NCBI GenBank assembly: GCA_963762145.1 | Contig: CAVXJS010000011.1 | Span: 800,001-864,000 of the forward strand | Length of the DNA stretch: 64,000 nt | DNA from: an uncultured Candidatus Rokubacteria bacterium | Lineage (GTDB): Bacteria; Methylomirabilota; Methylomirabilia; Rokubacteriales; CSP1-6 | Direction: 5' to 3' | Shown: in pieces, positions 1-64,000 of the stretch | Numbering within the stretch: position 1 is the stretch's first letter | How the letters are laid out: every line of letters starts with the position of its first letter | Notes under the pieces: generated by a model | Databases searched by the model: none | What the model was told of the DNA's origin: nothing | What the model saw: only the letters and a program-made list of their open reading frames with translations | Made by a program: the position numbers and the translations under genes

Positions 1-936
1 GTTCTGTCCGAACGCGAACACGAACGTCAGGAGGTAGACCGCGAGGGGCACCACCCAGAGCAACGGCATCGGAGCCACGTCGGTAGTGAGATAGGTGGTG
101 ACTCCCAGCATGAGGCTCGAGGGTAGAAAGGCGAGAAGGACCCAGCGAGCCGGTCGCGCTGCCGCGCTGCCCGCGCCCGGCACGGGCGAGGCGGCTGCAA
201 CGACGGCGGATCCGCCCGTGGCGGGTGCGCCCACCGCGATCGAGGCGGGGAAGCGCGACAAGATGGCGCCGCATCCGAGAAGAAGCCCGGTCAGCAACAG
301 GTACCCGAGGGCCCAGAGACGGCTCTGATCGGTCAGCCGGAGATTGGGCTCGATGAGCGTGGGATATGCCAGAAGCGCGGCGAGGCTCCCCACGTTGGAG
401 GCCGCATACAGGAAGTACGGGTCGCGAGCCAGCGGATGATCGGTGCCGGTGAACCACTTCTGGACGAGTGGGGCGGTCGTCGAGACGACAAGGAACGGCA
501 AGCCCAGGGCGATCACGAGCAGCATGAAGAGCCAGAGGAAGGGGCTTTGCTGCGCCGGTGGGCTCCAGCCCTCCGGGATGGCGACGGGGAGAACGAACAG
601 GGTAACGAGGAGAAGCCCGAGGTGAAGAACCACTTGGCGGCGCAGGCCCAGGGCTGCCGGCGCCACATGCGCGTAACCGTAGCCGATGAGCAGGACCGCC
701 TGGAAGAAGAGCATGCAGGTGTTCCAGACGGCAGGTGTGCCGCCGAGCATCGGTAGCGCCATCCTGGCGAACATGGGTTGCACGGTGAAGAGAAGGGCGG
801 CGGAGAGGAAGACGGTCAGCGAGAACAACGCGGCAGCGACGGCGTGACGCGATGTGCGGGACGGGTGCTTCAGATCCAGCGTCGTGCCGGGCGCTCCCAC
901 GAGGAGGCCAACCGGATGGGAGGACTGTTCGCTCAT
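1..936 (-). CDS. Fused MFS/spermidine synthase-like membrane protein (partial, runs off window start)
   Basis: Not in the ORF track; translated by hand from ATG 936: ...LFSLTVFLSAALLFTVQPMFARMALPMLGGTPAVWNTCMLFFQAVLLIGYGYAH...PSSLMLGVTTYLTTDVAPMPLLWVVPLAVYLLTFVFAF, typical of this family. ATGA overlap with the upstream stop at 933-935. Confidence 0.85.
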   Translation of the reverse strand, partial: MSEQSSHPVGLLVGAPGTTLDLKHPSRTSRHAVAAALFSLTVFLSAALLFTVQPMFARMALPMLGGTPAVWNTCMLFFQAVLLIGYGYAHVAPAALGLRRQVVLHLGLLLVTLFVLPVAIPEGWSPPAQQSPFLWLFMLLVIALGLPFLVVSTTAPLVQKWFTGTDHPLARDPYFLYAASNVGSLAALLAYPTLIEPNLRLTDQSRLWALGYLLLTGLLLGCGAILSRFPASIAVGAPATGGSAVVAAASPVPGAGSAAARPARWVLLAFLPSSLMLGVTTYLTTDVAPMPLLWVVPLAVYLLTFVFAFGQN

Positions 937-2234
937 CGAGATCTCGGCACCAGGACGCCCTCGCGGGAGCCTGGGCTCACCGGCCGGGTCGAACGCTCGT
1001 CCCGAAGATGTGCCGCCAAGCAGTCGAGCATGGTGGCGCCCCAGAGTGCGGTGATGCTCCAGAAGTAGGCGGAGGCGACCAGCGGGGTCGCCCAGGCATG
1101 CGGCTGAAAGAGAAACGTGGCGAAGTGAGGCCAGACAAGTCCCGGTACGGCCAGGATGAGGAGGCGTCGACGCCACCGGGCGGCCCCGGCGTCCGGACGG
1201 TGTTGGTCGCGAGCCATTTCGCGGATCCAGGCGACGCCCAGTGCGGCCATGGGACCGATCGCCAGCCACAGGTAGTAGATCCACCCGAGGGGAGAGATGA
1301 GGAGCGCGGCGAGGAGGAGAATCACGAACGCGCGATCGACCGCCGAGGTGGTCCGGTCGAAGCTCACGGCGCCGAGACTGAGGACGGCAATGAGCGCCAC
1401 GGCGGGAAGCCAGAGTGGGAGGATGAGCTCCGGCGCCATCGCCAGCGGAGCGTAGTAGGGGTTCTCGCCGAGCGATCGGGTGAGGATGCCCAGGACCGAG
1501 GCGTTGGGGCCGCGCCAGGTCCAGGACACCGAGGCCAGTTGTGACAGCCACGACCAGTAGCTACCTGGCCCGACGATGGCAAGGCCGCCAAGGAACCATG
1601 CGCTGGCGGTCGTGCAGGCTACCGCGGCGACTCCCGGGCGGCGGCGCAGCACGAGATAGGGGATGAAGATGAGCAGAAAGAGCTTCAAGCCCATCGCGAG
1701 CCCTAGATAGATTCCGGCCCGTCTCCAACGGTCCCGTCGCGCCGCGGCCCATGCAAGCGTGAGCGGCAGCATGAGGAGAAAGGCAACCTCCGCGGTCCCC
1801 AGCACCGCTCCCGTGCCGGAGAAGGCCAGCAGCCAGACGCCTCCTCGCCAGCAGCTCCGGACGCTCGGCGTGAGGTTGAGCTCACGGACGATCACGGCCA
1901 TGGAGACGCCGAGGCAGAGCAGGTTTGCGGCGGCCCAGAGGGCGAGGGCGGCGCCCGGAGGCAGGAGAGCCAACGGCAGTACGAGGAGCTGGAAGTGCGG
2001 CGGATTGAGGTTGACCAGAGTGCTGCGTAGGGTCCGGCCGAGGTGGGCCTGCAGCTCCGAAGGCAGATCGTACATATCGCGCCCCTCGAGGTGGGCGCGC
2101 GCGGACAGATACAGGATCCGGAAGTCGCCCATCTCAAGCCGGGTCACCATCGTGTGCGCGATCCATCCGTTCCAGGAGATCAGCGCGAGCAGCACCGCAG
2201 CCGCGCCGATCCGCCGCAGGCCCATCCCGGTCAT
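933..2234 (-). CDS. Glycosyltransferase family 87 (DUF2029, GT-C fold membrane glycosyltransferase)
   Basis: GDFRILY..., NLNPPHF, LAMGLKLF and LISPLGWIYY motifs, many TM helices. Start placed at ATG 2234 (ATGA overlap with upstream stop). Confidence 0.8.
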   Translation of the reverse strand: MTGMGLRRIGAAAVLLALISWNGWIAHTMVTRLEMGDFRILYLSARAHLEGRDMYDLPSELQAHLGRTLRSTLVNLNPPHFQLLVLPLALLPPGAALALWAAANLLCLGVSMAVIVRELNLTPSVRSCWRGGVWLLAFSGTGAVLGTAEVAFLLMLPLTLAWAAARRDRWRRAGIYLGLAMGLKLFLLIFIPYLVLRRRPGVAAVACTTASAWFLGGLAIVGPGSYWSWLSQLASVSWTWRGPNASVLGILTRSLGENPYYAPLAMAPELILPLWLPAVALIAVLSLGAVSFDRTTSAVDRAFVILLLAALLISPLGWIYYLWLAIGPMAALGVAWIREMARDQHRPDAGAARWRRRLLILAVPGLVWPHFATFLFQPHAWATPLVASAYFWSITALWGATMLDCLAAHLRDERSTRPVSPGSREGVLVPRSR

Positions 2235-2966
2235 CGAGACCGGAGGATCAGGACGCGCTTGTCGGGGTCCAGGGTGACCGTGAAGCGGCCCAGGAAGGTG
2301 TTGCCAAGGAGCCCGTCGATGCCGGGTCCGATCGAATGGATGACTGCGTCGACGTTCTCCACCTCGGCGTCCCCGACGCGCACGGAGGCAATCGTGACGC
2401 GCCGGCCGGCGGTGACGCCGCCGACCACCTGCATCGGCACCGTCTCCGCGCCCGCGCCCGGGTGGATCTCCAGGGCGGTGGCCAGCTCCGGCGAGAGAAC
2501 GCACGCGCTGGCCCCCGTGTCCACGACGAAGCGCGCGGTGCGTGAGCCGTTCAGGCGGACATCGGCCATCCAGTTGCCGCGGGCGCGGTGGAGGGTCACG
2601 AGGATCTCTTCGGTCCGCGCGCTCCGAGGTGCCGGCTCCCGCAGGAGGGGGGCCAGGGACCGGATGCCCTCTTGCGCGGTGGCCGCCAGGTCGGAGGCGG
2701 GTTCAGGCGGAGGACGGTCTCGAAAGCCGCCGAGGCCTCGCGCCATCTCGAGAGTCGCATGAGGGCAACGCCCCGGTGATAGTGGAGGAGCGGGTCGTGG
2801 GGCGCCTGCGTCACGGCCTTGCCGAACAGGCGTTCGGCCGTGACGTAGTCTCCTCGCTCGTACGCGGCCGTGCCGGCATCGTTAGGTCGGAGATCGGCGC
2901 CAGCGCGCCGGTGGCGCAGACGAGGCCCAGCAGCGCCCCGCAGGACGGCAGCAGCCGTGTGCTCAT
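2231..2966 (-). CDS. Exported TPR + retropepsin-like (clan AA) aspartyl protease, frameshifted
   Basis: Signal-like N-terminus MSTRLLPSCGALLGLVCATGALA; TPR fragment HYHRGVALMRLSRWREASAAFETVLRLNP; FVVDTGAS and GLLGNTFL motifs. Split over ORFs 2811-3410, 2596-2814 and 2231-2746. Confidence 0.75.
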
Positions 2967-4680
2967 GGCAGGTCTGCCTTGCGCTCGACCCAGCTGATCC
3001 CTTCCGGGACCCGGAACTTGGTCACGGCATCGACGCTCTCGCTTCGTCCCGCTGAACCAGTCCTCCTGGTCCCACAGGATCCCCTGAGGCATGAGGACCT
3101 TCGCCACCACCCTCCGCCCGGCGCCGGGCAGCGAGACCGGCTTGAGGGTCCGGGGGGCCAAGTGGTCTTTGTCCGGGAGGTAGAGAGTCGGTCGCATGTC
3201 CCCGAGGGAAGCCGTACCCCGATAGCGGACGATCAGGGTGTAGACGCCAGGCTTCAGGCCCCTGAGGTAGAACATGGCCGATGGCGCGCCGTTGGTGGTC
3301 TCCTCGACGGCCGGCAGCCTCATGGTCTGGACGGGGCGTCGAGGCGCTCGGATGCGCGCGCCAGGTGGCGCTGACCTCCACGGACGGACTCGTCGGTCCC
3401 TGCCGGCCACGGCATGACCAGGACGCCCGACGTAGGGCGGGCGCCGGCCGTCCGGATGGTCACCGTGCCGCTCCGGCGCACTACGTCTCCGCCAGATGCC
3501 TCCGCCGAAGATGCACCAGCGGGTCGGTCAAGAGGACGGATGAGGCGGAACTTCCCGGCGCTCGCGGTGACCGGGATGCGGCGGTCGTTGGCGACGATCC
3601 AGACCGTGGTCAGGCTCTGGTCGTCGACCTGTCCCTCGACGACCGCGACAGGCGGATCGTCCGGGCCAAGGCTGAGCCCGTCGGGCGGGCTCGTGAGCGC
3701 GATGCCACTCGATGAAGGGCGTGCGACGTACTGGACCGTGATCGTGTCCTCGGCCTCCAGCCCGCCCTGGCCGTCACGACCGCACGAGCTCGTTCGCCCC
3801 GGCCGAAGCAGGGCGGCGGTCTCGAAGGTCCGACCGGGTCAGTGGTCACCTCGGCCGGGACCCCGTTGACGTAGACCATGAGCCGCTCGGGCAGGCCTCC
3901 CAGGATCGGCCAGACACCGTCTGGGCGGGATCATCGGCGACCCATGACCTCGGGCCATCCAGTCGTACGAGGGCGCGCTCCCGGTTGAGCCCGAAGGCGG
4001 ATCGAGGTTGGGCTGGCGCCGGCGCGGGAGCGACCGCGACCGGAACGGAAGGCTTCTTGGCAGCCGCACTTTCCCGGAGCTCGACGGCCGTCTGGGGCAG
4101 GTCCGGGACCGAGGTGAGTGTTTTGGCCGGCTGGGCGGTGGGCGGGCTCGCCATGGCCTTGGGAGGAGGCTCCGGCCAGCCCGCGTCGAGCCGCATATCG
4201 ATGCCGAGGTCCGGGGGAGCGGTCACACCAGGCCCGTTCGCGGAAGCCGACACCGCCGACTCGAGCGCCGGCCGTTGCGGGGCGGATCCCGGCGCCTCGA
4301 CGGGTGGCACCGAAGACTGGGCGGCCGGCATTGCCACCAGCTCGCTCCTCGATGCGCCGCGCGCCGGGCCGGCCGACGGCGCGCTCGTCTTCGTGGAGTG
4401 CGCCGCCGCCGCGCGCTCGCCGGCGGCGATCGCCGCGGGGACGAGTGCGGGAGGATCAGGACGGAGTCATCGCGGCCAGATCCATGAGGACCGTGGGGAC
4501 GTCCTCGCCGCCCGGTCTCTCGGGGAGGGCATTCGTGAGGCGGACCAAGCTCATGATGAGCGCGACATGTAGGATCAGGGACGCCAGGAAGGCCAGACCG
4601 ACCATCTCGTCGGGAAGGCGCCGGAGCCCGTGGGCCCGGTTGAACGGCGAATACCGCCGGGAGCGACCGAGCCCCATCAC
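2963..4680 (-). CDS. Membrane-anchored protein: TonB/TolA-like TM anchor, Pro/Ala-rich linker, Ig-like (glucodextranase-B-like) domains; multiple frameshifts
   Basis: LAFLASLILHVALIMSL (S-x3-H anchor); Pro-rich stretch; beta-rich VYVNGVPAEV...TFET..LRPG.NEL and TITVQYV; ends KFRVPEGISWVERKADLP-stop overlapping the next ATG. Confidence 0.5.
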
Positions 4681-4688
4681 TGGGATCG

Positions 4689-5519
4689 CTACTCGCGGGC
4701 CGGTCTGATCTGGAGCGCTTCGACCGGCCTCAGGACTTCGACGGATCTCAAGGATCCCGCCACGATGTCGTCCGCGCGTCCCTCCTGAGGCTCGACCGCA
4801 GACAGGGGCGCAGGCGGGCGGACATCACGGCGCACGGTGGACTGGCCGAGGGCGGAGGAAGAGGAAGGGGTCGGCTTCGGGGGCGAGATAGCGGCCGCTG
4901 GCACGGTCGCGACGCCGGCGGAAGTCGGGACGACGAAGATAGGGGTCGAGGTCACGGTCGCCACCGGGTGGGACTCGGGCCTTGGCGGCGCGGGTGAAGC
5001 GTCGCGTGCCTGCTCGATCCGCGTGCCAAGTCGCTCGATCTCCCGGTGCAGACGGCGGAGGTCCTCGCTCCCCGCGTCCGGCCCGGGCGCGGCCCTCTCG
5101 CGCGCGCTCGCGCCCGTGAATCGCGCGAGCGAGGCCGCGATCTGGTTGAGGAACTCCTCGCTGGTCTGCTTGTCGGCGAACAACCCTCCCGCCTCGACCC
5201 GGACGGATACCTTGGTCATGCTGGTGGTGACACGCTCGAGCGTCCCGTGGACCGTCACCGCTTCCCCGGTGCCGCTGAGGCGCCATTTGGCTCCTGCCTT
5301 CTCCGTTTGATCGAGGCGGACCGCCATCCGGGCCAGGCATCCGATGTGGCGCCCCACGTGGTCTCGAGGTCCGCCGGCAGGGTGCGGTCAACGCTCCGGT
5401 CCACGATGGCCGTGACGGAGCTGGCCAGGGGGCCCATGAGGGCCAGCCCGGCCGTCGCGCACCCTCCGGCCGTCAACCCGCCGAGCCATGAGCACGAGAA
5501 GCGAGAGCAGTGAGCGCAC
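4689..5519 (-). CDS. DUF3568-like lipoprotein with low-complexity C-tail, frameshifted
   Basis: Hydrophobic signal then LTAGGC lipobox; RTLPADLETTWGATSDA / LARMAV...TKVSVRVEAGGLFADKQTSEEFLNQIAASL resembles DUF3568. Start approximate. Confidence 0.55.
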
Positions 5520-5531
5520 GATGCGTCGCCT

Positions 5532-6738
5532 TTACCTCACCAGCTTGAGCTTCGCGGTCGCGGTGATGGGTCCCGGGGTGGGAGCCGGAGGCGCCGGATT
5601 GTACTGGCAATCGTAGTACCCAAAGATCCCCTTCTGACCGGCCCAGCCCGGCGGGAGCGACGTGGCGGTGCCATTCTTGCTTGCGAAGCAGTGGGCATCC
5701 CACGGATTGCCGGCCCAGTGATTGGCCACTGCGCAGTTCCCGTTGCTGTTGAGGATCTGGGTGATGACGAAGCGCGTCCACCCCACGATCTGCAGGCTCC
5801 CGTTGACGGCCCCCGGTGGGCAGCTCCCGCCGGTGTCGATCACCGGCACGTGAACCTCCCAGCCGTGCCCGCTGTAGGCCGTCGATCCGTCCTGATTGAG
5901 CACGGTGATGTCCGGAGGAGAGCTGCTGTAGATCTGCGGGAACTCGGTCATCAGATAGTTGATGATGCTGTTCATCTCGCCGTTGCTCGCCGGGACCGAG
6001 TCCCCCTGGTTGAGTGCGGTCCCGTTGCACGACTCCGTTGACCGCAGCCTCCACCTGCGACGTGGCGGCCGAGATTGTTGATGTTCGTCGCGCCGGGATC
6101 CAGGTTCACCCACGCGGCCGAGTTCGCGCCAACCGCGGACGAGTCACTGCTGCTGATGAAGCTGACGGTGGCGCCGCAGCCCAGCGAGGTCGGGCCTCCG
6201 AAGAAGCACGAGCTGAGCGCCTACCGGGAAAACGCAGGCGTTCGGCGGGGTCGTGGCCGGCTGGGCGGCCCAGGCGATGGCCATGGCTCCGCTGTTGAGG
6301 CTGTTGACGCCGATCAGCCGGAGGAAGGACGTCGGCACCGCCGTCGCGAACCGGCACTGGACCGCGTTGACCTTCGTGCCGTCGAGCGACGGCGCGAAGG
6401 TGCTGCCGTTCCAGATCCCGAGGACGATGTTCCCGCCGGGCGCATTGGCGGTGTTCAGATTGAGATTCACGGTGCCGGTCCGGTACGGATTCAGCAACGC
6501 ATAGTCGCGGGCCCATTGACGCGCGGCCGGGAAGAAGGTATCGTTGAAGCCGAGCTTGCCGGCGCCGGCGAGTGCGGCCGCGTCCATCGTGACGCTGCAG
6601 CTCGTCGTCCACCGCGCCGTAGTAGGCCAGGTCCATGGCGAGGCCGCCGATGATGATCATAAGCGGCACGACGAGGATCGTGGTGAAGAGCAGGATGCTC
6701 CCGCGTTGGTCTCTTGCCCAGCGACGCATCTTGTCCAT
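5532..6738 (-). CDS. TadG-like minor pilin/tip protein with Cys-containing C-terminal domain, frameshifted
   Basis: DQRG|SILLFTTILVVPLMIIIGGLAMDLAY...ELQ..DAAALAGA (Tad N-terminal motif); continues in ORFs 6144-6587 and 5532-6113, ending KLVR. Confidence 0.75.
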
Positions 6739-6758
6739 GGCGGCTCCCTTGTGTGCCG

Positions 6759-7380
6759 TTACCGGGTGAAGCTGGAGGACTTCGATGTCCTGCCAGGGGA
6801 TATCCGACGCGCCCGTCCACAGAGGCGCCGCGGATGATGGCCGAGCCCAGATTGACGTAGTCGGCGGCGATGCGACCGCCGTCGGCCAGGGCGATGTCGG
6901 CCCCGTAGCGGACGTGGGTCGCCGCCACGTAGGGAGGCAGGGAGCTGTCAAGCACCGGCTGGCGCTTGAACGTGATGCTGGAGATGCTGCCGAGCGGGAT
7001 CTGGGTGGCCACGCCGCCGCGATAGGCCGTGATCTCCTGGGCCTGGCGGTGCCCCTGGATGGTGTCCGGGCTGTCCTTGCCGAAGAACCGGTTCAGCGTC
7101 GCCACCGAGGGGTCGGCCGACTCGCGGCTGAGACCTCCTCCCAGCGTCAAGCTGGTGAAGTTGGTGGCTTGCCCGCCTCACTCCCGGTCTCGCCGCCCCC
7201 CTCCCGCGGCCTGGAGACGATCGAGTAGAAGACCTCGAGAGAGGGCTGCGAGAGGCGCCAGGACTGGCCAGCCCAGGTCTTCACGTCGGCGGTCGTCTCC
7301 TGCGCGGATGCCGGCAGCGAGAAGGTGGCGATGGCGATCCAGAGGAGCGCCAGGGTCGTGATCAGCGCGCGTCGGTTCAT
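6759..7380 (-). CDS. Secreted hypothetical protein, frameshifted
   Basis: Signal peptide MNRRALITTLALLWIAIATFSLPASA; continues in ORF 6491-7150; probable stop TAA at 6759-6761. Confidence 0.5.
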
Positions 7381-7396
7381 GTGTCGGTCTCCATTG

Positions 7397-8344
7397 TCAG
7401 TTTTTACCGAGGGTCTTGAGCAGCTTCAGGAGCCCCAGCAGTGAGGGCGCCATCGTGACGAGGAAGAAGGAGGGCATGAGGAAGAACACGGTCGGGAGCA
7501 GCATCTTGAGCGGGGCGAGGTGCGCCCGCTCTTCGGCGCGGTGCCGGCGCTGCACGCGCGCGGAATCGGCGTGGACCCGTAGGGTCTTGCCGAGCGGCGT
7601 CCCGAGCTTCTCGGTCTGGACGAAGGCGGTGACCATCGCCTTGATCTCGTCGGTCCCGGTTCGCTGCCCGAACGCCCGGAGGGCCTCGGTGCGGGGGCGG
7701 CCCGCCCTGATCTCGAGGTGCATCCGGAGCATCTCCTGGTGCAGCGGGTTGTGGCGGCCTTCGGGCTGCTCCGCCACCCGGGCCACTGCCGCGTCGAGGC
7801 CCATCCCGGCCTCGACGCAGACCATCAGCATATCGAGCACGTCCGGCAGCGTATGGACGATCTCCCGCTTGCGGGCCTTGATCCGGTTGTGGACCCAGAA
7901 GTCGGGGAGGAAGAACCCGATGACGGCCAGGATCACGGAGATCGCCATCAGGCGCTGGCTGGGGACGACTCTGAGGAGGAGTGCCGTGTAGAGGAAGTAT
8001 CCGACGCCGGCCAGGGCCGCGAGCCCCACCTTGGCGCCGACGAACAGGAGCACGGCCCGCGGCTCGTGGTAGCCCGCCCAGATCAGGCGCTGCCGGTACT
8101 TCGTCGGCGCGGTCTCCGGCGAGCCCGCCACCGCGCGGCCGATGCGCTCGGCGGTGCGCTCCCAGGCCGCGGCCGGCTCGCCCGTCCAGCGCAAGATCGA
8201 GGTCGGCCCGCTGCTCGGGGCCGAACCGGTCCTGAGCCGCTCGCGCTGCACGGCCGGCCACCACCGGAGCAGCATCATTCCGGCCAGGAACGTGATCCCG
8301 GCCACCATGAGGAACGAGAGGATGACGACGGTGATGGGGTTCAT
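7397..8344 (-). CDS. tadC: Tad pilus inner-membrane platform protein TadC (T2SS F family)
   Basis: LPDVLDMLMVCVEAGMGLDAA...QTEKLGTPLGKTLRVHAD...AEERA..APLKML. Confidence 0.92.
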   Translation of the reverse strand: MNPITVVILSFLMVAGITFLAGMMLLRWWPAVQRERLRTGSAPSSGPTSILRWTGEPAAAWERTAERIGRAVAGSPETAPTKYRQRLIWAGYHEPRAVLLFVGAKVGLAALAGVGYFLYTALLLRVVPSQRLMAISVILAVIGFFLPDFWVHNRIKARKREIVHTLPDVLDMLMVCVEAGMGLDAAVARVAEQPEGRHNPLHQEMLRMHLEIRAGRPRTEALRAFGQRTGTDEIKAMVTAFVQTEKLGTPLGKTLRVHADSARVQRRHRAEERAHLAPLKMLLPTVFFLMPSFFLVTMAPSLLGLLKLLKTLGKN

Positions 8345-8351
8345 GGGCGCC

Positions 8352-9296
8352 TCATACCTTGATCTGGGCGATCCGCCAGACCATGAAGAATCCGATCGCC
8401 TCGAGGACCAGCCCGGCGCCCACGAGCAAGGGGCCGATCGGATCGGTCGTCAGCGCGGTGAAATAACCCGGGTGCATGAGCTCGAAAAGGATCGCGAAGA
8501 GCGCGGGACTCAGCCCGACGCAGACTGCCGACCAGCGGTGCTGGGACGAGAGCACGCGCGCATAGCTCAGGATCTTGAATCGCTCGCGGATCACCTCGGC
8601 GAGCCGCTCGAGCACCTCGGCCAGATTGCCCCCGACCCCGCGCTGGATCCGAATGGCGGTGCAGAAGAAACCGATGTCCTCCACCGGGACGCGCGTCTGG
8701 AGCCGGAAGAGAGCCTCGCCCGGATCCATCCCGAGGCGGATCTCCTCGTCCACGCGGCGGAACTCCGCTCCGACCGGATCGGGCATGTCCTCGCCGACGA
8801 CCCGGATGGCACCCGACAGGGCGTTGCCCGCCCGGATCGCTCGCGTGATCGTGTCGAGAGCATCCGGGAACTGGTTCTGGAACGCGTTGAGGCGCCGCCG
8901 CCGTAGGTACATCAGGTACACGATCGGAAGGGAGCCGAAGGTGAAACCTGCGATGAGCCCCCAGAACAACGCCCCGGTCCGGAGCCAGCCACCGGCCCCC
9001 CCGATGACCACGAAGGCCGCGATGATCAGCACGACATCGCCGGTCGTTCCCTTGTAGGCCGATTGCGTGACGAGGGCAGCCAGCCGCTTCATCAGACCGG
9101 TGCCGCCCAGCATGTCGCCGAGGGCCCCGTCGATGCGCTCGACGTCGGACCGGAGGATTCCCGTCGGGCCGTCCGCGGGGCCGGGCCGCTTGAGGCGGGC
9201 CCTCACGGCCCGCTCGGCCTGCGCGACCCACCACAGGCCGACGACCAGGACGACGATGGCGAGGAAGATGAGGCCCGCGATCGTCAGGGCCATCAT
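8352..9296 (-). CDS. tadB: Tad pilus inner-membrane platform protein TadB
   Basis: [19 protein letters not shown]...[23 protein letters not shown]. Confidence 0.92.
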
Positions 9297-10678
9297 CGCG
9301 CCGCCTCCCGGCGGCCCGGGTCGAAGACCTCCGGTCCGAGGTGGATGCCGGCCCGCTCGAGCCGCTCTGAGAACTTCGGGCGGATGCCGGTCGCCCGGAA
9401 GAAGCCGTGCACTCGCCCGTCCGCGTCGATGCCCTGCTGTTCGAACACGAAGATGTCCTGCGTCGTGACCACGTCCTCCTCCATGCCGACCACCTCCGTC
9501 ACCCGCGTCACCTTGCGGGTGCCGTCCGAGAGCCGGGCCAGGTGGACAATCAGGTCGAGCGCGGACGCGATGTAGTCGCGCATGGCCCGCACCGGAAGGG
9601 ATATCCCGGACATGAGGACCATGGTCTCGAGCCGGGAGAGCGCGTCACGGGGGGAGTTGGCATGAACGGTCGAAAGCGAGCCGTCGTGGCCGGTATTCAT
9701 GGCCTGGAGCATGTCCAGGACCTCGGGACCGCGCACCTCGCCGACCACGATGCGGTCGGGCCTCATCCGGAGAGCGTTCCGCAAGAGATCGCGCTGGGTC
9801 ACCGCGCCCTGGCCCTCGATGTTGGGCGGCCGCGTCTCGACCCGGACCACGTGCTCCTGCTGGAGCTGCAGCTCGGCCGAGTCTTCGATGGTCACGATGC
9901 GCTCGGTATTCGGGATCGCGTTCGAGAGCACGTTCAGTATCGTGGTCTTGCCGGCACCGGTGCCGCCCGACACGAGGATGTTGAGCCGGGCCTGCACGGC
10001 GGCCCGGAGGATCTCGGCCAGACCGGAGGGGAGCGTCCCGAACTCGACCATGTCACTCATCCGGTAGGGATCGGCCGCGAAGCGCCGGATGGACAGCACA
10101 GGGCCATCGAGGGCCAGGGGCGGGATCACCGCGTTCACGCGCGATCCGTCGGGCAGACGGGCGTCGACCATCGGGGAGGATTCGTCCACGCGCCGGCCGA
10201 CTGCGGAGACGATGCGCTCGATCACCTGCAAGAGATGGGCATCGTCCCGGAAGATCACCCGCGTGCGCTCGAGCTTGCCACGGCGCTCGATGTAGACCTC
10301 CTTGGATCCGTTGACGAGAATGTCCGAGACGGTCGGGTCCTGCATCAGGGGCTCGAGCGGACCCAGCCCGAATGTCTCGTGCTCGACCTCGAGGGCCAGC
10401 TGCTCGCGCTCCTGCCGGCTGAGAGGCGTGTCGTCGCCCGCGAGCATGTCCTCAACGATGCGGCGGATCTGCTGCTGGACCGCCTCGAGCGGGAGGATGT
10501 CCAGCTTGGCGAGATCGAGGCGCTCGATGAGCTGGCGGTGGATCCGGGTCTTGAGATCGTAGTAGGCGTCCCGGCCGCGGCTAGGGGTGTCGAGGGCACT
10601 GTGACCGTTGCTCGCGGCGGGGGAAACCGGGACCGGCTCCTCCTGGCGCGCCACCGTCCTCCGTTGGAAGAGTCCCAT
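9293..10678 (-). CDS. cpaF: Tad pilus assembly ATPase CpaF/TadA
   Basis: Walker [11 protein letters not shown]; [10 protein letters not shown]; [14 protein letters not shown]; AMNTGHDGS. Confidence 0.96.
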
Positions 10679-11896
10679 CTATCCGTCTCCTAGGATGCTT
10701 TTGGGGTTCCAGGCAAGGCGCATGAAGGACGAGGACCGCACCGCGCCCGACCGAGAGGGTACGGCGGGGCGGTAGAGCCCGGCCGCCAGCTCGCGCAGAT
10801 TCTTGGCGATCTTGGAGCGGGCCGCCGCGGTGACGACCGGCTGACCGCCGTTGATGGCGGAGACCACGGTGGAGTAGTCGCTGGGGGTCCGCCAGTAGAC
10901 GGGCGCGCCGAGGACCTCCTGGGCGTGCTTGAGGGTCACGTCCTCCCCGGTCCCGTCCCGCATGACGACGATCTTGACTCGCTGGAGGTTGAGCCCGAGA
11001 TGGCGAAGGGCCACGAGGCCGGCCGAGCTCGACCGGAGGGCGGATACGGTCAGGCTGGTGAGATAGAGAATGGTGTCGGAGGCCTCCAGCGCCGCGATGG
11101 TGCCTGGATCGAAGTCGTGCCGGAGGTCGAGCACCACGTGACCGAAGTGGGATCGGATGATCTGGAGAGCCGCCTGGACCCGGTCGCCGGAGAGCTGGCT
11201 GCGCTCGATGCGGGTCGGGCCGGGGAGCACCATGAGCCCACTGGCGTGCTTGACGAGGAGTCCCTGGAGCAGGGAGTCGTCGAGGCGCTCGAGGCTCTCG
11301 AGCGCATCGAGCACCGAGTACGTGTAGCGGAGATTGAGAAAGGTTGCGACGTCGGACTGGCGGGTGTCGAGATCGATCAGGATGGCGCCGTCGGGCGCGC
11401 GCTCGGCGAGGCACACCGCCAGGTTCGTGGCGAGGGTCGTGACACCGAGCCCACCCTTCGTGGAGAAGACCGAGGTGATCCGCCCCGCCCGCGCGGCTGG
11501 CTGGCTGCCCCGGCGAAGGCGGAGGAGCTTCTCGAGCGCGGCGGCCAGATCGGCTCGCTGCACCGGGCGGCGCAGGAACTCCATCGCCCCGGCCCGGATC
11601 GCCTCGATCACGAAGTCGGCGGAAACGTCGGCACCGGTGGCGAAGACCGCGGCGTCGGGGAAGGCGCGCGTCAAGGCGCCCACCACGTTTGCCGGGGAGC
11701 CGTCCGCCGTCTCGTGCGCGACGAGGTCGACGATCACCAGGTCGGGCTTCCGGCTTGGTCCCTCGTGGAGGGCCGGCGAGAGGCGTCCGAACTCGCCCAC
11801 GACCTGCACGGTGGCGATCGCCCCGAGTAGCCGCTTCAGGAGCGCGGTGGACTCGGTGTCGCCACCGACGATGAGGATCCGGAGTGTCGCGGTCAT
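10679..11896 (-). CDS. cpaE: CpaE/TadZ pilus localisation protein (receiver-like + ParA/MinD-like)
   Basis: N-terminal receiver-like domain, deviant Walker A STKGGLGVTTLATNLA, position within the tad operon. Confidence 0.88.
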   Translation of the reverse strand: MTATLRILIVGGDTESTALLKRLLGAIATVQVVGEFGRLSPALHEGPSRKPDLVIVDLVAHETADGSPANVVGALTRAFPDAAVFATGADVSADFVIEAIRAGAMEFLRRPVQRADLAAALEKLLRLRRGSQPAARAGRITSVFSTKGGLGVTTLATNLAVCLAERAPDGAILIDLDTRQSDVATFLNLRYTYSVLDALESLERLDDSLLQGLLVKHASGLMVLPGPTRIERSQLSGDRVQAALQIIRSHFGHVVLDLRHDFDPGTIAALEASDTILYLTSLTVSALRSSSAGLVALRHLGLNLQRVKIVVMRDGTGEDVTLKHAQEVLGAPVYWRTPSDYSTVVSAINGGQPVVTAAARSKIAKNLRELAAGLYRPAVPSRSGAVRSSSFMRLAWNPKSILGDG

Positions 11897-11909
11897 CTCG
11901 ATCCCTCGC

Positions 11910-13349
11910 TCATCGGGTCGGCAGATTGCTCTGACCGAACGGGCGCGTCACGACGTCACCCACTCCGGGGATGCCCGGGACGAGCGTGAAGTCCTTCTTC
12001 TCGTCTTCACGGAGGTCCAGGAGCCGCCGGGCGTCAACCCCGGAGCCCGGGGCGTCGGGCTTCACGAGCTTTGCGGTGACGAGGAAGAGCAGCTCGGTCT
12101 CGTTGTTCTGGAAGCGCGTGCTGCGGAAGAGGGCACCCAGGATCGGGATGTCCCCGAGGATCGGGATCTTAGCCACCGCCTGGCGCACCTCGTTGTTGAT
12201 CAGCCCGGCGATCGCGAAGGACTCGCCGTCCTTCACGTTGATCGTGGTGGCGGCCTCGTTCTTCCGGATGACCGGGATATTGAACCCGGCCGAGACCAGG
12301 CCCTGGCTGAAGTCCAGGCTGGAGACCTCCGGCCGGATCTTGAGGTTGATGTTCTCCCCGTCCTGGACCACCGGCAGGAACACGAGCCCCACGCCGAACT
12401 CCTTGAACTGGACGGTGATCGTGTTGTTGTCCTGGGAAATCGGGTAGGGGAACTCGCCCCCCGAGAGGAACTTGGCTTCCTTCCCACTCTGCGTTACCAG
12501 GTTGGGCTTGGCCAGCGTGCGAAGGACGTTGCGGTCGGCTAGCGCGCGCACCACTCCGGCATAGTCACGACTGCCGGAGGAGAGGAAGATGTTGCTGCCC
12601 GCGAGTCCGAAGTCGGGCGAGGTCTGGCCGAAGAGGCCGTTGGCCACCACGGGGCCGACGGCGCCGAGCATCAAGCTGAACGGGTTGCCGGGGGTGGCGG
12701 CGCCCTGGAACGTCTGCCCGAGCGCCCGGGCACTGAACCCGAGCTCCTTCAGGGCCGCGCGGGCGATCTCGGCCACGTGGACCTGGAGCATCACCTGCTG
12801 AGGCTTGACGTCGGTCAGGCTGAGGAGGCTCACCACCTTGCCCTTGGGGGCAAAGACCGAGGCGACCTCGACGACGCCGGCGATCGTGCGCTCGCTCGAG
12901 ACGCTGCCCTCGAGGATGATGGCGTCCTGCGCCGGGTGGATCTGGATGTCGTCGCGGGGAGCAACCTGCTTGATCCGTTCCCGGAGCAGGGCCAGGTCGC
13001 TCTGCACGACCAGGTCGAAGAAGACGGTCTTCGTTGGGTAGAATGCCACGAGCGACGTCGTGCCGACCGCCTTGCCGTTGATGAGGATCTGGCTGGGCGT
13101 GACCACGAAGACGTCCGCGATGGCCGGGTTCGTGACCGAGACCCGGGTGAACGCCTCCTGGAGGTTCAGCACCTGCGACTTGCCGATGGTCACGTCGAGC
13201 CGGATGAGCCCGGGCTCGGCGGCGAAGGCTGGGAGCTGAGCTCCCGCGAAGAGCAGCAGCGTGGCGGCGAGCAGCGAGACCGCAACGCGGGCTCCTGGGC
13301 GATGGTGTCGTGGCATTGCGCGCATATCCCCCATGTCTGGCGATCTCAC
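11910..13349 (-). CDS. cpaC: CpaC/RcpA secretin
   Basis: Signal peptide; NPAIADV N-domain; QVMLQVHVAE; FLSGGEFPYP; KIPILGDIPILGALFRS; ETELLFLVT. Confidence 0.93.
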   Translation of the reverse strand: MRSPDMGDMRAMPRHHRPGARVAVSLLAATLLLFAGAQLPAFAAEPGLIRLDVTIGKSQVLNLQEAFTRVSVTNPAIADVFVVTPSQILINGKAVGTTSLVAFYPTKTVFFDLVVQSDLALLRERIKQVAPRDDIQIHPAQDAIILEGSVSSERTIAGVVEVASVFAPKGKVVSLLSLTDVKPQQVMLQVHVAEIARAALKELGFSARALGQTFQGAATPGNPFSLMLGAVGPVVANGLFGQTSPDFGLAGSNIFLSSGSRDYAGVVRALADRNVLRTLAKPNLVTQSGKEAKFLSGGEFPYPISQDNNTITVQFKEFGVGLVFLPVVQDGENINLKIRPEVSSLDFSQGLVSAGFNIPVIRKNEAATTINVKDGESFAIAGLINNEVRQAVAKIPILGDIPILGALFRSTRFQNNETELLFLVTAKLVKPDAPGSGVDARRLLDLREDEKKDFTLVPGIPGVGDVVTRPFGQSNLPTR

Positions 13350-13819
13350 TTCTTAGCGGGCTCGGAAACGTCGGGCTTGATCTGGCCTAGCTCCTGCCAG
13401 CGCTGGTCCTTGTCTCGGGCAAAGAGCTGCTCGGTCATGCTGCCACCGCGCTGCACCAGCACCGAGTGGGGCGGCTCCACCCCGCTCGGCGCGGTGACCG
13501 TGCCCACCGGCGACGGATGCACGACCAGGTCGAACTGCCGCGCCGACTTGCCGGAGAAGATGACCAGCGAGGTGATCCCGGGAGTTTTCCCGACGACCAG
13601 GAGCTGGGTCGGGCTGATCACCTGGACGTCGGCAATGTTCGGATTGGCGACCGCGACCTTGCGGGCCGGATCACCGATCTCAAGCACGTGCGACCGATCC
13701 ATGCCCAGGTACAACCGACTGAGTGACTGTGACTGCGCCGCGGATGACCCCGGGGTCACGGCTGCCGCCGCGAGGCCCATGAGCGCGTAGCCGGCGAGGC
13801 GAGCGAGGTGCGGTCGCAT
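13346..13819 (-). CDS. Stand-alone pilus-formation N-terminal domain protein
   Basis: Signal peptide + VAVANPNIADVQVISPTQLLVVGKTPGITSL, paralogous to the N-domain of the adjacent secretin. Confidence 0.8.
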   Translation of the reverse strand: MRPHLARLAGYALMGLAAAAVTPGSSAAQSQSLSRLYLGMDRSHVLEIGDPARKVAVANPNIADVQVISPTQLLVVGKTPGITSLVIFSGKSARQFDLVVHPSPVGTVTAPSGVEPPHSVLVQRGGSMTEQLFARDKDQRWQELGQIKPDVSEPAKK

Positions 13820-14709
13820 CAGCGGTCTCCTCTGGGCGCCTGTTGCTCGCTCCAGGCGTGGTCGCGATCGCGGACGAAGACCTGCTCACTCACCTTCGTT
13901 CCCCGGATGACCGCCACCGGATGCTTCTCGATGGACGGCAGCGGGAGCGGCGCGCTACGGGCCACGACCGCCTTCGCGGTGGGCTGCGGAGCGGCCGAGG
14001 GCAGGTCGGAGAGCAGGGAGGTCGGGGTCGCACCCGGCGTCCTGACCACGTCGGTGTCCCGGAGGTTCCGCTGCACGAGCATGAGCTTCCCTTCCGCCTG
14101 CGCTACCGCAAGACGCTCGGTTTGCTGTGGGGTCAGCGCCAAGGTCACGGTCGTGTTGGTCACGGGCTTGTTGTCCTTCATCTCGACGGTCTGGCCGGCG
14201 GCCAGGACCGTGACGTCCTGCAGGATCACCTTGGCGATCTTCTCGTTCGCGCCGGGCGCCTTGGGCATGCTCACCAGCACGTCCACCCGGCTGTTGGGCA
14301 GCACGAAGCCGCTGTCGCGGGTGGCGTCGTCGAGCTTGATGGTCACCCCGCGCTGGCCCTCGGGCACCAGCATGGGCATGATGCCGCCCTTCCCGGAGAG
14401 CTGCGGGGCGAGCTTGGCCTCCATCAGCGGCTCCCCGGCCACGATGGATCCGCGCACCACGCGCCCTTCGGCGTCCGCGAGATTCCGGACCGCGCCCGGA
14501 GGGACCGAGGCCTTGGGCCAGGGGACGAGCTTCACGTGCTGACCGGTGATGGTCTCCGCGAGGCCGATGTTGGCCGCCGCCACCACGATGCGGTCGGACT
14601 GGTCGTCACTGGCCCGGGCCACCTGGCTCACCACGCGGTAGACGAGAAGGCTCGCGAGGAGGCCGATGAGAGAGGCGCACACCACAATCAGCAGCAATCG
14701 CCGACGCAT
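13819..14709 (-). CDS. cpaB: Flp pilus assembly protein CpaB/RcpC
   Basis: N-terminal TM, SAF domain, GFVLPNSRVDVLV, TVTLALTPQQTERL; start at MRRRLLLIV (ATG 14709, GGAAGG upstream). Confidence 0.92.
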   Translation of the reverse strand: MRRRLLLIVVCASLIGLLASLLVYRVVSQVARASDDQSDRIVVAAANIGLAETITGQHVKLVPWPKASVPPGAVRNLADAEGRVVRGSIVAGEPLMEAKLAPQLSGKGGIMPMLVPEGQRGVTIKLDDATRDSGFVLPNSRVDVLVSMPKAPGANEKIAKVILQDVTVLAAGQTVEMKDNKPVTNTTVTLALTPQQTERLAVAQAEGKLMLVQRNLRDTDVVRTPGATPTSLLSDLPSAAPQPTAKAVVARSAPLPLPSIEKHPVAVIRGTKVSEQVFVRDRDHAWSEQQAPRGDR

Positions 14710-14726
14710 AGTCGTGTCCTGCCTTC

Positions 14727-15161
14727 CTATTCGCGCCGCATTCTGACCGTCTCCTGAAGTACCAGGGGGCTGCCCGGGGTACCCAGGATCGGCAGGAAGA
14801 GCGGAACGACGGTTTCGAAATTGATGGTCACAGTCGCCTGCACCTGAGAGTCGGGCGGGCAGGCGGTCGCGGAGCACGTCACCGACACGCTGGCCGCGGT
14901 GAGGTTCGCCGCGCTCAGCACTTCGCTGATGCGCGTCAGGGCCGGGCCGTTGTCGAATGTGGGGCTACTCGGGTTCGGCGGCGGCGTCACCACTCCCACG
15001 CGCGCCCCTTCTCGGGCGGCGTTGGTGGCGATATTGGATGCCAGCCATGCTCGACTCAGCTCGAGAGACGCGAGGAAGATGAACAGCAGCGTCGGCAGGA
15101 CCACGAGGAACTCGAGGGTGGAGGTGCCTCGCTGATTGCGCAACCGTCTTATGAGTGTCAT
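14727..15161 (-). CDS. tadE: TadE-family pseudopilin
   Basis: NQRG|TSTLEFLVVLPTLL...AAREGAR. Confidence 0.9.
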   Translation of the reverse strand: MTLIRRLRNQRGTSTLEFLVVLPTLLFIFLASLELSRAWLASNIATNAAREGARVGVVTPPPNPSSPTFDNGPALTRISEVLSAANLTAASVSVTCSATACPPDSQVQATVTINFETVVPLFLPILGTPGSPLVLQETVRMRRE

Positions 15162-15181
15162 GGTCTTTGGCCTTGTGCCAG

Positions 15182-15209
15182 CTTCCGGGGCCCGTTTGGG
15201 CCCCGGAAG
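15182..15209. other. 12-bp GC hairpin between flp and tadE (probable mRNA-stabilising or attenuating stem-loop)
   Basis: CTTCCGGGGCCC-GTTT-GGGCCCCGGAAG perfect inverted repeat just after the flp stop; no U-tract on the coding strand. Confidence 0.6.
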
Positions 15210-15222
15210 TCGGCGTGGTGTC

Positions 15223-15399
15223 CTACGTGACGATACCGGTCAGCTTGGTGGTGATGTCGGCGATGACTGCGTCGATACCGCCCTTGAGGGTGCCGGGATA
15301 GACGGCCGCCGCCAGCATCACGATCAGCGCGCCCACCGCGATCCACTCGAGCGTCTCGACGCCACGCTCGTCCTTCAGGTATCCGAGAATCCTCTTCAT
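15223..15399 (-). CDS. flp: Flp family (type IVc) major pilin
   Basis: MKRILGYLKDERG|VETLEWIAVGALIVMLAAAV; 58 aa; AGGAG-like RBS; lies at the head of the tad genes. Confidence 0.85.
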   Translation of the reverse strand: MKRILGYLKDERGVETLEWIAVGALIVMLAAAVYPGTLKGGIDAVIADITTKLTGIVT

Positions 15400-15508
15400 T
15401 GCCTGTCTCTCTCCTGTGCTCACCGCCCGTTCCGGGCGTGAGGCCTAGAAGTTCACTGCACCTGACTCCTGCTCTCCTACGCCGACTGGTGGCTCGCCCT
15501 CACCCCCT

Positions 15509-15766
15509 TCATCCGACCTGATCCGGATTTGACTGCACGTCGTATGCCCTCACGTTCACGAACCCGCCGCACTCGAGCGCCAGCACCACCGCGTCGATGC
15601 GCCCCCGAGGAATCCGGAATCCCACTGCGCCCGGCTTGATCATTTCCACGCCGTGCTCCGAGACCCCATCGAGGAGCCCTGCCTGCTCGAGCACCTCGAA
15701 CACCAGGGGAGCTTGCCCACCGTTGTGATCGACCTTTACGACGACGAGCGACTCGGTGTTGCGCAC
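15509..15766 (-). CDS. Small hypothetical protein (~85 aa) upstream of flp
   Basis: GTG start with AAAGGGA RBS, downstream of the sigma54-like promoter; globular-looking sequence. Confidence 0.5.
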   Translation of the reverse strand: MRNTESLVVVKVDHNGGQAPLVFEVLEQAGLLDGVSEHGVEMIKPGAVGFRIPRGRIDAVVLALECGGFVNVRAYDVQSNPDQVG

Positions 15767-15857
15767 GTCGGGTCCCTTTCGAGCCTCCGGAGTTTCCGGA
15801 GGTAGTATTCCGCTCTGAACCGCTCGTCTTTCCGATCGCGTTGTGGAGTGGCCGTAG

Positions 15858-15874
15858 TGCAGCCGGTATGCCAA
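15858..15874 (-). promoter_or_regulatory. Putative sigma54 (-24/-12) promoter for the flp/tad operon
   Basis: TTGGCATACCGGCTGCA = GG-N10-GC with TGGCA; divergent from a GAFTGA-containing activator. Confidence 0.7.
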
Positions 15875-15964
15875 GAGTCGGAAAGTATGAGCGGAACCCG
15901 CGAGGGGTCCAGGCTTGTCGCGTAGTTGCACCTACGCCAGCTGCAGATCGGATTCGAGTCGCTT

Positions 15965-16084
15965 TTCATGCGCGCCTGCATGAACACGACGCCGAAGGGC
16001 CAGAGGAGCGGAGAGCTTGCGGCGTGATCTTTCCTTGCTGCAGCGTTGATTAGAGGGCATGTGTCCGGGCATGCAGGAGCGCAT
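15965..16084. promoter_or_regulatory. Putative upstream activator sites, ATGC-N6-GCAT
   Basis: TTCATGC-GCGCCT-GCATGAA (15965-15984), ATGT-N6-GCAT (16059-16072), ATGC-AGGAGC-GCAT (16071-16084), about 95-210 bp upstream of the sigma54 site. Confidence 0.55.
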
Positions 16085-16284
16085 ATCACTATCTCCGCGC
16101 GAATACCTTGCGCGGGAATTGGTGGGAGGCAAGACCCTCGGCCGTTAGCCAAATTGGGATAAATGTTTCCCTCTGCGTCGGGCACGCAATTCGTGCCGGT
16201 TGCTACTTCGAGCTAAAACGCCCGCTTCGACTCGGATTGCACTCAGAATTCCGGGTTGGCATCGGTCATGCGATTCCGTGCGCA

Positions 16285-17766
16285 ATGGCCATGGAATCGG
16301 TGCCGCTCGACTCGAGCAAACCGCTGGCGGCGGCCGACTCGGCGCCGGATCTGGGTGTCTTAGGTCGGAAGCCGAGCGAGCACGTCCTTCGACACGAGAT
16401 GCTGGCCGCCATGGTGGAGGGAGCCCGTGAGGGTTTGTGCATCATGGACCCCCGGTCGGTTTTGCTTCATAGCAACCAGGTGGCCGGGGAACTCCTGGGG
16501 TTCGATCCGAAGGAGGCGGCGGGCCGGTCGGTTCGCGATCTCGGTGAGGAGCGCGACTTCGACTGGTCCCTGGTCGGAGACGTGGTGACGGGCCGCGTCG
16601 CGGTATCCACCATACAGACCCTCCGAACGGGCCGGAAGCTGCTGGTCTCCGGAGTTCCCATCTGGTCAGACGATGGGGAGCTCTCCTTCATCGTCGTGAC
16701 GATTCGCGAGATCACCGGGATGGGCCGGGTGATGAGCCGGCTGCGCGACGCGGTCGAACTCGTGGAACAGTCTCGCTCCACGCTGGCCATCATCCCGGCC
16801 CGCGAGCTGCAGCTCGATGACATCGTCGCTCAGAGCCCGACGCTGGCAGAGGTGCGGGGGACCGCGCTCCAGTATGCCGCCGTGGACTCGACGATACTGC
16901 TGCTCGGCGAGACGGGCGCCGGCAAGGGGATGTTTTCGCGGCTGATCCACCAGGCCTCGCCGCGCGCGGCGGGGCCATTTCTCGAGGTGAACTGCGGGGC
17001 GATCCCTGAGGGGTTGATGGAGGCTGAGCTGTTCGGGTACGCCAAGGGTGCCTTCACCGGCGCGGATCCCAGGGGCAAGATTGGGCTGGTCGAGCTCGCG
17101 CACAAGGGCACGCTGCTGCTCAACGAGATCGGCGACCTGCCACTAGGACTGCAGGTCAAGCTATTGCGCTTCTTGGAGGACGGCGAGGTCTGGGCGGTCG
17201 GCGCGGTCAAGCCGAAGCGCCCAGACGTGCGGATCATTGCCTCGACCAACCGGGATCTATCTGGGATGATCGCCGCGGGGACGTTCCGCGGGGATCTCTT
17301 CTATCGGCTCAACGTCCTGTGTCTCGAGATTCCGCCTCTGCGCAAGCACGCCGAGGACATTCCGGGCCTGGTGGAGCTGACGCTCTCGCGGCTCGAGCGA
17401 AGGCTCAAGCGGCGCCGGACCATCACGCCCGCGGCGCTGCGTCGGCTCTCACTTCATCCCTTTCCCGGCAATGTGCGGGAGCTGCTAAACCTGGTGGAGC
17501 GGCTCATGGTGACCAGTACCCGCGATCCGATCGACATCGGAGACTTGCCAGAGGCGCTGCTGAGCGGACTGGATGAGACGCCGGGTTCGCTCCCGGACAG
17601 CGTGCCGACGTTGCGAAAGGCGCTCCAGAAGGTGGAGAGTCAGATCTTGAGGGATGCATTGGCACGCTACCAGACGCAGGCTCTCGCCGCGAAGCACCTG
17701 GGTATCACCCAGTCCACCGTGGCCCGCAAGGCCAAGCGGTATGGCCTCGAGAGCCGCGTCTCGTGA
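16285..17766 (+). CDS. PAS-domain sigma54-dependent transcriptional activator (bEBP, TyrR-type HTH)
   Basis: PAS domain; GETGAGK; ELFGYAKGAFTGA; LQVKLLRFLE; FPGNVREL; C-terminal AAKHLGITQSTVARK. Start ATG 16285 or 16291. Confidence 0.92.
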   Translation: MAMESVPLDSSKPLAAADSAPDLGVLGRKPSEHVLRHEMLAAMVEGAREGLCIMDPRSVLLHSNQVAGELLGFDPKEAAGRSVRDLGEERDFDWSLVGDVVTGRVAVSTIQTLRTGRKLLVSGVPIWSDDGELSFIVVTIREITGMGRVMSRLRDAVELVEQSRSTLAIIPARELQLDDIVAQSPTLAEVRGTALQYAAVDSTILLLGETGAGKGMFSRLIHQASPRAAGPFLEVNCGAIPEGLMEAELFGYAKGAFTGADPRGKIGLVELAHKGTLLLNEIGDLPLGLQVKLLRFLEDGEVWAVGAVKPKRPDVRIIASTNRDLSGMIAAGTFRGDLFYRLNVLCLEIPPLRKHAEDIPGLVELTLSRLERRLKRRRTITPAALRRLSLHPFPGNVRELLNLVERLMVTSTRDPIDIGDLPEALLSGLDETPGSLPDSVPTLRKALQKVESQILRDALARYQTQALAAKHLGITQSTVARKAKRYGLESRVS

Positions 17767-17785
17767 GATTCGATCGTAGTCCCGG

Positions 17786-18103
17786 CTAGTAGGATCGTGC
17801 TGACTTGAAGTCCTCACCCGTCAGCACCCATCGGCCGCCGCAGCCGCCCTTCACGAAATCAGCGGCTTCCTGGTAGAGCGCGCCAAAGGTCAGCGCCATC
17901 GTGGCAACCCAGAGCACGCCGCTCATACCACAGACGATGGCTTTCCCGGGAACGTAGAGGACGTCGCTGGCCACGGCGGCCGCCGTTGCCCCGGCGCCCG
18001 GCGCCTCCGTAGGTGTCGACGTGTCCTGTGCCCAGCTCTGGTGCGCGCACGTTCCAATGAGGAACGAAACCAACAGGCCGGCCATCCATCGATTCGAAGT
18101 CAT
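17786..18103 (-). CDS. Small exported hypothetical protein
   Basis: GGAGG RBS, signal peptide (AHQSWA), Cys pair; has its own sigma70 promoter. Confidence 0.65.
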   Translation of the reverse strand: MTSNRWMAGLLVSFLIGTCAHQSWAQDTSTPTEAPGAGATAAAVASDVLYVPGKAIVCGMSGVLWVATMALTFGALYQEAADFVKGGCGGRWVLTGEDFKSARSY

Positions 18104-18148
18104 CGTCGCCTCCGCTATGCAGATTTGCATGAACAGCGCTCTCACGCG

Positions 18149-18169
18149 CCGCGTCCGGTCCGGACGCGG
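18149..18169. other. Perfect palindrome at the predicted transcript 5' end
   Basis: CCGCGTCCGG-T-CCGGACGCGG immediately downstream of the -10 box. Confidence 0.5.
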
Positions 18170-18174
18170 GACGC

Positions 18175-18203
18175 ACTGTAGTCAGGGGAAACCGAACTGT
18201 CAA
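18175..18203 (-). promoter_or_regulatory. sigma70 promoter
   Basis: TTGACA-N17-TACAGT on the minus strand. Confidence 0.75.
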
Positions 18204-18398
18204 GAGGCGATGCCAATGTGGAGCGGCGAGAGATGCGGCGGTAGCGTGCCGGCTGTCGCACGCCATCCTGATCGGCCGTCCTGACGCACGAGTGGGACGG
18301 ATAGCTCGAGGTCGTGCTCGACACATCGGCCAGCTCGTATTCAGGCGCAACGCCAAATGCTCGCCGATCCGCCTGAGCGCCCCGAGCGGCGGGCCCTC

Positions 18399-18824
18399 TC
18401 AGCGCCGCTGGAGCAGGTCGCGGATCTCGCCCAGCAGCCGGATCTCGGCGGTGGGTTCGGGAGGCGCCGCCGGCGCCGCTTCTTCCTGGCGCCGCAGGCG
18501 GTTGAGCATCTTCACCACGAAGAACAGCGCCGCCGTGACGATCAGGAAGGAGATCACCGCGTTGATGAAGAGGCCCAGGGCCAGGACCACCGCACCTCCG
18601 TCGCGCGCCGCCTTCACCGAGGCGTACGCGGCGCCGCTCGGATTGCGCAGCACGACGTAGAGATTGCTGAAGTCGGGGGTGCCGATGATGCCCGAGATGA
18701 TCGGCATCAGCAGGTCGGTGACGAGGGAGGTGACCACCGTCCCGAAGGCCGCGCCGATGATGATGCCGACGGCCATGTCCATCATGTTGCCCTTGATCGC
18801 GAATTCCTTGAACTCCTTCAGCAT
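18399..18824 (-). CDS. mscL: Large-conductance mechanosensitive channel
   Basis: MLKEFKEFAIKGNMMDMAVGIIIGAAFG...LLGEIRDLL. Confidence 0.97.
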   Translation of the reverse strand: MLKEFKEFAIKGNMMDMAVGIIIGAAFGTVVTSLVTDLLMPIISGIIGTPDFSNLYVVLRNPSGAAYASVKAARDGGAVVLALGLFINAVISFLIVTAALFFVVKMLNRLRRQEEAAPAAPPEPTAEIRLLGEIRDLLQRR

Positions 18825-18849
18825 GCGCTCGCCTCCTCCTCGTTGACAC

Positions 18850-19629
18850 TCAGTTGCCTACTTGGACGGGAGCGCCCAGTTCTCGCAGCATCGCGATCGC
18901 GGACAGGTACGAGAGGCGGCCGGTCCGCGGGTTCTCCGACGGCACGTTCTCGACCTCGATGCGCAGGGTCCCGAACTCCCCTTCGACCGTGATCCGGTGC
19001 TGATTGCGCGCCTGTCCCGGCACCGCGTAGAGCTTGATGCGGGTCCGCTCGGGCCCGATGCCGGCCAGGGACAGCGCGGCCACCACGTTGACGTTGGCCG
19101 GGAACGCCTTGACCGCGTCGGTGGCCGGGCCCTCGAAGATCAGCGTCTCGGTGGTGATGGCGTCCAGATCGATCCGGTGCTGCTCGATGTAGGGCGCGCC
19201 CGCCAGGCCGCGCGGAGGCTTGCGCGTCTCCATGGTGACGGCGGTGATCGCGCCTTCCCGGGCCCCCTTCACGCCGTCGAGGCCGGCGATGGCGCCGGAC
19301 GGCACCAGGATGCGGCAGCCGTGCTTCTCGGCGATCCGGGCCCACTCGTCCAGCACCCCGACCAGGGCGCCGACCGAGAGCACCATGAGGTGCTTGCCCG
19401 CCGCGAGCACCGCGGGGCCGAACTCGCGCAGCGAGGCCTGGGTGGCGGCTTCCACGATGAGATCCGCGCGCTCGATCAGCGTGGGCAGCGGCAGCACGGG
19501 GTAGCCGCCGGCGGTCGAGGCACTCCGCACGCTCACGCCCGTCAGGACGGTTCCGGGAATGCCGCGGGTCAGCGCCTCCGCGACGCGGTGCCCGATGACA
19601 CCCATGCCGACGATTCCGATCTTGAGCAT
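18850..19629 (-). CDS. nadX: L-aspartate dehydrogenase
   Basis: GMGVIG Rossmann motif; PSGAIAGLDG; TRKPP; FPANVNV; NQH; PSENPRT. Confidence 0.85.
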   Translation of the reverse strand: MLKIGIVGMGVIGHRVAEALTRGIPGTVLTGVSVRSASTAGGYPVLPLPTLIERADLIVEAATQASLREFGPAVLAAGKHLMVLSVGALVGVLDEWARIAEKHGCRILVPSGAIAGLDGVKGAREGAITAVTMETRKPPRGLAGAPYIEQHRIDLDAITTETLIFEGPATDAVKAFPANVNVVAALSLAGIGPERTRIKLYAVPGQARNQHRITVEGEFGTLRIEVENVPSENPRTGRLSYLSAIAMLRELGAPVQVGN

Positions 19630-19717
19630 GACGGGGCGTCCTTTCCCTTCGGAGAGTCTGGCGATGATAGCAGCCGCCCCCCGACCGCCACAAGGGACGT
19701 GCTAGAATCAGCGGCGG

Positions 19718-20602
19718 ATGCGTTCATCGCCCCGGCTCCAGGAGCCGCTCGACCGGCTCTACCGCGAGTTCGACTGGGCCGCCCGCGCCGACCTGGACGC
19801 CATCCGTTTCCCGATGCGCTACCGCGACCCGGCCGACCGCGAGGTCGTCGCGTTGCTCTCCACGTGCATGGCCTACGGCCGCGTGGATCTCTTCGGTCCA
19901 TGGGTGGACTGGGCCCTCGCCCGGATGGGGGAGTCGCCCGCCCGCTTCGTGCTGGGCTTCGATCCGGCGAAGCACACCGCGCGCTTCGAGGCCTTCCGCT
20001 ACCGCTTCAATCGCCCGCGGGATCTCGCCGCCTTCTGCCTGGCGACCCAGCGCGTCCTGATCCGGCACGGCTCCCTCGGCGCCTGTTTCCGCGCCGGTTT
20101 CTCCCCGGAGGATCCACACGTGGGGCCGGCCCTCGAGCGGTTCGTCGGCGCGTTCCTCTCCCAGGACCTCTCGGCGGTGTTCCCCCGCAACCGGCTGTCG
20201 TACGGCTTCCGGCACTGGTTCCCGCGGCCGTCCACCGGCGGGCCCTGCAAGCGCCTGCATCTCTTCCTGCGCTGGATGGTGCGACGCGAGCCGCCGGACT
20301 TCGGTCTCTGGACCGACATTCCTCCCGCCGCGCTGCTGATCCCGGTGGACACCCACATCGAGAACATGGCGCGATCGCTCGGGCTTACGCGCCGGCGCAG
20401 CCGGAACTGGAAGATGGCCGAGGAGATCACTTCCGGTCTGCGCCTGCTCGATCCGGCCGATCCGGTGAAGTACGACTTCTCGCTCTGCCACACCCGCATG
20501 TCGGGGCAGTGCCTCGATCGGCGGGTCCAGGCGGTCTGTGAGCCCTGCGGGCTCCGGCCGGTGTGCCGCCACTGGCGCGGCCGGCGCGGAGGGCGCGCGT
20601 GA
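19718..20602 (+). CDS. TIGR02757 (DUF2400) family protein
   Basis: AYGRV, CKRLHLFLRWMVR, PVDTHI, DPVKYDFSLCH, C-terminal Cys cluster. Confidence 0.9.
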   Translation: MRSSPRLQEPLDRLYREFDWAARADLDAIRFPMRYRDPADREVVALLSTCMAYGRVDLFGPWVDWALARMGESPARFVLGFDPAKHTARFEAFRYRFNRPRDLAAFCLATQRVLIRHGSLGACFRAGFSPEDPHVGPALERFVGAFLSQDLSAVFPRNRLSYGFRHWFPRPSTGGPCKRLHLFLRWMVRREPPDFGLWTDIPPAALLIPVDTHIENMARSLGLTRRRSRNWKMAEEITSGLRLLDPADPVKYDFSLCHTRMSGQCLDRRVQAVCEPCGLRPVCRHWRGRRGGRA

Positions 20603-21703
20603 GCGCGGCGTGGCCGTGGGTCGTCGTCGCGGTCCTGGCGATCCTGGTCGGGATCACCGCGCTGGCCTTGTGGCGGGCGGTGGCGCGGCTCGGGGCGCTG
20701 GAGGCGGCGCGCCAGCAGCCGGACCAAGCCCTGCTGCTCCTGCAGCGCGACATCCAGATCGCACGCACCGAGGCCCACCAGGCCCGGAGCGAGACGCTGG
20801 CCACCGTGAAGGAGGAGCTGCACCAGTTCGCGAGCCGCATGACCGCGGAGATGGGCCAGGTGGGCAGCGGCGTGCAGCAGCAGCTCCAGCACGTGGGCCA
20901 GGTCGTCGGCGCGGTGCAGGGGAGTCTCGGCAAGCTCGGCGAGGTGACCCAGCGCGTCTTCGACGTGGGGCGCGACATCGCCGGCCTCGAGCAGCTGCTC
21001 AAGTCGCCGAAGATCCGCGGCGGGGTCGGGGAGACCCTCCTCGAGAATCTTCTGGCCCAGATGCTGCCGCGGGAGCAGTACATGCTGCAGCACGCGTTCG
21101 CGACCGGGGACCGCGTGGACGCGGCCATCCGGATCGGGGAGCGGCTCGTGCCGGTGGATGCCAAGTTTCCGCTCGAGGGCTTCCGCCGGATCCAGGAGGA
21201 GACGGACGAGGAGCGGCGGCCCGCCCTGCGGCGCGCGTTCCTGCGCGACGTCAAGAACCGGGTCGACGAGATCGCCAAGAAGTACATCCTCGCCGACGAG
21301 GGCACCTTCGACTTCGCCCTGATGTACATCCCGGCCGAGAATGTCTACTACGAGATCATCGTGAAGGAGGACAGCGAGGAGGAGCCCCCGGCGGCCTACG
21401 CCCTGGGACGCCGGGTGGTCCCGGTCTCGCCCAACACCTTCTACGCCTACCTGCGGGTCATCGTGATGGGCCTCCGCGGGCCTCCGGATCGAGCGCGACG
21501 CCCAGGAGATCCAGGCCCGGCTGGGCCGGCTGCGGGGCGACCTGGACAAGTTCCGGGAGTCCTTCGATGTGGTCGGCCGGCACCTGACCAATGCCCGCAA
21601 CAAGTACGACGACGCGGCCTCGGGCCTGGGGCGGCTCGAGGGCAAGCTGGAGGGGATCGAGCGCGACGGCGATCAGGGGGCGCTGCCCGGAATCGGCGCG
21701 TGA
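20599..21703 (+). CDS. rmuC: DNA recombination protein RmuC, frameshift near 21480
   Basis: N-terminal TM, coiled coil, RGGVGE..LE, VDAKFP, FALMYIPAE, VSPNT; C-terminus continues in another frame (FDVVGRHLTNARNKYD) to TGA 21701-21703. Confidence 0.88.
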
Positions 21704-21791
21704 TCGGGCACTTGGGCGAGCCCGTCCCCCCGGACCAGTCGGGAACAATGGCTTGTGGTAGTATCGAAGAAATCCACCATCAGAGGGATCC

Positions 21792-22094
21792 ATGCCTGAT
21801 ATCCAGTTCCAGGTGTACGGCATCAACCTCCTTGTGCGGCTCATGGTCGAGCCGCCGGCGGATGTGCGCGTGCACTGTCCGAAGGGCTCGCCGATCCGTT
21901 ACGGCGAGGTGGTGGGCCGCGGCGACGGCTTCGACGAGGGGGCCAATGCCTTCCGCGACATGCCGCCCATCCGCTCGGTGGTGGCCTTCGAGGAGAACCC
22001 CGAAGAGGTGGAGGGGCACTACTTCTACATCGCCGGGGAAGAGCACCGTGTGATCCGGCTCGACGCGATCATCCTCTCGTTCCCGCTGGAATAG
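21792..22094 (+). CDS. Divergent GroES/Cpn10-like protein
   Basis: 100 aa; manual alignment to GroES: NLLVR~RVIVK, GEVVGRGDG~GEVLAVGNG, VVAFEE~IVIFND, IAGEEHRVIRLDAII~IDNEEVLIMSESDIL; RBS AGAGGGA and extended -10 TGGTAGTAT. Confidence 0.65.
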   Translation: MPDIQFQVYGINLLVRLMVEPPADVRVHCPKGSPIRYGEVVGRGDGFDEGANAFRDMPPIRSVVAFEENPEEVEGHYFYIAGEEHRVIRLDAIILSFPLE

Positions 22095-22109
22095 GCCCCC
22101 GCTCCCGCT

Positions 22110-23342
22110 GTGACCGCGCTGTCAGCCGTCCTCCGCAAGATCGACGCGGACGAGGTCGTGGAGCTGACCCGCTCGCTCGTCCGCATCCCCAGCGTCTATC
22201 GTCCCGGCGACCCCGAGGCGACCGAGGCGCGCGTGGCCGCCTTCGTCGAGACCTGGTTCCGGCGCGAGGGCTTCCAGGTGGAGGTGCAGCAGGTCGCACC
22301 CGGCCGTCCGAACGTCATCGGCTCACTCGGCGAGAAGCGGGCCGGGGGCCGGAGCCTGCTGCTCGAGGGTCACACCGACGTGGTGACCGAAGGCGATCCG
22401 GCCGAGTGGTCGCACCCGCCGTTCGGCGCCGACATGGTGGACGGTCGCATCTACGGTCGCGGCACCGCCGACATGAAGAGCGGGCTGGCCGCGGCCATGG
22501 TCGCGGCCGCCGCGTTCAAGCGGGCCGGAGTCGCGCTGCGGGGCAAGCTGGTGGTCGGCGCCCTCGTGGACGAGGAAGACGGCATGATCGGTGTCCGTCA
22601 CCTCTGCGGCACCGCGGTGGGCCGCGAGCTGGACGCCGCCATCATCTGCGAGCCGGAGGAGAACGAGCTCTGTCTCGAGCAGCGGGGTGTGGTCTGGGCG
22701 CGTTTCCGCGTCCGCGGCAAGATGGCGCACGGGGCCATGCCCCAGGCGGGCGTCAACCCGATCGCGGGCCTCGGGCGGCTGCTGGCCGCGGCGCCCGGGC
22801 TCGAGCGACGCCTCCGGAAGGCCTGCGAGAAGAGTCGGTACCTCAAGCCGCCGACGGTGACGCCGACCATCATCCAGGGGCCGCCCCCCGGCGTGGGGGT
22901 GCCGCAGTCCAATGTCATCCCCGCGCTGGCCGAGACCACGTTCGACATCCGGCTGACCCCGGGCATTGGCGCCGACGGCATCCGAGCGGAGCTCGAGGCG
23001 ATCTGCCGGGACGCCGCCGCGGCCCAGCCCGGGATCAAGGTGGAGTGGGAGCCGGTCAACGCCTTCCGCCTGGCCACCAAGGTGGACCGCTCCGAGGCCC
23101 TGGTGGCGGCGATGGTTCGCGGGGTCAAGCAGGCGACCCGCCGGGCCGCCAAGTACGGCGGGGTGCCGGGCTCGACGGACGGCACGATCCTCCGGATGGA
23201 GCTGGGGATTCCGATCGTGACGTGTGGGCCTGGGGACCGCCTGATTCCCCACCAGGTCGATGAGTTTGTCAGAGCCGAAGAAGTGGTCGAGGCGGCGAAG
23301 ATTTACGCCGCATCGGCTCTGAACTACCTCGAAGCCGAGTGA
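22110..23342 (+). CDS. M20 family metallopeptidase (ArgE/DapE-like)
   Basis: EGHTDVV, GRGTADMKSG, DEE, CEPE, GSTDG, HQVDE. Confidence 0.92.
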   Translation: MTALSAVLRKIDADEVVELTRSLVRIPSVYRPGDPEATEARVAAFVETWFRREGFQVEVQQVAPGRPNVIGSLGEKRAGGRSLLLEGHTDVVTEGDPAEWSHPPFGADMVDGRIYGRGTADMKSGLAAAMVAAAAFKRAGVALRGKLVVGALVDEEDGMIGVRHLCGTAVGRELDAAIICEPEENELCLEQRGVVWARFRVRGKMAHGAMPQAGVNPIAGLGRLLAAAPGLERRLRKACEKSRYLKPPTVTPTIIQGPPPGVGVPQSNVIPALAETTFDIRLTPGIGADGIRAELEAICRDAAAAQPGIKVEWEPVNAFRLATKVDRSEALVAAMVRGVKQATRRAAKYGGVPGSTDGTILRMELGIPIVTCGPGDRLIPHQVDEFVRAEEVVEAAKIYAASALNYLEAE

Positions 23343-24646
23343 CCCGCACCGGCCACCCGAGGCTCCGGGCCCTCGAGGCCTTCCCCGTCGAGCAGCAAGG
23401 ACAGCGCTGCGTGGCGCTGCGGGATCCCGCCGGCTTCACCGATCAGATCGCCGTGCTCCCACCGCCTCTGCTGGACCTGGTCTCGCTCTTCGATGGGGAG
23501 CATTCGATCGAGGAGATCCGGGAGATCCTGCGGCGCCGGCACGGCAAGGCGCCCACGCTCGAGCAGGTCACCGACGTCGTCGAGCGGTTCGACGCGGCCG
23601 GGTTTCTCGACAGCGAGGGGTTCCGGCAGCGTCGGCGGGCGCTCGAGAATGCCTTCCGCCAGAGTCCGGTCCGTCCCGCGGCCCACGCCGGCGGTGCCTA
23701 TGCGGGCGACGCGGCGGGACTTCGGGCGCAGATCGATGGGTTCTTTACCGCGGCGGACGGGCCGGGACGTGGTGGCAACGGTGACTTCATTACTTATCCG
23801 GTCGCCTCGCCTTCGGCTGCGGCTCCCCAAGCCACTCCTGCGGCTCCCCAGGCCACTGCGGCTCCGTGGTCTCGGACTCGGGCTTTGATTGCGCCGCATA
23901 TTGATTTCCATCGGGGGGGCTCGACCTACGCGTGGGCGTACCGGGAGGTCCTCGAGCGCTCCGACGCCGATCTCTACGTCGTGCTGGGTACCTGTCACGC
24001 GGGGATGCCCGATCCGTTCGCGGTGACCCTCAAGCCGTACGAGACGCCGCTCGGCGCCGTTCCGGTGGACCGGGAGTTCTACGAGGCGCTCAACCGGCGG
24101 GCGGGGCAGGACCTGCTGGCCTCCGAGCCGGCCCATCGCACGGAGCACTCGATCGAGTTCCAGGCGGTGATGCTCCAGCACATCGTCGGGCCGCGCCGTT
24201 CCTTCGCCATCCTGCCGGTGCTCGCCTCGTACCTGCACGAATCGCTGTGGAGCGGCGGCGATCCCGAGGCGGATGCTCGGATCCCGCGCTTCCTGGACGC
24301 GCTGCGGGAGACGATGGCGGCGTCCTCGCGCCGGGTGTGCCTGGTCGCGGGGGTGGACCTGGCCCACGTGGGGCCCCGGTTCGGCGATGGCGAGCCCAAC
24401 AGCGCGGCGTCCCTGGCACGGGTCGAGCGGGACGACCGCGCCATGCTGGAATCGGTGGTGGGAGTGGATCCGCGAGGCTTCTACGGCGGGATCGCCGCCG
24501 ACCACGACGCCCGCCGCATCTGCGGCCTCTCGCCGATCTACACCCTGCTGCGGCTCCTGCCGGAAGCCCCGGGCCGCCTGGTGCGGTATACGCAGTGGCC
24601 GGATCCGCAGGGCGCGGTGACCTTCTGCGCGGTGGCCTATCCATGA
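23339..24646 (+). CDS. AmmeMemoRadiSam system protein B (Memo family), long form with an in-frame repeat insertion
   Basis: RPAAHAGGAY, LIAPHIDFHRG, EHSIEFQ, GVDLAHVG, ICGLSPIY. Confidence 0.88.
   Translation: MTRTGHPRLRALEAFPVEQQGQRCVALRDPAGFTDQIAVLPPPLLDLVSLFDGEHSIEEIREILRRRHGKAPTLEQVTDVVERFDAAGFLDSEGFRQRRRALENAFRQSPVRPAAHAGGAYAGDAAGLRAQIDGFFTAADGPGRGGNGDFITYPVASPSAAAPQATPAAPQATAAPWSRTRALIAPHIDFHRGGSTYAWAYREVLERSDADLYVVLGTCHAGMPDPFAVTLKPYETPLGAVPVDREFYEALNRRAGQDLLASEPAHRTEHSIEFQAVMLQHIVGPRRSFAILPVLASYLHESLWSGGDPEADARIPRFLDALRETMAASSRRVCLVAGVDLAHVGPRFGDGEPNSAASLARVERDDRAMLESVVGVDPRGFYGGIAADHDARRICGLSPIYTLLRLLPEAPGRLVRYTQWPDPQGAVTFCAVAYP
23804..23865. repeat. In-frame hairpin element plus 21-nt tandem repeat within the Memo gene
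   Basis: GCCTCGCCTTCGGCTGCGGC shares a 16-nt core (reverse complement) with 30446-30461 and 30482-30497; CTGCGGCTCCCCARGCCACT x2 (23817-23836, 23838-23857) plus a partial copy. Confidence 0.75.
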
Positions 24647-25137
24647 GCCCGAGCCCCACGCCCGATCCCTCGACCTGGACCCTGCCGAAGCTGCGCATCG
24701 ACCGCGACGGCGTCTGGTTCCACGACGACGCCGAGGTCACGCACCCCGGCATCGTCGCCAACCTGCGCGACAACCTCCGCGTGGACGAGCGCGGCCACTA
24801 TCTGCAGATCGGTCCGGCGCGGGTCCCGGTGGAGGTGGAGGACGCGCCGTACGTCGTCGAGCGCGTCGAGGCGCAGGGCGAGGGTCTCACCGCCACGCTG
24901 AACGACCTGACGCGGGAGCCGGTGGCCCTCGACACCCTCCGCGTGGACGAGCGGGGCATCCCGCGCTGCCGCGTCAAGGAGGGCCGGTTCGACGCGCGCC
25001 TGAGCCGGGCCGCGACCTATCAGCTCCTCCAGCAGGTGCAGCCCGACGAGGGGACCGGCCGGTCCAGCCTCGTCCTCGGCGGGCGGCGCTACCCGGTGCC
25101 GGGCCTCTCGGCGGAGGGCTCCGGCCCCGGCGGGTAG
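24643..25137 (+). CDS. DUF1285-like protein
   Basis: LRIDRDGVWFHDDAEVTH...VEVEDAPYVV...TLND...ARLSRAATYQL; ATGA overlap with the Memo stop. Confidence 0.7.
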   Translation: MSPSPTPDPSTWTLPKLRIDRDGVWFHDDAEVTHPGIVANLRDNLRVDERGHYLQIGPARVPVEVEDAPYVVERVEAQGEGLTATLNDLTREPVALDTLRVDERGIPRCRVKEGRFDARLSRAATYQLLQQVQPDEGTGRSSLVLGGRRYPVPGLSAEGSGPGG

Positions 25138-25682
25138 GCGGAGAGCCCGCGCAGCCCGGCCTCGTCGCCCGCCGCGATGAGCCGGTGCAGGGGACCGTTC
25201 TCCCGCCAGGCCTGGCAGGTGTTGACGAACCACGGCGCGCCCTCGGCGGGCCGCTCGTAGTCCGCGAAGGCGACGCCCGCCCCCTGGCGCACCGCCGGGG
25301 CGACCGCGTGGATCAGGGCGGTGAAGTGGGCGCAGCCGCGCTGCCGGCCGAAGCGCTCGTTGATCTCCCGCGTGAAGCCCCGGGAGATTGACAGGCCGAC
25401 GAGCTGCTGGAGTGGCGGCAGCGCGTCCGGACAGATCGTGTAGGGATGCGAGGCCATCTCGCTGCGCGCCTCGGTGATCACCAGGTCGGGATGGCGCACC
25501 CGCAGGCCCAGACGCATGTCGTGGATCACCCTCGGCGGCTCGGCACCGAACCAGAGCGGGTTGTCGTGAGGTCGCTCGTCCACCAGCGTCGCGGTGATCT
25601 CGAGCTCGTGCGCGCCCGCCCGCGCGATCTCGACGCGGATGGTCCTGACGTGCACCGGCGGGGTCTTCGTCTCCTCGGTCAT
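25089..25682 (-). CDS. DUF2889 family protein
   Basis: HVRTI, IHDM, PYTICP, GCAHF, NTCQAW. Confidence 0.85.
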   Translation of the reverse strand: MTEETKTPPVHVRTIRVEIARAGAHELEITATLVDERPHDNPLWFGAEPPRVIHDMRLGLRVRHPDLVITEARSEMASHPYTICPDALPPLQQLVGLSISRGFTREINERFGRQRGCAHFTALIHAVAPAVRQGAGVAFADYERPAEGAPWFVNTCQAWRENGPLHRLIAAGDEAGLRGLSAYPPGPEPSAERPGTG

Positions 25683-26470
25683 GGCGCGGCCGCGACCTCC
25701 TTGAGGGCTTCGAGCAAGTCGGAATGGATCGGGCCGTTCGAGGCCGCGATGGTGGGCGCCGCCAGGTCGAGCGGGCCCCCGTGCACCGCGGTCACGGTGC
25801 CGCCCGCCTCGCGGATCAGCAGCGCGCCCGCGGCGATGTCCCAGGCGCCCAGGCGCTGCTCCCAGTAGCCGTCGAGCCGCCCGGCCGCGACCGCGGCGAG
25901 CCCGAGCGCGGCGGAGCCCAGCGAGCGCACGCTACGGCAGCGCCGGATGAGGGCGGCGTGCTCGGCGAGATTGTTGCGCGGAGCGGCCAGGAGATCGTTC
26001 GGGTAGCTCGTGCCGAGCAGGCTCAGGCCGAGCGCGGGGGTCGCGGAGACGCGCAGGGGCGCGCCGTTCAGGGTGGCCCCGCGCCCGCGCTCGGCCACGA
26101 AGCATTCGTCCCGGCTGGGATCGTAGAGAACGCCGACGGCCAGCTCGCCGTCCAGCTCGAGCGCGATCGACACGCAGTAGATCGGCAGCCCGTGGGCGTA
26201 GTTGGTGGTGCCGTCGAGCGGGTCCACGATCCAGCGACACGGCTCGGTCCCACCGCGCGCGCCGCTCTCCTCGGCGAGGACGGCGTGCCCCGGAAACCGG
26301 GCCCGGATGGCGTCGAGGATGATCGCCTCGGCGCCCTGGTCCATCTCGGTGACGAGATTGGTGGGGCTGCCCTTGTAGCTGATGTCGTGCCGAGCGCCGA
26401 AGCCGGATCGGAGGAACGCGCCGGCCTGGAGAGCCGCCTCCACGGCGACGTCGCGGAAGGAATCGCTCAC
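25679..26470 (-). CDS. suhB: Inositol monophosphatase family protein
   Basis: WIVDPLDGTTNY, GSAAL, WDIAAGALL; GTG start at 26470. Confidence 0.9.
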   Translation of the reverse strand: MSDSFRDVAVEAALQAGAFLRSGFGARHDISYKGSPTNLVTEMDQGAEAIILDAIRARFPGHAVLAEESGARGGTEPCRWIVDPLDGTTNYAHGLPIYCVSIALELDGELAVGVLYDPSRDECFVAERGRGATLNGAPLRVSATPALGLSLLGTSYPNDLLAAPRNNLAEHAALIRRCRSVRSLGSAALGLAAVAAGRLDGYWEQRLGAWDIAAGALLIREAGGTVTAVHGGPLDLAAPTIAASNGPIHSDLLEALKEVAAAP

Positions 26471-26532
26471 GGGGATCCAGGATACCACGGCGCTGCTTGA
26501 CAACCCGGCGGCCCTCTCGCAGCATGGCGCGC

Positions 26533-27465
26533 ATGCGCATCGTGGTGATGGGGTCGGGCGGGACCGGCGGATTCTTCGGCGCCAAGCTGGCGCGAGCGGG
26601 TGAGGACGTGACCTTCGTGGCGCGTGGCGCGCACCTGGCCGCGCTCCGCGCGGACGGCGTGCGGGTCAGGTCCGCGATCGAAGGCGAGTGGACGGTGCGG
26701 GCGCCCGCGGTGGAGCGTCTGGACGGGCTGCCGCCCGCCGACGTGGTGCTCTTCTGCGTGAAGTCCTTCGATACGGAGGAAGCCGCCGCGCTGATCCGTC
26801 CGGTCGTCGGCCCCGACACCGGCGTGCTCTCGATCCAGAACGGGGTGGACAACGAGGAGAAGCTCGGACGCGTCCTCGGCGCCGGCCACGTGCTGGGCGG
26901 CGCGGTCCGGGTGTTCGCCACCATCGAGGCGCCGGGTGTCATCCGGCACGTCTTCGGCGGACATCTCGCCTTCGGCGAGATGGACGGCCGCGAGACCGAG
27001 CGCGCCCGGGCCCTGCTGGCCGCGTGCCAGAAGGCGTCCATTCCGGTGGAGCTCGTCGGTGATGTGACCCGCACCCTCTGGGACAAGTACGTGTTCCTGA
27101 CCACCCACGCCGGGATGACCGCGCTGACCCGCTGCTCGGCGGGGGTGCTGCGGGCGATTCCGGAGGTGCGAGAGGTCTACCGTCGGATCGCGACCGAGAT
27201 CATCGCGGTCGGAAGAGCCGCCGGGGTGAAGCTCGACGACTCGATGCTGGAGCAGGGGTTCAAGTTCCTCGACACGGTGGCGCCGGACGCGTTCTCGTCG
27301 CTCCACCACGACCTGACGCACGGCAAGCGGCTCGAGCTGGATGCCCTCCACGGCCACGTGGTGCGGCTGGCCGAGCGCCACCGCGTGCCCGCGCCCACCG
27401 TCTTCGCGATCTACGCGGCGCTGCTCCCGTATCGGGACGGCGCTCCCGCCACTCCCGCGCGCTAG
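26533..27465 (+). CDS. panE: 2-dehydropantoate 2-reductase
   Basis: MRIVVMGSGGTGG, VKSFD, SIQNG, WDKY, SSLHHD...LELD. Confidence 0.9.
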   Translation: MRIVVMGSGGTGGFFGAKLARAGEDVTFVARGAHLAALRADGVRVRSAIEGEWTVRAPAVERLDGLPPADVVLFCVKSFDTEEAAALIRPVVGPDTGVLSIQNGVDNEEKLGRVLGAGHVLGGAVRVFATIEAPGVIRHVFGGHLAFGEMDGRETERARALLAACQKASIPVELVGDVTRTLWDKYVFLTTHAGMTALTRCSAGVLRAIPEVREVYRRIATEIIAVGRAAGVKLDDSMLEQGFKFLDTVAPDAFSSLHHDLTHGKRLELDALHGHVVRLAERHRVPAPTVFAIYAALLPYRDGAPATPAR

Positions 27466-27526
27466 CGCGGGCGGTCGTGCCTTCGCCCGGACTGGCGTCG
27501 GCGCGCGCCTGGTCTATACTGACTCG

Positions 27527-29386
27527 GTGTCGTCGCTCAGACGTCTCCTGCCGTATCTGGCTCGCTACCGGCTCCGCTATCTCGGGGGCGTCGCCTGCCT
27601 CCTGCTCGCCACCGCGTTCTCGCTGAGTATCCCCTGGACGGTGAAGAGCGCGGTGGACGCCCTCGAGCGGGACGGCGCCGCCGCCCGGATCGCGCCCTTC
27701 GTGCTCCTGATCCTGGCCCTGGCCGCGGCGCACGGCGCGGCGCGCCTCGGGTCGCGCTTCGCCATGCTGGGCGCCGGGCAGTGGGTGGAGCACGACATCC
27801 GCGCGGACCTCTATGCGCGGCTCCTCGCCCTGCCGGCCGCGTTCTATCACCGGCACCGGACCGGCGATCTCATGTCGCGCGTGTCCAACGACATCTCCAC
27901 CCTGCGGGCGCTGGCCGGGTTCGGCACCGTGATGCTCATCGGCACCACGCTCGCCTTCGGGGGCGCGCTGACCGCGATGTGGCTCATCGACCCGTGGCTC
28001 ACCCTGTTCGCGACGGCGCCGTTCCCCGCGCTCGTGATCATCGCGCGGCGCTTTCACCACGACACGGAGGTGCGCTCCACCGCGGTGCAGGAGCAGCTCG
28101 GCGCGCTCTCCGCCAAGGTCCAGGAGAATCTGAGCGGCATGCCGGTGGTGCGCGCGTACACCATGGAGGCCCGCGAGATGGCCGAGTTCGAGCGGCTCAA
28201 CGCGGAGTACCTCGCCCGCAACATGGCCCTGGCACGGATCCAGTCCGTGTCATGGCCGCTGATGGGGCTCGTCTCGGGCCTCGGCGTGCTGATCGTGATA
28301 TGGCTCGGCGGCAAGGCGGTGGTGGACGGCCGCATCTCGCTCGGGGACTTCGTGGCCTTCAACGGCTACCTCACCCAGCTCGCCTGGCCCACCATCGCGC
28401 TGGGCTGGACGCTGGCCAATATCCAGCGCGGCCTGGCCGCCATGGCGCGCGTGACCGAGGTGCTCGACGAGCGGGGCCACGACGGCGTGGCGGCGCGCCC
28501 GCATGATGGGTTGGACGACGGGCTGTCTGCGGAGGGTCCGGAACGGTCATCAGCCGACTGGGGGAGTGCGGGGGCCATTTCTGGGCCCCCGCATATGAAG
28601 AAGAGCGCGCCAGAACAAGCTCCCAGCCTCCTGCCCGGCGGATCGGTCGAGTTCAGGGGCTTGACCTTCGCCTACGACGGCGACCGGGGTCCCGTGCTGC
28701 GCGACGTGTCGTTCGGGGTGGCCGCGGGGGCGGTGGTGGCGGTCGTGGGGCCGACGGGCAGCGGCAAGTCGACGCTGGGCGCGCTGCTGTGCCGCCTCTA
28801 CGAGCCGCCGCGCGGGACGGTGTGGGTCGGGGGCCAGGACGTGCTCGACCTGCCGCTCGGCCGGCTCCGGCGGTCGGTGGGTTACGTGCCGCAGGAGTCC
28901 TTCCTCTTCTCCCGCCCGCTCCGCGACAACGTGCGGCTGGCCGACGAGAGCGCGGGCCCGGAGCGACTGGAGGCCGTGGCCCGGACCGCGGGACTGACGG
29001 ACGATCTGGGGGCGCTGCCCCGCGGCTGGGACACGGTCGTCGGCGAGCGCGGGCTCACGCTCTCGGGCGGCCAGCGGCAGCGCGTGGCGCTGGCGCGTGC
29101 GCTGGTGGCGGATCCGCCGTTCCTCGTCCTGGACGACGTGCTGGCCTCGGTGGACGCGGCCAAGGAATGGGAGATCACCCGTGCGCTGCGGGGAGCCGCC
29201 AGCGGCCGGACCACCTTGCTGATGACCCATCGTCTGAAGGCGGCCGCCGAGGCGGACGCCATCGTGGTGCTCGAGGAGGGCCGCGTGGTCGAGCAGGGTC
29301 GCCACGCCGACCTCCTGGCCGCCGGCGGCCTCTACGCCCGCCTCTGGCGAGTTCAGCAGCTGGAGGACGAGCTCGCCAGTGCGTGA
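27527..29386 (+). CDS. ABC exporter TMD-NBD, degenerate-Walker-B subunit of a heterodimer
   Basis: GPTGSGKS, LSGGQRQR, Walker B VLDD (lacks Glu); GTG 27527; extended TMD-NBD linker. Confidence 0.92.
   Translation: MSSLRRLLPYLARYRLRYLGGVACLLLATAFSLSIPWTVKSAVDALERDGAAARIAPFVLLILALAAAHGAARLGSRFAMLGAGQWVEHDIRADLYARLLALPAAFYHRHRTGDLMSRVSNDISTLRALAGFGTVMLIGTTLAFGGALTAMWLIDPWLTLFATAPFPALVIIARRFHHDTEVRSTAVQEQLGALSAKVQENLSGMPVVRAYTMEAREMAEFERLNAEYLARNMALARIQSVSWPLMGLVSGLGVLIVIWLGGKAVVDGRISLGDFVAFNGYLTQLAWPTIALGWTLANIQRGLAAMARVTEVLDERGHDGVAARPHDGLDDGLSAEGPERSSADWGSAGAISGPPHMKKSAPEQAPSLLPGGSVEFRGLTFAYDGDRGPVLRDVSFGVAAGAVVAVVGPTGSGKSTLGALLCRLYEPPRGTVWVGGQDVLDLPLGRLRRSVGYVPQESFLFSRPLRDNVRLADESAGPERLEAVARTAGLTDDLGALPRGWDTVVGERGLTLSGGQRQRVALARALVADPPFLVLDDVLASVDAAKEWEITRALRGAASGRTTLLMTHRLKAAAEADAIVVLEEGRVVEQGRHADLLAAGGLYARLWRVQQLEDELASA
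28559..28597 (+). repeat. Palindromic element in-frame in the ABC linker
   Basis: TGGGGGAGTGCGGGGGCCATTTCTGGGCCCCCGCATATG; 10-bp stem, 7-nt loop; identical inverted copy at 34034-34072. Confidence 0.9.
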
Positions 29387-29391
29387 ATTCC

Positions 29392-31287
29392 ATGCGTGAG
29401 CCCGAGCAGGAAGACGAGGTTCTCGGCAAGGCGTACGACGCGCGCCTGATGGGGCGCCTGTGGGCGTTCACGCGGCCGCACCTGCGCCTCGTCCTCGCGA
29501 CGTGCGCGCTCTTCCCCGCGGTGGCGCTGCTGGAGCTGTCGCAGCCGTACCTGATCAAGATCGCGATCGACGACTACATCCTGCGGAGCGACTGGGCGGG
29601 GCTCGGCGGGGTGGCGGCGCTGTTCCTGCTGGTCCTCGTTGTCCTCTACGCGCTGCGGGCGACGCAGGCCTACCTCACCCAGCTCACCGGCCAGCGCGTC
29701 ATCCACGATCTGCGCGCGGCGCTGTTCGCGCATCTCCAGCGCCAGGACGCGCGCTTCTACGATCGGAGCCCGGTCGGGCGGCTGATGACCCGGGTCCTGA
29801 ACGACGGGGAGGCGATCCAGGAGCTGTTCACCAGCGGAGCCGTAGCGCTCCTGGGAGACGTGGTCGTCCTCACCGGCGTCGTCGTGATCATGCTGGGGAT
29901 GAACTGGAAGCTGGCCCTCGTCACGTTCGCGCTGGTGCCCCTGCTGGTGCTCGCCGCGGTGTACTTCCGGGTGCGCGCGCGGGACAGCTATCGGGTGGTC
30001 CGGACGCGTCTGGCCCGGATGAACGCATTCCTTCAGGAATCGCTCCAGGGCATGAGCGTGATCCAGCTCTTCGCGCGCGAGGCCCGGGAGCGCGAGACGT
30101 TCGCGCAGCTCTCCGGCGCGCTGCGTGCCGGCCAGTTCCGCTCGACGTTCTACGACGCCTCCCTCTACGCCACGGTGGAGGCCCTGGGCTCGGCCGCGGT
30201 GGCCCTCCTGCTCTGGTACGGGGGCGGGCAGGTGGTGACCGGGGCGCTCACCTTCGGGGGCCTGGTGGCCTTCCTCGAGTACACCGGCCGCTTCTTTCTC
30301 CCGATCCGGGACCTGGGCGCCAAGTACACGGTCATGCAGGCCGCCATGGTCTCGGCCGAGCGCATCTTCGCCCTCCTGGACACCCACCCGTCGATCACCT
30401 CGCCCGCCCGAAACGGTAGCCCAGGCATGCAGTTGCAGGGTGAGGCGCAGCCGAAGGCGAGCCGGTCTGTGCCTGGTGAGGCGCAGCCGAAGGCGAGCCG
30501 AGCGGATACAAGAAAGGAAGCTACGGGAGCAACTCCACCAACCCCAGCGGCGGCGGTGGAGTTTCGCAACGTCTGGTTCGCGTACGAGGGCGAGGAGTGG
30601 GTCCTCCGCGACTGCTCCTTCACGCTCGCCCCCGGCGAGCGCGTCGCGCTGGTCGGCCCCACCGGCGAGGGCAAGACCACGATCGCGCGCCTCATGACCC
30701 GGTCCTACGACGTCACGCGCGGCCGGGTGCTGGTGAACGGCGTGGACGTGCGCGAGTGGGATCTCCACTCGCTGCGCCGGCACGTGGGGCTGGTGCCGCA
30801 GGAGGTGTTCCTCTTCTCCGGCACCGTCGAGGACAACCTGCGGCTGGCCGGCAACGGCGCCACGGACCGTGCGGCGATCGAGCGCGCGCTCGCCGCCGCG
30901 AACGCGGAGCGCTTCGTGGCCGCGCTGCCGCGCGGGCTCGGCGAGGAGCTGCGCGAGCGCGGCGTCAATCTCTCGCAGGGGCAGCGTCAGCTGCTGGCCA
31001 TCGCCCGTGCCATCATCTATAATCCACGCGTTCTCGCGCTGGACGAGGCGACCTCCAGCATCGATCCGGAAGCGGAGGCGCAGGTGCGGATCGGTCTCGC
31101 GCGATTGCTGGAGGGACGCACGAGCCTCGTCATCGCGCATCGGCTGTCCACGATCCAGCGGGCGGATCGTATTCTCGTCCTGCACCGCGGAGAGATCCGG
31201 GAGGCGGGCGCGCACGCGGCGCTGCTCGCGCAGGGGGGGCTCTACGCGCGCCTGTACGAGCTCCAGTTCGGACTGGGGCGGGGTTGA
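29392..31287 (+). CDS. ABC exporter TMD-NBD, partner subunit
   Basis: GPTGEGKT, LSQGQRQL, LDEATSSID, IAHRLST; start 29383 (GTG) or 29392 (ATG). Confidence 0.92.
   Translation: MREPEQEDEVLGKAYDARLMGRLWAFTRPHLRLVLATCALFPAVALLELSQPYLIKIAIDDYILRSDWAGLGGVAALFLLVLVVLYALRATQAYLTQLTGQRVIHDLRAALFAHLQRQDARFYDRSPVGRLMTRVLNDGEAIQELFTSGAVALLGDVVVLTGVVVIMLGMNWKLALVTFALVPLLVLAAVYFRVRARDSYRVVRTRLARMNAFLQESLQGMSVIQLFAREARERETFAQLSGALRAGQFRSTFYDASLYATVEALGSAAVALLLWYGGGQVVTGALTFGGLVAFLEYTGRFFLPIRDLGAKYTVMQAAMVSAERIFALLDTHPSITSPARNGSPGMQLQGEAQPKASRSVPGEAQPKASRADTRKEATGATPPTPAAAVEFRNVWFAYEGEEWVLRDCSFTLAPGERVALVGPTGEGKTTIARLMTRSYDVTRGRVLVNGVDVREWDLHSLRRHVGLVPQEVFLFSGTVEDNLRLAGNGATDRAAIERALAAANAERFVAALPRGLGEELRERGVNLSQGQRQLLAIARAIIYNPRVLALDEATSSIDPEAEAQVRIGLARLLEGRTSLVIAHRLSTIQRADRILVLHRGEIREAGAHAALLAQGGLYARLYELQFGLGRG
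30439..30500 (+). repeat. 26-nt direct repeat (36-nt period) in-frame in the ABC linker
   Basis: GGTGAGGCGCAGCCGAAGGCGAGCCG at 30439-30464 and 30475-30500, encoding GEAQPKASR x2. Confidence 0.85.
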
Positions 31288-31628
31288 AGGCGTTTCACGC
31301 GGCGGTGTACCGCCTCGTCGGGCGGATCCCGAGAGGGCAGGTGGTGACGTACGGGCAGATCGCGGCCCTGCTCGGATACCCGCGGGCGGCCCGCGCGGTG
31401 GGACAGGCGATGAAGGAGGTGCCCGCGCACCTGCCGTGGCACCGGGTGGTGAACGCCCAGGGCGGTATCAGCCTGAGGCGCAACGTCGGGAGCATGCTGA
31501 CGCAGCGGCTCCTGCTCGAGCAGGAAGGCGTGCGGGTCCGGCGGGGCCGGATCCGGCTCCAGGAGTATCGGTGGGCGGGGCCTGGGCGCACCCGCCGGCT
31601 GTCCATCGCGGCGCTCGAGCGTCTCTGA
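31284..31628 (+). CDS. Alkyltransferase-like (ATL, MGMT family) protein
   Basis: IPRGQVVTYGQIA, ARAVG, PWHRVV (Trp in place of the catalytic Cys). Confidence 0.9.
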   Translation: MKAFHAAVYRLVGRIPRGQVVTYGQIAALLGYPRAARAVGQAMKEVPAHLPWHRVVNAQGGISLRRNVGSMLTQRLLLEQEGVRVRRGRIRLQEYRWAGPGRTRRLSIAALERL

Positions 31629-31640
31629 TCGGAGGGCACC

Positions 31641-32671
31641 ATGCGGCTCGGACTGAATATCGGCTACTCACGCTCGCAGCTCGGAATCGACCTCTCCCTG
31701 GTCCAGCAGGCCGATCGGCTGGGCTTCCACTCGGTGTGGTCGGCCGAGGCCTATGGCTCGGACGCGGTGTCGCCGCTCTGCTGGATCGCGGCCCAGACCA
31801 GCCGGATCAAGGTCGGCACCGCGATCATGCAGATCCCGGCCCGGACCCCGACGCTCACCGCGACGACCGCGATGACGATCGACCAGCTCTCGGGGGGCCG
31901 CTTCATCCTCGGGCTGGGCGTGTCGGGCCCGCAGGTGGTGGAGGGCTGGCACGGCGTGGCCTTCGGCAAGCCGCTGGCCAAGACGCGCGAGTACGTCGAC
32001 ATCGTGCGAATGGTGTGGCGCCGGGAGCGCCCGGTGGAGCACAAGGGCGAGTATTACCAGATCCCGTACGCGGGGCCCGACGCCACCGGGCTCGGCAAGC
32101 CGCTCAAGTCCATCCTGCACGGCCGCGCCGACATCCCGATCTATCTCGCCGCGATCGGCCCCCGGAACGTGGCGCTCGCCGCCGAGATCGCGGACGGGCT
32201 CCTGCCGGTGTTCTTCTCGCCGGACCGGATGGCGGTGTTCACCCCGAGCCTCGAGGCCGGCTTCAAGGCGGCGGGGGGAGGGAAGTCGCTCGCGACCTTC
32301 GACATCGCCCCCACGGTGCCGATCGTGCTGGGTCCCGACGCCGCCGCGTGTCGCGCGATGGTGAAGCCGCGGCTCGCGCTCTACGTGGGCGGCATGGGCG
32401 CGCGCGGCAAGAACTTCTACAACGAGCTGGTGACGCGGTACGGCTACGAGGGGGAGGCCAGGCGCGATCCAGGACCTCTACTCTGGGCGGCAAGAAGGAC
32501 GAGGCGGCGGCCGCGGTGCCCGACGCGCTGGTGGACGAGGTCGCGCTGTGCGGGCCGAAGGAGCGGATCCGGGAGCGCCTGCCCCGCTGGAAGAGCTCCG
32601 GCATCACCACTCTGATCTGCGGCGCGGTGCAGGCGGAAGCGCTCGATCTGATGGCCGAGCTCGTGCTCTAG
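31641..32671 (+). CDS. LLM-class (F420-dependent-type) oxidoreductase, frameshift near 32460
   Basis: [41 protein letters not shown]; tail [15 protein letters not shown] lies in another frame. Confidence 0.88.
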
Positions 32672-32676
32672 GCTCG

Positions 32677-33171
32677 ATGAAGCCTGCGGTCCAGAAGGTG
32701 CAGGCGGCGATGGCGCAGCACGGCCTCGACCGGCAGGTGATCGAGCTCGAGGTCCACGCGCGGACCTCGCAGCAGGCCGCCGACGCGCTCGGCGTCACCG
32801 TCGGCCAGATCGTGAAGTCGCTCGTGTTCACCGCGGACGGGCGCCCGCTGCTGGTGGTCGCCTCGGGCGTCAACCGGGTGGACGAGCGGCGGCTCGGCGA
32901 GGTGGCGGGCGGCCGCATCCGTCGCGCCGATCCGGACACCGTGAAGCAGGCCACCGGGTACTCCATCGGCGGGGTGCCGCCGATCGGGCTCGCGAGCCCC
33001 CTGGCGGTGTACGTGGACCGCGACCTGCTCGGCTACGAGCTGGTCTACGCGGCGGCAGGGCTGCCGGAGTGCGTGTTCCCGATCGCGCCGGACGAGCTGG
33101 TGCGGGCGACGGGGGGGCAGATCGTGGACATCAAGCAGGCCGGGAGCGATTCGAAAGGAGCGCAGCCATGA
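32677..33171 (+). CDS. YbaK/EbsC family aminoacyl-tRNA deacylase
   Basis: QIVKSLVF, TGYSIGGVPPIG, YAAAG. Confidence 0.9.
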   Translation: MKPAVQKVQAAMAQHGLDRQVIELEVHARTSQQAADALGVTVGQIVKSLVFTADGRPLLVVASGVNRVDERRLGEVAGGRIRRADPDTVKQATGYSIGGVPPIGLASPLAVYVDRDLLGYELVYAAAGLPECVFPIAPDELVRATGGQIVDIKQAGSDSKGAQP

Positions 33172-33931
33172 GACTCAAGGACAAGGTGGCCCTGATCACA
33201 GGGGCGGGCTCGGGCATCGGGCAGGCGACGGCGGTCCTCTTCGCGCGAGAGGGCGCGAAGGTCGCGGTGGTGGATCTGCGAGAGGACGCGGCGAAGGCCA
33301 CCGCGGAGCAGATCGAGAAGAGCGGGGGCCAGGCGCTCGCGATCCGGGCCGACGTCTCGAAGTCGGCGGACAACCAGGCGCCGTCGCAGCAGGCGGTGGC
33401 ACGCTGGGGCCGGCTCGACGTCTTCTACGCCAACGCGGGGGTGCCGCAGTTCCCGACGCCGGTGGAGAGACGTGGACGAGGCGGTGTTCGATCAGATCAT
33501 GGCGGTGAACGTGAAGGGCGTGTTCCTGGCCGCCAAGCACGTGATGCCGGTCTTCAAGAAGCAGAAGAGCGGCGTGCTCCTCATCACCGGCTCGACCTCG
33601 GGCCTGCGCCCGCGGCCGGGCGTGCAGTGCTACTCGGCCTCCAAGGGCGCGGTGCACACCATGGCCGCGAGCCTCGCGCTCGAGTTCTCCGCCGTTCGGC
33701 GCGCGGGTGGTCGCGATCGCCCCGGTGGCGACCGAGACGCCGATGCTCGCCACCTTCATGGGCAAGAAGCAGGTGGACGAGGAGGGGATGACCCGCTACC
33801 GCGGCACCGTGCCCCTCGGGCGGCTCAACAAGCCGGAGGATCTGGCCGCCGCCGCCCTCTTCCTCGCCTCCGACGACGCCGCGATGATCACGGGCAGCGT
33901 GTTCCCGGTGGACGGGGGGCGATGCATCTAG
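33168..33931 (+). CDS. SDR family oxidoreductase, two frameshifts
   Basis: [26 protein letters not shown] across three ORFs. Confidence 0.88.
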
Positions 33932-33936
33932 CTCTA

Positions 33937-33971
33937 CCCTCTCCCCTCTGGGGAGAGGGCAGGGTGAGGGG
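33937..33971. repeat. BoxC-like REP-type hairpin
   Basis: CCCTCTCCCC-TCT-GGGGAGAGGG-CAGGGTGAGGGG, right after the SDR stop. Confidence 0.7.
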
Positions 33972-34033
33972 CACGAGGTTTCCGTGCGGTCAGGCGTTCC
34001 GACGCGGTGGACCGCTTACTTCTTCAGGCTCTC

Positions 34034-34072
34034 CATATGCGGGGGCCCAGAAATGGCCCCCGCACTCCCCCA
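34034..34072 (-). repeat. Intergenic copy of the 39-nt palindromic element
   Basis: Exact reverse complement of 28559-28597; flanking CGGAACGGT is also shared (34083-34091 vs 28539-28547). Confidence 0.9.
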
Positions 34073-34108
34073 ATGGCGGACAACCGTTCCGAATTCGGGG
34101 GCGGGCGC

Positions 34109-35075
34109 ATGATCATCACTCCGCTGGCGGCCGAGTCTCTCGGGGTGCGGTCGATGGCGACGTACGTGGAGTGCGGGACGACGCGGGTGCTGATCGATCC
34201 GGGCGCGATGCTGGCGTCCACCCGCTTCAACCTGCCTCCGGCGGAGGAGGAGTGGGAGGCGCTGCGGCGCGGCCAACGATCGCATCTCGGCGTACGCGGC
34301 GCGGGCCTCCCTGGTCTTCGTGAGCCACTACCACGAGGATCACTTCCGCCACGATCCCGGCTTCTACGCCGGCCGGCCGCTCTGGGCCAAGGATGCCCGG
34401 CGCCACGTCGAGGGCCGGCAGGCCCAGCGGGCGGCCGCGCTCTGGCGCGCGCTCACCGGCCACGCCGAGCCGCTCGCGGCCGAGGGTCGCCGGCTCGAGA
34501 CGGCGGACGCGGTGCTCCAGGCCTCGCCCCCGCTCGGCCACGGCGCCGATGGGACCGCGCTGGGCTACGTGGTGGCGCTGACGATCGAGGACCGGCGCGA
34601 GGGCACGCGCTTCGTCCACGCCTCCGACGTGCAGGGGCCGCTGTCTCCCGTGGCCGCCGCCTATCTGGCCCGCCAGCGCCCCACGCTGCTCTACCTGTCC
34701 GGGCCGCCGGCCTATCTGGAGGCCCAGATCGGCACCGAGGTCATCGACCGGGGCATCGAGCACCTGCTCCGGATCATCGATCAGACCGGCTGCCGCGTGA
34801 TCTTCGATCACTACGCGCTACGCGACGCCGCGTATCCGGAGCGCTTCCGGCGGTTGTGGGAGACCGGGCGCGTGACGACCGCCGCCGGGTACCTCGGCCT
34901 CGCGGACACGCCGCTCGAGGCGCGCCGGCCCGAGCTCTGGCCCGGACGGCGGAAGCCGCCGATGCCGGTGCGGCCCTCGCGGGCCCGTGGGGTGGCCGAG
35001 GCCGGCGGCTCCAAGCCGCCCGCGCGCGCGACGTTCAATCCCCGGCCGAGGCTGCGGCGGGCGAGGGAGGGCTGA
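34109..35075 (+). CDS. UPF0282-like metallo-beta-lactamase-fold hydrolase, frameshift near 34270
   Basis: PLAAESLGVRSMATYVE, LIDPG, SHYHEDH, HASDVQGP, LSGPP, DHY. Confidence 0.75.
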
Positions 35076-35079
35076 GAGG

Positions 35080-35546
35080 ATGAGCGAGGACAAGGCCCCC
35101 GGTGTCGGCGATCCCGCGCCGGACTTCACGCTGAAGACGATCGGGCTGCGGGACGTCAGCCTCAAGAGCTTCCGGGGCAAGAACGTGGTGCTGCTCTTCT
35201 ATCCGCTCGACTGGACGCCCGGCTGATCGACCTGCATGCCCGCCTTCGATCGGCGCATCAAGCGAGTTCGAGGCGGCGAAGACGCAGGTGCTGGGATCAG
35301 CACGGACAGCCCCTTCAGCCACGAGGACTGGGCGAAGTCGGTCGGCATCTCGAGCTACCCGCTGCTCTCGGACATGCACCGCACGCTGGCCGGGACTACG
35401 GCGTCTACTGGCCGGACTGGAACGCCAACGTCCGGGCGACCTTCGTGATCGACAAGCAGGGCACGATCCGCTCGTCGAGCGCTACGGCAAGAGCGAGCTG
35501 CCCAGATCCCGACAGGATCCTCGCCGAGGTCAAGAAGCTGGCCTAG
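35080..35546 (+). CDS. Peroxiredoxin (AhpC/TSA family), probable selenoprotein; later frameshifts
   Basis: APDFTL...LLFYPLDWTPG-TGA-STCMPAF: the in-frame TGA (35224-35226) sits at the peroxidatic Cys of PxxxTxxC; downstream GISTDS..SH, YPLLSD, RATFVID. Confidence 0.85.
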
Positions 35547-36445
35547 ACGGCGGCGGCTGCCTGCGTGGTGAGGGCGACGCCCAGCAGCACGAGGGCCCCG
35601 CCCACGACCTCCGGCCACTCGACCGCCTCGTGCAGCATCGCCCACGCCAGGACCACGCCCACCACCGGCTGCAGGTTCATGAAGATCGCGGCGCGGCTCG
35701 GGCCCACCGCCTTGACGCCCTCGTACCACCACACGTGGGCGACCGCACCCAGGAACGCCTGGTAGAGCACGACCCCCCACGCGGTCTGCGAGCCCCAGTC
35801 GGGGCGGGGGAAGAAGGGCGCGGCCACCAGGGTCATGGGCAGGAGCATGGCCGAGCCGAGGATGTAGGAGGCGGTGGTGGCCACCGCGGGAGAGTGCACC
35901 GCGAGCACCGACTTGCCGTAGATCGTGTAGGCGCTCCAGCCGGCCTGCGAGATGATCAGGATGAAGTCGCCGGGCAGCAGCTCGAGATGGACGATCGCCC
36001 GCCAGCTCCCGCGCGTGATGACGAGCAGGACTCCCGCCATCGACGCCGCCACGCCCGCCCACTGGCGCCGCCGCAGCCGCTCCTTCAGGTAGAACCGGGC
36101 CCCGAGGGCCACCATCACCGGGGTGGCGGCCTGCAGGATGGCGGCGTTGGCCGCGGTGCTGAGCGCGATGCCGAGGTAGGTCCCGCCGGTGGAGACGAAG
36201 AGCCCGGTGAAGCCGAGGAACGCGAAGGTGCGGAGGTCGGCCGAGCGCAGCTCGCGAAACTCCTCCCAGCCGCGCCGGAAGAGCAGCACCGCGAGGAACG
36301 CGGAAGCCAGCGTGCAGCGCAGCGAGACCAGCACGTAGGGCGGGAAGTGGGCGAGGGCGAGCTTGGCGAACGCGGGATAGGAGCCCCAGAGCCCGGAGAT
36401 CAGGGTGAGCGCGACGTAGGCCCGCGTTTGACCGGGGTCGGGCAC
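35543..36445 (-). CDS. DMT/EamA family transporter
   Basis: Two EamA repeats, ~10 TM helices, GPSRAAIFMNLQPV. Confidence 0.9.
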   Translation of the reverse strand: MPDPGQTRAYVALTLISGLWGSYPAFAKLALAHFPPYVLVSLRCTLASAFLAVLLFRRGWEEFRELRSADLRTFAFLGFTGLFVSTGGTYLGIALSTAANAAILQAATPVMVALGARFYLKERLRRRQWAGVAASMAGVLLVITRGSWRAIVHLELLPGDFILIISQAGWSAYTIYGKSVLAVHSPAVATTASYILGSAMLLPMTLVAAPFFPRPDWGSQTAWGVVLYQAFLGAVAHVWWYEGVKAVGPSRAAIFMNLQPVVGVVLAWAMLHEAVEWPEVVGGALVLLGVALTTQAAAAV

Positions 36446-36468
36446 CCGCCTATCATAACGCGGCGCCC

Positions 36469-36900
36469 ATGGCGGACTACATTCTCGAGCGCCGCGTGTG
36501 GCTTCCCCGTCCGCGTCCCGAGGTGTTCGAGTTCTTCGCGGACCCGCGCAACCTCGAGCGGGTCCATCCCGCGTGGGCCCGCGCCCGCTGGCTGCGCCGC
36601 CGCCGGCCGTGCTGACCGCGGGCGCGGTGCTCGACTTCGCGTGCGCGCGTGGCTGGCCGGGACGCTGGCGCGTCATCGTCCGGGAGTTCGACCCGCCCTA
36701 CCGGTTCGTGGACGTGCAGGTCGCCGGGCCCTTCGCGCGGTGGGAGCACCTGCCACCGGTTCGCGGAAGGCGGAGAGGGCGACGCGGCGGCACGTGGGTC
36801 GAGGGATCGCGTGGCCTACGCCGCCGCGGGGCCGGTCGGCACGGGCTCGTCGACACGTGACCTCGGCGCGGGCGTTCGCGTGCGGGCGCTCTTCGGGCAC
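36469..36900 (+). pseudogene. SRPBCC-family protein, heavily frameshifted (probably poor sequence)
   Basis: MADYILERRVWLPRPRPEVFEFFADPRNL; FDPPYRFVDVQVAGPFARWEH; end uncertain. Confidence 0.6.
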
Positions 36901-37049
36901 GCCGCGATCGCGGGCCCGCGATCGTCGGCGGTCTCCGACTACGAGCGGAGACTCGACGCTCCTGTCCGCCTCCGAGCGCGGGCTCCGCCGGCGCTGCTGC
37001 TGGGCGGCCGCGGGCGGCTCGGCATGCGGGGGCGTGAGCGCCCTCCGGC

Positions 37050-38063
37050 TGATCAGGCGACCGCGGGCAGCTCGATACCGAGGGCGGAGAGGCGCGGGCG
37101 CACCCGCTCGGTCAGGAGGCCCGATCCGCGCGAGGTTGTTCACCATCGAGGCGTGCATGTCCCGCTTGAAGTACTTCCGGAACACCGCGTAGTCGTTGCG
37201 GGCGGCCACGTCGCGGCGGTAGATCTTCACCTCGTCGATCTGGGCCGCGCGAGAAGCCGATGTCGCGGTAGGCCTCGATCGGGAAGAAGCCGGTGAGCAC
37301 CTTCTCGAGCGCGAGGCAGGTGAAGTCCTCCATCTCCTGGCGCTCCGCGTCGCTCGCCTCGCGGACGATGTCGGGCAGGGCCAGCATGCCGAAGCCCATG
37401 TGGCGGGACTCGTCCTGCAGGATGCGCGTGCACACCTGGCGGAGGAGCGGGTCCGTGGCGCGCCTCGCCCATCATCTTGAAGATGGCGACCGCGAACGTC
37501 TCGGCCACGAGCTGGAGCGCGATGGTCTTGATGTACCAGCGCTTGTCGGTGAGGATCGCGTCGAAGAGGACGCGCTCGTTCTCGGGCATCGGGTAGTGGA
37601 GGCCCCCGAGGCGCGTCTGGATGTAGCGCTCCAGGACCTCGTTGTGCCGCGCCTCGTCCATGACCTGGGTGGCCTGGAAGAACTTCTCGTCGGTGCCCTG
37701 GACGATGTCGACCATCTGGCTGCACGCCAGCATCGCGCCCTGCTCGCCGTAGACCAGCACCGAGAGCCGCCACGCCGCGATACGCCGGTTCAGCTCGACC
37801 CGGTCGCGCTCGGAGAGGCTGGCCCAGATCGGGCTGCCGTGGATGTCCACGAGCTCGTCGGAGAGCACGCGGCCGTCGGAGGGCTCGGCCGTGTCCCAGG
37901 CGATATCCCGGCTGGCGTTCCACTGGTCGCGCTTGGCCTTCTCGTAGAGGCTGCGCATGTCCTCGGCCTGGACCGAGTAGTCGAACTCGAAGACGGTCTC
38001 GATGGTGCCGGGAATCACGCGGCGCTCCATCTTGGGGTCCGCCACCGGAATATGCTCAGCCAT
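37050..38063 (-). CDS. Ferritin-like diiron protein (AurF-like oxygenase?), frameshifted, 3' end uncertain
   Basis: LYEKAKRDQWNA, GEQGA, DEARH, AETFA, DESRH diiron motifs; GAGGAGG RBS. Confidence 0.75.
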
Positions 38064-38177
38064 CGCGACCTCCTCGAGCACCGGGCGTGAACACCGGGCT
38101 GGAAAACCGGAGAGTACCGTTTCTAGACTCATCAGTTTTATCACGGAGGTCGCGGCGCGGTCAAGTAGACTGGGCCG

Positions 38178-38844
38178 GTGAACGCCAGGCGCAAGGCGAC
38201 CCGGGACCAGATCCTCCGCGCCGCCGCCGACCTCTTCCGGGAACGCGGCTACCAGGCCTCCACGGTGGAGCATATCGCGGCGCGCCTCGGGATGTCCAAG
38301 GCGTCGCTCTACATCCACTTCCGGGCCAAGGAGGAGATGCTCGCCGCCATCTCGCGGGAGACCATCGAGGCCTTCACCCGCGACCTCAACCTGGTGCTGA
38401 GCTCCGGGCTGGATCCGGCCGGGAGAAGCTGCGCCGGGTGGTGCGCGCAGCACGTGCGCTTCGTCATCGCCAACCGGTCCTTCCTCACCGTGTTCTTCGG
38501 CGAGGAGGCGAACCTGCCCCCGCGCTTCGTGAGGGCCCTCGCGGCCCAGAAGGACCGTTACGACAAGGGAGTCGAGCGCATCGTGCTGGACGGGGTGCGC
38601 GCCGGCGTCTTCCGGGACGTGCCGCCGCGGCTGGTGGTCTTCGGCGCTGCTCGGCATGCTGAACTGGGTCCACAAGTGGTACAACCCGACCGGCCGGTGG
38701 GGCGCCGAGGAGATCTCGACCGCCTTTCTCTCCCTGCTCGAGGGCGGCCTCCTGCGCCAGAAGCGCCGCGGCGCCGCGCTGAGCGGGCGGCTGCGGCGTC
38801 TCGAGCGCGAGCTGCACGATGTCGCCCGCCAGCTCGACGCCTGA
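38178..38844 (+). CDS. TetR/AcrR family regulator (KstR2-like), frameshifted
   Basis: ILRAAADLFRERGY..., LGMSKASLYIHF.AKEE, MLNWVHKWYNPTG. Confidence 0.85.
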
Positions 38845-39705
38845 TCTCCTGGGCGCCCACATGTCCATCGCGGGCGGCCTCGACCGCGCGCTGGAGCGGG
38901 GTCTGGAGGTCGGCTGCTCGGTGGTGCAGATCTTCCTGAAGAACCAGCGCCAGTGGGCGGCGCGACCCTACGCCGACAGCGAGGTCCGCGAGTTTCGCGC
39001 CGCCTGGAAGGCGTCGGGAATTCGCGTGGTCTTCGCCCACGCCAACTACCTGATCAACCTGGCGACGCCGATCGCGGCGGAGTGGCGCCGCGCGGTGGAC
39101 ACCTTTCACGACGAGCTGGAGCGGGCGGAGGCGCTCGGCCTGCCGTTCGTGGTGATCCATCCCGGCTCCCATCGCGAGAGCGGACTGGACGAGGGCATCC
39201 GGCGGGTGGCGCGCGCGGTCGACGTGCTGCACGCGCGGACGCGCGGCTACCGCGTGCGGGTGGTCCTGGAGAACACCGCGGGCGGCGGCTCCACCATCGG
39301 CCGATCCTTCGAGGAGCTGGCCGCCATCGTGGCCGCGGTGGGCGAGCCCGCTCGTGTGGGCATCTGCCTCGACACCTGCCATCTCTACGCGGCGGGCTAC
39401 GACATCCGCACCGCGGAGGGCTACCGGAGCGCGATGGCGCGCTGCGCGCGGCTGCTCGGAACGCGGCGGGTGCGCGCGTTTCACCTCAACGATGCCCGCC
39501 AGCCGCTCGGCTCCGGCCTGGACCGCCACGAGAAGATCGGCCGCGGGCACCTGGGGGTGGGAGACCTTTCGCCGCCTGATGAACGACCGACGCTTCGCGA
39601 GGGTGCCGATGGCGCTCGAGACGCCGAAGGACCCGGAGCCGCGCGCGGACCGCGACGCCCTAGCCCTCCTCCGCCGCCTCGCGCGCGCCGGCGATGGGCG
39701 CTTAG
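38819..39705 (+). CDS. nfo: Endonuclease IV, frameshift near 39560; stop uncertain
   Basis: LGAHMSIAGG, HANYLINL, HPGSH, ENTAG, CLDTCH, HLND, DRHE, LETP. Confidence 0.9.
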
Positions 39706-40361
39706 CGCGCGGAGGGTACGCAGTGAGCGACGCCCTTCCGTGGGCAGCTGGCGCGGATCGGGCACTGCGAGCAGCGGGGGGAAACCGGCAGGCAGACGTT
39801 CTGACCGAAGGTCACGAGCAGGTCGTTGTAGCCGATCCAGTAGCGCCGGGGGAGGGTACGGCGGAGCGCCATCTCGGTCTCCTCCGGGGTGCGCGTCTTG
39901 ACGTAGCCCCAGCGGTTCGAGATCCGGTGCACGTGCACGTCCACGCAGATGCCGGGCTTGTTGAAGCCCTGGGTCACCACCAGGTTCGCGGTCTTGCGGC
40001 CCACCCCCTTGAGCGTGAGCAGCGCGTCGATGTCGTCGGGCACGACGCCCCCGAAGCGCGCGAGCAGATCGCGGCTGATCTCGCGGAGCACCCGCGCCTT
40101 CGTCCGGTAGAAGCCGACCGGGTAGATCGCCCGCTCGATCGCGCGCGGAGTGAGGCGGCGGATGCCCTCGGGCGTGTCGGCCAGCGCGAAGAGCCGCGCC
40201 GCCGCCGGTCCGGTGGTCTGGTCCTTGGTACGGAGCGAGAGCAAGCAGGCGACGAGCACCCGGAACGGGTCGTGCCACTGCGCCGCCACCTCGGCCAGGG
40301 CGGTGACCCGCCATCCGGGCACCTCACGCCGCAGCCGCCGGATGGTGTGGCCGATGCTCAT
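39702..40361 (-). CDS. nth: Endonuclease III (HhH-GPD with FeS cluster)
   Basis: LKGVGRKTANLV, VDVHVHRI, C-x6-C-x2-C-x5-C. Confidence 0.92.
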   Translation of the reverse strand: MSIGHTIRRLRREVPGWRVTALAEVAAQWHDPFRVLVACLLSLRTKDQTTGPAAARLFALADTPEGIRRLTPRAIERAIYPVGFYRTKARVLREISRDLLARFGGVVPDDIDALLTLKGVGRKTANLVVTQGFNKPGICVDVHVHRISNRWGYVKTRTPEETEMALRRTLPRRYWIGYNDLLVTFGQNVCLPVSPRCSQCPIRASCPRKGVAHCVPSAR

Positions 40362-40467
40362 GAGCGGGCCGCGCGCATCGCGCCCGATGCTAGAGGCCAC
40401 GCGCGCGCCTGTCAACCGAGCGCGTGCGTCTTGCGATGCGGCCGGGCCGCCGGTATGGTAGGGCGCG

Positions 40468-40929
40468 ATGAGAATGCTGCCCGCCGCCGCGATCCTGGTC
40501 TGGCTCGGCATCATGGCGTTCTTCGCCGGGGTGGTGGCGCCCGCCGCTTTTTCCACCCTCGATCGTGAAGCGGCGGGCCGCTTCGTGAGCGCGGTGTTCC
40601 CCCGCTACTACGCGGTGGGCGCGGCGCTGGGCGCGGTCGCGCTCGCCGGCCTCGGCCTCCGGCTCGCGCTCGGCCCCCGCCGCCCCTGGGACGGGCTGCC
40701 GCTCCTGCTGGTCGCGGTCATGCTGGCCACCACGCTCTACGCCTGGCTCGTCGTGCTGCCCGCCGCGCACGCGGCCCGGGAGGCGCTGCGCCCGGGCCCG
40801 GCTGTCCCCGGCGCGGTCTCCACCGAGGCTCTGGCCTTCGCGCGCCTGCACCGCCTCTCGGGCCTGCTGAACGGCGCGGTGATGCTCGCGGGCGTCCTGA
40901 CGCTCGCCGCGGTGGGGCTCAGGCGATGA
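40468..40929 (+). CDS. DUF4149 membrane protein
   Basis: VVAPAAF..L.REAAG..V..VFPRYY; FARLHRLS. Confidence 0.85.
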   Translation: MRMLPAAAILVWLGIMAFFAGVVAPAAFSTLDREAAGRFVSAVFPRYYAVGAALGAVALAGLGLRLALGPRRPWDGLPLLLVAVMLATTLYAWLVVLPAAHAAREALRPGPAVPGAVSTEALAFARLHRLSGLLNGAVMLAGVLTLAAVGLRR

Positions 40930-41303
40930 GCCGCGCGTTCGAGCCGCTGGGCTTCGATCACGTGGTGCTCCACGTGCGGGACCAGGCCGCCTCGGAGCGC
41001 TTCTACGTGGACCTGCTCGGGTGCACGCTCGACCACGTGAACAAGCCGATCTCGCTCGTGCAGCTCCGGTTCGGCGAGCACCTGATCGACCTGCTGCCCG
41101 GCGAGCGCGCGGAGGGCGGCGGCCTGGACCACTTCTGCCTCTCGATCCGCTGCGGCGACCTCGGGCGCGTCCGCGACGAGCTCCGCGCGCGCGGGGTGAC
41201 GGTGGACGGTGACGTGGTGCAGCGGCGCGGCGCGTTCGGGTCCGGGCCCTCGCTCTACATCCAGGACCCGGACGGCTACCGGATCGAGCTCAAGCCCCGC
41301 TGA
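40926..41303 (+). CDS. VOC/glyoxalase family protein
   Basis: DHVVLHVRD, DHFCL, YIQDPDGYRIEL. Confidence 0.9.
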   Translation: MSRAFEPLGFDHVVLHVRDQAASERFYVDLLGCTLDHVNKPISLVQLRFGEHLIDLLPGERAEGGGLDHFCLSIRCGDLGRVRDELRARGVTVDGDVVQRRGAFGSGPSLYIQDPDGYRIELKPR

Positions 41304-41862
41304 CCGTCCCGCCGACAGCAAGCGTCAACAGGGTGCGGACGATCTGCGCGGCGGTGACCGCGCCGCCGTCGGTCGCGGCCTGGAGCAGGCACCCCTCGGC
41401 CGCGCCCACGATCACCGCGGCCACCGCGCCCGCGTCCATCCCCGCGCGGAAGGCGCCGGTGCGGATGCCTTCCACCAGGATGTCCTCCAGGGAGAGGCGG
41501 ATCTGCTCGCGCTGCCACGCCAGGGTGAGCCGGAACTGCTTGTCGTGCTGGGCCCGCATCCAGCCGTGGAGGAAGAGTCCCGAGAAGTCTCGGTCGCTCT
41601 CGCCATAGGCTCCGAAGAGGATCTCCATCGCGCCCTCGAGCTTCACGCGGGGCGCGCCCGTGCTCCGCGCCACGCGGGCCAGCTCCGCGACGATGGGCAG
41701 CCCGCGCTGCTCCACCTGATTGGCCGCCGCGACGCTGGCCGGCGGGGCGGGGGGCGCGGCAACGGGCGGCGGGACGGGAGCCGGAACCGAGATCGCGCGG
41801 CGCCGGCGGGGGCGGGATCGGACCCGGCGACGGGGGGCGCGGCGCGGCTTGCGCTTCTTCAC
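41290..41862 (-). CDS. TetR C-terminal domain protein with an Arg-rich N-terminus and no HTH
   Basis: EDILVEGIRTGAFR..D..AVAAVIVG TetR_C-like; N-terminus KKRKPRRAPRRRVRSRPRRRR followed by a Pro linker. Confidence 0.65.
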   Translation of the reverse strand: MKKRKPRRAPRRRVRSRPRRRRAISVPAPVPPPVAAPPAPPASVAAANQVEQRGLPIVAELARVARSTGAPRVKLEGAMEILFGAYGESDRDFSGLFLHGWMRAQHDKQFRLTLAWQREQIRLSLEDILVEGIRTGAFRAGMDAGAVAAVIVGAAEGCLLQAATDGGAVTAAQIVRTLLTLAVGGTVSGA

Positions 41863-41873
41863 TTCCGGGCGGG

Positions 41874-42248
41874 TCAGTTCCCGGAGGACACGAACTGGAA
41901 GGACTCGATCTCCACCCGGAAGCGCTTCTCGGAGCCCGGGGACGACATGCGGACCTCGAAGGGCGAAGAGCCGCGCGACGGCACCACCCCGACGACGTAG
42001 GCGCGGCCCCGGCTCACCACGCGGCCGTTCTCGTCGAGCCCCTCCACGCCCACCACGACGCGCTCACAGGACGCGTTGTTGCCGTTTCGCACCTCGCCGT
42101 AGATCAGCACCCGTCCGCTGCCCACTCGCTCGGTGGTGAAGCTCACCGCCAGCCGCGAAGAGGACTCGGGCGTGAACGTCTGGGCCCGTGCGGCCGGGGC
42201 GAGCGCGAGGAGGAACCCCGCCGCGGTGAGCAGAGCGCGGCGGGTCAT
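41874..42248 (-). CDS. Exported FxLYD-like domain protein
   Basis: Signal peptide (ARA|Q), IYGEVRN...VEGLDENGRVV; ATGA overlap with the upstream permease. Confidence 0.65.
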   Translation of the reverse strand: MTRRALLTAAGFLLALAPAARAQTFTPESSSRLAVSFTTERVGSGRVLIYGEVRNGNNASCERVVVGVEGLDENGRVVSRGRAYVVGVVPSRGSSPFEVRMSSPGSEKRFRVEIESFQFVSSGN

Positions 42249-43477
42249 TCGTACCGGAGCGCGTCGATCGGATTGAGTCCGGCCGCCTTGCGCGCCGGAT
42301 AGAACCCGAAGAAGATGCCGACCGCGGCCGAGAAGCCGAAGGCGACCAGGATCGCGTCGAACTGGAGCAGGGTGCGCCACTCCGCGAAGTAGGCGATCGC
42401 GTAGGAGCCGAGCAGACCCGCCCCGACGCCGATGACGCCGCCGATGAGGGACAGGGTCACCGCCTCCACCAGGAACTGGGTGAGGATGTCCTTGCCTCGC
42501 GCGCCCACCGCCATGCGCAGGCCGATCTCCCGCGTCCGCTCGGTCACCGAGACCAGCATGATGTTCATGATACCGATGCCGCCCACCAGGAGGGAGACCG
42601 ACGCGATGGCAGCCAGCAGCACGGTGAGCACCCGCGAGGCGGCTTCCTGCGACTGGAGCACCTCGGCCAGGTTGCGGAGATTGAAGTCGTCCTCCTGGTG
42701 GGGCTGGATGCGGTGACGCTGGCGGAGCAGCTCCCGGATCTCGTGCTCCGCCTCCTTCATGAGGCTCGCGTCCCGGACCTTGATGCTGATGGTGCCGACC
42801 GCGCGCCCCTTGGCCTGGTTGCCGCCCACGACCTTGGTCTTGGCGGTCGTGAGCGGGATCAGGATCTGATCGTCCTGATCCTGGCCCCACGTCGTCTGCC
42901 CCTTGCGATCCATGACCCCGATGATCGTGAAGGGCACCTTCTTGATCCGGATGACCTGGCCGAGCGGATCTTCCTCACCGAACAGGTTCTGGGCCACCGT
43001 CTGGCCGACCATCGCGACCTTGAACGCTCCCTCCACCTCCTCGCGAGTCAGGGAGCGCCCGGCGATCACCTCCCAGTCGCGGGCCGGGAGGTACTCGGGG
43101 GTGACGCCCAGGATGGTGGTGGACCAGTTGAGATTGGAGTACACGACCTGGGCGTTGCCGCGAACGGACGGGGCGACCACCTCCACGAGCGGGATGTCCC
43201 TCTCGATGGCCAGGGAGTCGTCCTCGGACAGCGTGGCCTGGGCGCCGGCCCCGAGCCGCACCCCGCCCAGGTTGACGGTGCCGGGCCAGATGATGATGAG
43301 ATTCGAGCCGAGGCTCTGGATCTGCTCGGCCACGCGGGCTTGCGCCCCCGCGCCCACCGCCACCATGGTGATGACCGCGCCCACCCCGATGACGATGCCC
43401 AGCATCGTGAGCGCACTCCGCAGCTTGTTGACCCGGAGGGCACGCACCGCGATGCGCGCGCTGGCGAGGACGTTCAC
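42245..43477 (-). CDS. MacB/FtsX-like ABC permease
   Basis: LRSALTMLGIVIGV, VGGIGIMNIMLVSVTERTREIG, PIDALRYE. Confidence 0.94.
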   Translation of the reverse strand: MNVLASARIAVRALRVNKLRSALTMLGIVIGVGAVITMVAVGAGAQARVAEQIQSLGSNLIIIWPGTVNLGGVRLGAGAQATLSEDDSLAIERDIPLVEVVAPSVRGNAQVVYSNLNWSTTILGVTPEYLPARDWEVIAGRSLTREEVEGAFKVAMVGQTVAQNLFGEEDPLGQVIRIKKVPFTIIGVMDRKGQTTWGQDQDDQILIPLTTAKTKVVGGNQAKGRAVGTISIKVRDASLMKEAEHEIRELLRQRHRIQPHQEDDFNLRNLAEVLQSQEAASRVLTVLLAAIASVSLLVGGIGIMNIMLVSVTERTREIGLRMAVGARGKDILTQFLVEAVTLSLIGGVIGVGAGLLGSYAIAYFAEWRTLLQFDAILVAFGFSAAVGIFFGFYPARKAAGLNPIDALRYE

Positions 43478-44253
43478 GGGGTGGTGACCTCCGTCTCCAG
43501 GTCCTCTTCCTCTTGCTCGTCGCCCCGGGGCAGGCTGGCGAGCTGATCGCGCGCCACCAGCCGGTCGCGGACCGGCTCGTCCCGGATCAGCCGGCCGTCG
43601 CGGAAGCCCAGCACCCGACCCGCGTAGCGGGCGATGTCGGCCTCGTGGGTCACCACCACCACCGTGATGCCGTCCCGGTTGAGATCCTGGAAGAGCGCCA
43701 TGATCTCCACGCTCGTGTGCGAATCGAGCGCGCCGGTGGGCTCGTCGGCCAGGATCAGGACCGGATCGTTGATGAGGGCGCGCGCGATGGCGACCCGCTG
43801 CTGCTGCCCGCCCGAGAGCTGAGCCGGGTGATGATGCTCCCGCTCGGAGAGGCCGACCGCGGCCAGCTTGGCGCGCGCGCGCGCCTGCCGGTCGCGGCCC
43901 TGGATCGCGCTGTAGAGCAGGGGCAGCTCCACGTTCTCGAGCGCGGAGGTGCGGGGCAGCAGGTTGAAGGTCTGGAACACGAAGCCGATCTTCTCGTTGC
44001 GCACCCGCGCGAGACGGTCGCGTCCCATGCGGGAGACGTCGAGGCCGTCGAGGCGGTACTGCCCCGCGGTCGGGGTGTCCAGGCAGCCGAGCAGGTTCAT
44101 GAAGGTGGACTTGCCGGAGCCGGACGGACCCATCACCGCGACGAACTCGCCCGGGTCGATGCTGATCGACACCTTGCGGAGGGCGTGAATGCGCCGCGTG
44201 CCGAGGTGGTAGTCCTTCACGAGATCCTCGGTGGCGATGAGGGCGTCGGGCAT
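43474..44253 (-). CDS. MacB/LolD-type ABC ATP-binding protein
   Basis: [29 protein letters not shown]. Confidence 0.94.
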
Positions 44254-44254
44254 C

Positions 44255-45643
44255 TCAGAGCCGGAGGCGAGGGGCGCCCTGCTGGGGTTGCGATGGCCGG
44301 TCGCCCGGGACCGCCACGCCGACGATGACCTGCTGGCCTTCCTTGAGATCGCCCTTGGCAACCTCGGTGTAGGTGCCGTCGCCGATGCCGAGCTGGATCG
44401 GGAGCGCGGCGGGCTTGCCGTCGGGCCCGAGCACCCACACGCGTCCGGCGGGCCCCCCGCCCCCGCGGCCGCTCCCGCCGCCCGGCCGCGCGGGCCGCTC
44501 ACGCTCGGGGGCTTCCATCCCGGCAGGCCGGAACCGAAGCGCCGCGTTCGGAACCTGGAGCACGCTCTCCTTCTGCTCGATGACGATCCGCACGTTTGCG
44601 GTCATGCCGGGCAGAAGGCGCTGCTCGGGATTCTTGGCCGTCACCACCACGTCGTAGGTGACCACGTTCTGGACCACGAGCGGTGCCTTGCGGATCTGGA
44701 CGACCTCGCCGGTGAAGACGCGGCCCGGGAAGGAGTCCACCGTGAAGGTCGCGGCCTGGCCGACCTTGACCCGACCCACGTCGGCCTCGTCCACGTTGGT
44801 GTCCACCTGCATGTTGCGCAGGTCCTGGGCGATCGTGAAGAGGGTCGGGGCCTGGAGGCTCGCCGCGACGGTCTGGCCCACGTCCACGCTGCGGCCCACC
44901 ACGGTGCCGTCCACCGGAGCGCGAATGAAGGTGCGCTCGAGATCCACCTGGGCCTGACGCAGGGCCGCCTGGTTCTGCACGACCTGGGCCGCCGCGTTCT
45001 TCAGCATCGCCTCGGTGACCCGGAGCTGCGCCTCCGCCGCGCGCACCGCCGAGACCTGTGCCAACTCCTGCGCCTTCGAGGCCTCCACCTGGGCCACCGC
45101 GGAGTCGTAGGTGGCCTGGGCGGTGTCCTCGTCGGCCTGCGCGATGAGGCCGCGCTGGCGCAGGTCCTGGTTGCGGCCGAGCGTGCGCCGCGTGTCGGCG
45201 ACCGCGACCTGGGACTTGGCGGTCTGGGCCCGGGCGGCCGCGAGCGCGGCGCGGGCGTTTTCGAGGTCCGCTCGCGTCTTCTCCACCACCGCCTGCTGGT
45301 TCAGCACCGAGGCGTGCGCCGCCTCCACCTGGGCCTTCGACTGGCTGACCTTCGCCTCGTAGGTCTCCGGATCGATGCGGGCGATCACCTGGTCCTTCTT
45401 GACCTGCGAGTTGAAGTCCGCGAAGAGCTCCTTGACCTGCCCCGAGATCTGGGAGCCGACCAGCACCGTGATGACCGCGTTGAGGGTGCCGGTGGCCGAG
45501 ACCGCGGAGGTGAGCGGCCCGCGGGACACCGCGGCGGTGCGGAAGGCGGGGCGCGCCCCCATGCCCTGGGTGTAGAGATAGCCGCCGGAGATGGCTCCCG
45601 CGGCCACCACGATCGCGACGATCCAGAGCAGGCGACGTTTCAT
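44255..45643 (-). CDS. MacA-like membrane fusion (periplasmic adaptor) protein
   Basis: VGSQISGQV, GQTVAASLQAPTLF, DEADVG, LLPGMTA. Confidence 0.93.
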   Translation of the reverse strand: MKRRLLWIVAIVVAAGAISGGYLYTQGMGARPAFRTAAVSRGPLTSAVSATGTLNAVITVLVGSQISGQVKELFADFNSQVKKDQVIARIDPETYEAKVSQSKAQVEAAHASVLNQQAVVEKTRADLENARAALAAARAQTAKSQVAVADTRRTLGRNQDLRQRGLIAQADEDTAQATYDSAVAQVEASKAQELAQVSAVRAAEAQLRVTEAMLKNAAAQVVQNQAALRQAQVDLERTFIRAPVDGTVVGRSVDVGQTVAASLQAPTLFTIAQDLRNMQVDTNVDEADVGRVKVGQAATFTVDSFPGRVFTGEVVQIRKAPLVVQNVVTYDVVVTAKNPEQRLLPGMTANVRIVIEQKESVLQVPNAALRFRPAGMEAPERERPARPGGGSGRGGGGPAGRVWVLGPDGKPAALPIQLGIGDGTYTEVAKGDLKEGQQVIVGVAVPGDRPSQPQQGAPRLRL

Positions 45644-45679
45644 GGTGGTGATCAGACGCGCCCGGCGCGCGCGGTATTC

Positions 45680-47149
45680 CTAGCGACGGCCCAGGGCTCG
45701 TTCGAGCCTCGCGATGCCGATGCGGTAGTCGGACAGGGCCTGCGCCTCGTCGGACTGGGCCTGGGTCAGCGCGAGCTGGGCGTCGGTGAGCTCGATGATG
45801 TTGGCGACTCCCGCGTCGAAGCGACCCCGGGAGAGCTGGTAGTTCTCGGCCGCCGACTCCACCGCCTTCTGGGCGGCCCCGATCCGCTGCTCGGCCTCGC
45901 CGAGGTTGAGATAGGTCTGCTCGACGTTCTGCCAGATCTGCAGCTCGGCGTCGCGGACCCGAGCCTGGGAAGCCTCGACCGCGGCCTTGGCCTCCTTGTA
46001 GCGGGCGACCCGGCCACCGCCGTCGAAGATGCTCCAGTCGAGCCTCAGCCCGATCTCCCACGCGTTATTGACGTCGGTGAAGCCGCTCGTGCTCCGCGAG
46101 GTCTGGCCGGTCGAGCCGGTGATCCCGACCAGGCCGTAGTTCCCGGTGCCGCTGAGGCTCGGGAAGAAGTCCCGGAACGTCTGCCGGACCAGGGCGTCGG
46201 CGGCGTCGGACTGGGCCTTGACCTGCCGATACTCGGGCCGGTTCCGGAGCGCCTCGCTCACGAGGAGATTCCGATCGGTCGGGAAGTCCTGGTAGGAGAG
46301 GAGGTCCTTCACCTCGGTGGGCGCGTTGACTGCGACCCCCATCGCCGCGTTCAGGGCCACCCGGCTCAGGCCGACCGCGTTCTGGGCGCGGATCACGTTG
46401 ACGCGGGCGTTGGCCACGTCCACCTCGGCTCGCGTCACGAAGGACTTGGGCTGCGTGCCCACCTGGAAGAATCCCTGCGCGCTGCGGAGGTTCACCTGCG
46501 CCCGGTCGAGGGCGGCGATGTTGACCTCGACCAGCCGCTTCGAGAGCAGGAGGGTGAAGTACTGCGTCTTGACCAGCTGGGCGATATCGAGCTTCTGCGC
46601 TTCGAGGACTTCCCTCAGGGCCTCCGCATTGGACTTGGCGACGTCCTTGGCCGCCCACGTCCGGCCGAAATCGAACAGGAGCTGCGAGGCGGTGAGGCGG
46701 GCCTGCCCGAAGTCCTGCTGGCCCGCGTTGCCGACGATGACTCCAACCGTACGCGCCCGCCCGTAGCTCCCCGAGCCGGACAGCTGGGGCAGGAGAGGGG
46801 CCAGCGCCTGGTTGATGCGCTGCTGGGCCGCGATGTAGTCGCCGACGCGGGCGACGATCAGGGGAGCGTTCTCGAGCGCGATGTTCACCGCCTCCTCCAG
46901 TCCCAGCTCCCGACCCACCAGCTCCTGCGGAACCACGAAGGGCCGGATCCCCGGCGGCGCGGGCAGCGGCTCGCGCGGCGGCATCGGCGCGGGCGCCGTG
47001 AGGGCGGGCACCGTGACGGCGGGCGCCGGCGCCGGGACCACGGGGGGCGCCGGCGCCGGGGCCGGGGTCTGGGCCCCAAGGGCGGCGGGCAGCGTCGCCC
47101 CGAGGGCGAGCGCCGCGAGAACGAAAGGGGCGAGCGAGCGCTTCGTCAT
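45680..47149 (-). CDS. TolC-family outer membrane efflux protein
   Basis: Signal peptide, two OEP repeats, RFDAGVANIIELTDAQ. Confidence 0.92.
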   Translation of the reverse strand: MTKRSLAPFVLAALALGATLPAALGAQTPAPAPAPPVVPAPAPAVTVPALTAPAPMPPREPLPAPPGIRPFVVPQELVGRELGLEEAVNIALENAPLIVARVGDYIAAQQRINQALAPLLPQLSGSGSYGRARTVGVIVGNAGQQDFGQARLTASQLLFDFGRTWAAKDVAKSNAEALREVLEAQKLDIAQLVKTQYFTLLLSKRLVEVNIAALDRAQVNLRSAQGFFQVGTQPKSFVTRAEVDVANARVNVIRAQNAVGLSRVALNAAMGVAVNAPTEVKDLLSYQDFPTDRNLLVSEALRNRPEYRQVKAQSDAADALVRQTFRDFFPSLSGTGNYGLVGITGSTGQTSRSTSGFTDVNNAWEIGLRLDWSIFDGGGRVARYKEAKAAVEASQARVRDAELQIWQNVEQTYLNLGEAEQRIGAAQKAVESAAENYQLSRGRFDAGVANIIELTDAQLALTQAQSDEAQALSDYRIGIARLERALGRR

Positions 47150-50100
47150 GCCGGATCTCCCTGCAGCACGGGGGCGCCCTCCACCGCCGAGATCCGGCGG
47201 GGGAAGCGCTCCTCGAGCATCACGTACAGCGTTGGGATCAGCACCAGCGTCAGCATCGTCGAGATCGTCAGGCCGCCGATCACCGCGCGCGCGAGCGGAG
47301 CGTTGGCCTCGCTGCCCACGTCGATACCCAGGGCCATGGGGATCAGGCCGACCACGGTGGTGAGGCTCGTCATGATGATGGGCCGGAGCCGCGTGCGCCC
47401 CGCCCGCATCACCGCCTCGTGCAGGTCGAGGCCGTGGCGCCTCAGCTCATTGATGTATTCTACCAGCAGGACTCCATTCGACACGACGATCCCGACCATC
47501 ATGATGATGCCCATGAAGGACGTGACGTTGAGCGTGGTGTTCGTCAGGAACAGCGCCCAGATGACGCCGATCATCCCCAGCGGGACCGAGAACATGATGA
47601 TCAGCGGGTCGAGCAGTGACTTGAACTGCGAGGCCATGACCATGTACACGAGCATCAGGGCGAGCAGGGACGTGAACTTCAGGCTGCTGAACGCCTCGCG
47701 CTGCTGCACGGTCTGGCCGCCGAGCTGGACCGAGAATCCGGGGGGCAGGCCCATGCCGCGGAACCGCTCCTCGAGATCCGCGCTGATGGCGCCCAGGTCG
47801 CGCCCGGACGGATTCGCGTTGATCTTCACGATCCGCTGCTGATATTTCCGCTCGAGCATCACCGGCCCGGTGCCCTGCCGGATCTCGGCGACGCTGCCCA
47901 GGAGGACCGGCCGGCCGCCGTCGCCGATCACGAAGAGACGGCTCAGGTCGCTGGCCGCGGAGCGGAACGGCTCGTCGAGCTGCACGACCATGTTGTACTG
48001 GTTGCCGGTGCGCGGGTCGGTAAGATCGACGGGCTGACGCTCACGTTGCTGTTGAGCGAGAAGAGCGCGGTCTGCGCGATGTCCCGCTGGGTCAGGCCCG
48101 CGCTGGCCGCCTTCTCGCGGTCCACCACGATGTCGAACTGGGGATAGTTCTCCTCGCGGCTGATGAACACGTCGGCGATGCCCTGGACCTCCTGCATCAC
48201 GCGGGCGACCTCCTGCGCGGTGGCCTGGGCCGCCTTGAGGTCGTACCCGAGCTGCTCCACCTCGACCGCGGACTGGGAGCCGGTGTTCAGCACGCGGCTG
48301 ACGATGCCCCCGAAGACGACCTGCATGGTGGTGCCCGGGAACTGGCCGGACAGCTGGGGGCGCACCGCCGCGACGATCTCCCGGTCGCTGCGCTTCCGCT
48401 TGTCGGGGGTGTTCAGGTAGACCTGGAGCTGGGCCGCGTGCGGGCCGGTGTTCTGGGAGAACACGCCCGAGCGGCCGGTGGGCACGCCCACCGTCGAGAC
48501 CATCGCGTTCACCTCCTCGGGCTGTGAGGGTGGAGCGGATGATGCCTTCCATCCGGGCCACCGTCCGCTCGGTCTCCTCGACCCGGGTGCCCACCGGGGC
48601 GCGAATGCGGATGATGAACTGGCTCTCGTCGGACGGGGGAAAGAACTCGGTGCCGATCAGCGGCACCAGGGCCCCCGCGCTCACCACCAGCACCGCGATG
48701 CCGCCGATGAGCCGCGCGCGGTGGCCGAGGGCCCAGCCGAGCACCCGCTGGTAGAACTCGTCGAACCGCTCCAGCAGGCGCCCGGTCACCGCGAGGCCGC
48801 GCGTGTACAGGTTGCGCGGGCGCTCCGCCAGCGGCCGCTCCGGCTTGAGCCAGTGGAGACAGAGCAGGGGGGTGACGGTGCGGGAGACCAGGAACGAGGC
48901 GAAGAGGGAGAACGAGATCGTGAAGGTCAGGGGGATGAACAGGAGGCGTGACTGGCCTTCCAGGAACACGGTGGGCAGGAACACCACGATGGTGGTGATG
49001 GTGGAGACGAAGATCGGCATCGCCACCTCGCGGGCCGCGTCGAGCACCGCGGGGCCGCGGGCCTTGCCCGGGATGTTGAGGTGCCGGTTGATGTTCTCGA
49101 GCTCCACGATCGAGTCGTCGAGGAGCCGGCCGACCGCGAGGGCGAGCCCTCCCAGGGTGAAGACGTTGAGGGTCTGCCCGAGCATGAACATCGCGACCAG
49201 GGTCAGCAGGAGCGAGAGGGGAATCGCGATCGAGATGATGATGGTGGAGACGAACGAGCGCAGGAAGAAGAGCACCACGAAGAACGCGAGCAGGGAGCCG
49301 ATCGCGGCCTCGTGCCAGAGGCTCGTGATGGACTGCCGGATGTAGATCGACTGGTCGAGGGTCATGCGGATGTTGACGCCCGCGGGCAGCCCGGTCAGCT
49401 TGGGCAGCTTCGCCTTGACCGCGTCCACCACGTCCACCGTGTTGCCGCCGGGCTGCTTGTTGACGCGCAGGTACACCGCGCGCTCGCCGTTGACCCGCAC
49501 CACCGACTGCTGGGTCTCCCAGGAGTCCTCCACGCGGCCGATGTCGCGCACCCGGATCGCGGTGCCTCCGATCCGGCGCACGATGATGTTCTCCATCGGC
49601 TCGACCACCGAGAACTGGTTGTTGGTGAAGACGTTGTAGTCGAGGTTGCCGAGCTTGAGATCGCCGGAGGGCAGCAGGAAGTTCGAGTCGTTGACCGAGC
49701 GGGCCACCTCGGTGACCGAGATGCCCTTGGCCTGCAGGAGATCGCGGTTGAGGTTCACCGTGATCTGCCGGATCTTGCCCCCGTCGACGTTCGCGGAGGC
49801 GACCCCGGGGAGCTGCTCGAGCTGGGGCTCGACCGTGTTGTAGGCCAGGTCGTAGAGCTGCTTCTCGTCGAGCCCGCCCCCGGTGATGGTCACGAGGCAA
49901 ACCGGGATGTTGGAGAGGTCGAACTTGAGGATGAACGGCTGCTGCACGCCGGTGGGCAGCGTGGTCATGATCTGCTGGATCCGCTGGGCGACCTCGGTGA
50001 GGCCGGCGTCGAGATCCGAGCCCCACACGAACTGCACGGTGACCACCGAGAAGCCCTGGCGCGAGCGCGACTCCACGTAGCGCACGTTCGCCACCGCGGA

Positions 50101-50313
50101 CACCGCCTTCTCGATCGGGTACGTCACGGTGCGCTCCACGTCCTGGACGTTGGCGCCCTTGTAGACGGTGCCGATCTGGATGGACGGGTAGTTGATGTTC
50201 GGGAAGAGATCGATCGGCATCTTGCCGAGGGAGGTGGCCCCGAGCACCACGATGGCCAGGGAGGCCATGAGGATGGCGATGCCGTTCCGGAGGGCGATGA
50301 GGGTCAGCCACAT
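47146..50313 (-). CDS. RND efflux permease (AcrB/CzcA family) with two compensating frameshifts
   Basis: GRLLDDSIVELENI, RTRLRPIIMTS, PLARAVIGG; about 48525-48025 is out of frame, with the correct text in ORF 47943-48512. Confidence 0.9.
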   Translation of the reverse strand: MWLTLIALRNGIAILMASLAIVVLGATSLGKMPIDLFPNINYPSIQIGTVYKGANVQDVERTVTYPIEKAVSAVANVRYVESRSRQGFSVVTVQFVWGSDLDAGLTEVAQRIQQIMTTLPTGVQQPFILKFDLSNIPVCLVTITGGGLDEKQLYDLAYNTVEPQLEQLPGVASANVDGGKIRQITVNLNRDLLQAKGISVTEVARSVNDSNFLLPSGDLKLGNLDYNVFTNNQFSVVEPMENIIVRRIGGTAIRVRDIGRVEDSWETQQSVVRVNGERAVYLRVNKQPGGNTVDVVDAVKAKLPKLTGLPAGVNIRMTLDQSIYIRQSITSLWHEAAIGSLLAFFVVLFFLRSFVSTIIISIAIPLSLLLTLVAMFMLGQTLNVFTLGGLALAVGRLLDDSIVELENINRHLNIPGKARGPAVLDAAREVAMPIFVSTITTIVVFLPTVFLEGQSRLLFIPLTFTISFSLFASFLVSRTVTPLLCLHWLKPERPLAERPRNLYTRGLAVTGRLLERFDEFYQRVLGWALGHRARLIGGIAVLVVSAGALVPLIGTEFFPPSDESQFIIRIRAPVGTRVEETERTVARMEGIIRSTLTARGGERDGLDGGRAHRPLGRVLPEHRPARGPAPGLPEHPRQAEAQRPGDRRGGAPPAVRPVPGHHHAGRLRGHRQPRAEHRLPVRGRGGAARVRPQGGPGHRAGGRPRDAGGPGHRRRVHQPRGELSPVRHRGGPREGGQRGPDPAGHRADRALLAQQQRERQPVDLTDPRTGNQYNMVVQLDEPFRSAASDLSRLFVIGDGGRPVLLGSVAEIRQGTGPVMLERKYQQRIVKINANPSGRDLGAISADLEERFRGMGLPPGFSVQLGGQTVQQREAFSSLKFTSLLALMLVYMVMASQFKSLLDPLIIMFSVPLGMIGVIWALFLTNTTLNVTSFMGIIMMVGIVVSNGVLLVEYINELRRHGLDLHEAVMRAGRTRLRPIIMTSLTTVVGLIPMALGIDVGSEANAPLARAVIGGLTISTMLTLVLIPTLYVMLEERFPRRISAVEGAPVLQGDPA

Positions 50314-50321
50314 GGCGCGCG

Positions 50322-51626
50322 CTACTGCTCGGTGGCCGGAACCGTCCGGACCTTCTGCTTGGCCTTGACCAGATCCTTGCCCTGCAGGATCACCTGATCC
50401 TGCTCGCTCAGCCCCTGCCGCACCTCCACCACCCGGGAGTCGGCGAGTCCCAGCTCGACGATCACCGGCTCGACGATGCCGCCCTTCACCACCATCACCG
50501 ACGGGCGCGCTTCGCCCACGCGCAGCGCCTCCAGCGGGATGGTGAGCGCGCCCTTGCGCGTGTCCACGAGAACCTCCGCGCGGGCGAACATCCCGGGCTT
50601 GAGCTTGCGGTCGGGGTTCGGGATGTCCACCTCGACGCCCATGGTGCGGGTGCGCGGATCGAGGCTGTGGACCACCCGGACCACCTTGCCGCCGAAGACC
50701 TGCCCCTGGTACGGATCGGCGGTGATGGCGACCGGCGCGCCCAACGTCACGCGGGAGATGTCCCGCTCCGGGACCTCGATCTGCAGCTTGACGGTCCCGA
50801 TGTCCTGGAGCACGAGGATGCCCACCGAGGTCGTGCTGGTACCGGCCGACTGCGCGCTGACCGCGGCGCCGTTGTCGAGATTGCGCTGCGAGATGTAGCC
50901 GGCGAACGGCGCCATCAGCCGCGTGTTGGCGAGGTTGGTCTCCGCCAGCTGCCGCGTGGCGCGGAAGGTCTCCACCTGGGCTTCCGACAGGCGCACCTGG
51001 CTCTCCTGGGTCAGCACCTGGACCTCGGCCACCCGGAGCTGGGCGACCGCGGCCTGGACGTTGGCCGCCGAGGACTCGGTGGTGGTCCGGGAGTTCTCGT
51101 GGTCGGTGGCCGACACGAGTCCGCGCTCGAAGAGGGTCTTCATGCGCTGCGCCTGCCGCGCGTCGTTGTCCGCGACGGCGCGGGCCCGGGCCAGGTTCGC
51201 CTTCTGGTTCTCCAGGTTCGCGCGCTGCCCCTCGAGGGTGGAGCGCGCCACCTCGAGACCGGCCTCGCCGGTGAGGAGCGCGGCGCGCGCCTGCTGGAGC
51301 ACGGCCTGCAGCTCGAGATCGTCCACCTCGACCAGGAGCTGCCCCGCCTTGACGAAGTCGCCACGGTCGGTGTGGATGCGGCGGATATAGCCCGAGACCT
51401 TCGAGAAGATGGCCGCCTGCTGGGCGGCCACGATGTCGGCAGTGAAGGTGAGCTTGATGTCGAGGTCCCGGCGGGCCGGGCTCAGTACCCCTACGAGCAC
51501 GTCCGGACGGGCGCGGGTCACCGCGCGGGCCTGCTGATCCTTGAGGCGATAGACCACGAGGGTGCCGATCAGGACCATCAAGCCGAGGAGGACGAGTCCG
51601 ATGCGGTGTCGCTTCAGCAGGTGCAT
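50322..51626 (-). CDS. RND membrane fusion protein
   Basis: SKVSGYI..GDFVKAGQLL, APFAGYI, TRTMGVE, LKPGMFA. Confidence 0.92.
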   Translation of the reverse strand: MHLLKRHRIGLVLLGLMVLIGTLVVYRLKDQQARAVTRARPDVLVGVLSPARRDLDIKLTFTADIVAAQQAAIFSKVSGYIRRIHTDRGDFVKAGQLLVEVDDLELQAVLQQARAALLTGEAGLEVARSTLEGQRANLENQKANLARARAVADNDARQAQRMKTLFERGLVSATDHENSRTTTESSAANVQAAVAQLRVAEVQVLTQESQVRLSEAQVETFRATRQLAETNLANTRLMAPFAGYISQRNLDNGAAVSAQSAGTSTTSVGILVLQDIGTVKLQIEVPERDISRVTLGAPVAITADPYQGQVFGGKVVRVVHSLDPRTRTMGVEVDIPNPDRKLKPGMFARAEVLVDTRKGALTIPLEALRVGEARPSVMVVKGGIVEPVIVELGLADSRVVEVRQGLSEQDQVILQGKDLVKAKQKVRTVPATEQ

Positions 51627-51820
51627 GCGCCTGGACTGATCCATCCGGAGTATGGACCGAAAGAAGTACCTGGAGAAGTCAATTCGCCCAATTGTAAGGA
51701 CCTTTGGACTGTAGTCAAGTTTGTGAGATAGTCGGCGAGGTACCCCACGCGCGGGTGTGTGCCGGGCCGGGAATACCATGGGCAGGGGTGGTCAGAAGGG
51801 GAGGAGTGGGAAGAAAAGTC

Positions 51821-54800
51821 ATGCCGTCCGAGACGAGGCCGTCCAAGGCGGGCCGCTGGTCGGAGCCGGCCCTGCGGGTCCTGCGGGAGCGGTACCTCGC
51901 GCGCGACCAGGGCCAGGTCCGGGAGACCCCCGAGGAGATGTGCTGGCGGGTCGCGATGGCCATCGCCTCCGGGGAGAGCCGGTTCGGACGCAGCGCGGCC
52001 GCGGTCGGGGAGGTCGCCGCCGCCTTCTACGACATGATGGTCGAGGGCTATTTCCTCCCGAACTCCCCCACGCTGATGAACGCGGGCAAGGAGAACGCGC
52101 TGCAGTACTCCGCCTGCTACGTGCTGCCGGTGGGCGACTCGATGGAGGAGATCTTCGAGTCGGTCAAGGCGGCGGCCATCATCCAGCAGTCGGGCGGCGG
52201 TACCGGGTTCGCGTTCTCGCGCCTCCGCCCCAAGGACGACGTCGTCCACTCCACGGGCGGGCGGGCGTCGGGGCCGGTGTCGTTCCTGCGCGTGTTCAAC
52301 GCGGCCACCGAGGCCGTGAAGCAGGGCGGCGCGCGCCGCGGGGCCAACATGGGCATCCTCCGGGTGGACCATCCGGACGTGCTCGAGTTCATCGAGTGCA
52401 AGCTCGACGGCGGCATCACCAACTTCAACATCTCGGTCGCGGCCACCGATGCCTTCATGGACGCGGTCGCGGCCGACGGCGAGTACGACCTGATCAATCC
52501 CCGCACCGGCCAGGTCGCGGGCCGCCTGCGCGCCCGCGAGGTCTGGGACCGCATCGTGCGCGCGGCGTGGCGCACCGGCGACCCGGGCATGATCTTCCTC
52601 GACCGCATCAACCGCAGCCCCGCGAATCCGACGCCGGATCTCGGCCTGATCGAGGCGACGAATCCCTGCATCGGCGGGGACGCCCTGGTCGCGACGGATC
52701 GCGGGCTGCTCCGCATGGATGCGATCGCGGAGCGCTACCGGGAAGGCGGCCTGGCGGTGAAGGTGGACCAGCGACTGCTCCCGTCGCGGCTCATGGTGTG
52801 GGAAGGCACGAACAACGTGCGGATCACCGCCTACGGGCAGGGGTGCCTGCCGATCAGCCGGGCGTTCCACTCGGGCATGCGGGAAACCGTGACGGTGCGG
52901 ACCGCGGCGGGTTTCGAGCTGACCTGCACGCCCGATCACCGCTTGATGACGGACCGCGGCTGGGTGGAGGCCGGGGCCCTGCAGGTCGACGTGGATCGGG
53001 TCTGGGTCCAGAGCGATCCAGGGGCCTTCGAGGACGACGCGACCCTGCCGGTGGCGGTGCCGTCCGAGTTCGTCGGGCGCAACGGACGGCGCTACCGCCA
53101 CGCCCTGCCGCAGCGGTGGAGCGCCGATCTCGGCCGCGTCCTGGGCTGGCTCGTGGGCGACGGCTGGCTGCGCACCGCGGCCTATCCGCGGGTGGGCTTC
53201 GTGTTCGGTCCCGAGGACGACGGGGCGCTCGAGCGCATCGCGGGAGTCGTGACGCCGTGGTTCGGGCGGCCCGTGAAGGTCTGGTCCCGCGCGCGCGGCG
53301 TGCGGCACCTCATGTATCCCGGCAGGTTCTTCTCCGCGTTCTTCGAGTCGCTCGGCGTCCGGGCGGTGGGCGCGCGCGACAAGACGGTGCCCGAGACCTT
53401 GTTCCGGGCCCCGCGCCCGGCGGTCGTCGGGTTCCTCCAGGGACTCTTCTCGGCGGACGGGGTTTCAAACTCTCCTGAACGGATCGCGCTCACGTCGAAG
53501 AGCCGGGAGCTGCTCCGGGGCGTGCAGCTCCTGCTCCTGAACCTCGGGATCAAGAGCAGTGTCATGGATCGATCGCGGGCACCTCGTGAGGGTCTCTTCC
53601 CCTACCGGACCAAGGCGGGCGAGCTGCGCTCCTACGGCTCCGACGGCGTTCTGTTCGAGCTCGGCATCTTCGGCAAGTCACGCGGCCTGTTCCTCCGGGA
53701 GATCGGGTTCCTCAACGACAAGCAGCGTCGCCTCGAGCCGGTGCGCCACGCCGGTTCGTACGCGCAGAAGTGGAGCGATCCGGTGGCGGCGGTGGTTCCC
53801 GCCGGCCCCCGCGCGGTCTACGACCTGACCGAGCCGCAGAGCCACTCGATGGTCGCCAACGGGTTTGTCGTCCACCAATGCGGCGAGCAGCCGCTCTTGC
53901 CGAACGACGCGTGCAACCTCGGGTCGGTGAACGTGGCGAAGTTCGCGGTCGAGCGGGCGGGGCGGTGGGAGCTCGACTGGGGCGAGCTCGAGCGGGTGGT
54001 GCGCCTCGCGGTGCGTTTCCTCGACGACGTGATCGAGGTCAATCCATATCCGCTCGAGCAGGTGGACGAGATGGTGAAGGCCAACCGCCGCGTGGGCCTG
54101 GGCGTCATGGGCTGGGCGGACCTGCTCTTCACGCTCGGCATCCCCTACGACAGCGAGGACGCGCTCGAGCTGGCCGAGCGCTTGATGGTCTTCATCAAGG
54201 AGAAGGGCCACGATCAGTCGGCCCGGCTGGCCGAGGAGCGCGGCCCGTTCCCGCACTGGGGCCGCTCCATCTACCGGCACGGCCGCCCGCTGCGCAACGC
54301 CACCGTGACCACCATCGCGCCCACCGGGACGATCTCGATGATCGCGGGGTGCTCGTCCGGCATCGAGCCCGTGTTCGCGCTGGCCTTCGAGCATCGGGTG
54401 AAGGGGCCGGACGGGGAGCGCGTGCTGCCGTTCTTCAGCGAGACCTTCGAGCGGCTGGCCCGGCGGCAGGGCTTCCACTCCGAGAGCCTGATGACGGAGG
54501 TCGCCCGCCGCGGCTCGCTGGCGGGCGTCGAGGGCGTGCCCCCCGCCGCGCGCGAGATCTTCAAGACCGCGCACGAGATCGAGGCGGTCTGGCACGTGCG
54601 GCACCAGGCCGCCTTCCAGAAGCACACCGACAACGGGGTGTCGAAGACGATCAACCTGCCCGAGAGCGCGACCGAAGAGGACGTGGCGGCCGCCTACCGG
54701 CAGGCGTGGGACCTGGGCTGTCTCGGCATCACCGTCTTCCGCGACGGCTCGAAGGGCAGCCAGGTCCTCAACATGGGCCTGCGCGGCGACGGCGCCGCGG

Positions 54801-55315
54801 GAGATCCGGGGCAGCGCGGCGTGAAGCCGCGTCCGCACAGCCTCACCGGGGCCACGTACCGGATGGAGACCCCGATCGGGACCGCCTTCATCACGGTCAA
54901 CGACAACGGCGGCGGCGAGCCCTTCGAGGTCTTCGTGCAGGTGGGCAAGGCGGGATCGGACACCATGGCGGTGGCGGAGGCGCTCGGACGGCTCGTCTCG
55001 CTCGTGCTGCGGCTGCCGTCCCCGCTGTCGCCGCGGCAGCGGCTCGAGGCGGCGATCAGTCAGCTCTCCTTCATCGGCGGCGGCCAGCCGACCGGCTTCG
55101 GCGCGGCCAAGGTGCTCTCGCTTCCCGACGCGCTCGCGCGCACGCTCGCCGAGCACATCGGCACGCCGCGCGCGACGCCGGTGCCCGCGTCGGCTCCCGC
55201 CCCCGGCGGCGGGCTGCGCCGGGTGGGGGATCTGTGCCGCGAATGCGGCCAGGCCACGCTGGTGTACGAGGAAGGGTGCAAGAAGTGTCTCTCCTGCGGG
55301 TTCAACGAGTGCTAG
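51821..55315 (+). CDS. nrdJ: Class II (adenosylcobalamin-dependent) ribonucleotide reductase with an intein and C-terminal TSCPD-like/Zn-ribbon region
   Basis: FLPNSPTLMNAG, SACYV, GGGTG, RRGANMG, NP|intein|CGEQPL, TIAPTGT, SKTIN, FRDGSK, C-terminal Cys cluster. Confidence 0.93.
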   Translation: MPSETRPSKAGRWSEPALRVLRERYLARDQGQVRETPEEMCWRVAMAIASGESRFGRSAAAVGEVAAAFYDMMVEGYFLPNSPTLMNAGKENALQYSACYVLPVGDSMEEIFESVKAAAIIQQSGGGTGFAFSRLRPKDDVVHSTGGRASGPVSFLRVFNAATEAVKQGGARRGANMGILRVDHPDVLEFIECKLDGGITNFNISVAATDAFMDAVAADGEYDLINPRTGQVAGRLRAREVWDRIVRAAWRTGDPGMIFLDRINRSPANPTPDLGLIEATNPCIGGDALVATDRGLLRMDAIAERYREGGLAVKVDQRLLPSRLMVWEGTNNVRITAYGQGCLPISRAFHSGMRETVTVRTAAGFELTCTPDHRLMTDRGWVEAGALQVDVDRVWVQSDPGAFEDDATLPVAVPSEFVGRNGRRYRHALPQRWSADLGRVLGWLVGDGWLRTAAYPRVGFVFGPEDDGALERIAGVVTPWFGRPVKVWSRARGVRHLMYPGRFFSAFFESLGVRAVGARDKTVPETLFRAPRPAVVGFLQGLFSADGVSNSPERIALTSKSRELLRGVQLLLLNLGIKSSVMDRSRAPREGLFPYRTKAGELRSYGSDGVLFELGIFGKSRGLFLREIGFLNDKQRRLEPVRHAGSYAQKWSDPVAAVVPAGPRAVYDLTEPQSHSMVANGFVVHQCGEQPLLPNDACNLGSVNVAKFAVERAGRWELDWGELERVVRLAVRFLDDVIEVNPYPLEQVDEMVKANRRVGLGVMGWADLLFTLGIPYDSEDALELAERLMVFIKEKGHDQSARLAEERGPFPHWGRSIYRHGRPLRNATVTTIAPTGTISMIAGCSSGIEPVFALAFEHRVKGPDGERVLPFFSETFERLARRQGFHSESLMTEVARRGSLAGVEGVPPAAREIFKTAHEIEAVWHVRHQAAFQKHTDNGVSKTINLPESATEEDVAAAYRQAWDLGCLGITVFRDGSKGSQVLNMGLRGDGAAGDPGQRGVKPRPHSLTGATYRMETPIGTAFITVNDNGGGEPFEVFVQVGKAGSDTMAVAEALGRLVSLVLRLPSPLSPRQRLEAAISQLSFIGGGQPTGFGAAKVLSLPDALARTLAEHIGTPRATPVPASAPAPGGGLRRVGDLCRECGQATLVYEEGCKKCLSCGFNEC
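52667..53878 (+). mobile_element. Intein (404 aa) with LAGLIDADG homing endonuclease; ends His-Gln
   Basis: N-terminal CIGGDALV; block B LTCTPDHRLMT; LGWLVGDG and FLQGLFSADG; VYDLT..HSMVANGFVVHQ|C. Confidence 0.93.
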
Positions 55316-55324
55316 GGAGCGGCC

Positions 55325-55642
55325 ATGTTCTCAGGCGGTGACTACGAGGAAGTGGGCCGCTGGCTGCGCAACTTCGTGCTCGCGCACGCCAAGCGGGAGA
55401 ACCTGCGCGTGGAGGCGGTGGTCGAGAGCGAGGGGCCGCGCGAGGGGCAGAGCTACGGGGTCCGCCTGCGGCTCGGCGACGGCCTGCGCCCCGCGCCGCC
55501 CGCGCCCGCGGTGGAGCTCGGCTTCCCCGAGGTCGCGCAGAACCGCGGGAGCCTCGCGTGGTGCAGCGGCCTCGCGGATCGCGTGCGCACGCTCGCGCGC
55601 GAGTTCCCCGCGGCCGGTCCCGCCCCGCTACGCTCCGCCTGA
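55325..55642 (+). CDS. Hypothetical protein
   Basis: GGGAG RBS, fills the gap between nrdJ and the permease. Confidence 0.6.
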   Translation: MFSGGDYEEVGRWLRNFVLAHAKRENLRVEAVVESEGPREGQSYGVRLRLGDGLRPAPPAPAVELGFPEVAQNRGSLAWCSGLADRVRTLAREFPAAGPAPLRSA

Positions 55643-55646
55643 GCCG

Positions 55647-57185
55647 GTGAGGACGGCGCCGGCCGTCCGCTGGTGGGCTCCCGGCGACTGGAACGCGTTC
55701 TTCGGGCTCGCGCTCGACAACCTCGGCCTCTTCGTCATCTTCTCGGGGCTCCTGATCGGCGTCTTCGGATTCCCCTCCGACCTCGTTCTGCACGTCATGG
55801 TGCCGGGCACCGCGGCCGGCGTGCTCCTGGGCAACCTGATCTACACCGGCCTCGCGGTCCGGCTGATGCGGCGCACCGGCCGGAGCGACGTGACCGCGAT
55901 GCCCTTCGGTCTCGACACGCCGTCGCTCTTCGGGGTCGTCTTCGGCGTCCTGGGGCCCTCCATGGTCCTCACGGGCGATCCGGTGATGGCCTGGAAGATC
56001 GGCATGGGCGTCACGGTGGCGATGGGGGTGATCAAGCTCGGCTGCGCGTTCGCGGGAGACTGGGCGCGCCGCGTGGTGCCGCGGGCCGCCCTGCTCGGCT
56101 CGATCGCGGGAGTCGCGATCCTGCTCATCGCCTTCCTGCCCGCCCTGCGCATCTTCGGCGATCCGCTCGTCGGCGTGGTCTCGCTCATCGTGCTCCTCGC
56201 CGCGCTGCTGGGTGGCGTGCGGATGCCGTGGGGAATGCCGGGCGCGCTGGCGGCGGTGCTCGCGGGTACCGTCATCTTCTGGGGGCGCTGGGCGATCGAG
56301 GGCGCGGCCGGGGCGCCGGGACCGCATCCGGCGATCACGCTCGGGAGTCTCGCCCTGGCGCTGCCCCTCCCGACGCTGGCCTGGCTCGACGCGCTCGACG
56401 CCACCCTCCCGTACCTGCCGCTCGCGGTCCCCTTCGCGCTGGCCACCGTGGTCGGCGGCATCGACAATACCGAGTCGGCCATCGTCGCCGGCGACGAGTA
56501 CCGCACGCGCGACATCCTGCTGACCGAGGCGGTCGCCACGATCGCGGCCGGATGCTGCGGGGGCGTGATCCAGAACACGCCGTACATCGGGCATCCCGCG
56601 TACAAGGCGATGGGCGCGCGGGCCGGGTACACGCTGGCCACCGGCCTGCTGATCGGCGTCGGCGCGGCGGTGGGCGTCGTCGCGGTGCTCGTGCGCCTCC
56701 TGCCGGAGGCGGCCGTCGCGCCGATCCTGGTCTTCGTGGGGCTCCAGATCACCGCGCAGGCCTTCCTGGCCTCTCCGGCGCGTCACGCTCCCGCGGTCGC
56801 GATCTCCTTCCTGCCCGCGGTGGCCGCGCTCGTGTTGATCGAAGGCGGCCTGCTCCTCGGCGGGGTGGGCAAGAGCCCGGCCGATCTGACCGGCGGAGGC
56901 CAGCTCCTGTGGGGCGCGCTCCTGGTGCTGGGCAACGGCTTCATCCTGACCGCGCTGGTGTGGGGCTCGGCTCTGGTCGCGATCATCGAGCGGCGCCTGC
57001 ACGTCGCGGCCGCCGTCCTCGCGGTCGCGGCGGTGGCCACGCTCTTCGGGTTGATTCACTCGCCGCTGGCGGGCGGGGCGGTGTTCTGGCCGTGGGCGGT
57101 GGCGAGCGGGGCGCCGCACGCGCTGGCCGCCGGCTATGGCGTCGCCGCGTCGCTCCTGCTGCTGCTGGGTCGCGGCGAGGCCTAG
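55647..57185 (+). CDS. NCS2/AzgA-like (xanthine/uracil-type) permease
   Basis: GDWNAFFGLALDN, DVTAMPFGLDTPS, ESAIVAGDEY, PYIGHPAYKAMGARAGY. Confidence 0.8.
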   Translation: MRTAPAVRWWAPGDWNAFFGLALDNLGLFVIFSGLLIGVFGFPSDLVLHVMVPGTAAGVLLGNLIYTGLAVRLMRRTGRSDVTAMPFGLDTPSLFGVVFGVLGPSMVLTGDPVMAWKIGMGVTVAMGVIKLGCAFAGDWARRVVPRAALLGSIAGVAILLIAFLPALRIFGDPLVGVVSLIVLLAALLGGVRMPWGMPGALAAVLAGTVIFWGRWAIEGAAGAPGPHPAITLGSLALALPLPTLAWLDALDATLPYLPLAVPFALATVVGGIDNTESAIVAGDEYRTRDILLTEAVATIAAGCCGGVIQNTPYIGHPAYKAMGARAGYTLATGLLIGVGAAVGVVAVLVRLLPEAAVAPILVFVGLQITAQAFLASPARHAPAVAISFLPAVAALVLIEGGLLLGGVGKSPADLTGGGQLLWGALLVLGNGFILTALVWGSALVAIIERRLHVAAAVLAVAAVATLFGLIHSPLAGGAVFWPWAVASGAPHALAAGYGVAASLLLLLGRGEA

Positions 57186-58508
57186 CTCCCGATCGCGTCC
57201 AGCATCTCGCGGTCGGAGCGGAACTTGAACTCCTCGACCTTGTCCGCCGCCGCGCGCGCCTTCTCCGCCGCCTCGAGCCGCTGCACGGCGGGGTAGTCCA
57301 CGACGACCGCGCCCCGCTCGTCGAGCGTGCGGCGCAGCGACTCGACCGCGCGCTCGGCCTCGCGCGCGGGGCCGCTTCGGCCGGGCGGCCAGATAGCCCG
57401 CGACGTGCCTGATGCCGGTTTCCGCGTCGAGCCGCGCGCGGCCCACCACCCCGTCGCTGGCGCGCCGGGCCCAGCCGACCACGAACACGCCCGGCTCGGC
57501 GGCTCCCGCGCCGGGGTCGAGCACCTGGTACGCCGCGGCGGGGTCCTCACCGGGTACGGTGAGATAGAGCCCGTCCTTGTACGGCAGGCCCGCGTTCTCG
57601 TCGACGCGGTCGCCCACCGCGAACACCACCGTGTCGGCCGGGATGACCGCGGTCTCGCCGGTGCCGGCCGCGACGATGCGGTCGCCCTTGCGGTCGAGCC
57701 GGTTCTCTTCCACCTCGAGCCCGACAACGCGGCCCTCCTCGGCCACCACGCGCTTGGGCGAGGCCAGGAAGCGGAAGCGCAGCCGGGCGCGGGCCCGCGG
57801 CGACCCCTCGGGCTTGGCCGCGAGCGCGGTGAGTAGCTCGTCCGGGTTCTGGCCCGCAGCCACGAGCCGCGGCCGGATGCGCTCGACCTCCTCGCGGTAG
57901 AGCGCGTGGTCGAAGGCATCCTCGACGTCCTCGAACTCGCGGTCGTCGTAGGCCTTCTCGAACGGCCCGCGCCGCGCGATCGCGATGATCTCCTCGCAGT
58001 CGGTGAAGTGGGCGCAGTAGTTCGCGATGTCGACCATCACGTTGCCGACGCCCACGATGGCGACGCGCCGGCCCATCGGGAAGGGCCGCTCGCTGAAGGG
58101 CGGCAGGCGATTGTAGTGATAGACCAGGTCCTTGGCATGGTAGACGCCGGGCAGGCGCTCGCCGTCGACGCCCAGGTACTTGGTGCCCTGCGCGCCGATC
58201 GCGTAGACGAGCGCGTCGAAGCCGAGGCTCGCCAGGCCGGGAACCGTGAGATCTCCCGAGTTTGAGATCGTCACGTGTCCAAGGTAGGTTACGAGTGGAT
58301 CGCTGAGGATCTTGTGGAACTGGCGGCGCAGCCCGCCTTTCATCTTGTACTTGTTCAGGAAGATGCCGTACTCGGCCAGCCCGCCCGGCTTGATGTCCCG
58401 GTTGAGCAGGACCACGCGGGCGCCGCTCGCGGCCAGGGCCCGGGCGGCGAAGAGGCCGGCGGGCCCCGCGCCGATCACCGCGACGAGATGGACGGGTTCG
58501 TCGGCCAT
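57182..58508 (-). CDS. FAD-dependent oxidoreductase (ferredoxin-NADP+ reductase/adrenodoxin-reductase-like), frameshift near 57375
   Basis: VIGAGPAG, PGGLAEYG, VGVGNVMVD, ARRGP, GWARRASDGVVG. Confidence 0.85.
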
Positions 58509-58655
58509 GCCGCCGAGACCATAGCACAACCGGTGAAGCCCTTGACCACCCCCACTTGACCCCCCCAGGACGGGTAGTGTTAAATGAGAGTGCGTTTCGT
58601 CAATGATGACGGGGCGATTCGCTTCATGTTCCCCGCTCCCACAGGAGGCGTCTCG

Positions 58656-59078
58656 ATGAAGTCGGTGTCGCTCGTGACCGGTGGTCTCGCCCTGGCCGTG
58701 GCCCTGCTGATGCTCGCGTCGGGCCGCGGGCCCGTGGATGTGGCTGCCCAGACGGGGCCGTGGGTCGCGCCCGAGTCGGAGAAGGCGAAGAAGAACCCGC
58801 TGCCCGCCGACAAGAAGGCCATCGAGCAGGGCGAGAAGGTCGCCAAGATCAACTGCGTGTCGTGTCACGGTCCCCTCGGCAAGGGCAATGGGCCCGCCGC
58901 GGTGGCGCTGAACCCCAAGCCGGCCGACTGGACGTCGAAGCGGGTGCAGGACGAGCCGGACGGGGAGATCTTCTGGAAAATCACCACCGGGCGGGGCGCG
59001 ATGCCCTCCTGGCGGCACCTGCCCGAGAACGACCGCTGGGCCGTCGTCCGATTCATCCGCACGCTCGCCGGGAAGTGA
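58656..59078 (+). CDS. Monoheme c-type cytochrome
   Basis: AGGAGG RBS, signal peptide, CVSCH, AMP (axial Met). Confidence 0.9.
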   Translation: MKSVSLVTGGLALAVALLMLASGRGPVDVAAQTGPWVAPESEKAKKNPLPADKKAIEQGEKVAKINCVSCHGPLGKGNGPAAVALNPKPADWTSKRVQDEPDGEIFWKITTGRGAMPSWRHLPENDRWAVVRFIRTLAGK

Positions 59079-59094
59079 TCCGGAGGCGGGGGCG

Positions 59095-61353
59095 ATGAGC
59101 GGCGACTCGGTCCGCGCCGCGCTCTCCCAGCTGGGCGACGTCCTCGAGCACCTCCGCGAGCGCCTGGGCGACGGGCCCGACCCTGCGGCCCATCCCGACC
59201 GGGACGCGCACGCGCTCGACATATTCCAGGAGGTCCTCTCGGTCCCGCCGCTCGGGCTGCCGCCCGGCGAGCTGTTCGGGCTGGCGATGGATCGCGTCTC
59301 CCGGCTGCTCGCGGCGGACCGCGCGCTGCTGTTCGTGGTGGACGACACGACCGGGCGCCTCACGCCTCGGTCGGCTCGCGGCTTCCGGCGCGACGACCTC
59401 GAGACCGTCGTGCTCGATCCGGGCGAGGGGCTGGTCGGGCGCGTCTTCGCCGAGAAGCGGGTGCTGACGTACGATGCGGCCGGCGAGCCCTCCGGCCGCG
59501 ATCCGTTCGTCGAGCGGTTCCCGATGCGGCAGGGTATCGCGGTCCCGGTGCGGACCGAGGGCGAGGTCGGCGGGGTGCTGTTCGCGGGCCGCCAGGATCT
59601 GGGCGCTCCCTTCACCACGACCGACGTGCTCCTGCTCCTCGTGATCGCGGACCGCGTCGGCTCGTCGCTCGTCCACCAGCGGTTGCTCGAGCGGCGAGGC
59701 GATCACCTCGTGCACCTGCGCGAGCTGCGCGGCCTCGTGGACGCGAATCTTCCCGCGCGGGAGCCGCGCGAGATCCTGGCCCGCGCGTGCGACGCGGCCT
59801 GCCGGCTGGCGGGTGTGCGCGGCGCCTTCGCGCTGACCGGCTCCGGGCCCGGGCACGTCGCCGGGCTCGCGGGCGCGGGCCTGCTCGCCAGCGTCGGGCC
59901 CGAGCGGTTCCGGGCGGACGACGACCTGCTCGTGGACGGCTTCGCCGCCGACGGTCCGCTGGCGATCCGCGACCTCCAGGCCCGGCGCCCCGGCCGTCCC
60001 GGGCTGCTCGAGGAGGAGGGGATCCGGGCGGCCCTGGTGGTGCCGATGCGCGCGCGCGGCCGCGTGGTGGGGCTCCTCTGCCTGGCAGACCCGGAGCCGA
60101 GGGACTTCTCGCCGGAGGAAACGGAGTCCGCGCTGATGCTGGCGGCCCTCGCCGCGGGCGCGCTCGAGACGGAGCGGCAGATCGCCGAGAGCCGCCGCGC
60201 CGACGGCGATCACGAGGCGGACGAGGCCGCCGCGCGGCGGGCCGACCGGACCCGGGTGCTGGCCGCTCTCGGGGCCGGACTGACCCGCGAGCTGCACCCG
60301 ATCTTCGCGACCCTGCTGGGCCGCGCGCAGCTCCTGCTCGCCCGCGCCGCGACCGATCCCTTGCGCGAGGGCCTGGTCGAGCTCGAGGAAGCCGCGTGGC
60401 GCGGCACCGATCTGCTCCAGCGGCTGCTCGGGCTGGCGGAGGCCGATCAGCGCGGCGGGACCGCGGAGCTGCCGGTGATCGCCCAGGAGGCGGTCAGCTT
60501 CGCGCGCGCGCTCCTGCGCGCCGAGCCCGCGCGTGGCACGATCGAGATGACCGCGGACCTCGGGCCGACGCCGCCGGTCGAGGCGAGCGCGGTCGCGCTG
60601 CGGGAGGCCGTCGTCGCGCTCGTGCTGAACGCGGTGGACGCGATGCCCGCGGGCGGGACCCTGAGCGTGCGCACGCGCGCCCACGAAGGCGGAGTCGAGC
60701 TGGTCCTGGTGGACACCGGGGAGAGCATCCCGCCCGAGATCCGCCCGCGCATCTTCGATCCCTTCTTCACGACCCGGTCCGGCCACCTGGGCCTCGGCCT
60801 CTCCGTGGCCGAGGCGGTGGTGCTTCGCGCGGGCGGGCGTCTCGAGGTGGACCCCGCGGGCGCCGGTGGCGGCACGCGGGTCACGGTGTGGCTGCCCGCG
60901 GCGGGAGCACGGCCGGCCGCGCCGGCGCCCCCCGAGCCGGCGCGCGCGCCCGCGCCGGAAGCGCGCCGACCCGCTGCGCTCACCGGCTCGATCCTCGTGG
61001 TCGAGGAGGAGGAAGGGATCCGCACCGAGGTGCTGGATACCCTCATGGCGGTGGGGCACCGGGTGGAAGCGGTGCCCGACGCGGACGCCGCGCTGGCGCG
61101 GCTCGGGCAGGGCGGCGTCGACGTGGTCCTCACCGACCTGGCTCTGCGCGATCGGTCGGGGCTCCATCTCGCTTCTGCGGTCAAGAAGCGGAGCCCGGGC
61201 ACCGCGGTGGTGCTGCTCACCGGGTGGGGACGCCGGCTGCACGAGGATCGACTGCGCGAGTCCGGCGTGGACGTGATGCTGGTGAAGCCGCTGCAGCCCG
61301 ATCGGGTCCGCGAGGCGATCGCGGACGCGCTCTCCCTCCGTCGCCCCGCGTGA
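59095..61353 (+). CDS. GAF-GAF-HisKA/HATPase-REC hybrid sensor with a degenerate H-box
   Basis: NAVDAM, DTGESI, IFDPFFTT, GLGLS, REC VLTDL...KP; H-box reads GLTRELHP. Confidence 0.85.
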   Translation: MSGDSVRAALSQLGDVLEHLRERLGDGPDPAAHPDRDAHALDIFQEVLSVPPLGLPPGELFGLAMDRVSRLLAADRALLFVVDDTTGRLTPRSARGFRRDDLETVVLDPGEGLVGRVFAEKRVLTYDAAGEPSGRDPFVERFPMRQGIAVPVRTEGEVGGVLFAGRQDLGAPFTTTDVLLLLVIADRVGSSLVHQRLLERRGDHLVHLRELRGLVDANLPAREPREILARACDAACRLAGVRGAFALTGSGPGHVAGLAGAGLLASVGPERFRADDDLLVDGFAADGPLAIRDLQARRPGRPGLLEEEGIRAALVVPMRARGRVVGLLCLADPEPRDFSPEETESALMLAALAAGALETERQIAESRRADGDHEADEAAARRADRTRVLAALGAGLTRELHPIFATLLGRAQLLLARAATDPLREGLVELEEAAWRGTDLLQRLLGLAEADQRGGTAELPVIAQEAVSFARALLRAEPARGTIEMTADLGPTPPVEASAVALREAVVALVLNAVDAMPAGGTLSVRTRAHEGGVELVLVDTGESIPPEIRPRIFDPFFTTRSGHLGLGLSVAEAVVLRAGGRLEVDPAGAGGGTRVTVWLPAAGARPAAPAPPEPARAPAPEARRPAALTGSILVVEEEEGIRTEVLDTLMAVGHRVEAVPDADAALARLGQGGVDVVLTDLALRDRSGLHLASAVKKRSPGTAVVLLTGWGRRLHEDRLRESGVDVMLVKPLQPDRVREAIADALSLRRPA

Positions 61354-62300
61354 CTGCCGCCGGCGAGCGGCCGCGGCGCCTCGCGACCGTCGATCTCGGG
61401 ACCAACACCGTCCGTCTCCTCGTCGTCGAGGTGAGCGACGGGGGCTGGCGCGCGCTCCATCAGACGCAGCGGGTCACCCGGCTCGGCGAAGGGCAGGCCG
61501 CCGCCGGCCGCCTGCTCCCGGAGCCGATGCGTCGCACCGCGGCCGCGGTCGCCGACTTCGCCCGCGCCGCGCGCGGGCTCGGCGCCACCGCGGTCCGGAT
61601 CGTGGCGACGAGCGCGGTCCGGGAGGCGGGCAACCGCGGGGAGTTCGTGGCGCGCCTGGAGGCCGAATCGGGCGAGCCGGTGGAGGTCGTCTCGGGCGAG
61701 GACGAGGCGCGCCTGACGCTCCAGGGCGTCACGTCGGGTCTTCCGGGCCTCGGCGAGTCGTTCGTCCTCTTCGACATCGGCGGCGGCAGCACGGAGTTCG
61801 TGCTCGCGCGCGCCGGCGCCGCGGCCGCCGCGGTGAGCCTGCGGCTGGGCGTGGTGCCCCTGGTGGAAGAGTGGGGCGAGCCCGGGCCCGTGCGGTGGGA
61901 TCACTTCGCGCGCATGCGGGAGGGGATCGAGCGCCGACTGGCCGCCGAGGTGCCGGAGGCGATCGCGGGGGCGGGGGCGGATGAGCTGGTCGGCACCGCG
62001 GGCACCGTCACCACCCTCGCCGCGCTCGATCTCGGCCTGTCCGCGTACGACGCGGCGCGAGTACACGGCCACCGGCTCGGCCGCGCGGCGGTGGAGCGGG
62101 AGCTGGCGCGGCTCGGCGCGCTGTCCGTCGCCGACCGCGGGCGGCTGCCGTGCCTCGAGCCGGGCCGCGCGGACGTGATCATTCCCGGCATCGCGATCTG
62201 CCTGGCCACCATGGCGCGCTTCCGCCGCGAGCACCTCGTGGTCAGCGATCGGGGCCTGCGCGAAGGGATCCTCTGCGAGCTCCTGGGGGCCGCGCGGTGA
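61350..62300 (+). CDS. Ppx/GppA phosphatase
   Basis: VDLGTNT, ATSAVREA, DIGGGSTE, GLREG. Confidence 0.92.
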   Translation: MTAAGERPRRLATVDLGTNTVRLLVVEVSDGGWRALHQTQRVTRLGEGQAAAGRLLPEPMRRTAAAVADFARAARGLGATAVRIVATSAVREAGNRGEFVARLEAESGEPVEVVSGEDEARLTLQGVTSGLPGLGESFVLFDIGGGSTEFVLARAGAAAAAVSLRLGVVPLVEEWGEPGPVRWDHFARMREGIERRLAAEVPEAIAGAGADELVGTAGTVTTLAALDLGLSAYDAARVHGHRLGRAAVERELARLGALSVADRGRLPCLEPGRADVIIPGIAICLATMARFRREHLVVSDRGLREGILCELLGAAR

Positions 62301-63307
62301 CGCGGCCGTCCGCGCGCACGCTGTCGGTGATCGACTACCACACCGAGGGCGAGCCGATGCGGTTCATCGTGGACGGGGTGCCCCGCCTTCCCGGAGCCTC
62401 CCTGATGGAGCAGAGCGAGTACCTGGTCGCGCACGGCCGCGACCTGCTCGGCATGGTCCTCCACGAGCCGCGCGGCCACGCCGCCATGTGCGGCGCGATC
62501 CTGACCGACCCGGTGACGCCGGGGGCCGACGTCGGCGTGCTCTTCATCGAGCCGCTCGGCCCGGTGCACATGTGTGGGCACGGCGCCATCGCGCTCGGCG
62601 CCATGCTGGTGGAGACCGGCCGCGTGGCCGCGCCGGGCGGCGACGCCACCGTGACGCTCGACACGCCCGCCGGCCTCGTGGCGTGCCGGGTGTCGAGCCG
62701 GGCGGGGCAGCCGACCGCGGTCACGATCCGCAACGTGCCCGCGTTCTCGGTGGGGCTCGACCTCCACGTCGACGTGCCCGGGCTGGGCCGCGTGGCATTC
62801 GACCTGGCCTACGGCGGCCACTTCTACGCGCTCGTGGAAGCGGCGGCGTGCGGGCTCACCCTCGAGGCGAAGGAGGCGGGCCGCCTCGTCGAGATCGGCG
62901 AGCGGATCCGTCTCGCGATCGAGGCGCGCGTGCCGCTGGTCCATCCCGCGATGCCCGCCGCGCGCGGGCTCCTCTACGTGCAGTTCTACGGGCCGGCGCG
63001 CCGGGCCGACGCCCAGCTCCGCAACGCGGTCGTGGTCGCCCCCGCGGGCCTCGATCGCTCGCCCTGCGGGACCGGGACCTCGGCGCGGCTCGCCAACCTG
63101 CACGCGCGCGGGCGGCTCGGCGTGGGGGAGGTCTTCGGCCACGAGTCCATCATCGGCACGCTCTTCACCGGGCGAATCGCGGCGCTCACCGAGGTGGCGG
63201 GGACCCCGGCGGTGGTCCCGGAGATCACCGGACGAGCCTGGATGACGTCCCGCGCCACCCTCTCGCTCGATCCCAGCGATCCCTTTCCCGGCGGCTTCCT
63301 GCTCTGA
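62297..63307 (+). CDS. Proline racemase family protein (Cys/Cys type)
   Basis: HTEGEP, EPRGH, MCGH, DRSPCGTGTSA. Confidence 0.92.
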   Translation: MTRPSARTLSVIDYHTEGEPMRFIVDGVPRLPGASLMEQSEYLVAHGRDLLGMVLHEPRGHAAMCGAILTDPVTPGADVGVLFIEPLGPVHMCGHGAIALGAMLVETGRVAAPGGDATVTLDTPAGLVACRVSSRAGQPTAVTIRNVPAFSVGLDLHVDVPGLGRVAFDLAYGGHFYALVEAAACGLTLEAKEAGRLVEIGERIRLAIEARVPLVHPAMPAARGLLYVQFYGPARRADAQLRNAVVVAPAGLDRSPCGTGTSARLANLHARGRLGVGEVFGHESIIGTLFTGRIAALTEVAGTPAVVPEITGRAWMTSRATLSLDPSDPFPGGFLL

Positions 63308-63368
63308 CCGGGCCGCGCGTGGGCGCTTTTATTGACACGTCGGCGGGTCCTGTGTTGTCCTGGATCGG

Positions 63369-63803
63369 ATGAGTCTCATCCCTCGGGTGCTCGTCCGGCG
63401 GTGGCTCGAGGGGATGCTGGCGTTCGTCTCGGTCGCCATCCTGTACTTCACGCATCGCCCGGAGGCGCTGCCCCGCGCGCTCGACCTCAGCAACGACAGC
63501 GGGCTGTCCCTGTGGGATTGGATCTTCCGGGGCATGGCGTTCGGTCTGCTGGGCGTCTGGGGCTTCTCCGCGATCGTGGTGGGATTCTTCCTGCTCTACT
63601 CGCCGATCTACGTCATCAACAAGGCGCCGCACCTCGTGGGCAAGGGCGGGTGGCTCGACCGTCGTGAAGTGCGCTTCTACCTGGCGTGCTTCGCGCTCGT
63701 GTGCCTCATCGTCATCCTGATGACGCGGTCGTTCGACGCGGCGGGTGTGGTGTTCATCATCCTCGCCGGCTTCGGCCCGGTGGTCTGGCGGATGCTGGTC
63801 TAG
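63369..63803 (+). CDS. Hypothetical membrane protein (~4 TM)
   Basis: Hydrophobic segments; upstream TTGACA at 63332-63337. Confidence 0.65.
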   Translation: MSLIPRVLVRRWLEGMLAFVSVAILYFTHRPEALPRALDLSNDSGLSLWDWIFRGMAFGLLGVWGFSAIVVGFFLLYSPIYVINKAPHLVGKGGWLDRREVRFYLACFALVCLIVILMTRSFDAAGVVFIILAGFGPVVWRMLV

Positions 63804-63814
63804 CCTCACCGCGG

Positions 63815-63843
63815 TTGACAGGTCTCGGCGCGTTGTCTATCCT
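63815..63843 (+). promoter_or_regulatory. sigma70 promoter
   Basis: TTGACA-N17-TATCCT. Confidence 0.75.
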
Positions 63844-63853
63844 AGCCGGGTAT

Positions 63854-64000
63854 ATGGATGAAATCGCGGTGTTGGTGCTGAACTACACCTACGAGCCGCT
63901 GCATTTCACCAACGCGAAGCGGGCCATCACGCTGCTCCTGGCGGGCAAGGCCGAGAGCGTCGAGGCGTCGCCCCGCGTGATCCGGTCCCCCTCACGGAGC
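63854..64000 (+). CDS. HNH endonuclease (McrA-like) N-terminus, partial
   Basis: MDEIAVLVLNYTYEPLHFTNAKRAITLLLAGKAE matches the VLVLNxxYEP N-terminus typical of this HNH family. Confidence 0.75.
   Translation, partial: MDEIAVLVLNYTYEPLHFTNAKRAITLLLAGKAESVEASPRVIRSPSRS

Follow-up and report, generated by a model that had tools for sequence, protein, structure and literature searches.

The question raised by this locus is whether the genes that follow tadC in a Tad pilus operon constitute a dedicated module for the modification or maturation of the pilus or the cell surface, as proposed in an earlier note on the same DNA. The window (i.e., the whole stretch that was analysed, of 64,000 nucleotides) corresponds to contig positions 800,001–864,000, and the coordinates labelled C11 extend past the window start. 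The locus is a Tad/Flp (type IVc) pilus operon of an uncultured Methylomirabilota/Rokubacteria-type bacterium, with a lineage-specific 3' extension.

All the operon genes of the window are located on the minus strand; the gene order and single-strand run are as the earlier note had read them, and Pfam and NCBIfam matches support its domain calls (Table 1). The following Tad/Flp components can be differentiated: (i) the CpaF/TadA ATPase together with TadB and TadC; (ii) the secretin, RcpC/CpaB and TadZ/CpaE; and (iii) an A24 peptidase. A separate TadD-like TPR lipoprotein was not seen in the locus. The putative prepilin was recognized by eye from its processing motif, although Flp_Fap was unmatched both in the Pfam six-frame search and in an hmmscan of the 66-aa ORF. 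Its orthologue in G020, a same-genus genome with intact tail orthologues that served as reference for frame and domain comparisons, is 64% identical, while the CpaF/TadA counterpart is 90% identical. The true start of CpaB/RcpC is probably near 14709, where the alignment with the G020 orthologue begins. At the other end of the operon, tadV (TadV-type prepilin peptidases are not known to have the methyltransferase domain of PilD) is convergent with the operon and only 30 bp separate its end from the stop codon of the MFS/spermidine-synthase-fold fusion (MFS/SpdS); hence, tad genes bracket the operon tail.

Table 1. Position of the features of the Tad locus and basis of their assignment (window positions, except for those labelled C11).
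Feature	Position	Strand	Basis
Putative Flp-type prepilin, 66 aa	15223..15423	-	ORF; DERG/VETLEW processing motif seen by eye
TadE-like pseudopilin	14727..15161	-	Pfam TadE, E 2.2e-12
CpaB/RcpC	13819..14877 (longest ORF)	-	Pfam RcpC, E 5.2e-25; SAF
Small secretin-N-terminal pilus-formation-domain protein	13346..13819	-	Pfam T2SS-T3SS_pil_N, E 1.6e-17
CpaC/RcpA secretin	11910..13349	-	Pfam Secretin, E 6.5e-45
CpaE/TadZ-like ParA-type ATPase, N-terminal receiver domain	10679..11896	-	Pfam Response_reg, AAA_31/ParA
CpaF/TadA ATPase	9293..10678	-	Pfam T2SSE, E 5.5e-74
TadB platform protein	8352..9296	-	Pfam T2SSF
TadC platform protein	7397..8344	-	Pfam T2SSF, E 1.7e-19
Gene A, secreted, ~200 aa	6757..7380	-	tblastn with G020 orthologue (203 aa), frames -2/-1/-2; 2 frame switches
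TadG-like protein	5532..6738	-	Pfam Tad_C on 6144-6587; ~3 frame switches
DUF3568 lipoprotein	4689..5525	-	G020 orthologue DUF3568, E 2.7e-8; 1-2 frame switches
TonB-like inner-membrane-anchored protein	2963..4677	-	at least 5 frame switches
TPR + retropepsin-like (clan AA, DTGA) protease	2231..2966	-	Pfam Asp_protease_2 on 2231-2746, E 9.7e-23; 2 frame switches in N-terminal third, protease domain unbroken
GT87-family GT-C glycosyltransferase, 433 aa, intact ORF	933..2234	-	Pfam GT87
MFS/SpdS-fold fusion, first 312 codons	1..936 (whole gene C11:798618-800936, 772 aa)	-	NF037959
tadV/CpaA prepilin peptidase	C11:798178-798486	+	Peptidase_A24, 68.2 bits

The Tad/Flp loci of Aggregatibacter, Caulobacter and Pseudomonas share with this operon a Flp-type prepilin (putative here), the pseudopilin-like TadE/TadG, CpaB/RcpC, secretin, CpaE/TadZ, CpaF/TadA, TadB, TadC and a short A24 peptidase. 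But here tadC is followed by five conserved genes and a variable slot, and CpaE has a receiver domain. No published description of such post-tadC genes and slot was found in the literature at title and abstract level.

The first of the five genes, gene A, matches no family in Pfam or NCBIfam, and 19 columns are invariant among 12 aligned homologues. The G020 orthologue of the second, TadG, is intact (399 aa) with Tad and Tad_C domains. The DUF3568, TPR and TIGR02281 identities given in the earlier note were confirmed on intact G020 orthologues, the protease passing TIGR02281 with 61.9 bits (cut-off 57.95) and matching TPR_2 as well.

The TonB-like protein has three parts: (i) an N-terminal anchor helix with an S-x3-H motif (present in 13/16 homologues); (ii) a Pro/Ala/Ser/Thr-rich linker of about 240 aa (58–65% of these residues in G020); and (iii) a beta-rich C-terminal region. 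This is the TonB-anchor/Ig protein of the earlier note; its C-terminal region gave a weak Glucodextran_B match, below the Pfam cut-off. Among named Atlas clusters, those closest to it bear Glucodextran_B/DUF2135, an observation to be taken as a lead only. The anchor of TonB itself carries an SHLS motif; the anchor helix and the long proline-rich spacer are what both proteins have in common. In contrast to TonB, the C-terminal region here is beta-sandwich-like, no TonB family was matched by it in Pfam scans at E ≤ 0.05, and exbBD are absent from the locus (the two MotA_ExbB matches are located elsewhere).

The fifth protein is periplasmic and consists of an N-terminal signal or anchor, two TPR repeats and the protease domain, where DTGAS and LLG are invariant in four sequences; a paralogue group of 28 loci has no Tad context. 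One protease of this type, Caulobacter PerP, has as its target PodJ, a factor of pilus biogenesis. Rickettsia APRc, PerP and TIGR02281 share with the window protein the DTGA and hydrophobic-hydrophobic-Gly motifs (as defined in PMC4140852, which describes APRc as processing surface proteins and cites PerP as a retroviral-type protease), but the signal or anchor, the two TPR repeats and the position at the end of a Tad operon differentiate it from APRc and PerP.

The three ATGA start/stop overlaps of the tail (933–936, 2231–2234 and 2963–2966) were read directly from the sequence, in agreement with the earlier note. In a consensus scan, no intergenic gap of the tail had a terminator-like site.

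The order A–TadG–(lipoprotein)–TonB-like–TPR-retropepsin after tadC is found in G020, in another same-genus-like genome (L048) and in 12/40 further family loci, and this synteny is present in G039 and G028 too. Among 20 same-genus genomes, only G020 gave a DNA match to the tail locus. A convergent pair formed by tadV and a lipoprotein gene closes the locus in G020, L048, L117–L119, L122, L158, L160, L163, L165, L170 and L190. Between the TPR-retropepsin and this pair lies the slot, whose contents vary among relatives: (i) it is empty in 10 loci, many Tad tails ending with the protease; (ii) it holds m554, an alternative slot protein of 554 aa, in G020 and G159; (iii) GT87 directly follows the protease in 5/5 Tad loci of the sister genus (g32); (iv) MFS/SpdS stands alone in L048; (v) intact GT87 and MFS/SpdS, with overlapping junctions, reproduce the arrangement of the window in metagenome contigs L157–L160; (vi) GT87 is accompanied by m554 in L161–L165 and L170; and (vii) GT87 stands alone in L190. 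At the junctions, the coordinates coincide in L157 (5825/5825 and 7123/7123), L158 (156/156 and 1454/1454) and L160 (10001/10001 and 11299/11299). The tail is not a fixed module: its core is conserved, and the enzymes in the slot that follows vary. Since many Tad tails have an empty slot, the slot enzymes are dispensable for the pilus machine.

Linkage of the tail to tad genes in relatives, on which the proposal of a dedicated module depended, is supported, since the non-linkage that had been named as refuting it was not found: besides the g32 loci and the family loci with the core, Tad-tail genes are present in 13/13 metagenome contigs with a GT87 of at least 60% identity. The proposal of the earlier note is, on the whole, partly supported: the linkage holds, but the gene set is not fixed.

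The GT87 profile (PF09594) is matched from position 2 to 237 of 237 (E 1.9e-25, 90.5 bits, cut-off 25). In the first extracytoplasmic loop, Asp37-Phe38 is invariant in 11/11 aligned homologues, and Asp37 may be the counterpart of the catalytic Asp of PimE. The GT87 profile match is common to this protein and the mycobacterial PimE-type enzymes, and a profile search gave a weak match to PDB entry 9dm5, 'Mannosyltransferase' (E 0.0094). In contrast to the PimE type, the host here is diderm-type (secretin) and the gene is part of a pilus operon, where genes of a lipoglycan pathway were not seen adjoining it.

For m554, with no match in Pfam or NCBIfam, the AF2 model (pLDDT 90.4, pTM 0.90) predicts a GT-C fold, STT3/PglB/ArnT-like, of an unannotated family. 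Actually, 24/24 PDB matches of this model in Foldseek at E ≤ 0.001 are GT-C enzymes, with STT3 at the top (E 2.1e-6, TMq 0.60) and PglB, AglB, DPY19, AftA and ArnT among them. An acidic A-D-P-D motif in its N-terminal first loop is invariant.

The preferred reading, to which we give a probability of about 0.6, is that the Tad locus combines a conserved envelope core with swappable slot enzymes whose targets are encoded by the locus itself, the frameshifts discussed below being consensus errors. The slot enzymes would act at the membrane or periplasmic face, and the most plausible targets would be either the Flp pilin or, in the TonB-like protein, the PAST-rich spacer. With polyprenyl-phosphate sugars as donors, GT87 and m554 would be glycosyltransferases; the SpdS-fold domain would be a SAM methyltransferase acting on an amine, and the retropepsin would process one exported component of the locus. 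Against this reading count the dispensability of the slot enzymes and the structure of the Caulobacter Tad pilus, which showed no density for modifications (PMC10710030).

A parallel is provided by tfpO/tfpW of Pseudomonas aeruginosa, likewise strain-variable membrane glycosyltransferases/oligosaccharyltransferases encoded beside pilus genes (pilA). In two preprints, TfpW is discussed as GT-C-like and pilin glycosylation is described as protective against pilus-specific phages (bioRxiv 10.1101/2020.04.19.049825, 10.1101/150227). The differences are that here the pilus class is IVc, not IVa; the enzyme genes occupy the distal end of the assembly operon instead of adjoining the pilin gene; and the enzymes belong to GT87, the STT3-like unannotated family and MFS/SpdS.

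Instead, the slot enzymes might simply work on envelope glycans or lipids, as ordinary enzymes without a role in the pilus, the 3' end of the operon being a permissive spot for insertion or recombination. This explanation, which we consider rather unlikely, would account for the patchy occupancy, even inside one genus (none of the other 20 same-genus genomes yielded a GT87). Just past tadV there are further GT-C-like genes, namely m580 and an opposite-strand PMT_2/GT87-like gene, which would make this a region where genes of this kind generally cluster. The GT87, m554 and MFS/SpdS families are, moreover, large and mostly not Tad-linked, which counts against enzymes acting on products of the locus; most of the metagenome GT87 relatives below 50% identity (n = 43) have no tad genes, though most such contigs are short. 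Nevertheless, the slot genes are enclosed by the tad operon on one side and tadV on the other, several diverged copies retain the start/stop overlaps that join them to the protease gene upstream, and in L188 and L193 more distant GT87 relatives (37–39% identity) likewise follow tadC at a distance of about 4.5 kb.

The assembly itself needs some caution. The GT87 gene is intact, but the five genes in the 2.7–7.4 kb stretch (gene A, TadG, lipoprotein, TonB-like and TPR-retropepsin; 2694–7165) are not single ORFs, a point missing from the earlier note. They are each spread over 2–3 reading frames, with at least 10 frame switches: 10 by tblastn with the intact G020 proteins and about 14 by eye. 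Co-translation through the tail is hence not to be assumed for the source genome. DNA alignment to G020 gave 29 non-3n indels in the tail stretch (~4.5 kb) versus none in tadB/tadC, and no frame-breaking indels are apparent in GT87 or MFS/SpdS. It might be thought that the tail from gene A to the TPR-retropepsin is truly pseudogenised in the source genome, GT87 and MFS/SpdS having stayed intact through another function. That indel distribution speaks for this, as do the accessory nature of the locus within the genus (the single DNA match, to G020) and the contexts of the tail indels, which are not long homopolymers. In the neighbouring 80 kb, the approximately 13 frame switches amount to a density far below that of the 2.7–7.2 kb stretch, where the indel density is compatible with local decay as well as with local misassembly.

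Against pseudogenisation, 10/52 other syntenic genes along 90 kb are also frameshifted relative to G020 (in one case with 98% identity), and for this reason assembly error is the likelier cause. In a phase-switch scan, the 5-kb tail stretch (14 switches) ranks only within the uppermost 10% of the genome (maximum 32, 90th percentile 13); GC3 periodicity is preserved in every frame piece of the tail genes; and the same genes are split in two other few-contig assemblies (G199 and G201) but intact in many-contig, short-read-like assemblies and in metagenome contigs. True pseudogenisation is, consequently, judged unlikely, and the frameshifts in the five tail genes are most likely consensus or assembly errors rather than biology, to judge from these sequence comparisons.

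Regarding MFS/SpdS, the AF2 model (pLDDT 81.8) has an MFS-like membrane domain of about 14 helices, and its Foldseek matches include spermidine synthases (TMt 0.50–0.58) and MFS transporters (TMt 0.44–0.58). Within a D-x4-D acidic pair, which presumably resembles the amine site of SpeE, D649 is invariant and D654 nearly so. In the alignment of 30 sequences, G579, L580, G581 and G583 are invariant and position 582 is variable. The 13 homologues examined read G-L-G-(T/A)-G in place of GxG(D/E)G, and the window protein GLGTG. In GxG(D/E)G, D/E is the residue that binds dcSAM through its amino group, and from the same substitution a membrane-bound protein annotated as SpdS was assigned as a protein N-methyltransferase, according to PMC10349129. 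The missing acidic dcSAM residue points to a methyltransferase, with methyl transfer favoured over aminopropyl transfer. That MFS/SpdS were, as its family name suggests, a true polyamine enzyme-transporter, supplying the cell surface or matrix with an aminopropylated polyamine that it makes and exports, is very unlikely: it does pass NCBIfam NF037959 'fused MFS/spermidine synthase' (51.3 bits, cut-off 40), with the fold matches and the conserved acidic pair also in favour, but the dcSAM-binding residue is replaced and phmmer with the C-terminal domain did not recover solved SpeE.

The N-methyltransferase of that paper, fungal NHMT, combines 7 TM segments with a spermidine-synthase-like domain, and secreted LPMOs are the proteins that it N-methylates (PMC10349129). 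NHMT and MFS/SpdS are both membrane-integral, have an SpdS-fold domain and show the replacement of D/E; but here the protein is bacterial and its membrane domain is MFS-like with about 14 helices, not 7 TM. As to genomic context, MFS/SpdS was detected in 0/8 g32 genomes at E ≤ 1e-20, and 11 of its best homologues in family f4 lack any tad, GT87 or protease gene in the surrounding 1.5 kb. A paralogue without tad context is present on contig C9 of the genome, and a relative with 97% identity, P0121, is encoded on a 16-kb contig.

At the operon level, three components are associated in the loci compared here: (i) a Tad machine; (ii) a conserved periplasmic/envelope set; and (iii) a variable slot of membrane transferases. 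In the Rokubacteria assembly G000 (6.26 Mb, 25 contigs, 88% complete, 5.4% contaminated, approximately 70% G+C), a complete Tad set is found by Pfam on the minus strand of the window. It is followed, after tadC, by a tail of genes (gene A, TadG, a DUF3568 lipoprotein, a large TonB-like protein and a TPR-retropepsin) and by the slot, occupied here by GT87 and a fused MFS/spermidine synthase (MFS/SpdS). Pfam recognizes Tad_C, retropepsin and GT87 (90.5 bits) domains in the tail, while the last gene runs past the window edge to C11:798618 and encodes a 772-aa protein that passes the profile NF037959 "fused MFS/spermidine synthase". The gene content attributed to this region in an earlier note, all on one strand, is borne out by these matches, and the three ATGA overlaps were read in the sequence exactly where they had been placed (2963-2966, 2231-2234 and 933-936). 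The Flp_Fap profile gave no match to the 66-aa Flp ORF.

Features of the Tad locus, intact tail genes of the same-genus genome G020, and split genes of G000 (window positions unless prefixed with C11, the contig)
Feature	Position	Strand	Length or note	Basis
Flp-type prepilin, ...DERG/VETLEW...	15223-15423, upstream of the Tad set	-	66 aa	motif by eye
TadE	14727-15161	-		Pfam
CpaB/RcpC	13819-14877	-		Pfam
Small pil_N protein	13346-13819	-		Pfam
Secretin	11910-13349	-		Pfam
CpaE/TadZ with receiver domain	10679-11896	-		Pfam
CpaF	9293-10678	-		Pfam
TadB	8352-9296	-		Pfam
TadC	7397-8344	-		Pfam
tadV/cpaA (Peptidase_A24)	about C11:798057-798588	+	ends 30 bp from MFS/SpdS stop	
Gene A, G020	L013		203 aa	
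TadG, G020	L013		399 aa	
DUF3568 lipoprotein, G020	L013		274 aa	
Large protein, G020	L013		about 634 aa	
TPR + TIGR02281 protease, G020	L013		245 aa	
Split non-tail genes	20203-21583, 31641-32668, 33694-35072, 37065-38069, 38178-38841, 39245-39641, 57191-58631			
Three further split genes	C11:877370-882563		past window end	

The tail genes are present, but, as the earlier note did not report, the stretch at 2.7-7.4 kb switches frame repeatedly (GC3 phase and stop-to-stop reading); the same genes are single ORFs in G020. Using G020 proteins, tblastn places two frame switches in gene A, one in TadG, one in the lipoprotein gene, five in the large protein and one in the protease, to which reading by eye against G020 adds about four. 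In a MAFFT DNA alignment to G020, 29 indels of a length not divisible by three fall between 7165 and 2694; tadB/tadC show zero frame-breaking indels and three gaps of 3, 3 and 6 bases. On balance, assembly error is favoured over decay. Synteny between G000 and G020 spans about 90 kb. Of the 66 G020 ORFs along it, 14 were set aside: 4 lacked a hit, 3 were antisense shadow ORFs, 2 belonged to the tail and 5 had hits that were non-syntenic or of low coverage. Among the 52 syntenic non-tail genes left, 10 are broken into two or three frames in G000 but intact as G020 orthologues, one of them at 98% identity, so that frameshifts are assembly-wide; these split genes cluster at 31.6-39.6 kb of the window. 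A GC3 phase HMM, which is noisy and shows merely that 2501-7500 is not unique in the genome, counts 14 phase switches there (genome median 6, 90th percentile 13, maximum 32). In two other few-contig assemblies (G199 and G201), the gene for TadG, TadC, the protease or m554 (a 554-aa slot protein of relatives) is split as well, and the locus genes are intact in many-contig assemblies (G197, G194 and G195) and in metagenome contigs. Nevertheless, since the local frameshift density in the tail is 20-30 times that of its surroundings, there is room for real local decay in G000. An MFS/SpdS homologue from a closer relative, P0121, lies on a 16-kb contig and is 97% identical to that of the window. 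In any case, the G000 assembly carries frameshifts and, in consequence, its gene calls need checking against relatives.

The order A-TadG-(lipoprotein)-large protein after tadC is conserved in G020, in two genomes from other families of the order (G039 and G028), in locus L048 and in 12 of 40 further family loci found by the protease profile. The remaining 28 loci (L128 and L130-L156, family f1) contain a TPR-retropepsin paralogue, 36-43% identical, with zero Tad or tail genes within 10 kb. Two unpublished genomes are counted in the protease-profile tally (152 of 159 genomes) and were left out of later counts; the protease census omits G232, which is unpublished, and G240, whose full-length hit was the weakest. 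In G039, the Tad tail ends in a 197-aa PEMT/ICMT-type membrane methyltransferase (L014:7559-8152) instead of protease/GT-C genes, which adds a further membrane transferase to those seen at this end of the operon.

GT87, which the earlier note had coupled to the tad operon, is indeed linked to tad loci in relatives, namely in 5/5 loci of a sister genus (g32) and in 13/13 metagenome loci at 60% identity or more. A protein search of 40 relatives returned zero GT87 matches, and the non-linkage that this suggested was overturned by the phylum and metagenome searches. Of the 251 genomes of the phylum, 8 have GT87, and five of these eight belong to g32 (about 50% identity). In all five g32 loci, the gene order is large protein, alpha-toroid-repeat protein (305 aa), DUF362 protein, TPR-protease and GT87, followed by a convergent lipoprotein gene and an m554 gene, with Tad core genes upstream wherever the stretch reaches. 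Among 56 metagenome loci with a GT87 relative, the 13 at or above 60% identity comprise (i) four with the window's arrangement, GT87 plus MFS/SpdS, as single-frame genes (L157, L158, L159 and L160); (ii) six with GT87 plus m554; (iii) one with GT87 alone before tadV; and (iv) two that stop at the contig edge. L160 spans CpaC to MFS/SpdS and continues with convergent tadV, a lipoprotein gene and m580 (a 580-aa membrane protein); the slot-gene junction coordinates coincide in L157, L158 and L160. In the distant L188 and L193 (GT87 37-39%, CpaF 60%), the GT87 genes lie about 4.5 kb downstream of tadC.

Two extra genes adjoin the TPR-protease in L121-L126, L129 and L028-L031 (g32 and others): (i) one encoding 305 aa with prenyltransferase/squalene-cyclase-type alpha-toroid repeats; and (ii) one encoding a DUF362 protein of 332 aa whose signal is twin-arginine-like. 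On metagenome contigs L171, L175, L176 and L200, DUF362 and GT87 are paired without the protease.

The tie of MFS/SpdS to the tad tail holds in part. The gene directly follows the protease in L048 (70.6% identity), shares the tail in L157-L160 and lies just beyond the convergent lipoprotein gene in G169; on the other hand, the 1.5 kb around the best matches in the 251 phylum genomes (50-55% identity) is free of tad, GT87 and protease genes, and a paralogue on C9, another G000 contig, is without Tad context. On C11, a lipoprotein gene precedes tadV/cpaA, and in many relatives the locus likewise ends with these two convergent genes; this places the slot genes between the tad operon and tadV. Past tadV (C11:793899-796861, outside the window), two more polytopic membrane proteins, kept in G020, L048, L117 and L160, are encoded: one of 580 aa, whose WsfD-like match is weak, and one on the opposite strand that matches PMT_2/GT87. 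This region is a cluster of GT-C-like genes.

Pfam searches left gene A, m554, m580, the plus-strand lipoprotein and the Flp ORF without a family. The m554 family has 1508 homologues at E<=1e-10, with an invariant N-terminal A-D-P-D motif; phmmer against the PDB gave chance-level matches only. Its AF2 model (pLDDT 90.4, pTM 0.90) retrieves GT-C enzymes in 24/24 Foldseek hits at E<=0.001 (STT3, DPY19, AftA, PglB, AglB, ArnT, ALG12), an assignment with which an Atlas lead agrees. In GT87 homologues, Asp-Phe in the first loop is invariant, and the GT87 profile weakly matches the solved "Mannosyltransferase" 9dm5 (E 0.0094); PDB searches by phmmer, with GT87 or the SpdS domain as query, returned nothing useful. 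In the MFS/SpdS model (pLDDT 81.8), Foldseek matches the C-terminal domain to spermidine synthases and the membrane domain to MFS transporters. The 13 homologues examined have GLG(T/A)G in place of GxG(D/E)G, with GLGTG in the window's protein; across a 30-sequence alignment, G579, L580, G581 and G583 are invariant and position 582 varies. According to one study, the acidic residue of GxG(D/E)G binds dcSAM, and a membrane-bound protein annotated as SpdS was shown, by means of the same motif difference, to be a protein N-terminal methyltransferase (PMC10349129).

Regarding the other tail proteins, DTGAS and LLG are invariant in the protease alignment, and these motifs define retropepsin-like enzymes (PMC4140852). 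The large protein has S-x3-H in the anchor helix of 13/16 homologues, a spacer of about 240 aa (58-65% P/A/S/T) and a C-terminal region with weak Glucodextran_B/DUF2135 likeness only; unlike TonB, it is without the TonB C-terminal domain. The ExbB homologues of G000 are located elsewhere in the genome. The TonB-like anchored protein may be an energized accessory of the Tad machine. Gene A is conserved in 12 sequences and belongs to no known family.

Tad pili are widespread organelles of adhesion and colonization, and little is known about Flp pilin modification. We infer that the slot enzymes modify products of their own locus, candidate targets being the Flp pilin (Ser/Thr at its C-terminus) and, in the TonB-like protein, the PAST-rich spacer, and that the retropepsin may process an exported component. 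More tentatively, at a probability of roughly 0.3, the tail could be a post-translational modification system that is dedicated to the Tad machine and has exchangeable parts: (i) GT87 and the new STT3-like family would add sugars to the Flp pilin or to the PAST-rich spacer; (ii) the membrane-fused SpdS-fold enzyme would N-methylate a locus product and so provide an activity missing from the short TadV peptidase; (iii) the periplasmic retropepsin would mature one component; (iv) the TonB-like protein would be a possibly energized pilus accessory; and (v) by analogy with pilin glycosylation in Pseudomonas type IVa pili, slot swapping among close relatives might vary the pilus surface in response to pressure from phages or predators.

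The closest functional analogy to the slot is offered by tfpO/tfpW in Pseudomonas, genes for type IVa pilin glycosylation that vary between strains and, according to two preprints (bioRxiv 10.1101/2020.04.19.049825, 10.1101/150227), protect against pilus phages. The Flp glycosylation in Aggregatibacter invoked by the earlier note is on record for Flp1, reported as glycosylated and phosphorylcholine-bearing in PMC6182317; for the Caulobacter Tad filament, PMC10710030 reports no extra density and no modification seen. The literature searched, that outside subscription journals, describes no Tad locus with GT87, an STT3-like GT-C protein, an MFS/SpdS fusion or a TPR-retropepsin. If true, a varying operon-encoded enzyme slot in a Tad locus would offer a genetic handle on type IVc pilus modification, as well as the first context clue for two large uncharacterized families, that of the 554-aa proteins with a GT-C fold and that of the MFS/SpdS fusions.

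A divergent 552-aa ORF (window 16108-17766, plus strand) has a C-terminal HTH together with a sigma-54 activator sequence of the GAFTGA type, and is a possible regulator of the tad operon. A sigma-54 promoter was dropped as a lead because TGGCAC-N5-TTGC (up to 1 mismatch) has zero sites in the whole window, where 2.8 are expected by chance. A consensus scan, uninformative for promoters and terminators, found 7 terminator-like sites versus 4.1 +/- 2.1 in shuffles, with zero in the tail intergenic gaps. The Tad locus may be an accessory island, possibly transferred. The whole locus (window 1-15423) has a DNA match in only G020 among 20 same-genus genomes, and its GC3, approximately 0.80-0.90, is below that of the C9 locus examined (approximately 0.94-0.97).

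Follow-up and report, generated by a model that had tools for sequence, protein, structure and literature searches.

Hairpin cores within two Rokubacteria genes belong to a dispersed short repeat that is probably lineage-specific and non-autonomous

Several families of small dispersed repeats come close to the element analysed here. The Rickettsia palindromic elements (RPE) were reportedly described by Ogata et al. (2000, 2002), the mycobacterial interspersed repetitive units (MIRU) reportedly by Supply et al. (1997), and Delihas (2007) is said to have dealt with intragenic MITEs, ERIC among them, that become fused to ORFs. To our knowledge, selfish repeats carried in frame in housekeeping proteins are textbook matter for Rickettsia and have seldom been documented elsewhere.

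According to the available portions of PMC10969869 and PMC3184786, RPEs are about 105-150 nt long, nearly half of the copies of some families lie in frame in genes, and the hosts are obligate intracellular. The Rokubacteria element is like the RPEs portrayed there in being dispersed, hairpin-forming and apparently non-autonomous, and in lying both between genes and in frame in unrelated housekeeping genes, with a peptide added at positions that seem compatible with the fold. It differs from them in its length (about 50-110 nt), in its host, a free-living soil phylum of 70% G+C, in having 7 of its 76 copies in frame, in its direct tandem arrays and in its orientation with transcription, and the likeness is one of description. 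MIRUs, in the available part of PMC3184786, are units of 40-100 bp in the spacers of polycistronic operons, with filled and empty sites and ends that overlap the flanking genes. Tens of copies in a high-G+C genome, operon spacers, filled and empty sites and, in some copies, overlapping ends are likewise seen here, as is a tandem copy number that differs between strains or species (0-3 in LeuRS; 1-2 in the linker of an ABC exporter where that site is filled). However, the phylum and the sequence family are other than those of MIRUs, the overlapping mini-ORFs occur here in examples only, and there are in-frame copies inside enzymes, of which that part of PMC3184786 describes none for MIRUs. With REP, BIME and REPIN sequences the element shares a small, GC-rich imperfect palindrome in tens to hundreds of copies at gene ends, but its arrays are direct, not inverted, and it is strongly biased in orientation with respect to transcription. 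Intragenic MITEs such as ERIC, as far as PMC10969869 presents them in the part available, are similar in being small mobile sequences with open frames within genes, whereas neither terminal inverted repeats nor target-site duplications were found for the Rokubacteria element. By analogy, then, the element resembles RPE in its in-frame copies and MIRU and REP in its intercistronic, tandem copies. Its in-frame carriage occurs in a soil phylum that is free-living, uncultured and rich in G+C, and affects essential enzymes such as LeuRS and HisF.

The window analysed is a stretch of 64,000 nucleotides of contig CAVXJS010000011.1, from a Rokubacteria/Methylomirabilota MAG that is 88% complete with 5.4% contamination. 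The G+C content of the genome is 70%. Two genes in the window carry the element:

23339..24646, plus strand: Memo-family gene, host of one antisense copy (Pfam PF01875, E 1.8e-36; unbroken ORF)
23772..23860, minus strand: Memo copy of the element (tail, hairpin core, duplicated 5' arm), antisense, in frame, about residues 146-175 (nhmmer C11:823787-823834, E 2e-9; wider extent read from the sequence)
23804..23823, minus strand: hairpin core in Memo, the 20-mer of the preliminary description, C-G variant of the outer pair (string match)
23817..23858, no strand assigned: frame-preserving tandem duplication of the 5' arm in Memo, 21 nt (TRF period 21, 2.0 copies, 95% matches; repeat finder family D1)
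29392..31287, plus strand: ABC exporter gene (transmembrane domain and ATPase), element in the interdomain linker (Pfam PF00664 and PF00005 in one frame; probable ATG at 29392)
30429..30464, plus strand: first ABC copy, truncated (5' arm and hairpin), sense, in frame (nhmmer C11:830433-830464, model positions 2-33)
30470..30537, plus strand: second ABC copy, full (5' arm, hairpin, A-rich tail), sense, in frame (nhmmer C11:830470-830517, E 9e-13; tail extent read from the sequence)

The preliminary description had reported a 20-mer in the Memo gene and its near-reverse-complement twice in the ABC gene, differing at positions 2 and 19 only, read in opposite orientations in two unrelated hosts and accompanied by frame-preserving tandem duplications. 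All of this holds. Exact string matches place the core at 23804-23823, as read on the plus strand, and its near-reverse-complement at 30444-30463 and 30480-30499; only positions 2 and 19 vary among the three strings, and both translations are as described (ASPSAAA and EAQPKAS). Both ORFs are unbroken, with Memo and with ABC_membrane plus ABC_tran domains, and the periods of 21 and 36 nt, the latter between 30434-30464 and 30470-30500, are multiples of three. Three matches in the window, compared with 0.01 in a shuffled window, form a post hoc test. The decisive figure is the genome-wide count that had been proposed: 25 exact copies of a 16-mer core against 0.04 expected under a first-order Markov model. 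The reversed pattern, as a control, gave 0 matches in the 201 genomes searched.

The window 20-mers are the cores of a dispersed repeat of about 50-110 nt, of which nhmmer finds 76 copies in the genome, grouped in 64 clusters and mostly intergenic. The full unit (e.g. 30429-30537) starts with a 5' arm, continues with a small interrupted hairpin whose loop is a G-N-A triloop, and ends in an A-rich tail. Where copies form arrays, they stand in direct tandem at periods of 36-63 nt, with 5 copies in one array, and all six frames of a typical copy, read by eye, are without stop codons. An exact 22-mer occurs in 8-37 copies per genome within the same genus. The element is present in every genome of four genera (g1, 13/13; g17, 7/7; g22, 3/3; g24, 1/1) and in none of 76 genomes outside family f1 (0/76), and is thus confined to a few genera of one family. 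Rfam gave 0 matches over the whole window at the gathering score and noise only, of 14 bits or less, at both sites at E up to 10. A literature search, with subscription papers and supplements outside its scope, returned no paper on Methylomirabilota with REP, on the motif in either orientation or on Rokubacteria with MITE; the matches to Rokubacteria with repeat were off topic by title among those listed (15 of 184).

In-frame copies lie in six Pfam-confirmed genes: those for Memo, the ABC exporter, LeuRS, HisF, a TPP enzyme and a hydantoinase. Comparison of orthologues, another check that had been proposed, finds filled and empty sites at the same positions. Of 12 genomes compared at the Memo site, 3 carry the element and 9 lack it, and the alignment of 310 Memo residues to the 254 positions of the PF01875 profile implies an insertion. 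At the ABC linker, 4 of 17 genomes have the element, G014, G005 and G013 sharing it and 13 others lacking it, and in LeuRS the site is occupied in 8 of 21, some of its copies being nested. By these comparisons, the Memo and ABC copies in the window are lineage-specific insertions. In Memo, ABC and LeuRS the inserts occupy linkers that vary in length among orthologues. The Memo insert falls opposite a short loop in solved MEMO1 and the HisF insert opposite a short loop of solved HisF. The positions of these inserts seem compatible with the protein fold, and the inserted residues are presumably translated as part of their host proteins, to which they would add flexible loops.

Sites that are empty in this genome complement the picture. 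Eleven loci are filled in other genomes and empty here; at one of them, L094, the insertion elsewhere is a clean 66 nt between a stop codon and a start codon. One empty site lies within the window:

55311..55320, no strand assigned: empty site here, where Rokubacteria locus L118 has two copies (L118 flanks align to C11:855320-855407 and 855217-855311, the insert missing)

The boundaries of filled/empty pairs had no consistent target-site duplication, and no terminal inverted repeats of 12 nt or more were found in either window copy. The states of the Memo, ABC and LeuRS sites clash pairwise, all four combinations occurring, which suggests that the element was gained or lost repeatedly or that alleles were exchanged. 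Copy-number differences of this kind within one genus amount to a natural series on how proteins tolerate or recruit inserted peptides.

The hairpin itself supports in part the earlier proposal that selection acts on a nucleic-acid structure. Pairing of 20-mer positions 2 and 19 (model pair 12:29) holds across the family: they are complementary in 68 of the 76 copies of this genome, where 10000 shuffles averaged 46 and never exceeded 58, and in 133 of 136 copies of other genomes. The 8 copies of this genome that are not Watson-Crick include one G-T wobble, and a non-pairing G..A class exists. Pair 11:30 has a double change in one copy. On the other hand, the hairpin has only 6-7 pairs, interrupted, and although it is the minimum-energy fold, shuffled sequence is equally stable (z -0.07 to -1.83 as RNA; +0.40 to -0.55 as DNA). 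Moreover, the complementary states at the outer pair are G-C and C-G only, so that few independent events underlie the covariation, which may rest on very few indeed. In this genome the triloop has G as its first base in 71/75 copies and A as its third in 76/76, with a free middle base (A67 C3 G2 T3); all four middle bases are found in other genera.

In our judgement the strings probably form the core of a short interspersed repeat of Rokubacteria that is lineage-specific and non-autonomous and lies in frame in some genes. The suggestion of a mobile micro-element that remodels protein linkers agrees with the 76 copies, the filled and empty orthologous sites and the four in-frame genes beyond Memo and ABC. 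The unit would be copied to new sites, now or recently, by a function that acts in trans and recognises the hairpin. That hairpin and the internal direct repeats, two half-units of 18 nt, may jointly promote replication slippage, which would yield the tandem duplications of 18, 21, 36, 52 and 62 nt, while selection would keep the outer stem paired, probably in the transcript. Where a unit whose length is divisible by three lands in a variable loop or linker, it could be carried as extra residues.

The orientation of the copies allows a different emphasis. Elements run in the direction of the upstream gene in 46 of 54 clusters (p 1.4e-7), whereas agreement with the GC-skew strand (37/64) is not significant, and 31 of the 64 clusters have a gene on each side that runs in the element's own direction. 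Copies occupy intercistronic spacers of 56-216 nt, of 51 callable copies 14 have the stop codon of the upstream ORF in their 5' arm and 5 have it in their tail, and purine-rich stretches lie ahead of the next start codon. At L094, in our own reading, the element is spanned by a short ORF that overlaps the stop codon of the upstream gene as well as the start codon of the downstream gene. At model column 13, 49 copies have C and 27 have T, with G always opposite, a polymorphism that retains a wobble pair on the sense strand only. These features suit a cis-acting operon RNA module, in which the hairpin and a tail that is A-rich and Shine-Dalgarno-like would serve to process or stabilise polycistronic mRNAs or to couple their translation; the module would be the selected entity and the in-gene copies accidental. 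We consider this unlikely. The folding energy is unremarkable, Rfam has no match, 2 of the 6 in-gene copies are antisense, many orthologous operons work without the element, and the overlapping stop/start mini-ORF is not systematic among the copies of this genome.

Mobility and transcriptional orientation might also be joined. The element could be a transcription-oriented mobile 'intercistronic cassette', with its own stop, hairpin and purine-rich ribosome-loading tail, not mobilised by a RAYT, possibly spreading in a transcript-dependent manner and hitting a few hot spots in essential enzymes repeatedly. This is a tentative idea of rather low probability. If it were true, loops of LeuRS, the ABC exporter and others would be hypervariable between species of one genus.

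For a short interspersed repeat that is non-autonomous, the source of mobility is the next consideration. A linked RAYT/HUH nuclease had been put forward, and a classical REP/REPIN mobilised by the genome's own RAYT (a Y1/HUH transposase) would provide one. The genome has one single-copy Y1_Tnp (RAYT-like) gene with an HUH-like motif (G000:C14), several copies of the element carry GTAG directly 5' of the hairpin, as in REP heads, and a G-N-A triloop closed by C-G makes a very stable single-stranded DNA mini-hairpin. However, the inverted repeats on either side of the RAYT-like gene, 35 nt long, belong to another family, with 96 hits in inverted pairs, unlike the arrangement in REP/REPIN-RAYT systems, so that no mobilising enzyme is identified. 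Nor does the element HMM hit any of 19 RAYT loci in 16 genomes, taken with flanks of up to 1.5 kb on either side, and family f4 has Y1_Tnp in 4 of 9 genomes but the element in 0 of 16. The arrays are direct tandems, with one inverted doublet noted (C11:741702 / 741807) among the 64 clusters. No transposase was found between neighbouring or inverted pairs of elements in four regions with 12 ORFs, ten of which belong to housekeeping families and two of which were unmatched. A RAYT-driven origin is therefore very improbable, and the linkage put forward was not found.

Practically no weight can be given to chance, to convergence on a peptide-coding motif or to an artefact of assembly: although 70% G+C makes short GC-rich matches common and the genome is a MAG, chance is refuted by the genome-wide counts, the copies differ in frame and orientation and are mostly intergenic, and the same insertions are found in independently assembled genomes and in contigs from the soil runs of two studies.

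The motif also appears in records labelled Nitrosotalea, Nitrosocosmicus, Verrucomicrobiia, Acidoferrum, Dormiibacterota and Limnocylindria, which would suggest spread across phyla. The flanks in these records have about 59-83% G+C and several of those checked align to this genome, so the labels are read as unreliable and not as horizontal spread.

Four public runs were compared with 29400-31287. RNA-library contigs covered parts of the ABC gene only, at 92-95% likeness, and no contig in the four runs bridged or skipped the ABC element. The DNA contigs, corresponding to 29401-30464 and 30486-31287, end inside it, which marks the element as a place where gene calls and assemblies break in Rokubacteria MAGs.

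The three 20-mers of the preliminary description (23804-23823 on the forward strand, 30444-30463 and 30480-30499 on the reverse) were recovered by direct search and are unlike only at positions 2 and 19. Three matches in the window compare with 0.01 expected from window shuffles, a test picked post hoc; the genome-wide count is a fair test. In this assembly (G000; 6.26 Mb, 70% G+C, 25 contigs) the 16-mer core has 25 exact copies, against 0.04 predicted for the genome under a first-order Markov model. The sequence common to the copies reaches far past the core into the flanks, and two rounds of nhmmer at E <= 0.01 returned 75 and then 76 copies, in 64 clusters. Copies can also form direct tandem arrays: five with a 52-nt period at C16:32660-32914, where the reading frame moves by one per unit, and up to six with a 62-63-nt period in genus g17 (arrays in G202 and G070). 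The element is a real repeat family of a known kind and apparently undescribed; no paper on it was found in the main text of open-access articles.

The main features are as follows; coordinates without a contig label are those of the window.

23339-24646: Memo-family gene, an ORF in which the element is read antisense
29392 (probable start) to 31287: ABC gene, with ABC_membrane and ABC_tran in one frame; element read sense
30429-30537: example of a full unit (5' arm, core hairpin, A-rich tail)
near 55311-55320: empty site, filled in another genome
C11:870842: in-frame copy in LeuRS, sense
C21:343062: in-frame copy in HisF, sense
C7:232284: in-frame copy in a TPP enzyme, sense
C21:587711: in-frame copy in a hydantoinase/oxoprolinase, antisense

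The element does run in opposite directions in its two host genes, as noted earlier (antisense in Memo, sense in the ABC gene), and both tandem duplications, of 21 and 36 nt, are genuine and frame-preserving. An alternative 319-aa ORF in another frame of the ABC region (29460-30419), which ends in a TAG at 30417-30419 just before the element and has no Pfam match, reads as spurious and could mislead a gene caller.

Comparison of orthologues favours insertion over ancestral protein sequence. The Memo site is filled, always at the same position, in G000, G015 and G005, and is empty in nine orthologues (G001, G012, G006, G010, G008, G017, G002, G024 and G013), where linkers lacking the element are shorter and of unrelated sequence. 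Set against the solved MEMO1 structure, the insert stands in place of about six residues between two aligned blocks. The ABC linker is filled in G000, G014, G005 and G013 and empty in 13 genomes, G015 among them. The Memo linker is a general hot spot of length change; that of G001 (L004) lacks the element and carries its own unrelated tandem duplication. In G013, the ABC gene (L130, C8:669144-670455) has an extra 18-nt duplication of the 5' arm and a frame change, so that a TAG is met inside the element copy, and the Memo gene changes frame near residue 284; these frame changes could be real gene splitting or assembly indel errors.

A search for ORFs running through a copy, with coding-type GC3 on either side of it, gave four more hosts, all confirmed by Pfam, and the in-frame copies use two sense and two antisense frames. 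The solved structure of HisF-LUCA has three residues in the turn where HisF carries its insert. Among 21 genomes of the genus, eight have the LeuRS site filled, by one to three copies, and 13 have it empty. At the Memo, ABC and LeuRS sites all four combinations of states are seen pairwise (Memo only filled in G015, ABC only in G013; LeuRS filled with ABC empty in G002, G011 and G018), which implies repeated gain or loss at some sites, or allele exchange. The earlier proposal of a mobile micro-element that remodels protein linkers is thus supported by the dispersed family, the filled and empty orthologous sites and the further in-frame hosts. In the LeuRS genes of G018 and G005 (L167, L181) a second copy is nested at the loop of the first in a different frame, and that of G002 (L182) contains three partial copies in tandem, patterns that may reflect self-targeting or ready recombination of the element.

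Mobility is also visible between genes. When 111 loci of other genomes were set against G000, eleven pairs were aligned, and all read as filled elsewhere and empty in G000. In the cleanest (L094) the insertion, of 66 nt, lies precisely between a stop codon and the start codon that follows it. Spacers containing the element are mostly 56-216 nt. With coding strand called by codon-position G+C, the element's sense strand agrees with the strand of the gene upstream in 46 of the 54 clusters that could be called (p 1.4e-7); agreement with the strand of positive GC skew (37/64) is not significant. Among 73 anchored copies, 51 were frame-callable and 22 not; in 14 of the 51 the upstream ORF ends inside the 5' arm, and another 11 end a short distance upstream and five in the tail, so that the element often supplies a gene's last residues and stop codon. 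A strict MIRU-like overlapping mini-ORF can be read in L094 and is not borne out as a rule among the G000 copies.

Selection on a nucleic-acid structure, as previously proposed, is supported by covariation at positions 2 and 19 but not by hairpin strength. Over the 76 copies of G000, the outer stem has three pairs (model columns 11:30, 12:29 and 13:28), followed by two facing G/A positions and a bulged C (absent from 12 copies). The inner stem consists of three G-C pairs (Watson-Crick in 74-75 of 76), and the three-base loop reads G (71/75), any base (A67, C3, G2, T3) and A (76/76). Positions 2 and 19 form pair 12:29, which is G-C in 54 copies, C-G in 14, G-T in one and a non-pair in seven; 68 copies are complementary, and 10000 shuffles average 46 and never exceed 58. 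In other genomes 133 of 136 copies, found with a pattern that fixed the 3' arm only, are complementary here. Counting against a strong structure, only two complementary states occur at this pair, and a G..A class is also present. Pair 11:30 shows a double change in one copy. At column 13, 49 copies have C and 27 have T, with G opposite in every case, so that wobble pairing is preserved for the sense strand alone. The core hairpin is the minimum-energy fold in ViennaRNA, with a stability not greater than that of shuffles (z -0.07 to -1.83 as RNA, +0.40 to -0.55 as DNA). Nearest-neighbour models underrate the stability of C-closed G-N-A triloops and of tandem G-A pairs.

The suggested REP-like link to a RAYT was looked for and not found. 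Outside the window, G000 has a single Y1_Tnp (RAYT-like) gene (308 aa; C14:128640-129683, L124:1362-2405) with a 35-nt inverted repeat on either side. These repeats belong to a different family, whose 96 matches (<=3 mismatches) mostly form inverted pairs spaced by about 60 nt. The arrangement resembles a classical REPIN-RAYT system, and its repeats may be the 'first hairpin family' of the preliminary description. The element HMM, run on 19 RAYT loci from 16 genomes, found no match. In family f4, Y1_Tnp is present in 4/9 genomes and the element in 0/16. ORFs between neighbouring copies belong to housekeeping families or to none.

In two reviews (PMC10969869, PMC3184786), RPEs are the paradigm of in-frame repeats in unrelated genes. 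MIRUs, of 40-100 bp, occupy the spacers of operons; their sites may be filled or empty, their tandem number varies and their ends overlap the flanking genes. REPs are palindromes of roughly 35 bp. On those descriptions the element's in-gene copies behave like RPEs and its intergenic copies like MIRUs. Neither the cognate transposase nor the inverted doublets of REP/RAYT systems were found for it, nor the terminal repeats of MITEs.

An exact 22-mer, searched in 201 genomes of the phylum, is present in 30: all of g1 (13/13), g17 (7/7), g22 (3/3) and g24 (1/1), with a few single matches elsewhere and none in the 76 genomes outside family f1; as a control, the reversed pattern had no match in any genome. 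Titles of motif-bearing records name Candidatus Rokubacteria or Methylomirabilota. Others name Nitrosotalea, Nitrosocosmicus, Verrucomicrobiia, Acidoferrum, Dormiibacterota and Limnocylindria (e.g. L013, L014, L016, L021, L023, L031-L034); G+C in their flanks is about 59-83%, and several that were checked align to G000 (for example L013, at 90% identity). Judged by sequence, these labels look wrong and were treated as unreliable.

The ABC gene is contained in soil DNA runs from several studies, and contigs of RNA libraries match parts of it at 92-95% likeness. No contig in the DNA runs bridges or skips its element; contigs enter from both sides and end there, and their summed depth over the element is very high.
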